Positions 1-64,000 of a DNA stretch of 64,000 bases are shown piece by piece. How positions within the stretch are numbered: the first letter of the stretch is position 1; each line of letters opens with the position of its first letter. Under the pieces are notes generated by a model. The model ran no database searches. It was not told where the DNA came from and was given only the letters and a program-made list of their open reading frames with translations. Source of the DNA: Adineta vaga (taxonomy: Eukaryota; Animalia; Rotifera). Made by a program: the position numbers and the translations under genes. The stretch spans positions 16,210,842-16,274,841 of the forward strand of contig CP075495.1 in assembly GCA_021613535.1 (NCBI GenBank), in the 5' to 3' direction.

Positions 1-557
1 ACATGGGTTCAATTTTTCTGAACACAATTGAGTAATTAGTAAATTTTTGATAATCAATTATCAACTGATCTACATCCGTAGAAAACATTAAATAATCATG
101 AAATAATTCTGATGATGAGAAAAAATCAATTTGTTGTTTCATAAAAACAGGTGAAAATTTGGTATTAAATTGCTTATTGATAATCTCACAAATAACAGAG
201 TATTTATCATTTATTATAGAAGCATTTTTTATTCTTTCATGTAGTATCATTATCGTATAAATTGGAGCTTGTTTCAACAGCTTGGTGAAAAAAAGATCAT
301 TTTTAATTTCTAAGGATGTGTTATCCATCTTGTTTATATCTAAAAATACTTTATATATATATGTAAAGATAAAAAGCTGATTTTGTAACCACAAAAAGAT
401 AAAAATATACTGATGTAATGTTTCACTTTCAAAAGTTGTTTGGTTTTAATTGTTGAAACTTCTTATAAATAAAATCAATAAATACGAAAATATGACAAGA
501 AAAACAAATCAGACTTATATATGTTAATAAAGAACTTTAAAAGAATAATATGGAAAG

Positions 558-3500
558 CATTGGCGGGCCAGCTAGGGGGCGAGGGGGGTCAATTGCCCCC
601 CCCCCCCTGAAAAAATTTCTAGGGGGCAATACATTTTTATTGCCCCTAGTATTACAAATGTTTTTCGCACGATTATAACTCCATCTATACTAGTATACAT
701 AAGTATTTTTCTTAGTGGATGCATCTGTGAACCATTAGAAGCGAGATTTTTAAAATTTTTTCAATTCTTATATCAATCAATTTATATGTAATAATATATT
801 TCTTCTCAAATAATAGTAATCAATTTTTTACAGTATGTCTGAAAAAGGTACACTGGAATTTTACTTCATCAAGAAAAAAGCTGATGTTGTTGTACAAACG
901 AATGCATGTGAATCGATCCAATCGACTGTAGACGAATATTCATCTGATCAAATGTCAAATTTAAATAATTCTACAACATCAACGTTATATTCTACATCTT
1001 CAACATCAATATCATCTTTTACCTTTTCAACAGCAGCATCATCTTGCATCTCGTCACCATCAACATTATCTTCCATATGTTCAACGTCAACATCTACAAC
1101 ACCAACAATAATTCATAGTGTTAATAGTGAATCAGCTCTTGAACGTTCACATGCAGCTAGTAATTGTGGTATAATATCGGTCGAATCTGTTCAACGAGAT
1201 CCAGCACGTGGTCCAACTTACGCAAAAGAGTTTGTTTCACTTGGGCCGTATCAACCGAAATACAATTATCCAAGTATTGATCAACGACATTTTTGTCATC
1301 GATGGTTTGAAAAATACCTATGGCTTGACTATAGTATTACCATTGATAAAGCCTATTGCTTTTGTTGTCGATTTGCTTATGATCCTTTGAAGTCTGATAA
1401 AGTATTTACACTCATTGGTTATAATAACTGGAAAAAAGCTGTTGAAAAATTTAATAAACATCAGTCAAGTTTTTCACATAAACAAGCACATGAAGCTTGG
1501 ATAATGGCTGAAAAGAATCGAATTAATAATACGAATGTATTGATGCAAATTAATCGAAGTTTCAATGAACAAGTTGAAGAAAATCGCCTCTACCTGAAAG
1601 AAATTATTCGAACATTAATTTTTCTAGGTAAACAATGTCTACCTTTACGAGGACATCGTGAAGATGGTGAAGCTGAAAATCGTGGCAACTTCCTTGAATT
1701 ACTTGAAATTCGTAGTTTCGATAATGATCTCATCAAAAAGAAACTTTCCTCATTGAAATATACTGATCACAAGATTCAAAATGAACTCTTGATTTTAATC
1801 CAGGAAAATATTACTGAACAAATTGTATCGGATATAAAGAAATTCAAGTATTTTTCAGTTATGATTGATGAAACTACAGATATTGCAAATCATCAACAAG
1901 TGTCACTAGTAATTCGATATGTTGATGAATTTTTCAATGTCTATGAACGCTTTCTTGGTTTCGAACGAACTTTTGATACAACAGGTGAAGGCTTGTTTAA
2001 TTTATTAGTTTCATGGATCAAACAACTTGGTTTGGATATGGAAAATATTGTTGGTCAATGTTATGATGGTGCTAGTTCTATGCGTGGTGAATATAAAGGT
2101 GTTGCAGCTCGAATGAAACAATTAGCACCAAAAGGTATGTGGTAATTTTAACTTTTATATTAAAACGAACTTTATTGTCTACTAATTAAATAATAACTTT
2201 ATATATGACTATATTCCGTTCAATTGTAGCTATTTATATCCATTGTAATGGTCACGTACTCAACTTGTGCTTGGTTGATGTTTCATCCGCTATTATACCA
2301 ATTCGAAATAATTTCGGTGTTGTTCAAGCTCTATACAATTTCTTTGAAGGATCAGCCAAACGTCACCATCTATTTGAAGATATACAAAAAGAAGCTGGAT
2401 TAAAGTCATTCGTAATGAAACGATTATGTGAGACTCGATGGACTTGTCGATCGGAATGTTTGACTGTTATACTCAATCGATATTCACAAATAATCGATGC
2501 TTTGGAAACAGCTAGTAATGGACTTATTATGTTAAATACAATTAAAAGATTGGATTTCATTTTTCATTTGATTATCATGTATGAAATTTATTCAATAACA
2601 AATATATTATCAAAATATTTACAGCATTCAAATGTTTCATTATCTGATGCATTAGTTCATGTAAAACTTACAATTGATACATTAACAGGATTACGAACAG
2701 ATTTGAAGTTCGAAGAATTTTGGAAGAAAACAATCGATATTTGTGAAGACAATGGTATTGATGATCAAGTTGATATCCGAAAAAGAAAATTTCCAGCAAA
2801 GTTAGGTGGTGGTTATGTTATTCCAAATGATCTTTCAATCAAAGATAATTATCGTATAAATTCATATTTTGCCGTTATCGATAAGATAAAAGCTGCTATT
2901 GATAATAGATTTGATGAAAATAATGTTGCTATTGTTATTCTATGTGAAAAGTTGTTTTTGACGAAAGATTTACTTTCGTTTGATGAAATTCAACAGTTAA
3001 CTAGATTTTATGATTTGAATTACACCGACTGCAAAAGTGAACAATTATTATACAAAACAGCAATTAATCAACAACAATCAATGAACATTGACATCAAGTC
3101 GATTACTAAATTTTTTCTTCAAAAAAGCTTTCATCTCGTATTACCAACTATGAATCAATTGCTTCGCATTTTATGGACAATTCCAGTAAATGTCTGCGAA
3201 TGTGAAAGAAGTTTCTCGTCTTTAAGACGTTTGAAAACTTATTTACGAAGTACAATGGATCAGGAACGTTTATCTGCTCTGGCATTGATTCATATTGAGA
3301 AAGACATAACCATTGATATTGATAAAATTGTAGCAAAGTTTGTTATGAAGAACGAAACTCGAAAAAGTCAATTTTCTTACTAAAAAGTCGTTTGGTTTTT
3401 TCTCTTATAGTTAATATGTCTGTTATCATGTGTATTTAGGAATTGCATTAAATATGAAAAGAATAAAAGTAGATTTTAATGAAAATCATTTATACATAAT

Positions 3501-3745
3501 AATCATCTTATTCAAATATATCATTACTGCCAAAAAATCTTCGAAAGACATAGCAATTAGATAAAGTTTTTATGAACGCAAGGAAACTGTTTGTAAGTAG
3601 AAGTGCCAGAAATATTAGTGAAAACGTTTCCGGCGCAGAAAAAAACAAATATCTGTTGTAATGGGAATAAAAAAAAAAATTTAAGAATTCCAGTCTAATT
3701 TATTGCCCCCCCCCCCCCTGAAATTTTTTCACCGGCCCGCCACTG
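558..3745 (+). mobile_element. hAT-superfamily DNA transposon, apparently full length
   Basis: Left TIR CATTGGCGGGCC (558) matches the reverse complement of the right end GGCCCGCCACTG (ends 3745) with 1 mismatch. Flanking 8-mers ATGGAAAG (550-557) and ATTGAAAG (3746-3753) form an 8-bp TSD with 1 mismatch. A TTGCCCCC-poly(C)-TGAAA subterminal motif occurs at both ends. Confidence 0.93.
835..3383 (+). CDS. hAT transposase (ZMYM1-like/DUF4371 type), two exons 835-2134 and 2230-3383, about 817 aa
   Basis: Removing the GT..AG intron 2135-2229 restores PKAIYIHCNGHVLNL (hAT CxxH motif). Also present: TTF-type Zn finger (WLDYS..DKAYCFCC), catalytic IDETTD and CYDGAS, TRW, and C-terminal CERSFSSLRRLKTYLRSTM. 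No premature stop. Confidence 0.92.
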
Positions 3746-3842
3746 ATTGAAAGAAAAAGATATGCAACTAATATCTGTTTCTTTATATGATTTTGCTGCA
3801 AAAATTGTTTTATAAAAGCAAATACATAATATATCTAATCGT

Positions 3843-6800
3843 TCAGTTTTTCTTTCTTTTGGATTGAGAAGCAGCTTGAGATGTTTTTCGTTTTCCATTT
3901 TCTTTTGCGACATTTTCAAATGGTTCAATACCTGTGAAATACAATGGACCTGAACAATACATATTTTCAAGATTATAATATCTGTAACGTTATTTCCATA
4001 TTCCAATTCATCTGGTTCTGTTGTTGCATTTTCTACCGAACGAAATACTGCACATTTATTATAATTGACATAACAGCGATAGTCTTCTGAGTCAAGCAAA
4101 AACTCAGCGTTTTGATTCAAAAGTAATTGTGTGATGGTATGAAAGCCTGTGAAAAAATTCAATTAATTTTTATATTTATTACTATTTTATCATCATACCA
4201 TCTTTTGTAAGATCAAAAAACGATTTAAATAATATCCACGTAATTCCAAATTCATTTAAAGCAGCAATAAATTCGAAACGTGATTGTTCATCATTTATTC
4301 GTGGTACATTTTTAGCGAAACCTTTCGTTGCTTTCACTGATTTTGACAACTTCCGAACGAAATAATCATCCTCAAGTAAAAGCTTTTTATTAATCATTAA
4401 CTGAATGCTACGTTGGCGAGCTACAGCAGAGTAATGCCGAGTAGCAAGAGCAATATCAGATGAAGATAAAATTATTGATGGATATTGTAAGATTGCTCGA
4501 ACACAAGCTTTTACATCTGGTGGATGAACATTTGATGGTGTTGTTTCAGCTAATTTCAAAGAATTTTTTTTCGTAATTTTTTAACTGTTAGAATACCCGT
4601 TTCAGATTCAATTTGATTAATTGGCTGTATTGGTTGGCAATCTACTCTACGATTATGATCACAATCTATAGAACAAAAAAAATTGTTGTTTGATTTAACA
4701 TGACATGAAATGAAACTAATTTTAGATATTTCAACCTTTCGGCTGTACATCAGGTGTTTTATTGTTGTTGTCAATCAATTCTGTCGCTTGTATTTGTTCT
4801 ACTTGAACCATATTCAAATCATTTTCGAAGAGATCTATAGATTAGCAAACAAAAAAGAAAAAAAAAACATCATGGCATACATACATATGTATACAAATAC
4901 TGCTTAGATGGTTATAAGAAAGAATGGCTAGATCATGATCATTATTTGAAACAAAATCCTTATCGAATATACCTAGAAGTAGTAAGTAACTTACGGTATT
5001 TTCAAAAATTGTTTCAAATGCATCAGCTTACGTGTCATCATTGCATCATTCTTATTCAGCAAGATATTGTCTGTATTGTTTCTATCGACTAACTGATCTT
5101 CTTCACGAAATTCACTGTTAATCGTTACAGCAACAGGCATTTGTACAAATATATTTTGATCAGTTGTATTAGCAATAACTCCAGGATTAAAATCAATTGT
5201 CCCATTAGATGCTTCTTCATTATTGAGATTCACTAAATATAAAATATTTTCTTGAGATTAATCATACAAAAGAAAATATATATTGAAACATATTCTAGAT
5301 CAATTCAGAGATAAAGTTCTTCTATATTATTTATAAGATGAGTGAAAGTGTAATACCATTGTACATACCTATTGATACTAGATCATATTTTGTACAATCA
5401 TCACGATGTTCAACTCTGGTGGTTAACAACTGTTTAGCTTCAGGAAGAAGTTTACAATTATTTGGCAGATTTGAACGAGTGAGTAAATTTTGATATTCTT
5501 CTGCACTAATCTTGTATTCTTCCAAGTGTTGAAGAAATTGATTTTTTTCTGATGATTTATTAGGTATTGGATTTTTAAAAAACGAGTGAGTTTGTTGTGC
5601 ACGTAGACGAGAAATGAAATATCCTGTGCTTAATATTTTTTGATCAACTAATTTGTTTAATATATTGTTTAATAAATTGTTGTCCACATGATGAAAAGGA
5701 GCATTAGTTCTTTTCCCGTTTTCATTTGTTATTGGTTGTTTTAAATCAGAACGAAGAAAAAATTGATACGGCAACTGTAATATTCTTTTTTCTAATGATG
5801 GTTTTTCTGCAATTAATGTACGAAATTGAGTAGAAGGCACACTTGGTTGATTTACTGAATGTTCTAAATTGAACAGATTTAACGTGTTCTTAAACAAGTA
5901 ATTGTCAAATAAATTTGCCGTGATATGGCATGTTTCTAACGAAACGTAACTGACAATTTCACCATTACCGCTCTTATTAAAAACTAGATGTTTGTCAATG
6001 TAAAGTTTTGCTCTTGTAGCAAATGTTTGGTCGACAACTTGTGCAAATTGTAATTCTCCATTTTTTTTCATTTCATATAAAATAAGCATTGCATCTAAAA
6101 GACGCTGCATATTCACACAAAGTCTGGGAAATATTTCTGCACTTTTTGAATAAAAAGATTGAAGATGTGATTGTTGTCGATCTCTACATAATCGTTGTCC
6201 TTCTGCAATATAATGTTTTCCTTTGGTTGCATAGAATCGTTGTGGCTCATCATTTCCTAATGGATCCACAAATGAGTACACGATCTTCCCTATGAAATGA
6301 ATGACAACAAATATTTGCTGAATTGAAGGTAATAATTGATCTGATTTTTTTATCGAGTCGTACGATATTAAATTGTTTTCCACAAAGTGGTACAAAAAAC
6401 GATTATCACAACCATCAGATATTTTATGTAAAGAATATCGAGCCAGAAGTAGATGGAAAGAACCACCAGTGCATGCACCTAACAATGATAAACGGGCATT
6501 TTCAATTGAAAATTCATACATGCCTGTGGTTTTGGAAGATTCTGAGAAGCCATCAAAGGCTTCACACAACAGGGAACGATTAGACACCGCAACCATTTGT
6601 CCTAAATCAAAACATATTAATAATTATATATCTCGGAATCTCAACTGAAGTTCTATTGATTCAATGTTTTCATTTTACAATCTGACTTCCGTTACTGAAA
6701 ATTTCATATATTTGACTCAGCCTTCGACTCTTCTCCCAAAAATTTTTATTTATTACTTCGATTCTTATTCCAACAAACTTTGATTGTCATATTAAGAAGT

Positions 6801-7520
6801 GAGTGATCTTGACTAAACTAAAAAATTATAATTAAGACTTGTTTATTTGGATAAACAAGATATAAAACTCAACAAGCATAAAGCGAAAAAAAATTCAAGA
6901 GAAATTATCTTTATTTTATTTGTTCATAATTTATTAATATCAAATAACAGTGAAATCTATCTCAAAATGTTTTATTTGAAAAGATCTTGAAAGTTAGATA
7001 TATAAAAAACATGAATCCATCAAGTTCATGAAAACAACCATGTATTCAAATTTTTCACAAAAAAAAATTCATCAAGTTTCATTGAAAATGTTCAGTAATA
7101 ATTTGCAGCCTGTAATAATTATCTAATGTTATACTTGCTTAATAGTAAATCATGAAGCACTAATCTTATATCTCATCTGAATTATAGAACAGAATTACAA
7201 TTGAAAAAAATGTTACTTAATATCTGTGTGAAATTCGTCTTATCTAATTGATTGGCACAAAAACTAATGCTTTATGGAAAAAAAACATCATCTTTACTAT
7301 ATTGATAAAAGCCCAACTTGTTCAAGTTAGCATCTGCTTCGTGCATGAGTAAGAATTTATTTCCAGTAGATAATTCTTTATGTAAACCAGCACCAGTTAT
7401 ATCATAAATAATGGACTTTTTCTCGTCTTCAACATAAACTTCTGGAAAGAGATTTTCACATGTTTTGTAACAAGATTGAACAATATTTATTAGGCCACTT
7501 TTATCCGAACCCAAGCCAAT
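3843..7520 (-). CDS. Multi-exon gene encoding a DUF3987/YfjI-like AAA+ (primase-helicase-type) protein with a duplicated C-terminal domain; possibly decaying and possibly part of an unclassified mobile element
   Basis: ORF 7272-7514 has Walker A-like GSDKS and DITGAGL..FLLMHEAD (degenerate Walker B). ORF 5331-6596 has RSLLCEAFDG, RLSLLG and DGCDNRFL, motifs typical of DUF3987. Further exons lie at about 4991-5233, 4182-4559 and 3843-4140. The full exon structure is not resolved. Confidence 0.5.
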
Positions 7521-8211
7521 TACAAAATCAACTTTTCTACCTGAGTTTTATTAAAGGTATTTTATTTATATAAAAGAAAGATCAAATAAAGATTATTCTG
7601 TTCTGTTCACAATAGTTCTTTTTTATTATAGAGATATTTATTTTCTAATTATGGTAACAGTTGCACTCATATGGTAGATGTCGATAGATTGTTATGACAC
7701 AACAAAAGTACTATATTTTTATCGTTTGTAAAATGTGAAGGAATAAGGGTAAACAAAACGGTATATGGTGAAATTTCAGCTGAACTTTGAATTTATGAAT
7801 AGTAATCCGTCATGTTATCAGATTTATAATACAAAATAACATCTCATAGGATTTAACCATCTGCAATTCATCGTACACTTTACACATAGCACGTATGAAT
7901 CCTGTCTATTATTAATTACACATATATTTAACAATTAACTAGATCGTACGGTATAGCAATGATATCATTTACATATCAAAATGAATTTCCATTTCCTTCT
8001 TACTCAACCCAACCCAATCCAAACCATGACTGAATATTGTAGTGTATCTATGGTATCGTTTATATATAATTATGTTGATCTTAAAAGAACATATTAATGT
8101 ATTTTGCTATATAATGAGACAATTTTTTACGTTAAAATTATTAATTACACGATTAAAGTTGCTTCTTCAAACATTCATATTATAATTAATATTAAAGAAG
8201 AATGTTGAACA

Positions 8212-8323
8212 TTTTGAATTTCCTAGAGATTTATATTGTGGGAAATTCATTTGAATTTCCCAGAAGTTTATCTTTTAATAATTTTTTTTGAATTTCCTGG
8301 AAATGGAAAATTTCCATGCTCTC
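8212..8323. repeat. Three copies of TTTGAATTTCC followed by GGAAATGGAAAATTTCCATGCTCTC; possible transposon end
   Basis: The repeated motif is seen directly. No partner terminus was found in the window. Confidence 0.3.
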
Positions 8324-9164
8324 AACAGCCATTCCAACACAAAACCAACACCTTCATCCTCACCGCTTCCGTTACATCAGAAGAACTGTTTATAAAGTTT
8401 AGTCCGTTGATTAACTGAACTTTGCATACTCTTCATAAAAATAAACACAATGATCTATTCAACAAGTCAGATAACATGGAAAAAAAACAAATATATGAAA
8501 ATATCTATGTATAGTTTCGAACTTTAATGAATGTTCGTAAAATACAGCAGAAAGAGGTTTTCGCGAGAGAAACAAAAAAACATGATAGGAAGATGAAAAT
8601 TCTCGAAACTGCTAAGTCGCATGTAGGCCAAGAATATATATGACGAAATAAGATAAAGTCATATGACAAAGAAATAAAAGAAAACATTCTTTCTACGCAG
8701 TTATCAAATACCAAAAAAAGACGAAATATTTATCCAGGAGAAGTCATATGATGGTAAGAGTAAAGCAAAAAATAAGGTAATACTGATGATAACCGAACGA
8801 GAGAAGATACAACATCATTATGAAATCATGAAAAGAAAACAAAAAACATTATTTCAAACAATAAATAAGCTAATATTAAGAGTGAGAGACAATATGAAAA
8901 AGGTCGGAGTATGGTATATAAATATACGTAAGTATCTACAATAAAAATTAATTCTCACAAAAGATTCTGCAAGGTAAGTGTGAATAATATGAATTATCGT
9001 CATATATTTCTTTAAGGACGTTTTATCAATGTTCGAATTAAATTATCATATCCCAATTCTTTACTCTTTACTCTTTTCTTTTGAGTAGATACACTGCAAG
9101 ATTTATTCTTATAATCTATGTTTCAGATATTTCACATAATTCAGTTATAAAATCAGAAGACAAC

Positions 9165-10600
9165 ATGAAATATAGTAAAACCCCTGCAAGCGAAGAGCAA
9201 GCAGATTTCACTCCGAAACAAATCAAAGGCGAAGATCGACTAGGCACAAAGTAAATACACTATTTACATATTTCAACAATCATTGAAAATATTTTCATGA
9301 TTTAGATCAGTATGGTCGACCATATTCTCACATAATAAAATCAAAGTTATCATCACAGGCTTGATATTGATGTTTATTGTGAGTGGTGTACTGATACTTT
9401 TTGCTTCGTCACAATCACAATGGATTAAAAAAACATCATCTAAAAATGATCAAGGTAAGATTAGAAATCTTTTTTCCTCATAAGTAATAACCCAATTCAA
9501 TAAAAAGAATATCAACTTCTTCATCAATATATTTTCATAGGTGATGTACTCCCTCAACTACGATCATATTCAACAAGACATGAAGTAAACAATTCATATG
9601 TTTATTATTTATCATCTTATAATCATTTTATATAGAAACATCGATCACCAGATACTCTTGGTCATATGAATGTTTACATCAACAAACATAATCATCGATC
9701 AAATCAACGAGTTCGCTTTCCTGTAGCTCGATATAATGATCGTCGTCACTTTCGTTTGTTTTCTTTTCACTCCTTTTCTCTTTCCTATAAGCAACTTTTA
9801 TTTTTTAGCATTACGAGGTCCATTTCTTAATTTTATGCCATGGGTGCCAATATTTGCTGATCGATTAACAAAACAAACAATTATTTATTCACCAACAGGA
9901 GGTAAGTATTCTTGTTTATTACTTAAATTATTTAACAATTCATTTATTATTTTGTTTAGTTTATATTCTTCCACCATTGGTCAATTCATATGGTCAACTA
10001 TTTTCAGTTGCACAACTTATTGCTTCAGGTTATGCTAGTTTAGTTAGTAGTGGATCATCACTCAATGGAAATATTGATATACTTCGTTATTTTCAATCAC
10101 AACCTTGTATGTTTTCTTTTCTCTCTTCATCCACTGATTGATATGTTGTTTATGATAGTGTTGGGTCCAGGTATTCCAGTGATTAACCCTTTGACAGGTG
10201 GCTTTACTGGTGGCATTCATGGTAATTTTGGTTCATTTCCAAAAGCTAGACGCTATGAAGGACGATCAAAGATGGATTATTCACGTGAAAATGAAAATGA
10301 AGATGATGATGATGATTATCGTGGTCATGAACAACAAGAAAGTGAAGAATATAAAGATCGACCTGAATACAATTCATATCGAAACAATAGAAAACCATAC
10401 AACACAAACAAATATACAAGTAAGACATACATACCACCTAGTCATTTGTTCTGACCTATTTCATATTTCTATTCTTTCAATTGACACTGATTGACTTTAT
10501 TTTGTTATAGGAAAAACAATACCATCGACAACCAAATCATCAACAACACTACCACCACCTCAATCATATTTAACCAAATGTGAACCAGAAAAGAAATCTC
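9165..10600 (+). CDS. Gene A, N-terminal module: type II membrane anchor, conserved unknown domain, acidic and Ser/Thr/Pro linker. Exons 9165-9250, 9306-9454, 9541-9584, 9636-9753, 9809-9901, 9960-10106, 10159-10419, 10511-10600
   Basis: All introns are GT..AG and the exons join without stops. TM helix VIITGLILMFIVSGVLILFA. Intron positions and phases match the paralogue at 21706-24637. The last exon ends at a C|GTAAGT donor with no stop codon. Confidence 0.85.
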
Positions 10601-10771
10601 GTAAGTCAATTTGTTTCTTTACATATGAGATATCACAATTCTCATCATTCATAAAATTGATCAAAATAATTCATTTACTTTTTTCCATTAATCATGGTGA
10701 TGATAAAGTTAATTTTCTTTGGATTTGATATGGATAGACTTATATAATTGTATTTTTGTTTTCATCTTTAG

Positions 10772-13700
10772 TAACAAATGATCATAACGGACGAGCATTC
10801 AAAAAACACCATCTTCGTAGAAAAATGAGAACGATATCGAACTCAAAGAAATCTAATACTCCTGGGCTTCTCAAGGGTGCTTATGTCATTCAATATCCAA
10901 CTAACACTCCTGTCAAACAATGTTTTCAGTCAGTAACTAATTCTTTACAAAAAACACACAGAATTAGTAAATCATCAGTTGGACTACGTACTGAAATCAA
11001 ATCATCATTATTTACTGGCATTTCTATTCAAGTAGACGATAAAGATGCTATTGATGCATTAGAAATGATTGAAGATGCTGTTGACGTTTTTCCTGTTACC
11101 ATTATTAAACGTCCACGTCCTAAGAAGAAGTCTGCATTTGTTGATACATTAACAGAAGAACAACTTAAAACATTGGTTCCTCATGATTTAACTGGTGTTG
11201 ATGATATTCACAAACGATTCAAGAATTTTGGTGAGGGTGTTAAAGTGAGTATTTATCTTTTTTTGCTCTATTTTCTGGCATCCAACTGAGCTACACAAAA
11301 TGATTTATTTTGTTTTATTGTAGATAGGTATTATTGATAGTGGTATTGATTATACACATCCAGCACTTGGAGGTTGTTTTGGAGAAGATTGCAAAGTGGC
11401 ATATGGCTATGGTAAGTGATTGAATTTGATTATTTATCGACATACTTAATATAGAGTAACGGATTGTGTAGATTTGGTTGGTGATGCTTATAATGGTAGT
11501 AACACACCAGTAGAAGATGACGATCCTTTGGATAACTGTTCTGATGGTGCTCATGGTATATTTTCTCTTACATATTTCTCTTATTTAGTCTCATAATATA
11601 TAATATATAGGAACACATGTTGCTGGTATTATTGGTGCAAATACGACTGGAATCGATGATCCACTTTATACTCCAGCTGAGCATTTTATAGGTGTTGCTC
11701 CTCGAGCAAAACTTGGAGCATGTGAGTAATGTTTACTCTATATCCAATAGAATATTTATATTATTTTGTATCTATTTAAAAGATCGAATATTTGGATGTG
11801 AAGGTTATGTAACAAGTGGTAAGTATGAATAGTTATATATTGTTACTATTGAATCTGTTTATGTAATATAATTTGCAAATATATTTATTTCTAGATGTGG
11901 AGGCTAAAGCAATCTTTCGTGCTCAAGCTGATGGTATGGATATAAGTGAGTATTTTTGATTATGTCTTCTATTCTTCTCTTTCAAATCTTAATATCAGAA
12001 ACAAGACTGTCGAGGTAATATATCTTTAAGACAGTGACATTAATTAATATATCGTGCAAATCTGTATTTAAATTTAGTCCTTCCTTTGAGATTATCCATT
12101 TTTCATTCAAGTAGAAAATCATATCAATCGAATATCTGATGATGAAAAAATATATGAATGATTTGTGTAAAATAAATTCTGATGTCGTTATAGCATAACT
12201 TAGAGGAATAGTATTGTCTTCTATTCCACGAAATGAGTTATATAAATGATAAGCTGATCCAGAAGTTTTTCTTTCTGCTCAGAAATTGTGATGACTTTTT
12301 AGTTCAGGATCGAAAGTCTGAAATAAGTGTTGCTCTAAATATGAGTTAAATAAAGTAAATGAATTTTTAACTGATTTAATCAGTGTAGTATTTAAACAAA
12401 AATTCTGACTTCTCTATGAAATCGCTCAGTTCTCTGCAAAAATTTCATACTGATTAATTTTTAACATAATTATTATGTATTTAGTAATAATATCAGTCGG
12501 AGGTAATGAGGCTTATCCAGGTGGTGTTGATGCAGTAGCTGTTCAATTAGTATCAGGAGCAGGAGGTGAGTTTTCGTTCTGTTATTCAGTTATATAATCT
12601 AACATTCATCGTAGTTTATATCACAATCTTGGCTGGGGACGAAGGAAATGAGGGTTTGTATAGTACTAATAGTCTTGCAATTGTACCAGGTGCTATGGCC
12701 ATTGGTTCGATCGATAATAAATATACAGCAGCATCTGTGATTATCACACCGGATGGTGAACAAATTGGTTATTTACCTGGACATTATGGTGGATGGACAT
12801 CGAATGTCACCGCAAGAATTGTTGTCCATGGTTAGCTATAACAATGTACATTATTTATATTCTGACTTTAAGTTTTTCTTTAGATCCAAATCGAGGACTA
12901 AATGATGGTTGTAATGGTATAAATAACCCAACTGCAGTCATAGGTGCTGTGGTTCTATTTTCTTTCAAATCTCAGGATACATGTGGCTCTGCTTTTCGAT
13001 GTAATGCGGCAGCAGCAGCTGAGGCAATAGGCTGTCTGGTTTATAATGTTGGTCCTATTTCAGGTCGTATTTCATCCATTCTTTTCTTTTGTTAATTAAT
13101 TATTTTATTGTAGGTTCAGATGTGATTCCAAGTGGAAGTATCAGTTTAACCGATGGTTTAAGCATTGTTGCAACTGTAGCTGAGAATAGTGATGCTCTTT
13201 ATGCTTTCACGGACATGTCTACTGTGATTTCGGTGGTAAGAATATTGAATAAAAAGTTATAGAAAATGTTTCTCTTTCATGATAGAAACATATGAGAAAC
13301 AACAAGTAGCGTAGATAAATCGAAAAATGATGAAGTATATTAAAGACTTATTCTCTGTGAATACATCTGTTTTGGGTATATTTCAGTTTTACTAGTACCT
13401 ACAAAAGAAGTATGCAAAACTTAACCTGATATTTCGTGGATATGAACATGCCCATCGACGTGCACGTATCCAAGATTGGTTTCAAGCTGAGAATTAAGTT
13501 TGACTTTTGTCAAAAGAGATAGACACATGACATCATCTAGAATGCTAACTCGTTAGGCATTTTTAATCTCGTATATTGAATTCAAGGTCAACTATAGAAG
13601 GTTGAATTGCTTAAATTAGGAATAAATATAATTCTTGAACTTACATATAGAATCGCATCGTTTATGTTTGATGCTCATCTAACTATGCAAGTGTAGTTGA

Positions 13701-16256
13701 GAAAGAAAGACAAATTAGAAATTATATAGACAAACATATAATAATTAGAATTTTCAGCTTTCCTTACTTCTTTTTTGTAGTTAAATTGATTCAAATGACA
13801 CTAAAATAATCATCTGACGTTAGATAGTTGACTTGTATATCAAAGCCATTAACAACTGCTAATCTTTGAATAAATCTGTCAGCTATTAATTATAAATATT
13901 CTCCAGTCAAGGAAATTCTGATAATGTGAACTTGCAAACATTTGTTTCTCTGTATGTTTAGGACACAGCTTTAACACCTTCTTTCTCTACATCACTTGGT
14001 CCTACTGGTGATTTAAATTTCTATCCAGGTATAAGTGCCATCGGTGGATATGTGTACTCAACAGTTTCTTCCTATGTTGCTACGATGAGCAAACTGTCAG
14101 CAGCATATAATACAGTTTCTGGTACAAGTATGGCTAGTCCTTATATGGCTGGGTAAGTCTCATTATGTATGTTAATAGAAAATTTCCATCAAATAATCAA
14201 TCACATACTGATAATAGTTGGATTTTAATTACTAAAATGATCATAAACAATTATTTTGATTTTTGATTCATTTAGATTTCGATAATTAATATAACTTGTT
14301 TTTTGTTTCTACTTGAAGAATATTAGCACTATTCTTATCCAACATTGATAATCCTCCTCCATACACAGTTAACGGTACTGCATCAAATGGTAAATGTCGT
14401 CCGAAGTTCTCTCTTGTCAAAGATATATTTCAATCAACTGCTCATATGGTCAATATATACAATTCTTCACTTCTTGCTAGTGCTATTCAACAAGGAGCTG
14501 GACTAGTACAAGCTAACAAAGGTATCACTACTACAACTCTCGTCTCTCCAAGTACACTCTCACTAAATGATACAGTGAGAAAACACTCATCATACAAAGT
14601 TACCGTAACAAATATTGGAAATACAAAAGCTATGTATAAAGTGAATCATGTTGGAGCAGCACTTGCTACCGGATTAGCAGTATCAGGTATCGAAACACTT
14701 CTTGTTGAAACCATCTATTCTGAAGATTTCGCTGTAAGTTGCAAATTAGCAATTCATCTAAATTAACCAGAGAATCCAGGAAATAAACGATAAAGATGAA
14801 TTTTGGATAGTAAAAGAAAGGGAAATATATTCGTTTATTTACTAATTTTAAAGATACTTTTCTTATATATTTTACTCATATAAAATCTTTTTGTTATTGT
14901 AACATATTCCAGAAAGTAATTATTTACCCATCTAAATTTGAACTTCAACCTGGAGATACACAAAAAATAACACTTGGATTCCATGAACCTTCGAAAGCTG
15001 ATCGAAATCTTCTTCCAGTATATTCTGGTTATATTAATGTTCAAAACACAAACGATAATGAAACGACTCATGTTTCATGTAAATCCTTTAGCTTGATCAT
15101 TTGATTTCAATATTACTTTATCTTTATCTTTATTTGATTTGTGTTGAATAGATGCTGGTATAGTAGGTGATTATAGTAAACTACCGATTACTTTTCAAAA
15201 TTCGGCTGACGGATATATCACAGGAATCCAAGATGTGAATGGAACTTATGTGACTGATGAACCAATTTCAACATTAAATTGTACTGAAAGGTGTTTTATC
15301 ATTGTGGTACTGGCATATCCAACACGACTTCTTAAAGTAGAAGCTATTTCAACAGCAGATGATACAAAGTAACACTCATTTGGCTGTTAACTCTTTTAGT
15401 TATTCCCAAAGATAGGAAGTTTTTCTTAGTACACTTTCACTTTTTCGAAAGTAATTGTTCTTCATTACTCCTAGAGTTTCTCAACTACTTATTCTCATCA
15501 GAAAAAAATATAGTTATAAACTTTCAGGAGTCCTATGAATAGTTGCTGAATCTCTTTATTAACAAATAATAAATTAGTTGCATTTTCTAAAGAATAAATA
15601 AACTTTAGTAGTTATAAATTTGATTAATTTAATACTGACTATTGATGATCAGCTGATTTCATTAGAAATAGAATAGGAAAATGTGAAAAAGTGATGAGAA
15701 TATTTCCATTATTCATTGATACTCTTCCCTAGATCTCTTCGATAATTAGAATAGAGTGACGTACTTGCAAGAGAAAAAAAGTCACATTCTTCAACATTCA
15801 AATGGCCCCAAATTATTGAGAGCAGCTTAAAATAAACACAGATGTCCGAATAAATTTTCTGCTCACTCTCTGCATCTAGAATTTGTTTTCGGTATATAAA
15901 CTTGTATGTTTATAAATGGATGTAGTTCTCGAAAAATTATTTCTTTATTTTCCAGTCATGGTGTGCTATATAGTGCGGAAGATTATTATTTCGACATACC
16001 TGGCGACCTAATCGGTTATCATTATGCTGAAGACTTGCCAAGAAATTTGCCAACTTCCTTCCCTTATTATGTAATGACCTGGTATGGTGAAACTGGTAAA
16101 ATATCAATGACAGAAGAACAACCAGATGGTCCAGTTACTAAACTTCCTGACGATCAATACAGGATTCAGTTTTCAGTCCTTCAACATTTTGGTGATCCAG
16201 CAAATCCAAGTGACTATGCGGTTTATCACTCACCACCGTTCAATCTTGTTCAGTAA
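10772..16256 (+). CDS. S8 subtilisin-like serine peptidase, fungal Vpr/pyrolysin-like type (propeptide, catalytic domain with PA insert, Fn3-like/DUF1034 domain); probably the C-terminal part of gene A
   Basis: Exons 10772-11244, 11324-11411, 11472-11555, 11611-11721, 11783-11818, 11895-11945, 12485-12565, 12615-12830, 12884-13063, 13114-13235, 13962-14152, 14319-14733, 14913-15078, 15152-15368 and 15956-16256 splice in frame. Triad motifs IIDSGIDYTHPALGGCFG, HGTHVAGII and GTSMASP are present, plus QQGAGLV and LPVYSGYI. Confidence 0.9.
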
Positions 16257-16493
16257 CTAAACATAAACATTAATCATTACTTCATTTCTTTTAAGATTTC
16301 TTTTCGTAACGACTCTTTCATCTTTCGTCCTTTTCTATTTATTATTGATATAATCATGGAATTCAACTAATCATACAGAAATAAAACAAAAAAGTTTGAT
16401 CGTATCGAAGTTGTGAATATAACGGGTGCGTCAGAATAGATGGCGGTCTCAGTATTTTCTTTACTGACATCTCGCTCATTTCTCTCCCGAGTA

Positions 16494-18666
16494 CACTGTA
16501 AAAAAAAAGGAGTTTTGCCGAACCATAAAAGGATCTTCCCCTCGATACACGGTCCGATCCTTTTTTGGATTCGTAATACAATAGTTCCGAGTAGAACCTT
16601 TCTCGGAAAATAGCGATCAAAGGTTCAGTAGCAAAAGGTTCCGTCCGGAACCATTTAATTAACCAATAATAAAAGGTTTCGTACGAAACCAATTAATAAA
16701 TAAATCGCTGAAAGGTTCCGTTATCGCTCATAGCAACGAAACTAATCATCTAACAAAAAAAATTTTGAGAGCACATCTCTCGAACACTCCTTTCGGACTA
16801 TTAATAGACGGACCGCCGGTTGATAGGTCGACGGTAGGTGGACGAGATGAATGACCCTACCAGATGAACTAGTAAAAAACATAAAAATGAAAAATGTAGA
16901 AATATTTTCAAGGTCTCACCTGACGGACTATTGATAGATTGACGGCGGACGAGATGAATGATCATAGCTGACGAACTATTGAAAAATATAAAAATGAAAT
17001 GGAAATGAAAAATGCATGGATATTTATAAGCTCTCACCTGACGGACTATTTATAGGTCTACGTCCGGCTCTATCAATAGTCTTATATTTGAATTGTATTG
17101 TGAGATGCTTTGAGGAATATTCAACAGTGCTTTCAACACTTTTAATAGCTCGTCTCGTGCCTGCCAGAGTGGCGTCTAGAATCAAGTATATCAGCGTGGT
17201 CATAGCTATTGGTGGCTCAGTGTAGGTTATACGGAACTATCTGCACTGTTGTGATGTATACCAAATTATATGTCGTTGCCCGTTAGCTTTGCCAAACTAT
17301 TACCGATTAATGGCGACCGCTAGTCGTTTGAAAAAAGATTGCCCAGAGCTATACGGGATGACACCAAACTATTGTCGGTTCAGTAGGAGAGAAACAGAAC
17401 CTTCTTTATAATCGCTGGGTTGCTGATAGTTTCGTATAAAATATCCTGGACCACTGTGAAACACAGTCAAGCGTCTTTGGTTTCGTGCACAACATTCAGA
17501 ACTATCAGGAGTTGGGTGCCGAACTTCTGACGAGTTGCAGGTACTCCGGAGGATTGGTATGTGTTTTACGAAATTGTGAACCGTCTGATACGAAGCCTAC
17601 CAAACCTGCAAAGGTTTGGTGGAAATATTAATTAACTCTCAAGGACATATCAATATATGATTAGTTTTGTGTAACTAGTACTAAACCTTCAGTCTTTGCA
17701 CTGAATCCTATGGGGTTGGATGGGAAATGCTCTAAACTTTCCTAAAAGTGACGAAACCATCGATGTTCGGTATGAAACTATCGGAACCTTCATATAGTAT
17801 AGAAAATATACTAAACGTATTGTTTGACTATGAAATGGTTAATAGTTCCGTGAACACGTGACAGAACTATGTATGGTTCTGTATAAATTGTGCTTTACCT
17901 TTATGTCTTTGTACGAAACTATCGCTCGTTTTGTCTTGATAAGCGAAACCTTTATGTGAATAATTGGCTGATGAAAAGTTTCGCATGAAGCATACTGGAC
18001 CTTCATAAACGTAAATAAACTGTTCCTGGTTCAGTAGATAATAGACAGAACCATCGCTAGTTTGGTCATGAATTTACTAAACTTTTGAGAAATTTCGAAG
18101 CTTTTAAAGATTCGTCCAAGTTATACGAAACTAAGAGCCGATCGGCATCGATTTTACCGAACCTTTAAATGATATACTAAACCGTGAATGGTTTCGGATA
18201 GATTCTACTGAGCTTTGAAGGATTTGCAAACTTTGCATTGGTTTCGAGTAACTGGCGCCAAACCTTTAGTACATATGCGTAACCATGTCTCGTTCAGATA
18301 AAAATATTCTGAACTTTTCGAAAAGTGCCGAACCTTCGATGGTACAGTACGAAATATACTGAACCAGCAAGTGGGCTAAGAAACCAGGAATAGTTTCGTA
18401 GAAAATAGACTAAACCTTTCTTCAAAGTGCGAAACCGATGATAGTTCTGTGGACATGTTACTGAACTATCAATGGTTTAACGAGCCACATAAAAAACCTT
18501 CAGATAGTTTTTTTCGAGAACCACCGAACCTTCTCGGTTCTGCTGAACTTAAAATAGTTAAGTAGATCAAGCACGAAACCTTTTCCATTTTTCTGAACTT
18601 AAAATCGATCGGTGACAGCACAGGAAACCTTTTAGGTTCGGTAAAACACCAATTTTTTTTACAGTG
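16494..18666. mobile_element. Non-autonomous CACTG-terminated (CMC/EnSpm-like) DNA transposon
   Basis: TIRs CACTGTAAAAAAAA..GTTTTGCCGAACC..AAAAGG and CCTTTTAGGTTCGGTAAAAC..TTTTTTTTACAGTG, with TA on both flanks. The interior is full of degenerate (C)CGAACC/GGTTC(G) motifs in both orientations. No transposase ORF. Confidence 0.85.
16795..17055. repeat. About 2.2 tandem copies of a ~120-bp unit inside the CACTG element
   Basis: The unit GGACTATT..GACGAGATGAATGA..ATAAAAATGAAA..TCTCACCTGAC repeats directly. Confidence 0.7.
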
Positions 18667-18668
18667 TA

Positions 18669-19900
18669 TAAAAACACGTATTAATGAGCACTTGGTAGAT
18701 CAAAGAAAATATGTACCTTTAACTGTCAAAATACCAGAAATAACATTAAATTTAGATCAATTACAAATTACAACACATTCTACTGATAATGCTAATGTAA
18801 ATGTAATACCAAACAAACCTGTGATTCAAAATGTTTCCGATCAGAGGACACTATTACAGAAGCTACCCGCTTTATCCATTAAAACCAAAAAAAAGAACAG
18901 TAAATTTGATAAAAATAAAGTACAAAAGAAGGTTAATAAAAAAAATCAAAAGTTAAAAAAATCGCAAACATCCTTCAAAAGGCTGACCTTGATGAAGTAC
19001 TTGAAAATACTGTTCAACATCAACCAAATAAAAATAAATTCACCAATCAATCAGCATTAAGCAAACATTATATTTCAACTGGACATCTGTTCAAATATGA
19101 TGATTTTAAAATAGTGTTATCGGAAAAACATAAATACAAGTTGTTAATAAAAGAATCTTTACTGATAAAACAGAAGAATCCAGAATTAAATAAAACTGTT
19201 CGTTCATTTCCATTATACATTTATCCCGACGGACCACCACCAAAGAACAGACCAAATATCAACCCAGTTCCTCCAACTACAATAACTACTAACCAAATAC
19301 AAAGTAACGAAGCTACTTTCTAGATTAGATGATGTACACTAGTTCTGTTTTAGATCACCCACCAACTATCAACCTATACCCTATCAACTCATAACCTATC
19401 CATATTATCATCCAAAACAGCCTGCAAAGTAAAGATCCATCCCTTCATTTCATATCCTACAGAAACTACTATTAGAGATAAACCCCAGCAAATATAACCC
19501 ACAATCTACATATCACCACAAAACAACAACTTTGCGTACTCCAACTATACTTATCCAATACTTCACATACCACATTCCATTATCAACTAAAAACAACAAA
19601 ATCCTTCGCATTAAATCCACAATAGCAAATAAACCACTCAACATTCAAACATTCAGTTAGCTCCTCTCAATCAACCCTAATTATTCTATCAATCATTTAA
19701 TACATTAAACTATGTTTTCCTCATTATATTCTTACTCACTTCTATTACATTATTATTTCATTATTAAACTCTGTCCATTCTTCATTAGCTTATATAGTCA
19801 TTATCATTAACATATTAACATATTTGGTTGAAAATGATCGAAAGAAGATCGAAAATTTTCGAAAGCAAATAAAATTTTGTTTTGAATTCATTATCTACTA
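18669..19900 (+). mobile_element. Penelope-like retroelement 3' fragment (frameshifted GIY-YIG endonuclease C-terminus and 3' region)
   Basis: Translates to IKTRINEH ... QSALSKHYISTGHLFKYDDFKIVLSEKHKYKLLIKESLLIKQKNPELNKTVRSFPLYIY, typical of the PLE GIY-YIG C-terminus. Confidence 0.8.
19821..19870 (+). ncRNA. Degenerate minimal hammerhead-like motif (U3-A8 variant) of the PLE fragment
   Basis: TTGAAAA-T-GATC(gaaagaa)GATC-GAAA-ATTTTC. Stem II and a palindromic stem III are present, but stem I does not pair contiguously. Confidence 0.45.
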
Positions 19901-20749
19901 TTTCTTCATTATTATCATTATATATTATAAATTGTTAAAAAATTTCTCATGTTCATCTATTTATCATGACATAAATGATCCTAATGTTCATATATAAATG
20001 AATCGTGAATATGGTAAAAATTGAATATCTCCTTCTAGAGTCGCCAAGGGCAGCTAATATTTTAACCTTATTATATTGGCGGTGAGAGCTTTCTTTTGAT
20101 GTAAGAATATCTAGTCTTTTCGCCCAACAATACACACACTTCCATTGTCAGAAATAATTGCATGGATAAAAAGTTATAAAATCCATTTTTTGACAAAATC
20201 TGAGGGATACCAGGGGTATTTTGTTCGATGTTCAAACCGGCAAAAACCGTCGCAGACCGACCGCTTGAATCATTCCAGCTGGTCCGTTCCGGCACCGATT
20301 ACAACTCTGAGCAAAGAACTCATTCGATGTAAGCCATCCAACAAACCTAATGGCATTATCAACTAAGACAAAAAACTACTCGACCAAGTCTAACAACCAT
20401 TTTTCTTTCACATTTCGATGATATCTATATAACACTTAGACTACTTTCACTAGACTAAACAAAATTTCTTCTAACATATTTCTTCTTTTCATTGAATATA
20501 TTCAACATCTAGTGCCCTCTTTCTACTACTCTATACATTATCATCAAATACATAGTCACTTTTTCTTTCTTCATCTAAGATCATATATCGATTTACCTCA
20601 TTCAAACACCACCATCAAGCAACATCATTATATTCTTTTTTGTGTGATATCTATTGTTCTTTACTTACTATTAAGTTAGTTTGTAAAGATCTGTATGTAT
20701 TATTATAATTCGTTTATGATTTTCGTAATCATTTAAAACAATTATAGCA

Positions 20750-21174
20750 GAGTCGAAGCCAACTGAGGATGACATTTCTTTACAATGGGGAAATCGTGAA
20801 ATTCGTAACGATCTTGGCATCCGTGACTCGCACCCTCACCCTCACAATAACATGGGTAAGTGTGTGCGGAGGGTGTCGATGTGACTTCCTTAGTATGGGT
20901 CGTCTCAGGTGTGAGTGCAGGTGTCGGCGGTTTATTGTGCACTCATGCTCATAACCGTTTAAGACCGTTGGAGACGCTGTTTCCGACGGCTGGAATAATT
21001 GTCCTGCGAACAGTGATCATTTTGTTTTGGAAAGCTATGAGTTAAGCAAAAGGAATTTAGCCGCATCTTTGCAGGAAGTCGCCAGGTCAATTCTTTTTAC
21101 CATTCACACACACAAAAATACTTCTGCCTTCCACAGTCGAGGGTTAAGTGAGCCGAAACAGCGAACTTTAATTG
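20750..21174 (+). mobile_element. Helentron-associated non-autonomous element (HINE), 3' part
   Basis: Ends in CAGTCGAGGGTTAAGTGAGCCGAAACAGCGAACTT, homologous to the Helentron end at 49749-49790 and to the HINE end at 22063. The 5' boundary is uncertain. Confidence 0.65.
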
Positions 21175-21705
21175 TTTGTGTTAACAATGACGAGATTGGT
21201 GAGAGAGAACTACCATATTAAAGTAAAGAGAATTATATCAAAATAAATATAGAGATAAAAGCTCTAGCAAATTGCTGAATAAATACACAGGTAAAAAAAA
21301 GATGAAGACAGAAAGAAAATGAAGATAAATATAATGTCTTTTCAGTATATTAAATAGAGTATCTGTATGTTGCAAATTGTTTTATTAAATAGAATGATAT
21401 GGTAATAAAAAGATAGATGAAAATTTGTTAACCTAAGAGATAATAGAATGATTAGAAAAAGAACAGTATAAGCAATAAGTTACATGATGTTTGCATTACA
21501 TTTGCTCGACAATACAGATAAAATAATCATAAGATAGATAAAAGAGAAAGAGAAGATTAGAAAATTATATATAGTGCAATTAAAAACGAAATTGTAAGAA
21601 AAGATTTTATAAGGTAAGAGTAAAATAAAAAAACATGTTTTATGTTTTTTATATTAAATTTTTACATATATTTGATTAATCTATTTCTGTTTTAGATATA
21701 TCGCT

Positions 21706-24637
21706 ATGACATCGATTGATAAAACGAAATATAGTGAAGTAACTACAAATGATGAACGAGCAGATTTCATTTCGACAGTAACTCAAAAAGAACATCGATT
21801 AAAGAAACAGTGAATATTTTAGATACATACATTACAAATAAAGTTAAGTATATCTTTGTATTGTCTTTAGATCATTATGGTCAATCACTTTCCCAGAAAA
21901 CCGAATGAAAATCATTTGCACATTTCTGATGCTTATTTTTATTGTGATTAGTGTGATACTATTCTTTAATTCGTCTCAATCATCATTATCTAAAAATATT
22001 TCTGCAGAAAATGATCAAAGTAATGAATATTTCAAAGTTATGATTTATCACTCTGTAATCTACAAGTAACGCTCGCCGTGTCGACTCACTCAGCTCTCGA
22101 ATGTGGAGGACACTTATTTTTTGCGTGTGTCAAAAGTAAGACAGGTGGCTTAGCAGGTTTATATACGAGGAAACGGCTCAAATGTTTCTCCTCAATTATT
22201 TCTTAATTTCCTAGAACAGAAAACTGAATTTTTCCTTAAAAGTCATTTCCATCAAAACCTAACTATACAACTCCACCCATACCGCCACCCAGAGTTTCAC
22301 ATACCAGCTAGGCCCATATTCCCGTCCATAGTCTGACCCAAAATCCACCCATGATTTCACTCATCACGCAGGTGCATACCCTCACCCACCATCCCCAACC
22401 CATAGTCTCACTCACCATCCACGTCCATATCCGCATCCATGGTTTCACCCAACATATAGGCCATACTCACTGAAACTAATTTCAAACCAGCCTTCACCCA
22501 AATGTTTTTTTGACCTTTGACCTTGACACAAATTTACAAACAAACGAACTATTTTTTCATATGAGCCTCCTTACAGTCGAGGAAACAATAGTACCCAAAA
22601 GGATATCATACCATAAAAGGATATATTCTGTCCTTATTTATTACTTTCTCCTTGTTTGATAATTTGTCCTTATTTCGCATGCTATTCTTTTTATCTTTTG
22701 TTCGACTCTTTTTCGGAGGCGTATACAAATACCTCTATTTTATAAGACCAATACGAGATGCAATAAGAAGAAAGGCACGACGACGCAATACAATAAGCAC
22801 TAGAGCCACTTCAATCTAACAGCGTCGCAAGCAACCCACACCCTCGCTGTTCTATCCAGAGATGGGCAACTTCGCGAGTAAACAACTCCAACTTCATTTC
22901 AACTCCGATTTATAAAATCCAAATGGAATGAACATTAAACTTAAAAAGAATGCTTTTAACATTAATTTAGATTTACTACGAACATCAATAATAATCATTT
23001 GTCATTTACAGAAGTTTTATATCTTTGCAAAATTTCCATAGATGTAATAGATTTGAGTCAATCGATCACGATTACATTTGATAAATGTTAGTTTAGCTAA
23101 TGTATCTCTTGATATCTCTATTTTTCTCTTTCGTTGCATTTAGCTAAGATCCCCTATATAGTTTTTTTTGTCGTTCTTTTATTAGTCATAACATCAGTTA
23201 TAGTTCAACTGACGTTGGAAAATAGTGCCAACTCCAACTCCGCTCAGAAGCATTCGAACGCCACTCGAACTCAATACCCCATTAAAAACAAATCTATACC
23301 ATCTCAACACCCACTCCAGGAAAAATCATTAACTCAGGAACTGAAGTTGCCCATCAATGATTCCATCCACCATAACTTCTGTCTGCCGCCATCCAAACAC
23401 ACACCCACTAAAAACATCAACCCATCATACAAGCAATACTTCGCCACCTGAGCCCACATCTTCACCGTCACCCTCACCCGCCAACCAAACCTACGATTAA
23501 AATTTCCACCAAGCTCCACACACTCATCTATGTTCTCACCCTCACCCTCACCCATATCCATACACCCCACTCGACGTTGCCCCATTCTACTATCAATTTT
23601 CGATGTTAGGGACTATTTTAGAAAAAATGTTTTTTTTGACCTTTGACCCTAACACAAATTTACAAACAGACAAACAGACAAACTTCTTTTTTTTTCGTAT
23701 GACCCTCCTTACAGTCGAGGGAATAAATAATGAATAACTTTTTATAGCAGATACAATTCTTCAACTACGATCCCATAAAAAACGTGAAGTAATTGATTTT
23801 ATATCTATTTATAATTCATTTATTTATTTCCATTTATTTATTTGATAGAGACGTCGATTACCAGATACTCTTGGCCATATGAATATTTATATAGACAGAT
23901 ATAATCGAGACAAATATTATCCACATCGTTTTCCAGTTGCTCGATATGATCGACGTCGCATGCGTTCGTTTTATTTTGTTTGTTGTCTTTATTGGACAAG
24001 TTTCATTTTTATTTCTATTTTCTAGCATTACGTGGTCCATTTCTCAGTTTTATGCCACGGGTTCCTATATTTGCTGATCGATTAACTAAACAAACAATTA
24101 TATTTTCATCATCAGGCGGTATTAAATGTTTTTAATGAATTGTAGTAATAATTTTGTTATTTTATTTTTAGTTTATATTCTGCCACCGTTGATCAATATC
24201 TACGGTCAATTATTTTCAGTAGCTCAACTTATTGCTTCAGGTTCTGCAAGTTTAGTAAGTAGTGGATCAGCATTGAATGGAAACATTGATATGCTTCATT
24301 ATTTTCAACCACAGCCTTGTAAGCTTTTATTATCTTTATTTATGATTATTGTAAGATATTTTGTTACTGTATCAATTAGTACTTGGTCCAGGTATTCCTG
24401 TGATCAATCCTTTAATAGGTGGTTTTACTGGTGGTATGTATGGTAATTTTGGTTCATTTCGAAAAACTCGAGATTATGAATCACCATCAAATATTGATTA
24501 TTCATATGAAAGAGATGATGATGATGATAGTTATGAGGAAGAAGAAAGAAAACCAAACCGTTATCGACGTCCATACAATTCATATAGAAATACCAGAAAA
24601 CCATATAAGACAACCAGATATTCAAGTACAATATCGA
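21706..24637 (+). CDS. Gene B, N-terminal module paralogous to gene A. Exons 21706-21809, 21871-22019, 23748-23788, 23849-23963, 24026-24118, 24172-24318, 24380-24637 (or 24625)
   Basis: Same intron positions and phases as gene A. TM IICTFLMLIFIVISVILFF, then KKRERRR (furin-like site). The conserved domain is 92/107 aa identical to gene A by manual alignment. Ends at a phase-1 donor (A|GTGAGT at 24638, or A|GTACAA at 24626). Confidence 0.85.
22063..23725 (-). mobile_element. Two HINE-type (Helentron non-autonomous) pieces in intron 2 of gene B, about 22063-22590 and a second piece ending at 23725
   Basis: The terminus CAAGTAACGCTCGCCGTGTCGACTCACTCAGCTCTCGA matches the reverse complement of the Helentron end. 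SubTIR CCTCCTTACAGTCGAGG occurs at about 22566 and 23704. TGACCTTTGACC and CAAACAGACAAAC microsatellite motifs and a C-rich interior are present. Confidence 0.7.
22857..23359. mobile_element. hAT-type MITE nested in the HINE
   Basis: TIRs CAGAGATGGGCAACTTC and GAAGTTGCCCATCAATG. Flanks GTTCTATC / ATTCCATC give an 8-bp TSD with 2 mismatches. Confidence 0.7.
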
Positions 24638-25018
24638 GTGAGTCAAAAGTTGCCTAACAGTTTGTTTTGGATACCATATATGTCAGGTTCAGAGAACCGT
24701 CATGTCTACACCTTCTTTTTTCAGCAGTATCTTCAAATGAACTAAAAATTTGGATTTACTATTGATTTTACTTATGAATTTTCAGATGTATACACCAAAT
24801 CACAGACAAATTTTTTACATGATACCACGAACGTTCTTTGAAGAACTGTTCAAGATGACTATGAGTAAATAAGAGTCATGCTTACATGTACCCTTAAAAC
24901 TATACTCGCATACACTAATAGAAAGCAGAAAAGTGTTGTATTTGAATAATATTTTGTAATATTAGGATCTTTAACATTGTCTATATTTCTATTTTGATTC
25001 TCTATTATTCTGTTTCAG

Positions 25019-27327
25019 CATTGGGTCCAACAGTTACTGTCTTAGTGAAGAATAACGATACAATTGACATAGTTAACAGTTACACGTGTTTGGTGTCTGT
25101 ACTGAATTTAAGAGCTACAGATAATTCTACAGTGACCAATGCTTGCGCACTTCATCAACTGAATATTGAAGCCAATGAAAATGCAAACGTCACTTCAACA
25201 CCATTATCATGTCCAAAAACTATCAAAGTTCATGCTACAGATGCAGCTCATGTCAATGATATATGTGCAATAGATTTTATGAAGATAGAAAGCGAGGATA
25301 AATCTATCGTCACTATTGACTCAACATCAACATGTCCTAAAATGACTGTTGTTATAGCTATGGACACATCTGAAGTTCAAAATATCTGTGCTATCAATCA
25401 AATGAATATAGTGGTATTTCTGGCTAATAATATTACATTTAACTCAGATTTGTCATGTGCAAAAGTTAGTACTTTTGATATGTCATTTGTTGGTTTCGTT
25501 TCCGATCTTTGTCCAAGTGAAGAAATGAATATAGCAGTTGCTTATACACCCACTGTTTCTATTAATTCATCACTTGCATGCTCAAAAACGGTTCAGCTTG
25601 ATGCTCATGACACGGGTGCAATTTCCAATCTCTGTGCCAGTGAAGTAATAAATATAACAGTTATTCGTATAGGTCCTCTTACTATTAATTCAGCAACTGC
25701 ATGTCCGAAAAAGGTTCTTCTTGATGCTAAGGACATGAACGGAGTTTTCAATCTTTCTGCAAGTGAAAAAATGAATATAAAAGTTATCAATACAGGTCCT
25801 CTTACTATTAATTCAGCAACTGCATGTCCGAAAAAGGTTCTTCTTAATGCTAAGGACGTGAACGAAGTTTTCAATCTTTGTGCAAGTGAAAAAATGAATA
25901 TAACAATCAAGCAAATGAGATTTCTTATTATTAATTCAGCAACTGCATGTCCAGAAAAGGTTTTTCTTGATGTTGAAAACGTAGGTGAAATTTCCAATCT
26001 TTGTGCAAGTGAAGAAATGAATTTAAAAGTCACGAGGATAGGGCCTACTTCTATTGATTCAGCAGCTGCATGCCCAAAACAAGTTATTCTCGATGCTCTA
26101 ATGATCGGTACAATTTCCAATCTTTGTGCAAGTGAAGAAATGAACATAACAATTGCTAATATATGTCCTCTTACTATTGATTCATCAACTGCATGTCCGA
26201 AAAAGGTTCTTCTCGATGCTAAGCACATGAACGGAGTTTTCAATCTTTGTGCAAGTGAAAAAATGAACATAACAGTTGCTAATATAGGTCCTCTTACTAT
26301 TGATTCATCAACTGTATGCCCAAAAAGAGTCGTTCTCGGTGCTAAAAAAATAGGTGCAGTTAGCAATTTATGTGCAAGTGAAGAAATGAATATAACAGTT
26401 ATCGAAATAGATTCTATTTCTATTAATTCAGTAACTGCATGCCCAAAAAGAGTCGTTCTCGATGCTCGATACATGGGTGCAGTTAGCAATTTATGTGCAA
26501 GTGAAGAAATGAATATAACAGTTACTTATATGGAACCTCTTATTATTGATTCATCAACTGCATGCCCAAAAAGAGTCGTTCTCGATGCTCGATACATGAG
26601 TGCAGTTAGCAATTTATGTGCAAGTGAAGAAATGAATATAACAGTTACTTATATGAAACCTCTTATTATTGATTCATCAACTGCATGCCCAAAAACGGTT
26701 CTTCTTCATGGTAACATCACAGATGGAATTTACAATCTCTGTGCAAGTGAAAAAATGAATATAACAACCGCTAATATAGATACTGTCTCTATCGATTCAT
26801 CAAGTGTATGTCCAAAAACAGTTGTTCTTAATGCTATTCAAACGACGAATATTTCGGATATTTGTGCGAGTAAAATACTAAATATGATCTTACAAGATAC
26901 TATGGTTGCTTTGAACTCATCGTGGCAATGCCCAGCATTAACTGTTCTTAATATTACACAGAATAGTTCTGTCGTGAATATTTGTGCAGAAGAGTCATTG
27001 AAAATTGAAGGCTCTGATTCAACTGTTAATGTTAGTACATCTAGCTGTCCTACATTTGCCGCTGTCACAGGTACAGATAGATTGACTGTTCATGATCTTT
27101 GTTCATTGAATGAAATCCATATTGATGTTACAAATTCTACAATATATATGGAAAGAACAACATGTCCAACTATTGCAAATGTCATAGCAACTGAATCAGC
27201 ATTAGTATATGTTTGTGCTACGGTGGCAATCAATGCAATTGTATCGGAAGATGCAACAGTATACTATCAAGGGCCATTGAATCATACAGACACAAGTAGT
27301 GGTGGTGTATTATTAACATGGCCATAA
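25019..27327 (+). CDS. Large terminal exon encoding a Cys-containing 41-aa tandem-repeat beta-solenoid with a GIN/DUF2807-like C-cap; probably the C-terminal part of gene B
   Basis: The ORF has no ATG at its start but has a strong acceptor TTCTGTTTCAG|CA in phase 1. About 17 units of CPKxVxLDAxxxxxVxNLCASEEMNITVxxxGPLTIDSxTA. Ends VCATVAINAIVSEDATVYYQGPLNHTDTSSGGVL, resembling the DUF2807 C-terminus. Confidence 0.8.
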
Positions 27328-27415
27328 AGCTTATTCAGAAACTACTCTGTACAGACATCTATAAACAATCCAAAAATCAATATCTTTACATGATGTAATA
27401 TAACAACTAAGCCCT

Positions 27416-27681
27416 GAATATGTCAAAATAATTGTAATACATTTTATCTCTCTGACATTTCAATATCTACGTAGATCCATAGTGTAATTTTAGACCTTTT
27501 TTTTTAAAAAGATGCGTGATCTTATTCGAAAGCAAAATAGACGCAATTTTTTATTATTCAGATCGCGTTAGTGGTGAAATACGCTTATGACTCACCAATT
27601 CAAGTCGGATTCCACATTTGACAACATTTTCTTACTGAAATATGTTCACCATAAAAGCATTACAATTATTTTGACATATTC
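27416..27681. mobile_element. Small MITE-like element
   Basis: Perfect 23-bp inverted repeat GAATATGTCAAAATAATTGTAAT at 27416-27438 and 27659-27681. No clear TSD. Confidence 0.6.
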
Positions 27682-27922
27682 GATACTCTTTTCTAGCTGC
27701 TATTATCTATTTGATTCGTTTTTTATAGCTTATTTGTAATTTAATACATATACAATATGTTATGTTGTTTCTTCTCATATATTAACTCGGAAAACTATAT
27801 TGAGATAGTTGAGGGTTTCACTTTTACTTATACCTTATGCCTTTCATTTATTAAGCTTCAGTTTGCTAATTGTTAAAAATAGAATTTTTATCAATTGAAG
27901 ATCATATTCTAAAAATTCAATT

Positions 27923-29641
27923 ATGAGTTACATAATGATTGTTACAATTGTGCTTATTTTTCTACCACTGCAATGTTTGTTGGAGAGAACAACAATATCA
28001 AATGATCGTCTCAATATTGCTTATCAAGCAATGAATGTTAATCATGTTCAAAGATCATCAATAACGATTCATGATTTAATTCAAAATTTCTTAATATTAT
28101 TTATTATTATTCAAAGTTCCGAAGATATTGAACGAATAATTTATACCATTCTTCGACTTTGTCTACCATCAAAATCACATCCAACACTATCATCATTATC
28201 AACTGATAATGAATATCCTATGGTTGCTATACAATTACCTATGATGAATGAAAAGGAATTTTGTATTTCAATGATTACATGTGCTTGCAATTTAGATTGG
28301 TCAAAAGATCGTTTAATTATTCAAGTATTAGATGATTCTACTGATGAAATAGTTATGAAAATGATTGATCAATGTGTACATGAATGGTTTGATCGAGGAT
28401 ATCGAATTAGTGTTATTCGACGTCAAAATAGACAAGGTTTTAAAGCGGGAAACTTGAAAAATGGATTAGAAAAGATTCAAGAATGTGAATTTATTGCATT
28501 ATTTGATGTTGATTTTTTGCCGAAGAAAAATTTTTTATTAAAAACAATACCTATTCTTATAAAAGATCCAAAAGCAGCCTATGCACAAGCAAGATGGACA
28601 TTTATAAATGGAAAAGAATCATTATTAACACAAATGCAAGAAATTGTTCTCAATCATCATCATAAATGCGAACAAGAGGTCAAATATCGTATGTCTTCTT
28701 TCTTTCAGTTTAATGGATCTGCCTGTGTTTGGCGAACAAAAGCTATTTATCAATGTGGAGGCTGGCATACAGATACTTTAGTAGAAGATTTAGATATTTC
28801 AGTTCGAGCTTATATGAATGGTTGGCATTCTGCTTATGTAGTCGATGTTGAATGTCTTAATGAACTTCCACCTACATTTAGCGCCTATCTTTTACAACAA
28901 TATCGATGGTTCAGTGGACCTGCACAAGTATTTCGAAAATTATTTCAAGCAGTTTGTACAACTTCTCACATGAATATTTATCAAAAATTACATTGTTTAT
29001 GGATGCTTTTTCGACCATGTCTTTATATTATTCGTTTTATTATATTTCTATTGAATATTGCCATCAATGCTTGTTTACAAAAAACATCTTATGTGAATAT
29101 GTTTATTACATTTTTTCCAATACTTCTAAGTTCAAATATTTTGTATTATACATCGGAAAAAATTCATCTAACGATCGTCTATTCTCTTTTTTGTAATGCC
29201 ATGTTATTTCATCATGCGATTTCTGCAATAGCAGGCTTTCTTAATTTGAATTCTGCTAAAAAATGGATTGTTACTCCAAAATTTGGCACTCAGACACATT
29301 TAAATATTGAAGAAAAACAAATTGATCCTTACCGTAATGACAATACAAATGTTCAATATTGTAACCAATGTATTCATTCGATTGTATCCACAGAAAATAC
29401 GTTATTGCTATGGAATATAATTAAAAATATTATCATATCACAAACTTCAATTTTTCTTACGATTCGGCACAAATTTAACTATTTGCAAATTCATAAAGGA
29501 TATTTAGTTATGACTTTGTATATTTTTGTATTTTCATATGTCGCATTTCTGAATGAACAATATCTTATTAGTCTACATTTGATGTTAAATGCATTTACTT
29601 ATACTGTATTTACATTCGGATATTTAGGTAGATTTGAATAA
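27923..29641 (+). CDS. Processive GT2 glycosyltransferase, cellulose-synthase-like CslA/CslC type (glucomannan/beta-glucan synthase-like); intronless
   Basis: Motifs PMVAIQLPMMNE, LDWSKDRLIIQVLDDSTD, RQGFKAGNL, FDVDF (DxD), QARW, FNGSACVWR, VEDLD, QQYRWFSGP (QxxRW) and WIVTPK, with multiple C-terminal hydrophobic helices. Confidence 0.9.
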   Translation: MSYIMIVTIVLIFLPLQCLLERTTISNDRLNIAYQAMNVNHVQRSSITIHDLIQNFLILFIIIQSSEDIERIIYTILRLCLPSKSHPTLSSLSTDNEYPMVAIQLPMMNEKEFCISMITCACNLDWSKDRLIIQVLDDSTDEIVMKMIDQCVHEWFDRGYRISVIRRQNRQGFKAGNLKNGLEKIQECEFIALFDVDFLPKKNFLLKTIPILIKDPKAAYAQARWTFINGKESLLTQMQEIVLNHHHKCEQEVKYRMSSFFQFNGSACVWRTKAIYQCGGWHTDTLVEDLDISVRAYMNGWHSAYVVDVECLNELPPTFSAYLLQQYRWFSGPAQVFRKLFQAVCTTSHMNIYQKLHCLWMLFRPCLYIIRFIIFLLNIAINACLQKTSYVNMFITFFPILLSSNILYYTSEKIHLTIVYSLFCNAMLFHHAISAIAGFLNLNSAKKWIVTPKFGTQTHLNIEEKQIDPYRNDNTNVQYCNQCIHSIVSTENTLLLWNIIKNIIISQTSIFLTIRHKFNYLQIHKGYLVMTLYIFVFSYVAFLNEQYLISLHLMLNAFTYTVFTFGYLGRFE

Positions 29642-30080
29642 AACTAATTGTTAAACTTCACATTTCTGAAGAAATTCTATGTTGAGAAGTGACTCATAAA
29701 GTGTGAATTGATTAATATTATTGCACTAAGCTAGGTTGGCGTTTTTCTTGTGATGAAAAGTGTAGGTGTGACTGTATTTGTATTCTTTTTTCGGACCCCA
29801 TCCTCATCCACCCTAATGTTTTATCAAATCTTTATAAGTTTTGTATTTTAAGAAAGATTTCGTCTTGCATTATTGACAATCTATCGAGAGTTAATGGGGA
29901 ATTTGATTTTGCGGCAAATTCAAATAGACGCTGGTATTTTCTCAGCAAAATCGATAAAAACATATTTTACGATGAGCACTAAACTCGAACTAAATACAGA
30001 CTTATCTGTCACATCAGGCATTTTCAGCGGTGGTGCGTACTGAAGTGAAGACATTTTAGAGGTAGAGCAGTCTTAACAAT

Positions 30081-30201
30081 CTTAGCGGTTTATCGGTTTA
30101 GTGGTCTAAGCGGTCTTAGCGGTCTAAGTGGTTTAGTGGTCTTAGCGGTCTTAGCGGTCTAAGTGGTTTAGCGGTCTTAGGTGGTCCTAGTTGTCTAAGC
30201 G
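30081..30201. repeat. Minisatellite of 8-9-bp units (CTTAGCGGT / CTAAGTGGT / TTAGTGGT)
   Basis: Tandem array seen directly, about 0.7 kb downstream of the KDZ gene. Confidence 0.85.
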
Positions 30202-30876
30202 AGAAATCTGATGTTAGAAATTTGCTGGTTCTACGGATATAGTGTTTCTACTAGTGTTTATGTAATGCTGAAAAAGGCATATGATGATTTGTGGAAGAAA
30301 CAAGTAGTATATTTGAATGTAGCGAGCATTGCCAGAGATAAATGAACACGTACGGTTACTGTATGAAAGTCGCAGATTTGCTACGTTGCTGTTGTCGTAT
30401 GTATACTAAAAATCAAGTTGTATTCCTTTCTGATGAAACAATTGTTATTTGGATAGCTGTTTGTGTAGTGTATCGTAGCATATTAGAAAGGAAATAACTA
30501 CATAGCTGGAATGATTTATATTTGAATTTGACGGAACTATATAATTACAGTGATTTGATATGTACAAGTGATGATGAATTTATTTGAGTAACATACAACG
30601 ATATCACGACTGAATGGATTTTATGTCCAACTTGAAAGATAATAATCGATGTTATATTAATTACTTTAGTTGTCCAACAGACAAAAAGACTGATTTTGTT
30701 TGATATGTAATGTGTTCATTGACAACGCTGTATTTGAATGGCATAAAAATATTATCGTTTTCTCAATATATTTTCTGATAGTTTATTCTCTTTTAAAGAT
30801 TCAAGAAAACCAGAAAATAAAATTAATCAAAGAAAAATAGATTGGAGCAAAAGTTACGAAATGACGCATGATTTGA

Positions 30877-33267
30877 TTAGTCGTTATCGTCATCTTGACC
30901 ACTAAGATCAACATAACCGTCATCGTTTTGATATTCATCCTTATTTGATTCTTCAATTAATAATGTTTCAAATACGCAATAGGTTTGATGCATCGATTGA
31001 TCTTCAATTTTGTATTCAAGATTAGTACCAATGATAAGACCAACTTGAGCAGGATCTTCACTTAGTTTATCACAATTTTTCAGATGAAACAGTAAAATCG
31101 TGAAGAGTGCTGATGTTGGATAAGCAAAACTTCGTAGAGCAAGTTTGAAATTGGTTAAATATGAAAAAGTTTGTTCAGCTAAACTGGTATTAATTCCTAT
31201 AAAATCCATCTTGTTCTGTTCAGAATCAGGATTGAAGATAGTTTTACATAGCTTCCCTTTATGAACGGTGTTATGAAACCGATCAGTAACCAATTTCATT
31301 TCCATCAATTGTTGTGTGTATCTTGTTTTTTGCATGTATTCACCGTTGAATCGAAATTGCCAAAATTTAAACAATTGACACGCTGCATCATATACAAGCA
31401 AAGATGGAATTTTTGCACCTAATTTCAACATAGTTAATAAATGATCAGTTATTTTCCTTGGACCTTCATGATTAACACTGTCGGAAAATCCAATGATAAT
31501 TCCACAATTAAGAAATGACGCAATAAAACCCATTGAACGTTTTTTCGTTTCAAAACGTTCTTCAATGTCGCTTCGACCAACATTGCATTGTGATTCTTCT
31601 TCTTCAAATTTCTTGAAGAAAATCAAATAATTCCGAAGTTCTTCATCAGATAATTTGCTACTTATAGATTGTTCTTCTGCAAATTGCATCCGATGATGAT
31701 CACAATAATAATTTCCACCGTCTGCAATTGAATATGAAATTATAGGTTTTTAATATTGAAATGCTTTTCTATCGCAATGCGTATTCTATCAGTTAACTCC
31801 TTACATTATAAATTTAATTCAAATTATTCTCTTTTGTTGAAATAATCAAGGTCGTTCAATTTTTAATAAATACATGCTTACCATTTGATTCTCTTTTATC
31901 TGACTGTCGTCTTCTTGGCATGTAAGGACAACCTTTATTTAACGGACCGAGTTCATGAACATTGATCAAGCTTGTAACATTATCGTATTTACACACCAAT
32001 CTTCTTCTGAAAGAAATAAAATAAAATAAAATAATAACTGTTCTTTATAATCTATTAAATGTGAATCTGTTTTATATTAAAAAAGTATTTGTTTTCAGAA
32101 TAAAAACATCCTCTTTAGAAAATAAAATAAGTATAATCTAAATAATTCAAATAGGAGTGAGATATGAACCTCTGAAACATGCTATGAATCAGAAAACTAA
32201 ACATAAAGTGAAAACTTTTTGTATATAATTAAAACTTACGGCTTTTGATGACCATCTAGTATAATCACGCGTGAACAATAACCACATTTGCAACTTCCGA
32301 ATATATCTTCATGATTAGACCAGAAAACAGTAAATACATGATAGATCCAGTTCAGATTTCGTTCGATAAATATTGCGCGTGATGATTGACCACCTTTCAC
32401 TTTTGTTCTGCTTTCAGCTATTGCATATGGATATGATATTTCTTTCGATTTACTTGTCATAAAAATGAAATTAGTTAATTCATAATATAAACAAACTGAT
32501 TGTAAATTACGAGCTAAAGTATCCATTGTAATAATATCGACAATATCTTGATGAAGTCTTCTGAAAATTTTCACAGTAGCAGACGAGAAACCTTCGAAAG
32601 TAACATAATTGTCTATTAATTGAGATGAGAATGAAATAAGAAATTCTTTTGCAAAGACAGGTGATCCAGAATAATGTATATAATTAGCCTTTTGTGATTC
32701 CAATGTCACAAGTGTTTCCTTCCGATTTATTAAATAAATTGAAGATACTCGATATGATCGATGACATCGATGACAATCAGCTTTATATAAAAGACAAGGT
32801 TGAATTTTTGTGCAATAAATAATATTACCAGCACCATGAAATATAATCTTTAACTGTTCATAACACATAACACAACTTGTTCGATATGGAAGAAGTGAAA
32901 CAGGAGTAAAAAATTTTGAAAATCCAGATTGAGGTTGAAGAGTTTTGTATTCATTGAGATAATGATGCATTTTTTCGATATTGCAATCAAAAGTAAGTTC
33001 TACTTGTGTGTCATGATTACCCGTCAAAATATTGTGAGCAATAAGAAGTTCATTACAAGTATAATCAATGCCTGTTTCCTTCTTCAAAACAAAACATATA
33101 AAATCCAATCTTTCTTCACTTGCACTTGGTGGAGGTAGTGGACGAATATAACTTGTTGGTATCAGATATCCCACATTGATAATGATTAGCGCTGCCTTAA
33201 AAGAACGTTTCGCTTCATCTGGAAATGCCAATTGAAGACGTTCAGATATAATATTCATCAATAATAT
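30877..33267 (-). CDS. KDZ (Kyakuja-Dileera-Zisupton) transposase with CxC5/CxC6-like cysteine clusters. Exons 33267-32240, 32006-31882, 31721-30877
   Basis: Cys clusters CVMC..CHRC and CKCGYC..IILDGHQKPRRLVC..GCP..YCDHH. Core motifs NCGII, HEGP, LVYDAAC, VTDRFH..H..C and INTSLAEQTFSYL. The exons splice in frame. Confidence 0.8.
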
Positions 33268-35497
33268 CTGAAAAAAATAGAACCTTATAGAGATGTTCTC
33301 TATTGACAGGTTAATATAGAAAAAAAACCGATATAAGAAAAATTCTTTTTCTAGAACATAAAAGCTTTCATTCGTGTTGATTGCACGCATGACATGAGAA
33401 ACTAATTATTGTTTTTTTTTAATATTCAAGTTTATTGTCCCTTTATAACTAGGTTGACAACGAAAAATAAATACAGTAAATAAAAAGAACAATGCAATAC
33501 AACATTTTAAACCTTTAATTTGCTTGGATAGACATAGTACTGGAGAACAGAAAAAGATTTATGAGGAATACAGTTTGATCGATAGCGACATCTTTACATA
33601 CATAATAAAAAAGAGGATCGAGACATACAGTTCGACAATTCTGTTGTACATAGAATAGAAGAAGTATAGTAAGGAGAGAGAGAAGAGAAGAGAGACATTC
33701 TTTTTTTTTTCGGTATAATATAATATAACATTATTCACATTTACATTTAGATTTCGTCTCGCTTATTCACGTATTTCTGCTAATCGTTACAAGCTGTATT
33801 ACATAAGGTATTTATATATAAAATGACAGAGTGAAAAGGTGGAGTTTCTAAAATACCCATACTGCTGATAATGATATATTAGGAAATTGCATACATCTAT
33901 TTTTGTATGTTTCGCCCTCTTAGACAGCCGTACAAGAAATGCATTGTTTTTTCGCAATTCCATGCTTCGATACCATGCTTTTTTTAGGTGCTTTTACATA
34001 AAGATATTCATTGAATGTTAGTTGGTACTGATGCGCCTCTGGCGATTTGTCCAGGTGCTTATTGAATCTGTACCAGTATTCATACAGATGATCATTGAGT
34101 GTAAATTCCCTTGATATTGTATATACTGTTAGATCATCCCATTGTTTAAGATTGTAGACTAAACGAAGTCCTGAGCAATATACATGATCAATTCTTCTTT
34201 GCTGAATTTCAGTGTAGAAAAACCAGCATGAAAAAAGCCAGTTTATATGCGGTAGAGCATATGCATAGAATAATTTTCTTCTTAGTATATATAGCGAGAT
34301 CGGTATTTCTCGAAATAATAAGCGAAGAGCATTGTAGATTTTTCTGACTTTTCGAAGACGGTTTTCAATATATATAACCCATCCAAGTTTTGTTGTTATT
34401 TCGACACCCAAATATTTGAATCGTTTCACAAAATCAACATTATTTCCTTTATATTTTATTTTAGGATATGGAGGAGCAACTATATCATGGACCAGCATTA
34501 CTTTTGTTTTGTTCACGTTCACCGGAAGTAAGTAATCATCAGCATATTTTTCTAAGATTTTCATTGCAACTTCTGCTCTTTTTTCCAGTTCCATTACGTT
34601 TATCGAAAATTTCACTTCAAGTGCACCTTTAATCACAATTGCCAGATCGTCTGAAAACAAGTGACATACTAGATTCCTGAAAAACGAAGGTAAGAAATGA
34701 ACATGTAGTCGAAACAACGTAGCTGCAAGGACTGAACCCTGCGGAGCTCCAACAAAGATATTGGTAGTTCTTGAAACTGCTTCACCAACACATACGGACA
34801 TTGTTCGATCTTTCAACCATGAGAAAATCCACCTGAGAAGGGGTGGTGGGAAATCTAATTTAACGAGCGTTGAGATTAGAGCTGGATGCCACATTTTGTC
34901 AAAAGCTGACATAAAATCAACAAATACAACCAGAGCCGGTCTGTTGTTCGCTGCTGTTGTTAGTCTTAGATCCTCAACTAATGATAATATACGCGTCTGT
35001 AATCTTCGTTCTGCCGTAAAACTAGATTGTTCATCAATGTAAATGTTCTTACCAATACACCACTTTAAAATGCGTGCATGTATTATTCGTTCGAATATCT
35101 TTCCAATATTAGATAGAAGCGATATTGGCCGCAGTTTATTTACTTCTGGATATTGACCTTCCTTTGACAGACATATGACTTTTGCATGTTTACTTGCTTG
35201 AAGAACGGCTCCTTTTTTAGCAATCTTGTTGAACGCGATAGTGAATATTTGCATATATTCGATTGGAAGTTTGCTTAGTAGAAAAGCTGATAGTCCCTCT
35301 GTATCCGTTGACTTTTTCTTTCGCGCTTTGCCTATGGTATTCATAACTTCTTGTAACGTTATATTTTCGATAGGTATATCGCCTAGGTGATCGACTTTTT
35401 CATATAGTTTTACGGCGTTAACATGTGTCAAGTTGTTCTTGTTAAAAGTTGGTTTTTTGAAATGCTGTTCATAGTGATTAGCCAGCGCATCTGCTAT

Positions 35498-36808
35498 TAA
35501 CAAATGTAGGAGTAGATAACTGCAACAAAATACATTTTGAAATTCTTTGAATTTCGATTTTATTTCGAGCTTTCGGTGAAAACTTTCACCATCATCAGGA
35601 AACAATAAACATATTAGAGAAAAACATACTGTATAAATACAAAAATGAAATGAAATTTGCTAATTGGTGTAATTATATTATATTCGAATATAATGTTCGA
35701 AGAACAATGTCTTTTGGCCAACAAAACGTCCATATGGACGACTTTAATGTAATAATATATTGTTATATAATTTTAATAATAAATATTTTAAATAATATAC
35801 ATAGTATAATATAATAATCATATAATATTTAACCAAATATTTTAAGTTTATGTTTAACATCATTTAATGATTGACCGAAGCTATAATGTGTATATAAACT
35901 TTCTTTTACTATTCTTCTTCGCCAATTTGATTCATATGCTAAAATCTTTACATTATCAAAATCAAAAGAATGTTTATCTTGAAAAACATGTTTTGCTACA
36001 TGTGAATTTAAATCTTGTTTTTTGATATCTTTTTTATGTTCTTTAATTCTTACTTTTAATTCTCTGTTAGTTTCACCATAATAACTTTTATTACAATCTT
36101 TACATGGTATTTGATAAATTAGTTTTTTCTCTGTTTTATTTGTTTCTGTACCTTTTTGTTTAGTTAAAAATGTTTGTTTTAATGTATTAGTCTTTTTAAA
36201 AGCAATATTAATGTCTATATTATGAATATATCTTTTACATAGTTTTTTGATTTTTTCTGCTAAAATTATGGATTCTTGACCATAGTAAGATAACGTTAAA
36301 TATATTTTCTTTTTTGATACCAATGAATTCGTAGTATTTATAATATTGTTGTTATTTCGTTTTTCAATTATTTGTTTAGAAATTATTTGTCCTTCTTTTA
36401 ATCCTCTTTTAATTATATGAATCGGATATCCATTATCCTGTAACGTATGTTTTAACCGTTCTAATTCATCATTAATATATTGTTGTTTTGAACAAATTAA
36501 CATTATTCTAATTACAAGTGATCTGATGAGACTTATTTTATATTTTCTACATTGATTACTTTCATATAATAAATATAAATTAGTGTTTGTCGGTTTTTTA
36601 TATATATTCGTTTCATATCTTTTATTAACATGATCATTAATTACTAAGACATCTAAAAATGCTATTTGATTATGTTTTTCTTTTTCTACTGTGAATTTTA
36701 TATTATTATGCCATTTATTAATTTTATTCATCATATAATTGATATTTTGATCATTTTTAAATATACAAAAGATATCATCTACATATCTAAACCACACTTG
36801 TGGTTTGT
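35498..36808 (-). mobile_element. 5'-truncated Penelope-like element (RT C-half, GIY-YIG endonuclease, 3' region with ribozyme)
   Basis: ORF 35829-36797 contains WFRYVDD, FLDV, YKKPT, NGYP, LIYQIPCKDC..YYGET.R.L..RIKEH and ES. It sits inside LINE ORF2 in the same orientation. Confidence 0.92.
35560..35605 (-). ncRNA. Minimal type I hammerhead ribozyme (PLE type)
   Basis: Minus strand reads TTGTTTC-CTGATGA-T-GGTGAAA(GT)TTTCACC-GAAA-GC-TC-GAAATAA. The core is intact, stem I has 7 bp (one G-U), stem II is long, and stem III is the palindromic AGCT. Confidence 0.88.
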
Positions 36809-38063
36809 TTGTTGTGAATCTTTTATGACACCGTTTGGAGTTGTAAGCCCTTTAAACGGTGGTGCATAAGGGTGAAAAGTTGGATGTACATATTTCCAGA
36901 TATTGTTTCCTGTTGATATATAAGATGTATTGTCTTCCATCTTTTTCTGTAGAAAAAGTGATTTCTCCTCGTGATATTTTTGTTTAATAAAACAATATTT
37001 CTCTAATTTTTCTTGTGTTTTAGATCTTCTATATACGCGTCTTGCAATATTCTGTTGTCTTGCTAGTTGAACAAGATATGGTGGCCAAGGTGGTCTGTAT
37101 TTTTTAACTGGTATGTATTCACTTGTTCTATCCCATGTAGAGGCGAGAAAATTCGAGAATAGTTCGAAGAATGGATCCGGTTCGAAGTTGTAAACAATAG
37201 AGTTGAAGTATGGATAAAGACACGTTAGGAAATACGTAAATATTTTCCAATTTGTTTTTCGAAAGAAGTTCTTTTCTCCAGCTGATAGTGGAGTTTTCAT
37301 CAATACAGAATAGTGATCCGAAGTGCCTTCATTTAATGTTTCTGCTTTCCAACCATTAGCATTGTGAGTGATTCCAAAATCTATAATTGCTAGTGAACGC
37401 TTTGATGTCTCTTTATCCGTACGAATCATTTCACACCCAGTCTCATCTAGCCAATCTTTTAGTTGATAACCACAAGCGTTGTTGTGCGGACAGAGCCAGT
37501 CAGTATGCTTTGCATTATAATCACCGAAAATATAAAAAGATTTATTTCTTACTTTATCGAATAAATGTCGTGGAAACGGTTTGTCTGGTGGTATATAGAT
37601 AGCGCCTAGGAAAATTGTTTTTGGGTGTATTTCGAGTTCGATTAAAATAAAATTTGTTTGCTTGTCTACCACCTTGGTTTTTAGTGAGTCGTGAACAAGT
37701 ATTGCTACACCTCCAAATGCGTTGGTTCCCTCTTGACTTATCCAGTAATAAGACGTAGTTTTGGGTAGATTTCTAATTTTTGATCCAACACCCGTTAATA
37801 TACAAATTTGAGGAATGTATGTAGATAAAAGGATATCCAGATCAGCAGTATGGGTGCTTAGACATTGACAATTATAGAGAATGAGAGAAAGATTTTCACA
37901 CGTTACAGTTGGTCGTTCTTTACGCCATAATTTAGAAATACTAGAAATAGATGCTCGATTATTCCATTCCTCAAAAATTGCTCTTAGAGTTCTCTTTTCT
38001 ATGCTGCTACCTTGATAACTTTCACAAACATTGATATCAACAATTGGTGAATAGAAGTGAAAA

Positions 38064-40064
38064 CTAGTGTTCATTGATTAATTGATCGTTTGGGTACATA
38101 CCTCTGAGTAACAATTCATTTTGTTTGTCCATGATGATTTTAAGTTTATGATGATGTTCGTCAAGTAGCAGCAGTCGCTTGTTGAGTGTGTTTATTGTAG
38201 AATTAACTGTTTTAATTAAGGATTCTCTTGCTTGTTTTTCTTTTTTGTTAATTGTTTCTTTATTAATATCTTCCAATACTTCACCCATTATCTGGATAGC
38301 TTGAATTATTGGTGGTAATATTTCACTGACATTTGTGTACATCTCTGACATCGCTTCCGTTTGAGTTTTAATTTGAATATTGAACAGTTGCCATTCTTCT
38401 ACCATTTTTTGTGTTTGTTTGTCATGTTCCTCTCTTATCTGTTTAAATTCTTTTTCATGTTCTCTTTTTAGGTTGTGTAACTTTTCATATAACTTCCTCA
38501 TCTCTGAATTCCATATCGTCGTTGTATTAAATGCAGCACTTGAATTTGGTGTTAACGACGGCCATGTGCTGTGATCATTGGTATTTGCATTAAATTGATT
38601 TAATTGTTGAATATGTGCAAGATTTCTACCACTATTTTCATTGATCAAGATTTTCTTACGTTTTTGGTCACGATATTGTTGTGGAATATAAAACTGAATA
38701 TTAGGTGGTAATAAATATGAATTGTGTTTTAATTGTTGTAGTAATTCTTCTCTAAATTTAGATATTATTGGACATGCGTAACTTGTTGCTTCATGATCGC
38801 CACCACAATGATAACATTTTACATTACAAGTAAAATGTTCTGCTCTGTTACTTCTGTCTTCACCACATCTTTTACATATATCGATGGCTGATTTACAGTT
38901 TTTCTTAATGTGACCTGGTGTATTACATTTGTTGCATAATAAAATTCTTGGTGATGGTAGAAATTCGTCGACTTCATATAGATGACCATTTATGACGAAC
39001 TTACCAGAAACTAATATTTTGTCATGCTCTTCTTTTGATAATAAATCAACTCTGATATGTCTCGAATAATTTGTTATCGTACCTAACATTTCTTCTACTG
39101 CATACACACTTTTTATTCTTTCTTTAACAATAATTATTATATCTTCAATTTTGATTTTGTTATCAATAAATTTTAATATCAATGCATTTCTTGCAGGTAA
39201 TTTTGAAGGTAAAATTGGTTCAATTTTCGTATTATTAATCGTCTCTGGATAATTATTATTGTCGCACATAAAAATAAATAATTCAATGTATTTCGTGAAA
39301 CAGAGTAAGTTTCCATTGGTGTCCACCATGTAATGATCAAATCCAAGCGGATTAGAATATTGTGAATTTAATTTCTTAAAATTTTGTTCGATCTGTTTCA
39401 GGAATTCCTTGACAATTAGTGATGCTTCATCTTGTGTCTTTAGTGTTGGTTCACATTTAATTTTTATTGGTGAAAAGCGTTCTTCAACAGCATACTTCAT
39501 CGCATGCCGTGATACATAAATTTGGTCTTTAGTCATACTTTCCCATCGTCCTTCGACATTTCTTCTTTCGCACATCTGATTTTTTTCTCTTTCATTGTTA
39601 CTAGTTAATTTTTGTGTATTATTCATAGTATCATATTGATTGCTGCCAAAGTTTGACAACTTTTGCTTGTTTCTTCTTTCCTCTTCCTTTCGTTCTTCGT
39701 TCTGTGATATATTTCGTGTTGAATTCTTCATTTCAGTCCGACCATGCCTATATGTAGACGATGTTATTGTTCTACCTTGTACAAAGGCATCAGTACGTGG
39801 TGTTTTGATTCCTCTTCTATTTGTTCTGGATTTTATAGTCCATCGATTGTCTTCATGTTCACTTTCAGCTTCAGGAGAATATTCAGATTCTTCAGGATTG
39901 TTATCTATTTTACTTTGGGTTCTTTTTAAAGACGAACTGCCATTTTCCTTGTTTGTTCTACCATTTCTCTTGTTTGTTTCATGACTTTTTTTAACGTTTT
40001 CATTGTCACACATTCGGTCTTTGGCTTCTTTGCTCATGTTTGCATAATAATTATAATTATTCAT
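38064..40064 (-). CDS. LINE ORF1 (gag-like, three zinc knuckles)
   Basis: CNKCNTPGHIKKNC, CKRC..H..C and CYHCGGDHEATSYAC, followed by a coiled-coil C-terminus. Overlaps the ORF2 start. Confidence 0.85.
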   Translation of the reverse strand: MNNYNYYANMSKEAKDRMCDNENVKKSHETNKRNGRTNKENGSSSLKRTQSKIDNNPEESEYSPEAESEHEDNRWTIKSRTNRRGIKTPRTDAFVQGRTITSSTYRHGRTEMKNSTRNISQNEERKEEERRNKQKLSNFGSNQYDTMNNTQKLTSNNEREKNQMCERRNVEGRWESMTKDQIYVSRHAMKYAVEERFSPIKIKCEPTLKTQDEASLIVKEFLKQIEQNFKKLNSQYSNPLGFDHYMVDTNGNLLCFTKYIELFIFMCDNNNYPETINNTKIEPILPSKLPARNALILKFIDNKIKIEDIIIIVKERIKSVYAVEEMLGTITNYSRHIRVDLLSKEEHDKILVSGKFVINGHLYEVDEFLPSPRILLCNKCNTPGHIKKNCKSAIDICKRCGEDRSNRAEHFTCNVKCYHCGGDHEATSYACPIISKFREELLQQLKHNSYLLPPNIQFYIPQQYRDQKRKKILINENSGRNLAHIQQLNQFNANTNDHSTWPSLTPNSSAAFNTTTIWNSEMRKLYEKLHNLKREHEKEFKQIREEHDKQTQKMVEEWQLFNIQIKTQTEAMSEMYTNVSEILPPIIQAIQIMGEVLEDINKETINKKEKQARESLIKTVNSTINTLNKRLLLLDEHHHKLKIIMDKQNELLLRGMYPNDQLINEH

Positions 40065-43000
40065 GTGTATTTATATATTTGATAACACTAATAATGTTGA
40101 ATTAGATGAGTAATCGCAGGATAAATATTTTTAGAAATATACACATTTGTCACACGATATACGTGTGTCAACAGAGGAGGAACGATACGTCCATCTTCGA
40201 CGTATGTGATCAACCGAGTTACTTCTACAATACAATTCTCAACGATACAGCTTGCCAGTTGATTTTTTACTATATCGTTCATTCGATCAAGAACACGAAA
40301 TGCGCCTTCTGATTTGTCATTGCTGATTTACCACTGTGTATTTTCTAAATTATCGATAAACTTCATGCACATTAGAAAATCAAATTGTACAATTCTAACA
40401 AGCCGTATTTATAACCGATCCGTTGTGGAACCTGACCTTTTTTAGGGATTTTAATTTTAAAAAATACATAGTTAGTTTTATTTGATCATGTTGAGAATAA
40501 GTATTTGAAAATATCAATACATTTTCGACTAAAAAATTGAGATCATTAATTAATCGATAATATGGTATACAAAAAAAATGAAGATATTTTTTTCTTTCTG
40601 TATGAAAAAATATCATTATGCTTGAATGAGATTTGAAAAAAATCATGCTCGCAAAACGATCTGAAAAGTCGATAGACACAACTAAAACATTTGAGATGGA
40701 AATGATTTGAATAGAAATGTTGAACGAATTAATATTTCCAGTTAAAATGCAGAAAAAAAATTTTAACTTTCATTTTGCAAAAAGATAACAAAATCAAAGT
40801 CACATCTTTGTTAAAACGATACTAAACCATACATCAAAAAACAAGCATAAAGAAAAAGGATGACATTAATTGATAATCAGTGTAATAAAAAAACGTGCTA
40901 AAGAGCAGTATATTGAATCGAAACCCTTGGAAATCATTTATCTTGAACATGAATCATAAAAAGAGGAAAATTTGTAATGAATTTCACCAAATGAAAGTAT
41001 CGCATCATAAAAAGATTTGAACAGAAAAAAACTCAATTTTAATTTCTAAGCAAGAACTTAAATTTAAATAATCAAGTATTTTTCTATACTTGATAGGTCA
41101 AAAAGAAAATATAAAAGAAATAAACTCAGAACAATGCCAAGTCAATTAATCTTATTTAAAATAAACAACATGTCATGACGAATATTGGTTGTACATGAAT
41201 AATTGTTCTTTCAAACAAGATAAGAAAAGAGAATGATTTTATATTCTAACGTATTGTTTCGTTTTTCAACATTCGAGCTGTTGTTCATCATTCTGAACTG
41301 ATATGAATCAGTATAATTTTTAAAAAGTTGCTTCAAGCATCAGGAGCAAAGATAATTTCATATTACAAAATTATAACTGTTATCATATCAACTAAAAACT
41401 TCATTTTTCATACCCATTTAACATATAATCAATAAATTCTGTATTTTTGAAAATAAGAAGTATTTTTTCAATAATATATAGGTAAGTCGTGTTCTTTTGT
41501 TTCAATTAAGGTAAATATCAATTTAATTTAATAAATAAAGTAAGATTTATTTTATTCGAAGAAATAAAAGATATATCCTAATCGATTTATCATTTTGATT
41601 AATGAAATGAATATATTTTATCGAAAAGTCTTTTCATTTGTTAAAAATAGAAATGCCTTAGTTGACCTTCCACAGCGGAAAAAGAGTTCGTCTGTCGTTT
41701 GATTAAATTTTGATTTGAAAATAAAAAAATGCAATGTGAATTATATCATTGATTGATTTCATAAATTTTCAAAATGAATATCCTAAACTGTGAACAATTT
41801 TTCCCTAATTTACAATTCATCGTATGTGAAATTCTAAAAAAATGAAAAATCAGATCTATTGTTAGCAACTGGATCTATTACTGTATATGTTTCTGATACT
41901 TTTTTTCTCATCTGCTCCATTTATCGATGAAAATTCTAACTTGTTTTAACATTTATAACAGCTTCTATCGCTAATTGTTGAGCTGCTTTATTCTTGATAT
42001 TTTTCAATCTAGAAACTACTTACACAACTTTTTTTCTTCGTTTTTATTGTTTATTTAAGAACATCAATCTATCTCATATGTTAGAATGATCAGTTCGATT
42101 GTATCTCTTTCAGTATAAAATTTGAAATCAAAAATTTCTTTCATTCGAAAAGAGTTAACGTAAAAATTCGAACCTTTCAATTTTTTCTTATTTCGTATGT
42201 TTATGACATCTACCGATCATCTTTTCACATCGTATTTAAATTTAGCTTTGAGAACTAAGATATTTAGTAGATTTTAGCGAATTCTAGTGTAGGATCAGAG
42301 ATTTGAATAATGTTAATTCATTATATTTCTTCTTCACGATTGTAATCATGTATATCTTAACATTTCGATCATATTCAGTGGGAATTTTCTTAACCTATTT
42401 TTTCACAATTCATCATGATCGATTCGTCATCCATCGTAATTTAAATCTACGAAACGAACATAGATATAATCGTATCCACTAGTATTTATGAAAAAAAATC
42501 TTTCTAATGAGAATGATCAAGTATCATATCCCCCATTTAGAATTTAGTTTTGTTATTTCTATTTCGTTATCAATGTTAGAATATGCTTTCTTAAATGACA
42601 TCTGATGAATAAATAGATAGATGCGATATATTTTTCGTTGCATAAGTTCTTGAATTGATTCATATTTTTACTAGATCATCGCATGAGGAAACATATAGAT
42701 ATACTGACAATAATCAGTTTTATTTTAAAAGCTACATCTATGATTTATTAGATTTAAATATTTGCATGAAATAAGATTTTAATATTTTTATTATTTTGAA
42801 AATTTGGAATGTTCGTTTTTTCAAAACTTTGATTTTGATTATATAGATATATACATATTGTTCATAGCAATGATCATTACGTTGTTGATGTTCTTTTTTT
42901 TAACAAATAACAATATGTTATTTTTCACGAATTTTGGTAAAAAAGACTTTTTTTATGAAAAAAAGCATAGAAAAATCTAAATTTGTACATATTAATTTCT

Positions 43001-43259
43001 TCTATGGTCTTTATTATAAAATCTAATACTACGTGTATTTCTATTTTTGGTACATTGAAAGTAAAGAGAAGACATGGAAAAATCAGCTACTCACGTGTAA
43101 ATCTGAACGAGAGATGATACTCTGTTTTAATTATAGTTATTGATTTGATGATATACCAAACCAATTCAATAATAATATACATATTTAATCTTAAAAATAT
43201 TTTTTTAATTAGAATCTTTTAAGCAAATAATTTTTTTGAAAAATATAATATGTTTTAGA

Positions 43260-46200
43260 TCATAACATAAAAACGAAATATGAACAAGCAATGTATTTTT
43301 TGCACTATGTTGTGTGCAAGTTATTGTTGCGCACAATGTAATCAAATGACGCGTGGTTTAAAATTCACACGTTTACTTCAGCGTTTGGAAAGATGTTCTG
43401 AAAGTATCATGTACCACGACGAAATCAATTCTGTTGCACAACGAATTAAACAAGTAAGTTTATTTCACGACGATTAAATTAAAAAATTAAAATATTCTAG
43501 GTGGATTTAATTACGTTACCATTTCAATTTTCTCCTGCTCATGTTTTCAATGAAACAAAGCATGTAGTAGATGTGGTCGCCAAAGAATATCTTCAAAAAG
43601 CGACTGATGATACACATCATCTTGTTCCTGTTGATGTTCTTGGCGATGGAAATTGTTTATACCATTCTATTGTTGTTCTGATGGACAGTCCATTGGTAAC
43701 AGCTATTGAACTACGAGGTACAATTTCTTTTCTTTGATGAAATACTAAATTTATTTTTAAAATATTTTTAGTTCGAACTATCCTGGAACTTATAACTAAT
43801 GAAAATTATTATCAAACTATGTACTCACAATATGTGGGACCTACTGATGTCGCTATTAAAGCTATTTGTAAGAATTATACGTTTTCTGAATTATATGAAA
43901 TTGCTGCATTAAGTAATGTACTACGATGTAACATACGAAGTGTGTATCCAAAAATTGATTTTCAACACTATATGACAATTTGGGATAACCTTTTTACACC
44001 CATTCCACCGGTTATTGCCAATTGTAACATTGCGATTTTATGGTCAAACGCCTTGAATGAAAAAGATGTTAGAGAAATACACAATGGCACGTGGAGACCA
44101 AATCATTTTGTTCCACTTCTATCGCCATCTATTCTTAATGAGTTGAACAGTCAATCAACATTACTTGTCGTGGTAAGTCACCTATCTGTAAGTAGAGAAG
44201 CGAGCACTTCGAAACTTTTCTTTAGACTCCCGAAAAGAGAACGTTCAAGAACAATGCTGTTACTCAAATAAGAATACCTGAATTTCGATCGTCTCTTAGT
44301 AGACGTTTACGAAGTGAAGGCAACATCGGAAATGATTTTGCTCAATCAAATATTTCAGATTCAATGCAAAAGGAAAATAATGATAAAGAAGAACGACGTC
44401 ATATTCAACTTCAGAAGCAAAGAGAACGTAATCGATCGAGTCGAATGAATGAAAAAGAAGAACAGCGGCAAGTTCGTCTACATAAGGAGAAAGAACGAAG
44501 TCAATCAAATCGGATAAATGATACAGAAGAGCAACGTCAAATTCGGCTCGAGAAGATGAACGAAAGAAACCGGTTGAGTCGAACAGACGAATCAGAAGAG
44601 CAGCGTCAAGTTCGACTGGAACAACAAAAAAAAAGAAGTCAAGCGAATAGGACTAAAGAGAAACTTGAAAAACAAACTAATGAAAAATTGGCGCTATAAA
44701 AGACAATATTCGTTCATCATGGTCGGAACCAATTCCTCGTGATTTAAAAGAAACTCGTTTGCAGCAATTTTTAGAACAGATGTCCATGTCGAAACTAGCT
44801 GAAGCTACTTGTGCCGTTTGCAATATTCGTACTTCAGCAAAAGATGCGAAGAAAATACCAATCTCAAGAATTTCAAATATGGATTTGCTTAAAGTTTCTT
44901 ATCTTTTCTTTATTTATAATAGGACCGGATTCATTGAACACTCCTGCTAAATCATCACAAAACAATATTTATACTGCGTTACGCACTATTGATTTGACAG
45001 GCTTCGCAGAAAAAACATATCAATCACCTAATTTTTCAACACCAACAAAGCAACATCTACCTTCTCCATCAATTCCTTACAAGTCTCCATTGATTCCATT
45101 TCGATCACCTTCAATTCCTTATAGATCACCAGTACCGAGTCCATTGAGACAAACACAAACACATGATCGATCTGTATCTGATATGTAACAATAGTTTTTA
45201 ATAAAAATAAAATATCTATTAATCATTTTTAGATATTGATGTTTCATATAATCCATTAAATTTACCTCCAGTCTGTTTATCAATTCCAAATCCTTCATCG
45301 CCTAACTTCATGTCACGATTTCGTGCTTTTGTCGTTCTGCTTGTTGAATGGTACAACACTCACAAACATACTGACACATGTTTTAAATATTATGATCCTA
45401 ATCGAGATGGCAAAAAAGATTGTCGAATGAATATGCCACGAAAATTAGTAGCAAGCTCCACAATCGATCCAGATACAGGTCATATCTCAATGCGACGATC
45501 ACATCCATGGATCAATAATTTCAATGAATATCTTATATCAGCTTGTCGTTCCAATATGGATATTAAATTTATTTGGACTGGTAATGATGCTAAAGCTTTA
45601 GTCTATTATATTACCGACTACGTTACGAAGATGAGTCTATCTTTTCATGATACATTTTCTCTTGTTCAAAAAAGTGTCGCATCATTACAAAATCCAAACA
45701 ATAAGTTGGATAATGAAAATGTAATCGAAAAATCGCGTAAACTCGTTTTACGTTGTTACAATGCACTTGCTTCACAACAAGAATTGTCTGGTGTTCAAGT
45801 TGCATCTTATCTTATGAATTTCGATGATCATTATACGACACATAAATTTCAAGGTCTTTATTTAATTCAAACTGAACGATATTTACAAACTGAATTAAAT
45901 GAAATTCGTGCAAAGCAAAATCCTCAATTAACATCACACGGTAAACCTAATTAGCTTATTATATACGCTTGTTTTTTAATTGACTCTCATATAATGACAA
46001 TCTTTTTTTCTATATGTACAGCGTGAGATGCAGATAGAGAGAGAGGAGAGAGAGAAGAAAAAAAGATATGTAGCTAAGAGAGGAGGAAATAAAGAGGGAG
46101 AGAGAGGAAAAGAAAAAAAGAGAGGAAGAAAAATAAATCACGATAGACACAATATGAACAGCAAGAAAATTGACCTATGATGATCAATTAACAGCAGTCG

Positions 46201-49200
46201 CACATATTAAGAGATGAAGGAAAGAGGAATAATGAAAAAGAAGGACGACGGAATTTATAAACAATCTGTGAGAAGTTAAACAAAAAGAAACAATCAACTT
46301 GATATATTTATCATACAAATTCTTCTTGATATGTGAAAAGATGAAACAGTCCATTTATGATGATTAAAAAAATATTTTTTTTTTCACATATAGATGTAAT
46401 TGACGATGAAGATGTATGTGATGATGAAACAGTTAATGATGAAAATAATGATGAAGAACATTTCCAAGTTCAATCAACGGAAGATAAAAACAATCTTATA
46501 CTTGTTAATACACGCATTGATTATCAATATCGTTCCGACAAGCTCAATAACATATGTTTATATGATTATGTCAGTACGTTTTATAAGAAAAAAATCAATC
46601 AAACAGATTTAAAATATTTATCGAAATCTTCTGCGACAGAAAAACAACAAAATAATCAAAGAGGTCGGCCATCTAATGAGCGGTTTTCTTTTCAAAAAGA
46701 ACATCCTCAAGCAACAACACATATATTGATGAAATATAGTGAACTTCATGTACCCGTTCTTTACGGCCCACAAGTTCCTCGACAAGATCGTGATGATACT
46801 CGGGAACGGTACAATCGAGCACTTCTCACTCTCTTTGTACCATGGCGCAATGCAATCGATCTATGTGACGTCAATCAAACATGGGAAGATGCATTTGAAT
46901 CTCGCAAAAATCTTATTTCTGCTTATTCATGGAAGATTATAGAAAATATTCAACTTTTACATGAATGTAAAAAAGATCGTGATGAACATCTCCTTCAAGT
47001 TATTGCTAAAGCACAAGTCGGTAATGACTCAATTGATCCTGTATTGTTACCATCAAACCAAGATGCTAATGTTGAATACGAAGCAGATGATATCGACGAT
47101 TTAATTCAATTGATAGACAGCGTAGATGAATTAACAGCTGCTGCAATTAATGCCACGAAAAAATCAACAGAAAATGTATATATTCGAGAAACGACTGAAG
47201 CTGTGGAAAAAGTTGGACGGTTCAATCATATGAATCGTAAGTGTTAATTGTTTTATTATTCATATCATTTAGGAAAAAAATATAAATTGTTTTAGAACAT
47301 AATCAACATGTTTCAAACACAGTCACTGATCGACAAATTGTGCCGTTTGTTTCTGCAACATCTAACCTCATTAAACTCAATTCAAAATGGCAAGATCAAT
47401 TGAAGATTGAAAAGGAACGAATTAGACGCAGTTTGATTTTGGGCAAAGATAACAATGATGATGATATATTGAATTTTGATGATGTGACTCACGCCGTTGT
47501 AACGGTAGTCAATCCATATGATAATCAAACTAATTGCGAAAAAAATACATCGATTCCTCCAGCACTTGTAGTTAGAAACAATTACTCAACTCAAAGCAGC
47601 ATCATTGATGAATTTACTTTGAACAAAGAACAAAGAGCTGCATTCTTGATAATAACAAGTCATCTTGATGGTGACAATCGATGTCGCACAGGTACTTTCA
47701 TAAATTAAATCCTTATTTCTTCGACCAAATAATATATTTTAGGTGATAATAATGGTCAACTCATAATGTGTATACCTAGATGTGGTGGAACGGGCAAATC
47801 ACAATTAATTCGTGTTCTCACCAAATATTTCCTTGTCACAAAAAGAATGCAAATGATGCGAAAACTTGCACCTACTGGAATTGCGGCAGCTAAAATTGAT
47901 GGTATGACAATTCATTCATTTTTAGGTGAACAAGGTAATTCAGGAAAGCCACGTACCATTAAACCAGGTGATTTCAAACTTGAAAAAGAATGGAGACCTG
48001 TCGAATATCTCTTAATTGATGAGATGAGTATGGTTGGCTTAACTTTATTGGGAAAACTTAACAGAATTATTTGTTCTGCCAAACATGTCGATCCTCAAGT
48101 TCCATTTGGTGGTGTGAACGTAGTCTTCTTTGGTGATTATTTACAATATCGACCGGTATATGATTCACCATTACACACCGATTTTTCATTACCATCCAAA
48201 AAGAAACAAAACAAGGTACCATCTGAAAAAGAAATTCAACAACGTGTTGCCCGTTCTTTAATTCTTCAAATTAATTGTGTCGTGAAGCTTACACAACAGA
48301 TGCGAACAGAAGATATACGATATCTGCAACTGCTCGATCGACTTCGTCACGGACAATGCAATCATGACGATTATGAATTATTGGAAACACGAGTTGTTGG
48401 ACAATCAACAATAGAATCTCTACATGATTCGCCATGGAACAAAGTAAATCCACTTTTTCATATAAAAGAAATAATTTTTTTCCTGTTCAGGCTCCCATTC
48501 TTGTGTTCCGAAATGAAGTGCGCACTCAATTAAACAACAAGGCAGCAATTCACAATGCGACACAAATATGGCATCCACCAATAGTATGTGTTGCTTAAGA
48601 TACGTGCAAAGGCAAACCAATAGAAGATCCAATATTACTTAAAAAATTATTTAGAATTATCTGATAGCAAGACAGAACATTTACCTGGTCTTTTGCCTTT
48701 TGTACCAGGAATGCCTGTTATTTTAACACAAAATATTGCTACTGAACTCGGTCTTATCAATGGTATTAATGGAATCTTTCGACAATTAGTATATCACGAA
48801 GAATCAGTATCAACAGGAAATTTATCACAAATGTTCCCGAACAACACACGATATATTCGTCGACCGATCTATGCTTTAATCGAAATTATTAAATCAAAGA
48901 TCGAATGCAAACTTGAAGATCTTGAACCAAAACTTATTCCAATTCTGTTAGTAGATCAAACATTTCGTGTCGATGTTGCCGATATTCTTCCGAAAGACAA
49001 TTTTATCAATTAAACGATCTGCATTACCACTTGTACCTGCTTATTGTATTACAACACATAAAAGGCAAGGTCAAACATTGAACAAAGTCGTTGTTGATTT
49101 AAAATTGCCAAATGAAACTGATGATATTGCAGCAGTTTATGTGCCACTATCTCGTATGAAACGTTTAGCCGATCTAGCCATTCTACGGCCATTCGATTAC

Positions 49201-49790
49201 AAAGTTTTACTGATGAAACCAAATAAATCTCAAGTTACTGAAATAGGAAGACTTGATAAACTATATATGAACACACGATTACGTTTCTCGGAATTGTTTC
49301 AATAGGTTTTATATATAACAACACAATTCTTATTATTTCTAAATTATATAGTTTTACTAGGAACAATGTACATTTCTCGTATGTGTTCTCATATTTTATA
49401 AAATCATGGAATTTCTAAACTTAAATACTCTTTAAATTAGATTTTGTTTCTCTTGTATTGATTATGTTGTGAATGATTTGGTAGATTATGTGTTTTTTAT
49501 GTTCGTTCTTATTTGTTTCAATTTAATGTAAAATAAATTTCTGCTATGTAGTTGGTTATGAAAGTTCTCGAATAAATCTTTTCAGTTGTTATATAAATTC
49601 GAATATTATTTATTTGAATTTGCTGCAAAACAACTTACAGGATGATAAGCTAACAAAACAGAGTTCGAACGAGTATATAATAAAAAATACAATTCAAATT
49701 ATTACGAATGATTTAAGCAACAGAAAACATTATTCAATACGTGTTATTCAGTCGAGGGCTAAGCGAGTCTGTCTCGACGAGCGTTATTTA
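43260..49790 (+). mobile_element. Decayed Helentron/Helitron2 with OTU (vertnin-like) protease, charged repeats, partial Rep and PIF1 helicase
   Basis: OTU: GDGNCLYHS..NHFVPLL. EEQRQVRL repeats. Rep: HKHTDTC..NMDIKFI..YITDYVTK. Helicase: GGTGKS, APTGIAA, IDEMSMV, GDYLQ, QQMR, HKRQGQT, YVPLSR. Contains an internal deletion, stops and frameshifts. 3' subTIR CAGTCGAGGG plus a hairpin at about 49749-49785. The 5' end was not found. Confidence 0.85.
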
Positions 49791-50138
49791 TTATCACTTG
49801 ATGTCGTCTAATAGAAAGAGAAATTTTGAATTATTGTAGTAGAAAGGCAGGAAAAAAATCAACTAACCGAATTATATTCCATGAAATCATTGTAGTTTTG
49901 ATAGGTTAAATGTTGATTGTAATTGTTTACTAATGAACAAAATGTAATTGATTTCCAAGTTATACATATGAATAACCATATAAGTATAAGAATTACTAGG
50001 AGTACAGCGAAGATTTTTAAGTGTTTGACTAACTCGTGAGCATATCACTGTGGATACATTATATAATTAGATTCCTTCATGTCGTGGATAAATGAAATAT
50101 CTATTAAATATTTTAAACTCTTTCATCCTATGTTCAAA

Positions 50139-50170
50139 CACACCCTCATCCACACCCTCACCCACACCTC
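50139..50170 (-). repeat. Short telomere-like hexamer tract (TGTGGG/TGAGGG variants)
   Basis: Plus strand reads CCCTCA TCCACA CCCTCA CCCACA. Confidence 0.4.
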
Positions 50171-50187
50171 AAGATGGTTTTCGTAAT

Positions 50188-51714
50188 TCAATTAAGAGAG
50201 AACAAAGTATTATGGTGAATGAGAATCGTGATCCAATCTAGTTGCGTGCTTATTCGTTTAAATGTTTTCCCACTAATTCGTACAAGCTCCTTGACAAAAA
50301 GATCGAAATCATTCATAACAGCGCGATGATTAATAATGCAGCAACGTATATGCAAGCAATCGTTGAGCATCGTAGTCGATGGAACAGCAACTCCCGATTG
50401 TTGCATCTCGTTTACAATTTTTTCATTTAAAATGTTAATTTCTTCATTATTCACCATATTCGCTGGACGAAGACGAAAACAAACGATATTAAGAGAAACA
50501 GGCCTATTAATTTCTATCCAAGAATAACAACTCAGTAATGATACAAGATACTGGATTTGTTCACAGTTTTCATGGATCTTTTGTCCTAAGCGTTGAATTC
50601 CATGTTCTTTTAAAGTGAACCAGACACTTAACGCACGAAAACCTCGGCTTAATTCAGGTCCCATGCTAAAAAAGAATTGTTGATCGTCGGCAGTGTCATG
50701 CGTATTCATATAATCTTCGTGAAAGGAAAATGTTGCATGTTGTTCCATTTTATTACGTGTTAACAAGCATGCAGCATCAAAAGGAACGTGTAACCATTTA
50801 TGAAAGTCGAAAGCCAATGAATCAGCAGATTCGATGCCGTGGAAACGTGGCTTCAGTTTCTCATCTAAAACTGCCAATGCACCAAAAGCTCCATCAACAT
50901 GAAACCACAGTTCATATTTCGAGGCAAAAGTCTTTAGAGCGAATAAATCATCAACGGCACCTGTATTTACAGTTCCGGCATTACCTATTATACAAAATGG
51001 CACATAACCATTTTGAAGATCTTCAGCTAAGGTCTTCTCCAATTGATCCATATCAATACAATAGTTAGTATCAACAGGAATCATTCGCAGTGCATTGCTA
51101 CCTAAGCCAAGAAGTTCGAAGGCCTTAACGCTCGAAAAATGAGTTTCTTTTGATGCATATCCAACAATTTTCGGACCCCCAATTATGCCTTCAAGTCGAA
51201 CGTTATGATTTTTCCCTAGCACTCGATTACGTGCAATACATAAAGCAATGACCGTGGCCATCGATGTTCCACTAACGAGCAGGCCACCGGAGGTCTGGGG
51301 AAATCCAAATATTTGACGGCACCACTTAAGTACTTGACTCTCAACCAGTGTGGATGATTGGGCACCGCCTATAGCGTTCGAATTCATCGTTGCCGACATT
51401 AACTGTGCTATACTAGCTCCAATATTACCATTACCTGCGGCCCATCCCCAAAATCTTGGATGAACATTCCCGGTGAAATACGGAAAAACAAGGTCGGTGA
51501 AATCCTTGCACACTTTCTCAAAACCTTGTGGAATTTCAGGTAAGGGTTCGTTTAATAAGTCACACACGTTTTTTGGCATTTCAACAATATTGTAGATTGG
51601 TGCTTCTCGTATTCCTTGAATGAAGGAGATCGATTGATCTAGCATAGTGTGTGCCAATGCACGGTACGCAGACCAATTTTCTGGATCTATTTTAGTAGAG
51701 AAAGGTTTGATAAA
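50188..51714 (-). CDS. Group II PLP-dependent decarboxylase (aromatic/amino-acid decarboxylase family), bacterial-like; first exon/start not resolved
   Basis: Motifs DPENW, HPRFWGW, GLLVSGTSMA, THFS, AGTVNTGAVD, WFHVDGAFG, DSLAFDFHKW (PLP lysine), ELSRGFRALSVW, NIVCFR and RCCIINHR. The body is intronless. Confidence 0.9.
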   Translation of the reverse strand, partial: FIKPFSTKIDPENWSAYRALAHTMLDQSISFIQGIREAPIYNIVEMPKNVCDLLNEPLPEIPQGFEKVCKDFTDLVFPYFTGNVHPRFWGWAAGNGNIGASIAQLMSATMNSNAIGGAQSSTLVESQVLKWCRQIFGFPQTSGGLLVSGTSMATVIALCIARNRVLGKNHNVRLEGIIGGPKIVGYASKETHFSSVKAFELLGLGSNALRMIPVDTNYCIDMDQLEKTLAEDLQNGYVPFCIIGNAGTVNTGAVDDLFALKTFASKYELWFHVDGAFGALAVLDEKLKPRFHGIESADSLAFDFHKWLHVPFDAACLLTRNKMEQHATFSFHEDYMNTHDTADDQQFFFSMGPELSRGFRALSVWFTLKEHGIQRLGQKIHENCEQIQYLVSLLSCYSWIEINRPVSLNIVCFRLRPANMVNNEEINILNEKIVNEMQQSGVAVPSTTMLNDCLHIRCCIINHRAVMNDFDLFVKELVRISGKTFKRISTQLDWITILIHHNTLFSLN

Positions 51715-52628
51715 CTATATATGAACCGACGATTACGTTTTGAATATTTAATAGGGTTTACATATGAGTGGTTGGTCGTTTATCCATTAGGCGGAAAATT
51801 ATAAGCTGAAGCTGTTTGCAGAAAAGAAGACATGCGTTGATACAATGTGACAGTGATTACGCAATCCTTAAATAGTTACTTTCACGAAAGCCGAGTAAAG
51901 AGCTTTTAACATGCCACTCCGTTCCATTCAACCTGCTTAGACTTGTAAGGAAGGAAGCTAGATGTAACGAATTATAAAGATTGATGTGATGAACCAGACA
52001 TCATAATGTGTATCTAACTCTTTGGTCTTGTACAACATTGATGATAATTGTACTAGTTCATCTCTTTATACGTTACTGACAAATGGAGAGACATGTTATG
52101 CCTTTATTTCCATTCAGGCTTGATGTTTATTCGGCTATGTACTACATCCAAGTGCAACATTTGCACATTCAACACGAGTTTATATAGTAGAGAGAAAGAA
52201 ACAGAGAGAACAAGGAAGAATACAATTAGTTAATGGAAAAATAGAAAAGAGATAGAAGCACGACATTCAATGAGATTGAACTTACATAATACGTCAATTC
52301 ACATCTCAATATGTATAGTTCTATCAGTGAACTTGTCATCTTTCATCTGTTAATGATTTCTAATCTTAAAACGAGTATCCTTCTCTTATGTAATCCATTT
52401 CTAATATAGTGCTACTCAAAATGTCAAAGCACATTATAACGCATGAATAATTCTTTAGCTATCTCAATTTGACCTAAGGCCAAGTATTGATTGGGACACG
52501 TAAATGTATGAATAGGAAAAGATGACTAACCCATCTCTTCTATAAGTGGAAACGTCATATGGTGAATGCCTAACATATGGTCTGTTGGCACACTAGACTA
52601 GTCAAAAAAGAACATAGGGACACGTGAT

Positions 52629-52916
52629 TAGGGGTGGCACTTTAACTTTGCTTTGAAAAAGTGCTTAAAGTTTAAAGTTTTTACTTTGACTTTAAATTCA
52701 AAGTTAAAGTATTTTACTTTAAAACTTTAATAAAGTTTAAAGTTACGTTAACTTTAATTAAAGGAATTTCACAGTTGAAAATTATTATCCAAAACTATAT
52801 AAAATTAAACAGGGCGAGCTAAAAATATTTTCTATTTTTTACTATACTTTAATTAAAGTTAAAGTTTTAAAGTAAAATACTTTAACTTTGAATTTAAAGT
52901 TAAAGTGCCACCCCTA
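52629..52916. mobile_element. hAT-type MITE
   Basis: TIR TAGGGGTGGCACTTTAACTTT with a perfect 8-bp TSD CACGTGAT (52621-52628 and 52917-52924). Confidence 0.92.
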
Positions 52917-53899
52917 CACGTGATATGGCTTGGCCTGCATTTTTCTGAGAAAAAACGGGAGAATATTTTTAGTAGATATATAGATATAATTCATAATACT
53001 CATCAAGTATTTTTCTCATTTAGTGACGCCAGCTTCGATCATGCCCTTTAGTGGTTTTATTTAGGCAGTTGAAAATATAAACTCTTGTGCAGATGGGCAT
53101 ATCGATTTTCATATCGTATGGTCTTTTTGTGATAATGCTCTTCTATTCAGTTCTTCTATATGATCCTTCGACACTATTCTTGTAGAGTATCCTTTTCGAT
53201 TTCTACTATCCTTCGTCTAGTTAATTCTTTGTTTCATACTTGATTATTCTTGTTCTTGTATATCGTTCAACCTTGTCCTTCCACAATCCTTACATGCTCG
53301 CTCTATTCCATGTCACAATCTCATTCAATTGTGCACACGGCCGAGTAGATTCACGTATAAAGGACGACGCTATAAGATGAGCTAATTATTCTGTGAGACT
53401 TTCTGCTGAAAACGCTTTACCATTCGATGTAACTGTGCTAAGGCAGGCACGCATACAAAGATTCTAAAAAATCCCGCGAAAGTCAGACCTGTCGATTAGG
53501 AAATATGTTAAAGAACAGTTCATTATGCTCTACTGTCCACGAATGTATTACATTATTCTGGAAAAATCAGCAGAATTATCAACTGTTGCAAGGAAAAATA
53601 TGTTCCATGAACCCATGAGGGGTTTATTATCCTACTCACAAGGATACATTATTCTGGATTTTCATTAGAGCAGTTTATTATTTTATGCATAAGGGCAGAT
53701 TACTCTATCGTAGGGGCGAAAGGATCGATCGATGTTCACTAAATGGTAGATTACTGAACGATTTCAGCGAAGGAAGGATCATTTTCGGTTTAAAAAGGTT
53801 TTATCTACATTACAGTAACGTGGGTGGCCCATATAGCAAACAATGATTAGCTAGACAGTGTATTTTGATATATAGGATGTACTCAGGCTTGATTCTATA

Positions 53900-56800
53900 A
53901 TAGCATGTGTCTTATCGTGATTGGTCTTGCTGACCTTCTTAATTACTAGAAAGGATGCTGTGAAATTTCTGGCAAAACTTACAGTAAAACACTAATATGC
54001 ATTATAGCAAGCTCTAAAGTTCACAAGAAAATTCTGATTTCATATTGGGTACGAAGATTATGTTAAAGGGAATGAATCTCGTTAAACCATGGATATACGA
54101 ATAACATTATTTGAGCATCAGAATTCTGTGGGGAACGGACGGATACTATTCATTTATAGAACACAATTTTCAGCCAACCGACATTGATTGTACCATTGCG
54201 AACCTTATAAGTAACTTAATATTTAGCTAGAAAAACAAGTATTTAGCAAAACTACTGCCTAGCGATGAAAGCTCTGCAAGGTTCCATTTGGGTGATGATG
54301 TAAATATCTTCACTGTCTAGTATTTCTTTGAATGGAATGCAACTAAGTGCTATCGTGTTTGTTAACATTTCAATCGGTCAATAGAAATTCCAGACCCGTG
54401 CAACGGTTAAAACAACTCTCACGTATAAGGAGCTATAGTCAACTTTGAATAAGGTTCTTTTTCTTTAATGCTTCTAAACTCTTTCGTAAGCATAATATTC
54501 TATGAATCTTTTTGTGATTTTAGTCATAAACAGTCTTGCAAGGGTTCGATGCACAAAACGAGGATGACTGTTCATCACCGATTGTAGAGCTTTTCATGCT
54601 GCACCTTATAATAAACCTTGCTTTTAACATAAACGATGTAAATTTCAACTATTTTATTGAAAAAACTATCGCTAGCGATGAAAGTTGAGTACATTATATA
54701 TGTAAAATAATCTTCGTTCAGTATCGCTTTTTTTTTTTCTAGAATTTGTCCTTGGAGTATAAGTAGAACTAAGTGTTTTACTGTAAGTCTTGTAGAGAAT
54801 TTTTCACTTAAGCATCTTTCTCTACCGAAGGGTAAAAGAATTTTCCCAGCTCCGTCCTACATAGGACAAACAGATTAGGAGCCATATACGTTCAAAATTC
54901 TTCACAGAGACTCTCATTCTTTATGGGCCGTACCAATGTATAATATCAGATATATTAACTTTCTTGTGATTTAGTTTTCTTCATTTAAACAGTCCTTACT
55001 ATTCCGATGCACAGCTCACGGCAAATGAATTTAGAAAGTCAGACCTTAAGTTCACCGCAAAGTCAGACCTTGGCCCGGATACTTGTCGTAGAAGAGACCG
55101 AGGTTTACTTTATTTCAACAGCCGTTTTTTGCCGTTTTGAAAAACCTAATGGAATATTTGACTTGCGCGATTTTTAGATTTCGCTTTTTTTTCTAAATTT
55201 TTCCTTGGATATAAAGAGAGAATTAATTAATCACAAGAAATTCTATTTCCTTTATTTTTATAATCTTTCTACCAGGCCATTATTTTCCCAGCATCAACTT
55301 GGGGAATTAAGTTTTATTGTCAATTTATCAACATTATAGAACACAATTTCATAAATCGACATTGAATTTTGAATTAGTGGCAGATTAAGTAAATTTAATG
55401 AAAGATCAGGCGGTCTATTTCGGGAACCTAGGATGAGTGTATGACTTTGGGTATGACTGATCACGCCTTGAATGGTTGATCAAGTTTTTCATTCATCGTC
55501 AACAGATTTCGGACCCTCCGCAACGGTTAAATAACTCTCACGTAAAGGTTATCAACTTCTTGAGGAAAGGTTTTCTTTTAATGCTTCTAAAACTTTCGTA
55601 AGATAATGAGTACTATGAATCTTTTTTTGCGTTTCGTCATAAAGTCTTGCAAGGGTTCTTGACTGTCGTGGTTCCTTTTTAGTGTTTTACAATCCAGGAC
55701 TGAGCCAGTCATTTAATCGATTTATTTAAAGAATCCTTTAAAACTTCTCACACGTAAAATGTTCAAAGGTACTGGTAGTGGCATTGAATGTAGACTAGGT
55801 TAAGGAACAAAATAATATATAACAATGACTCGAATTTCGAGTTAAAATGATATGGTTTTGCTTATGAAATTAATAAAATTTATTGTTATATATTATTTTG
55901 TTACTTACGAGGGTAGAAACCAAGGTGTTCAAGTCGCTTAGGTCTCATTTTTCGAACATAAATAGAATTCAATGAGGTATGAAAAACCAAAAGAGGATTC
56001 ATCCTTTCGTACCGTCCTTTCAAAGTTATAGAATTTGTCTGAGAGTATTCAACTGTGCCAATAGTAAAACACGAGGAAACGATTCAATGAACTTCGAAAA
56101 ATGTGATGCTAAAGATGAATTAGCAGATTTTCTTATGGCATAAATCTGAATTTTAATAGTGGAAACGATGCAAACAACAGAGCTGCTTAAATGACTATCT
56201 ATGAACTCGATTTGATACGATTATAGCACGAAATTCTCGTGAAAACGGCTTCATATACTCTTTTATGAATCCTTAATACAGTTGATGAATCTTTTGCATC
56301 TTTCCATCTACCTTTTTTTTATAATTCTTCTTTCAGTTAAGGGTTTATGAAAGTGCAACGTAGAAAGAAACTAGTGTCAATTTATCAACATTATAAACCC
56401 TTTCATAAACTTTTTTTTATTGGTATATGAAAATCAGAAATCGTTTAATGGATGTCTTAGAACGAGTAGAAGAAAAGGATTTAAGCAAAGTTGACAAACA
56501 GTAAAAAAGGGTTTGTGATTCGTTGTACTTTCATAAACGCTTTAAGAGTGTATTGTTCTACGATTCCTTTTGCAGTGTATGCTGTAGATTAGTTTTAATA
56601 GCATCAACACCGCTATACTATTAAGAACATAACAAGATTTACGGTTGTGCGATATATTGGATTTATTTAGAACGGCAGATTCATTCGGATTGATCTGTGG
56701 ATAGTATATAATATCTTCAGCGTCATTCTCTTTCCTACACTCACCCACTTCTATAACCTCATTATCATGGCCACCATTTTGTTGAGAACAACGAAAATTC

Positions 56801-58500
56801 AATACGAATTTCAGATGAGACACAGTGTCCTCATTTTACAGGATATAACAAAACCATTACATCGTTCTTTGCAACTTAGAAGTATAAACGATGAAGAGTT
56901 TTTACATCGTTAATGCTTTTATCAGAACAGTCCCTCCATCAATCAAGAAGGATATCAGATACTCAACTTTCAGGCCTCTTTGTTAAATTATCTTGAATGG
57001 GTTTCAATCGCATACCAAAGTTCACTGGTACTTTATGATTTTCATTCATGTACATATTTTCCGATTGGGTCTGTGTACTAGAAAGTTTTTTTCACATAAA
57101 TTAATTCACAAGAAATTCTGTTATATTGCGACTGGAAAGAATTACATGGATAGAATAACATTATTTGAATCATCAAATTCTGGGGAATCGTTTTATTGGA
57201 TGAAATATTCATTTAATAGAACACAATTTTCTAGCCAAATCGACATTGAAGAATTATCTGTAATCAATCCATCGAAACTGAGCCTCCAGACGTGTACTTT
57301 ATATATTTTGATGAGATATTTCTCTCTGAAAAATCCTGAGAAGTACATATTTTAGCTAAAAACAAGCATACACCCAAGATTTTTCGAAAAAAAACTCTCG
57401 TGAAAATACAAAAAGTAGCAGCGCATCGTGGCATGTAATTCAAAACAATGAAAAAAATTCTCTAGCCAGTGTTGTGTGATAAAGACTCAAAACTATTTAT
57501 AAAGTTGTACAGGAGAAAGGAAATTATATTTTTCTCGTATGAATGAAAAATCAGCACCTTTTATGAGAAAACCTACAATTCGATATTTTCTAAAGTATCA
57601 AAGCGTATAAGAACAGAAATCGGCGCACTAACTTTCATCGAGCAGCTCCTTCTACAAACTATACGCATCGATAGACTTCAGCATAGTAAACACTTTAACG
57701 CACCGCGATGATGTTTTTATGTATCATTCTGACTCTGCTGCGTATAGCATTTTGCAGCTTTTTCTTCCTTATATTTGACTTATGAAAATTGATCTATATT
57801 ATCTATGGTTATGTAGAGCCAAAGGTCGGATTTGTTTTAGTTAAGTTCGAGAAAATATAGGTCTTTTAAATGGCATCACATAGTTGAGTTCATCAAGTTA
57901 ATTAATTAGGCTATAATTAGAATGACGAGCAGATCCTGATATAAAACTAAGAAAATCGAGCCAGTTTGAACTATTGTTCAAAAAATACTTTAAACTGGCT
58001 CGATTTTCATCGTTTTATATCCCGATTTCATCGAGACATGGTCATCACGATTGAAAGCTTACCACTGCCGTACTGCGGCCTATGAAAATGGAACGCTTCC
58101 GCGCAGTGATGATGTGAGGTTCTCGTTTTGGGGCTGTGTTTATAATCTTTAACTTACAATATTATTGTAAGGTTAAATCGCATTTGAAATATTCTGGATC
58201 AATTGGTGTTGAAAAATCTCACTACAAGAAATCAGGCTTACCGTGTCCAGTAATAATATTAGACTGAGATATTCTCTCTGAAAACTCCAGAAGTACATAT
58301 TTTAGCTTTAAAAACAAGAACTAGAATACACTGAAGACTTTGAAAGAAAAGCAACTCTTCGGTAGTAATATAGACATAGAGAGAAAAATAGGGAACCGCA
58401 ATAAAAAAAATTAAAATAACGCAAGAAAGAAAGGTCATCGTGATCTTATGATGATCAATCGTAAAATACATATCCAACAGAAAAGAAAGAAAAGATATGT
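53900..58500. repeat. Mosaic of degraded, locally re-duplicated transposon fragments
   Basis: Diverged direct copies, e.g. about 54395-54546 vs 55518-55657, 54095-54190 vs 57150-57250, and 57310-57365 vs 58270-58320. No credible ORF. Confidence 0.55.
57938..58021. repeat. Imperfect hairpin with ~38-bp arms
   Basis: GATATAAAACTAAGAAAATCGAGCCAGTTTGAACTATT pairs with AATACTTTAAACTGGCTCGATTTTCATCGTTTTATATC. Confidence 0.75.
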
Positions 58501-59229
58501 ATGCGTACGGCTAGTAGGATCAGGCATGAGAGAGAAAAGAACCAGGAAAAAAGCCAAGATATATATATATATATATGTGAGTGGATTGCAACTTTTTGGT
58601 AGAATTATATTTTAGGAGTATTTCGCTAATAAGTCCAGTTTGCCTCGGCCGATTTCAACGATTTTTTTATATGTTATAGTGCTTTGAAAACCCACGATGG
58701 CCATTCTTGCCGAACGTACCGCGATGTATGTTTCTTGGTGTATCATTCTTGACTTCAGTTGCGTATAGCATTTTGCAGCTTTTTCTTCCTTATATTTTGA
58801 CTATAGAAAAAGGAAAGGAGATTGATCAGTCTGGATTTTTTTTTGATCTATTGGTTAGTGGAGTAGTTTCAAAGTTTGAACATTCAGCGCCGGTAACGTT
58901 CATCTAGTTCCAATTGTTCAGAATAAATATAGGTCGTTTTATCAAATATTGACGAACATATATAGTTCAAATCAAGAAATTTGACTAGAATTAGCAGTGT
59001 CTCATTTGCAGATATAGAATGACGAGTTGAGATCAACGTCCTTAGAGGAACTAGGGAAGCGGTAAATCGATGCGAAAAGGTTCTCTCTTATCAAGTTCAT
59101 TTCAAACAAAAGATAAGTGCGGAAACTTCGGATTTTATCCGAGAGTTACATGTACTGCAAAAAGTGTATGGGGAGATGAATGTTCCTAGACAGTGTCTAC
59201 GCATCACCGCAAATTACCACAGAGGAACA

Positions 59230-60285
59230 TCCTGAATGGGTTCGATACCAAAACCAAAATTTTCATGTTTGGTTATAGATGAATTTTTGTATTTGAATCT
59301 ATCGGAATAACGGTCATATGCAACCTGATGAATCTATAAAAAATCTGTGACAGATAGACATATCAGCATTTTCATAATAGATCATCAATATCAATTAGGC
59401 ATGCACCAAATCCGAACGTTCGGGTTCGGGTTCGGTCATTTTTGCTGATTTAATAAAAAGCAGTAGAGGTTAAGTGAAAAAGCGATTTCAGGATTGGCCA
59501 TGGTAAATCTACATACCACAAGATAAATGACCCACAATCGTAAGGTTGAAGCACATTAAAAGCAAACTAAAGATGTTTGGAAGAAAACCGAACCCGAACT
59601 CTAACTTGACCGAACTTTGAGATATTTTCGTAAACCAGTTTTACACTCTAAGAAAGGCTTAGAGAAGTATCTGGATGCTTTAAGTGCACTCAGTTCGGTG
59701 AAGCTGGTACCGAACTCGAACCCGAACCGTTCGAGTTCGGTGCATGCCTAATATCAATAGGTTTGGAGATCAGGTTTTTCCCTTTTGATAGTCGTTCTGA
59801 CTAGCTACAAAACCAACGATTTGAGAAACTCCCAAACTACAGATCATATGAAGCGTATTTAGGCAATTCGGTGTTAAAATACAGTTTTTGTGCATTTTGA
59901 GACCTGTTTTAAGCATTTTTCAAGCAGTTTTTCATTAGTAAACTACGATTTGACTTAAAACCAATACCAGATTCGGAATTAGCGTTCAAAACTGAGTCGA
60001 TTCATATATGCTTTCAATAATTTTGACAGAAAATCTTTTTCCAAAAAAACCCTGTATCCCTCTTCAGGGATGGTCTGGTCAAAAATGACAATTTTTTCGA
60101 TAACTCAACCATTTCTTGAGAGATCATTCTCAGCTTCGAACTCGACCGAGATCTTAATGAGACTGAATTGTGCCCAAAATTTCAGCTTGATCCGTCTGTT
60201 CTATTGAAAGTTATCGTGTATACGGCCGGACGGACATACTGACCTATTCTAGTAATGTACTCACTTTTTGAGTACACAAAAACCA
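59230..60285. mobile_element. DINE/HINE-like element (second family) hosting the MITE
   Basis: GGACGGACA microsatellite and terminal hairpin TGTACTCA-CTTTT-TGAGTACA (60256-60276). The left boundary is approximate. Confidence 0.5.
59396..59750. mobile_element. hAT-type MITE
   Basis: TIR TAGGCATGCACC with GTTCGG subterminal repeats and a perfect 8-bp TSD ATATCAAT. Confidence 0.92.
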
Positions 60286-60856
60286 ATTTTCTAAAAAAAA
60301 AAGACGTTTTATTCACTATGTAGAGTGACGATTACGCTATATATAAATTGTGATTGGCTCAATTGTTTTCGCCTAAACTTTTACCATCGATACATCTTCT
60401 AGACTTGTATAACAGGTAAAAAATTAAACTTTCTATCTCTTACCATTCACAAGATATTTACATCACATGATGCCCGCTAAATCCATGAAAATAACACTTT
60501 TGGTAGTATGTTTACGCTGAAAAAAGTCGTATCTTAGTTGATACGCGACAAACTGTTGGGAAACTTCTGCCAAGTAATGTAGGTGAAGAGTGCATTAAAA
60601 TTAGCTAGTCAGAAACTGTTTAGCCTACTTTTAATTTTTTTCAACCAAGTGTACCAAAAAGTTGCAGTTCACTCATGTATACATATATATATATATATAT
60701 ATAAAATACTAGTTTGCGTCATAAAGTTATATTTATGGACGTTAACAGGTAACTTTTGAAAATCGAAACAGCGCCATTGCGGCGCCGCGATGGTTTTTAA
60801 AAGAAAGTAACCGCGTCACTACCGCGACGCTTTCCAAAAAGATGTTTGAACTTTTG

Positions 60857-62945
60857 GGGTATTACTAATTTATGCTAACACCATACACACACAACTTCTA
60901 AAGTACGGACATAGGTTGCTGCCACTAACGCCCACAGATCAATGAGTTATGATCACTAACACCCACTAACATCCATTTTGTCTGACACTTGGATGCAAGA
61001 AGCCATCAACACAAACGAAAAAAATGACCCCTCTCAACACTAATACCCAATATCTCTCTTATAGTCTGGACTAACATCCAAGTGTGTCTACACTAACACC
61101 CACAGAGCTTCACGATCTACATTTTTACTTAACTAAGTGCCAATTCCGGAACATGTTTTTACAATGAAATTCATTAGACACACATGAAACCAGTCAAAAA
61201 GTGAAATCTGACCCATATAGTTTTCATCTGAGATGCCTATGAAATGAACATTTTTTCAAGGTAGACAAAGCTGATTGAGATCTACAAAATGGTGCTTAGT
61301 TGTATGAGAAAATATGTTCCGCTCGAGCTTCGTTTAACCCATACTCCTGTAGAATGGACAAAACCATGATTTAAGGTCACTTTATACCTACAAAACTTAC
61401 TATATGAGATCCAACCGGCGCGATTTTTCAGGGTAGATAGAACTTATCGAAAGCTACAAAATGATACCAAATTATGTAGGAAAATCTGCTGCGCTCGAGA
61501 TTTTGTGAACACCACACAGCCAGAGATAAAGCCTTTTTAGTATGTATTCACTATACTTTCCCTTCAAAAGCTATAGGGAAGATCTAAACTGAGATCATAT
61601 TGTGAATCAGCATGAAAAATCGCGCCGGTTGGATCTCATATAGTAAGTTTTGTAGGTATAAAGTGACCTTAAATCATGGTTTTGTCCATTCTACAGGAGT
61701 ATGGGTTAAACGAAGCTCGAGCGGAACATATTTTCTCATACAACTAAGCACCATTTTGTAGATCTCAATCAGCTTTGTCTACCTTGAAAAAAATGTCCAT
61801 TTCATAGGCATCTCAAATGAAAACTATATGGGTCAGATTTCACCTTTTGACTGGTTTCATGTGTGTCTCCGCTTGTTCAAGCGTAACGGTGTGAGATTTT
61901 GATGTACACGATTTTCCTAATTTCTTCAAAAAACTATAAACGCTAGAGAGTTCGTTCAATGCGTCATTCGACGTAGCTTGACATACTCAAATTTTCCACT
62001 GTAAAAATGGATTAATTTTCCTGCGAAACTTACAGTACAAATGTAAATTGTTAATAACCAGTTCTATGGAGCTTTTTACGCGCTTCGCGATGGTGAAAAG
62101 AAAATTCTGCTATTTTTTTTATAAGGTAATAAATGCTAAAATACAAACGTAACGGTGTTACATTTTTCGTAACGGTGTGACACACTTTTTTTCAGCCATT
62201 TTTGAGACACTTAACATGCTCAAGATGATTTGATTTTTTGAAGGGTGGGTCCCCGTCGGTACCTTAATGTTCGATAAAAAACCTGACCAGAAAGTTGGAA
62301 GCTGCGTACAAGGATATAGAGCGATCCTGGCTACCAAAGTGAAAACCAAATAGCTCATTTTGTAGAGAATTAAATTCTGCATCGAAAGATATGTCTTGAT
62401 GCGTTTTCTGACAAACTTTATGGTTAAAAAAATCCAAAATACGATTTTTCGAAAGACGAAAACAGGATTTTGGATAAAAAAATTCGACTTTTTTACAAAA
62501 TGGGCATCAGATTCGTAATCAGCATTAAAAACGGCATCTGGTAGCCTCTTCAAATCTCGCCAACTCGAAAAAGTTTTTTTCGAAACTTGATTAGCGAAGT
62601 GTCACTTTACGTGGACAAGCCGGTCTAATGAATTTCATTGTAAAAACATGTTCCGGAATTGGCACTTAGTTAAGTAAAAATGTAGATCGTGAAGCTCTGT
62701 GGGTGTTAGTGTAGACACACTTGGATGTTAGTCCAGACTATAAGAGAGATATTGGGTATTAGTGTTGAGAGGGGTCATTTTTTTCGTTTGTGTTGATGGC
62801 TTCTTGCATCCAAGTGTCAGACAAAATGGATGTTAGTGGGTGTTAGTGATCATAACTCATTGATCTGTGGGCGTTAGTGGCAGCAACCTATGTCCGTACT
62901 TTAGAAGTTGTGTGTGTATGGTGTTAGCATAAATTAGTAATACCC
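60857..62945. mobile_element. Foldback-type non-autonomous element with 574-bp inverted arms (GGG...CCC termini)
   Basis: Left arm 60857-61430 is the reverse complement of 61613-61868 plus 62627-62945, with only a few mismatches. Spacer is 182 bp. No clean TSD. Confidence 0.88.
61869..62622. mobile_element. Non-autonomous TIR element with a 4-bp TSD (Sola-like) inserted in the foldback right arm
   Basis: Imperfect TIRs CCGCTTGTTCAAGCGTAA and TTACGTGGACAAGCCG. TSD GTCT is confirmed against the uninterrupted left arm. Confidence 0.85.
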
Positions 62946-63043
62946 GAACAGAAATCATATCGTGTTAGAAAATTTGAGTTACGAAATAGTACCTTTAGCA
63001 GAAAGTTGAGCCCAACGATGTTTCAATGTGGTCTCATAATTTG

Positions 63044-64000
63044 CTATGATATCGTCTGCAAATAGATATCGAATTTCAACGGGTCGATTAGTTTCAGTCG
63101 CATAGTTTGAAGAAGCTTTCGAACTATTTTTCTTCTTTGATCTTCCGATGACCATCCGGTCATTCTTTTCTTGGCATCATTCAAAAAACTGTTTTGGATT
63201 AGAAAATGCGGCTTTCGGACCAGCACGTAAAAGATATTGTGTTGCTGTGGATTTTACTACAGCACCCAGACGATCGCAAGGACCCTTGCCATGGCCTCTG
63301 GTACTGTAGGTCCATGCAGCACGTAGATTAAAATCGAGATGAGGGTGTGCTATGTTGCAGATGTTATAACGATCTGAGGAAAAAATGTATAATTGTTGTA
63401 CGTTGGGGATGCAATTAACTCACTTTTAAAGTGACTAATTGTACCATCAGAAATATAGTTGATCGTAGAAACACAGGGATATTCGGTTTTGCCAAATTGG
63501 ATGATAAGCTTTTGTGCCCCGTACATGAACTTGTTATCATGTGTGAGAGAATCCGATATAATAACCATATTCCGATGTTCATCTCCAACTTTCATGCATA
63601 CTGTAAATAGAGTCGATCGTTGCCGATAGTAAAAGGCAGATTGTACTTCTTGTTGGATTATGAATGCAAAGTTTTGCGCGAAATCCAGTTGAATGACCAT
63701 GTATGTGTTTAAACTCGAATGATCTTAGAGAGAAATAATGTATTAACACTGTTTATGCGTGTAAAAAGGGTGAGTGATGAAAGTTTCCCATATGTCATCC
63801 ATCTCTTTTAAAAGAATGTCGAATGCTCCGTTTGCATGAATAAGTTCATATCTATTGTTTATTTTCTTCCAACTGGACCAATTGATTTTCTCTTGTAAAT
63901 CAATTGTTCGATGACTTGTGAGTACTTTTGACACTTTGAACTTTTTGCAATTCGAACATATTCGATAATAACAATCCTCGAGTTTTTGTTGACAAAGTGT
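63044..64000 (-). pseudogene. Sola2-type DDD transposase fragment, extending beyond the window
   Basis: Motifs QLDFAQNF..QEVQSAF, SDSLTHD, YISDGTISHFK and WTYSTRGHGKGPCDRLGAVVKSTA, interrupted by introns and probable frameshifts. Confidence 0.75.

Follow-up and report, generated by a model that had tools for sequence, protein, structure and literature searches.

A probable exon-shuffled family of membrane-anchor modules with varied payloads in Adineta rotifers

No other animals have acquired as many genes horizontally as bdelloid rotifers, and the route by which a secreted enzyme of a fungus or bacterium comes to be targeted correctly in an animal has rarely been documented. The type II transmembrane serine proteases (TTSPs: matriptase, hepsin, enteropeptidase, and corin) offer one point of comparison for the Adineta vaga genes described here; phase-1 modules make up these proteases, and cleavage often sheds or activates them. 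Like them, the first of the two genes (copy A) would combine an N-terminal cytoplasmic tail, a signal anchor, a modular stem, and an extracellular, C-terminal protease. However, TTSP proteases have the S1 chymotrypsin fold whereas that of copy A is a fungal-type S8, the stem of TTSPs is made of SEA, LDLa, CUB, and SRCR domains and that of the Adineta proteins of a domain without a known relative, and the Adineta anchor, unlike that of TTSPs, also bears non-protease payloads. Assignment of copy A to the TTSPs was rejected on account of its S8 protease, the likeness being architectural only. In brush-border type II ectoenzymes such as aminopeptidase N, DPP4, and sucrase-isomaltase, a signal anchor and a Ser/Thr-rich stalk hold a hydrolase above the membrane, but these enzymes possess no common module and are not shuffled, and the resemblance would be one of analogy only.

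Class 1-1 exon shuffling in metazoan extracellular proteins (Patthy's rule) likewise involves symmetrical phase-1 exons, one module beside unrelated partners, and an extracellular context. In Adineta, however, an entire N-terminal anchor-plus-domain block is shuffled rather than an internal module, the module appears to be limited to one bdelloid lineage, and several of its partners are fungal-type or bacterial-type proteins. The payload of copy A itself resembles the fungal pyrolysin-like S8 proteases with PA and Fn3_5 domains from Powellomyces and Spizellomyces in domain order, catalytic motifs, and sequence (41-42% identity), but the fungal and Rotaria S8 proteases begin with a cleavable signal peptide whereas in copy A the N-terminal 330 aa or so are anchor, novel domain, and stalk. 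Finally, an N4-cytosine methyltransferase of A. vaga is fused to a chromodomain (PMC8885841), and there, as in the module family, a foreign catalytic domain has been made useful by a host-type module; that fusion is a single nuclear enzyme, whereas the Adineta module is reused on many payloads of the secretory pathway.

The window, i.e., the whole stretch of DNA that was analysed, is the terminal 64 kb of A. vaga chromosome 2, and is rich in transposons. It probably contains two members of an exon-shuffled Adineta family in which a shared 5' module is spliced in phase 1 to varied payloads. The module is a 5' block of seven or eight exons coding for a short cytoplasmic tail, a predicted type II signal anchor, a conserved juxtamembrane PQLRS(Y) motif and then a basic cluster, a beta-rich domain of about 130 aa, and an acidic, Tyr-rich linker; its final exons are all of class 1-1, and the block is spliced in phase 1 to the payload that follows it. 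Full-text searches for bdelloids with exon shuffling, gene fusion, signal anchors, and subtilisin turned up no description of the module, nor does a preprint on bdelloid fungal pathogens mention module-payload fusions. Since public databases already carry the gene models, as "hypothetical proteins," what is new is the recognition of a family with a logic of its own and not the genes themselves.

Two module genes at a chromosome end

The two module copies and their payloads are arranged as follows:

9165-10600, forward strand: module copy A, eight exons; GenBank protein UJR29596 (P0137) maps exactly when spliced
9165-9250, 9306-9454, 9541-9584, and 9636-9753, forward strand: copy A exons 1-4
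9809-9901, 9960-10106, 10159-10419, and 10511-10600, forward strand: copy A exons 5-8, next exon at 10772
10772-16256, forward strand: payload A, an S8 subtilase of 15 exons; Pfam Peptidase_S8 and PA on P0006
21706-24637, forward strand: module copy B, seven exons, from transcript-contig joints and peptide matches
21706-21809, 21871-22019, 23748/23751-23788, and 23849-23963, forward strand: copy B exons 1-4
24026-24118, 24172-24318, and 24380-24637, forward strand: copy B exons 5-7, next exon at 25019
25019-27327, forward strand: payload B, a solenoid in one exon of 768 codons, with the joint 24637>25019 in contigs

Copy A encodes, in order, the cytoplasmic tail, a signal-anchor helix, PQLRSY with a basic juxtamembrane segment, a beta-rich domain, an acidic, Tyr-rich linker, and a stalk, the last being the Ser/Thr-rich product of exon 10511-10600, with a TKCEP motif. 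Spliced mapping of P0137 gives donor phases of 2,1,0,1,1,1,1,1. The introns of copy B occupy the same positions, although it lacks the stalk exon. Its second intron (22020-23747) is 1.7 kb long and contains a repeated element; Pfam searches of the open reading frames within this intron and between the two genes returned no match. Copy B was searched exon by exon, while the spliced proteins used elsewhere were database entries. Transcript contigs contain its GT..AG joints 21809>21871, 22019>23748/23751, 23788>23849, 23963>24026, and 24318>24380, with zero depth inside the introns. The sequence-only reading that prompted this work had proposed two paralogous cassettes with parallel intron positions, each reaching a phase-1 donor ahead of any stop, and the exon mapping agrees in both respects and shows equal intron phases as well, with the first in-frame stop beyond the donor at 10726-10728 in A and at 24655-24657 in B. 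It had also proposed that the payload exons lack an in-frame ATG of their own. In B the first such ATG lies about 87 codons in, but A has one at 10825-10827 (codon 19); no signal peptide follows it.

The joining of copy A to an S8 subtilisin at 10772, as originally suggested, is already present in GenBank as a single gene with 22 introns, I4U23_010814, whose isoforms map exactly and include the phase-1 junction 10600>10772 (junction peptide ...EPEKKS-L-TNDHNG). The same arrangement of module and S8 is seen in A. vaga paralogues on C1, C5, and C3, and fusion A is real on the basis of public annotation and conservation. Payload A consists of a propeptide, a catalytic domain interrupted by a PA insert, and a C-terminal part that resembles Fn3_5. 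P0006 matches Pfam Peptidase_S8 (PF00082) at 6e-33 and 114.8 bits (cutoff 21.8), a window open reading frame at 14446-14766 matches fn3_5, and the Asp, His, Asn, and Ser catalytic motifs are all intact in P0137 (IGIIDSG, HGTHVAG, GNEG, and GTSMASP). Among the matches listed, its closest non-rotifer relatives are chytrid proteins (41-42% identity), and the best 120 matches, from a search of up to 8000 candidates, include no non-bdelloid animals. In the S8 tree, the bdelloid sequences (support 100) are sister to those of Spizellomycetales chytrids (93), within the chytrids, and the module-bearing S8s form a single clade (99) inside the bdelloid clade. By this nesting, payload A is probably a fungal-type protein acquired horizontally, much as the initial reading supposed. 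The N-termini also differ in kind: chytrid and Rotaria homologues have a classical signal peptide, and Adineta homologues, with or without the module, have a TM anchor, I4U23_025449 being an example with the anchor alone.

For copy B, four runs drawn from two studies yielded transcript contigs with the joint 24637>25019, as the initial reading had predicted. One contig of 719 nt (X4 record 25) spans it with 219 and 500 nt and 0 mismatches, while the junction intron is covered by 0 contigs. The runs are labelled only "RNA?" and were taken as RNA because of these GT..AG joints and empty introns. No GenBank model of copy B was present among the protein search matches. The payload, joined in phase 1, is a Cys-laddered parallel beta-helix whose 36 Cys, at alternating spacings of 18 and 23, confirm the predicted 41-aa repeat. 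The same module-solenoid architecture is found in A. ricciae (P0157 and P0015) and in two further A. vaga copies.

Other suggestions about the solenoid fared less well. The beta-helix proteins that its AF2 model (pLDDT 92) matches, at Z scores as high as 19, are led by curli CsgA, tailspikes, autotransporters, and RsaA (Z 17-19), followed by 3LJY, 3PET, and 3JX8 (Z 13.6-14.0); these three, whose depositors named them putative adhesins or a lipid-binding protein, are presumably DUF2807 structures. Foldseek with the same model returned no match with E below 0.4, and the sole Pfam match was to DUF6999, below threshold at 17 bits versus a cutoff of 27. The solenoid as a GIN/DUF2807 adhesin head was rejected, given that Pfam reports no DUF2807 match and other beta-helices score higher, and the label "GIN-like" thus extends no further than the general parallel beta-helix fold. 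Likewise, the protein search found three relatives of the solenoid, all from Adineta and none foreign, so the supposed foreign origin of this payload is not supported.

The module domain and its predicted topology

The part of the module that has changed least is the beta-rich domain, which runs for about 130 aa from an LGHMNVY motif to a GNFGSF motif:

9636-10240, forward strand: beta-rich domain of copy A, exons 4-7 with introns included, from an alignment of 31 family members
23849-24461, forward strand: beta-rich domain of copy B, exons 4-7 with introns included, aligned to copy A

Recomputed, the identity of the 107-aa core between A and B is 85% (91/107), essentially the 86% first obtained by hand. 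With dS of 0.43 and dN of 0.084, the core has a dN/dS of 0.20, compared to 0.44-1.05 in the flanking exons, and the introns of the two copies are no more similar than shuffled sequence, which bears out the earlier inference of selection on the core alongside diverged introns. AF2 modelled the domain with a pLDDT of 87.4 and a pTM of 0.83. Pfam searches of single module exons and of module-only proteins matched no family, and structural searches with the model were similarly unproductive: Foldseek against the PDB had a best E of 0.25 and no fold match, VIA-align against 48,161 chains gave a best Z of 3.2 (noise level), an ESM Atlas shape search reached a TM of 0.38 or less, and an ESM Atlas feature search was empty. 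The domain is conserved and confidently modelled, and beyond the family no relative of it could be detected.

Each copy has one hydrophobic helix, as the initial reading noted, at 9346-9402 in A and 21911-21967 in B (Kyte-Doolittle 19-residue means of 2.9 and 3.2, respectively), with Lys/Arg on its N-terminal flank. Across the family, 8/8 full-length members tested have Kyte-Doolittle 19-residue peaks of 2.05-2.92 starting at residues 39-57, and P0157 has a similar one (peak 2.84, start at residue 45). The first 40 or so residues are hydrophilic in the tested full-length members, and all of these except P0190 have Lys/Arg on the N-terminal flank of the helix. A single hydrophobic segment of about 20 aa lying some 40-60 residues in, with no cleavable N-terminal signal peptide, is what defines a type II signal anchor, and the tested members have this layout; the predicted orientation is N-terminus inside and payload outside the cell. 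Further sequence features bear on that orientation: the sequons and the Cys ladder sit in the payload part, the solenoid has 22 N-glycosylation sequons versus a shuffled mean of 12.8, and the payloads belong to families of secreted enzymes. The anchor would substitute for the donor's signal peptide, bring the payload into the ER, and hold it by a stalk on the outer face of the cell, and cleavage at juxtamembrane or basic sites may free it, such that payloads could be either displayed at the surface or shed. The basic motif is loosely conserved in anchored forms and in most of them is not a canonical convertase site; shedding by a convertase may nonetheless occur.

The same domain is also found in secreted, Tyr/Gly-rich proteins that have a signal peptide and no payload, and it must therefore do something for which the word "anchor" gives no account. 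One tentative alternative, which we consider distinctly less likely than exon-shuffled reuse of the module and which overlaps with that explanation without excluding it, is that the domain is the functional core, binding to or assembling into extracellular material (an adhesive, eggshell, or cuticle-like matrix) and targeting the fused enzymes there, the membrane anchor being a transient export device removed by proteolysis. Consistent with this, the domain follows a classical signal peptide in short, Thr/Tyr/Gly/Asn-rich, payload-free secreted proteins, one of which matches Pfam New_glue, and in this secreted subfamily a canonical R-K-K-R site immediately precedes it. The domain is moreover the most strongly constrained part, the module linker is Tyr-rich, and the payloads include oxidative cross-linkers, namely multicopper oxidases of two kinds, amine oxidase, and cupin. 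However, it is hard to see what most payloads (peptidases, hydrolases, and solute-binding domains) would have to do with cross-linking, and canonical convertase sites are missing from the anchored forms.

A family of module genes and its payloads

The genome contains 28 copies of the 49-aa module exon, and an exhaustive profile search for the module yielded 135 clusters. Across A. vaga, A. steineri, and A. ricciae, the module is partnered with at least 15 Pfam-distinct payload types, which is the diversity that a modular family had been predicted to show. Besides the subtilase and the solenoid, these payloads include laccases, bacterial-type hydrolases and solute-binding domains, peptidases of families S53, M28, and A1, cupin, amine oxidase, and NHL, FG-GAP, and MORN repeats, while a number of family members go without a payload. 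The MORN payload fits surface display poorly, MORN repeats being usually intracellular. For the last five genomic copies, the payload is known only through the GenBank proteins P0114 (MORN) and P0054 (M28 and PA), and at loci L035, L037, L039, and L046 the fusion is inferred from same-strand adjacency only. The proposal that payloads are of fungal or bacterial type is supported for S8 but not for the solenoid, and some payloads look metazoan, e.g., the S53 payload, whose best solved match is tripeptidyl-peptidase 1.

Payloads join the module in phase 1 in 8/8 mapped GenBank models, with identical module phases (2,1,0,1,1,1,1,(1)), as well as in copy B. In a module tree built from exon-wise alignments placed side by side, three S8, three solenoid, and one NHL gene form one shallow clade (82/88), the solenoid and NHL genes are nested together within it (98/97), and the module of a second S8 lineage lies far from that of the first. 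This conflict between module tree and payload identity is the signature of exon shuffling, and together with the constant phase-1 boundary it upholds the original proposal of a reused module. Copy B and the NHL gene would have arisen when an A-type S8 gene had its 5' part duplicated and this part acquired a new 3' exon, a recent and datable shuffling event (S8 to solenoid and NHL) in which donor and recipient lie 12 kb apart in the window. Retroelement transduction was considered as the route of spread, but the Penelope paper (PMC3846280) concerns NRPS and LRR genes and not the module family.

It is tempting to suggest that the module is a lineage-specific "domestication adaptor," a general phase-1 landing pad through which horizontally acquired open reading frames would gain a eukaryotic secretory address and be tethered at the surface, although this is only a possible reading and rather unlikely as things stand. 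If it is true, module genes should be strongly enriched for foreign origin, the family would help explain how Adineta makes foreign secreted enzymes into working genes, and, as a corollary, the beta-rich domain would be a new fold with its own function in extracellular binding or assembly. Shuffled reuse, for its part, makes the family a concrete and checkable mechanism, in which a host exon block, joined repeatedly in phase 1, would supply ER entry, tether, and stalk. The clearest case is the chytrid-type subtilase, whose Rotaria relatives still have a plain signal peptide.

Much less probable is the possibility that the module functions only in S8 genes, with copy B and the odd fusions being recent, decaying chimeras of subtelomeric segmental duplication. 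The transposon-rich chromosome end, the derivation of the B module from an A-type S8 module, and the inserted elements in B intron 2 and in the L030 junction intron would all be expected of such chimeras, as would the faster divergence of the solenoid (72% identity between B and L031, versus about 94% for the module). Yet the 768-codon exon of B is intact, transcribed, and correctly spliced, its module core is under purifying selection, the module-solenoid fusion also exists in A. ricciae and in three A. vaga copies, and old, deeply diverged modules are found on many other payloads.

Finally, it is highly improbable that the cassettes and downstream genes are merely separate neighbours whose joined forms are read-through or conjoined transcripts or merged predictions with no functional fusion; the junction introns are indeed long (171 and 381 nt, versus 50-60 nt within the module), exon 10772 does have its in-frame ATG, and the L030 GenBank model (P0001, 300 aa) stops soon after the module, but frame and phase are kept in all eight models and in B, the B junction intron is empty of contigs, the payloads lack a signal peptide of their own whereas the Rotaria and fungal homologues have one, three species share the architecture, as do old paralogues whose parts diverged together, and at locus L043 the last module exon and an FG-GAP domain share a single, uninterrupted open reading frame.

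Two module-bearing genes at the end of contig 2

The window forms the terminal 64 kb of contig 2 (chromosome 2; 16,274,841 bp) in a 100.8-Mb assembly of six contigs. It has a G+C content of 30% and short introns, and its proteins are present in GenBank as Adineta vaga entries with I4U23_ locus tags. Peptide matching and exact spliced mapping agree that two cassettes share a parallel exon plan, as the sequence-only reading had proposed:

9165-9250, 9306-9454, 9541-9584, 9636-9753, 9809-9901, 9960-10106, 10159-10419, 10511-10600: exons of module copy A (peptide matching, spliced mapping)
21706-21809, 21871-22019, 23748 or 23751-23788, 23849-23963, 24026-24118, 24172-24318, 24380-24637: exons of module copy B, same strand as A (peptide matching, transcript joints)
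27923-29641: intronless ORF of 572 aa just downstream of copy B, a family-2 glycosyltransferase (Glyco_tranf_2_3, 1e-21)

Each copy encodes a hydrophilic N-terminus and then a single 19-residue stretch of strong hydrophobicity, preceded on its N-terminal side by Lys/Arg. Both cassettes do end at a phase-1 GT before any stop, the first in-frame stops lying at 10726-10728 (A) and 24655-24657 (B). The payload exon from 10772 was said to lack an in-frame ATG, but one is present at 10825-10827, without a signal peptide after it. The conserved core beside diverged introns was confirmed: 91 of 107 core residues are identical between A and B (dS 0.43, dN 0.084, dN/dS 0.20, vs a dN/dS of 0.44-1.05 for the flanking exons), and across the four introns compared, similarity does not exceed that of shuffled sequence. 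In copy B, intron 2 (22020-23747) spans 1.73 kb, relative to 50-60 nt for the remaining module introns, and holds two copies of a repeat with ends (22505-22588 and 23631-23726) of 81-91% identity, probably representing an inserted element. Its acceptor varies among transcript contigs between two sites 3 nt apart (23748 and 23751).

The splicing of cassette A to an S8 subtilase agrees with both annotation and conservation. Three GenBank isoforms of I4U23_010814 (UJR29596-98; 1239, 1022, and 874 aa) have exact spliced matches in the window, where a split Leu codon joins 10600 to 10772, and paralogues on contigs 1, 5, and 3 retain the order and phase of module and protease. Copy B is transcribed and, as predicted, spliced to the 41-aa-repeat solenoid: contigs from four runs in two studies possess GT..AG joints at every predicted intron of 21600-27400, including 24637>25019. 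A 719-nt contig crosses this junction with zero mismatches (219 nt of module, 500 nt of solenoid), and no contig placed over the region falls on the large intron or the junction intron. These runs carry only the label “RNA?”, and are treated as transcripts because of the GT..AG joints and empty introns. The same module-solenoid architecture is seen in two Adineta ricciae proteins, P0157 and P0015. Searches with copy B used its exons one at a time. Between 21775 and 26880, contigs of runs X1-X3 deviate at about 30 sites, together with a 3-nt deletion at 24514, representing strain or allelic variants or else contigs of close paralogues, and those of X4 are identical to the window; loose contig ends at 23849 and 23889 run on into paralogue sequence.

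A module family with many payloads

The module’s beta-rich domain is undescribed. An AlphaFold model from a 31-member alignment (pLDDT 87.4, pTM 0.83) is mostly beta. Foldseek against the PDB returned nothing significant (best E 0.25), VIA-align found no match among 48,161 chains (best Z 3.2), the ESM Atlas gave TM ≤0.38 by shape and was empty by features, and Pfam holds no family for it; such blank searches do not prove a new fold. Just outside the membrane, a PQLRS(Y) motif is conserved across most anchored members. The basic cluster that follows is only loosely conserved and rarely amounts to a canonical convertase site, with the R-E-R-R of copy B an exception.

The 49-aa module exon occurs 28 times in the A. 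vaga genome. A profile of 18 exon copies, searched against 1.84 billion representative proteins, recovered 135 clusters, and the source-named clusters looked up all belong to A. vaga, A. steineri, or A. ricciae. The exon lies at about residues 100-280 of long members (467-515 in P0021, the exception), with the payload after it. Tabulating the downstream domains, a check suggested beforehand, yielded many different payloads:

Payload domains downstream of the module
Peptidases: Peptidase_S8 (+PA, +Fn3_5), Pro-kumamolisin/S53, Peptidase_M28+PA, A1 aspartyl protease
Other hydrolases: Abhydrolase_1/Abhydrolase_4, Abhydrolase_10
Oxidases and cupin: two kinds of multicopper oxidase, Cupin_1, flavin amine oxidase
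Binding and repeat domains: SBP_bac_3, NHL, FG-GAP, MORN
Low complexity: Thr-rich mucin-like repeats

At locus L043, FG-GAP and the last module exon share one uninterrupted ORF; at L035, L037, L039, and L046, same-strand adjacency alone suggests a fusion. Members of a second subfamily combine a classical signal peptide with low-complexity sequence rich in Thr, Tyr, Gly, or Asn and have no payload, often with R-K-K-R immediately before the domain; one matches Pfam New_glue.

Several loci merit mention. L039 (G000:C1:15179000-15188999) is a tandem pair about 2 kb apart, module plus Cupin_1 and then a diverged module plus flavin amine oxidase. L044/L045 (G000:C5:13465500-13479999) are near-identical payload-free secreted forms in tandem, 4.4 kb apart, with Tyr/Gly-rich tails and a basic site immediately before the domain. 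L049 (ENA ERZ26165376, 734884-747309), on a 1.49-Mb environmental eukaryotic contig of 46% G+C, has diverged module exons and then an Abhydrolase_1/4 domain (TAP-like hydrolase) with 52% identity to its A. vaga counterpart; the module may thus extend beyond AT-rich Adineta genomes.

Origins of the payloads

Payloads of fungal or bacterial type had been proposed, and for the S8 subtilase this is borne out. Its catalytic motifs are intact, its closest non-rotifer relatives are chytrid fungi (41-42% identity), and no animal other than bdelloids is among its best 120 matches. In the S8 tree, the bdelloid sequences form a clade (support 100) inside the chytrids, with Spizellomycetales as sister group. 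Chytrid and Rotaria proteins begin with a signal peptide and Adineta proteins with a transmembrane anchor, accompanied by the full module or by just a Ser/Thr stalk; these N-termini are the clearest evidence that the donor’s export signal may have been replaced by a host block. In the window, 9 of 14 introns of this payload (10772-16256) are phase 1. The divergent S8 paralogue L034 shares most payload exon sizes (84/87, 111, 36, 122, and 191 nt), indicating that the introns were present before the two module-bearing S8 lineages diverged.

For the solenoid no foreign relatives were found, those recovered being from Adineta only. Of its “GIN-like” label, only the general fold stands: a confident model (pLDDT 92) is a parallel beta-helix. 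Its scores reach Z 19 against many beta-helix proteins, vs 13.6-14 for 3LJY, 3PET, and 3JX8, which we take to be DUF2807 structures. In one of the Adineta relatives, A. vaga protein P0158 (I4U23_027628; contig of 13,893,210 bp), the 41-aa Cys-ladder solenoid lies between a signal peptide and a multi-pass, apparently 7TM, region, which makes this payload itself a reusable ectodomain.

Closest solved structures suggest a foreign origin for three further payloads: Hip1, carboxylesterase A, and secreted hydrolases (presumably mycobacterial and actinobacterial) for the TAP-like hydrolase, laccases and Fet3 (presumably fungal) for the three-domain oxidase, and bacterial glutamine-binding proteins for SBP. 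The S53 payload is closest to tripeptidyl-peptidase 1, which also occurs as an animal protein. Given these mixed matches, foreign origin appears frequent, not universal.

Reuse of the anchor block

As proposed, the module has most likely been spread by exon shuffling. Exact mapping of eight GenBank models to their loci gives it donor phases of 2,1,0,1,1,1,1 (+1 with a stalk exon), and the payload starts in phase 1 in all eight; copy B obeys the same rule, which is the 1-1 rule of metazoan exon shuffling. The module tree (153 columns, 23 copies) is incongruent with the payloads: the modules of three A-type S8 genes, three solenoid genes, and NHL form one shallow clade (82/88), with solenoid and NHL nested inside (98/97). 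The module of L034, the second S8 lineage, and all remaining ones have long branches of unresolved position, and each of them bears a different payload. In the payload tree, module-bearing S8s form a single clade (99). On the simplest reading, we infer that the module was fused to S8 long ago, that the two diverged together, and that, more recently, solenoid and NHL exons acquired a duplicate of the 5' portion of a gene of the A-type S8 group. Presumed donor (A) and recipient (B) types lie 12 kb apart in the window. Copy B lacks the TKCEP-motif stalk exon, which belongs with the S8 genes because TM-only S8 paralogues also carry it.

The anchor would most likely bring the protein into the ER with its N-terminus cytosolic. 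Domain, acidic Tyr-rich linker, and Ser/Thr stalk (where present) would then hold the payload extracellularly, and near-membrane proteolysis could free it; topology, surface display, and shedding are predictions from sequence. Alternatively, the domain may target proteins to extracellular material, consistent with the payload-free secreted members that carry it and with the oxidase payloads. This reading and surface display are compatible, not mutually exclusive. A display architecture would work in the same way as in type II transmembrane serine proteases, to which the copy A protein does not belong, since it carries an S8 protease in place of S1 and its stem domain is unrelated to theirs. 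The genes were already public as hypothetical proteins, and no description of the module turned up in full-text literature searches; new here are the domain family and the unusually clear, partly recent reuse of an N-terminal anchor block on foreign-type payloads.

In a module-solenoid paralogue, L030 (G000:C5:1143000-1152999), about 4.8 kb separates module and solenoid exon (about 4500-8720). Inverted copies of one sequence flank this stretch, which resembles a transposon lying in the junction intron; P0001 (300 aa), the GenBank model, enters it and then stops. The glycosyltransferase gene also follows the L031 solenoid paralogue, indicating that module, solenoid, and glycosyltransferase were duplicated as a block. 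Relatives with the closest modules likewise lie near contig ends (C1 16.34/18.15 Mb, C5 16.17/16.93 Mb, C3 18.64/20.35 Mb, and C5 1.15 and 2.03 Mb).
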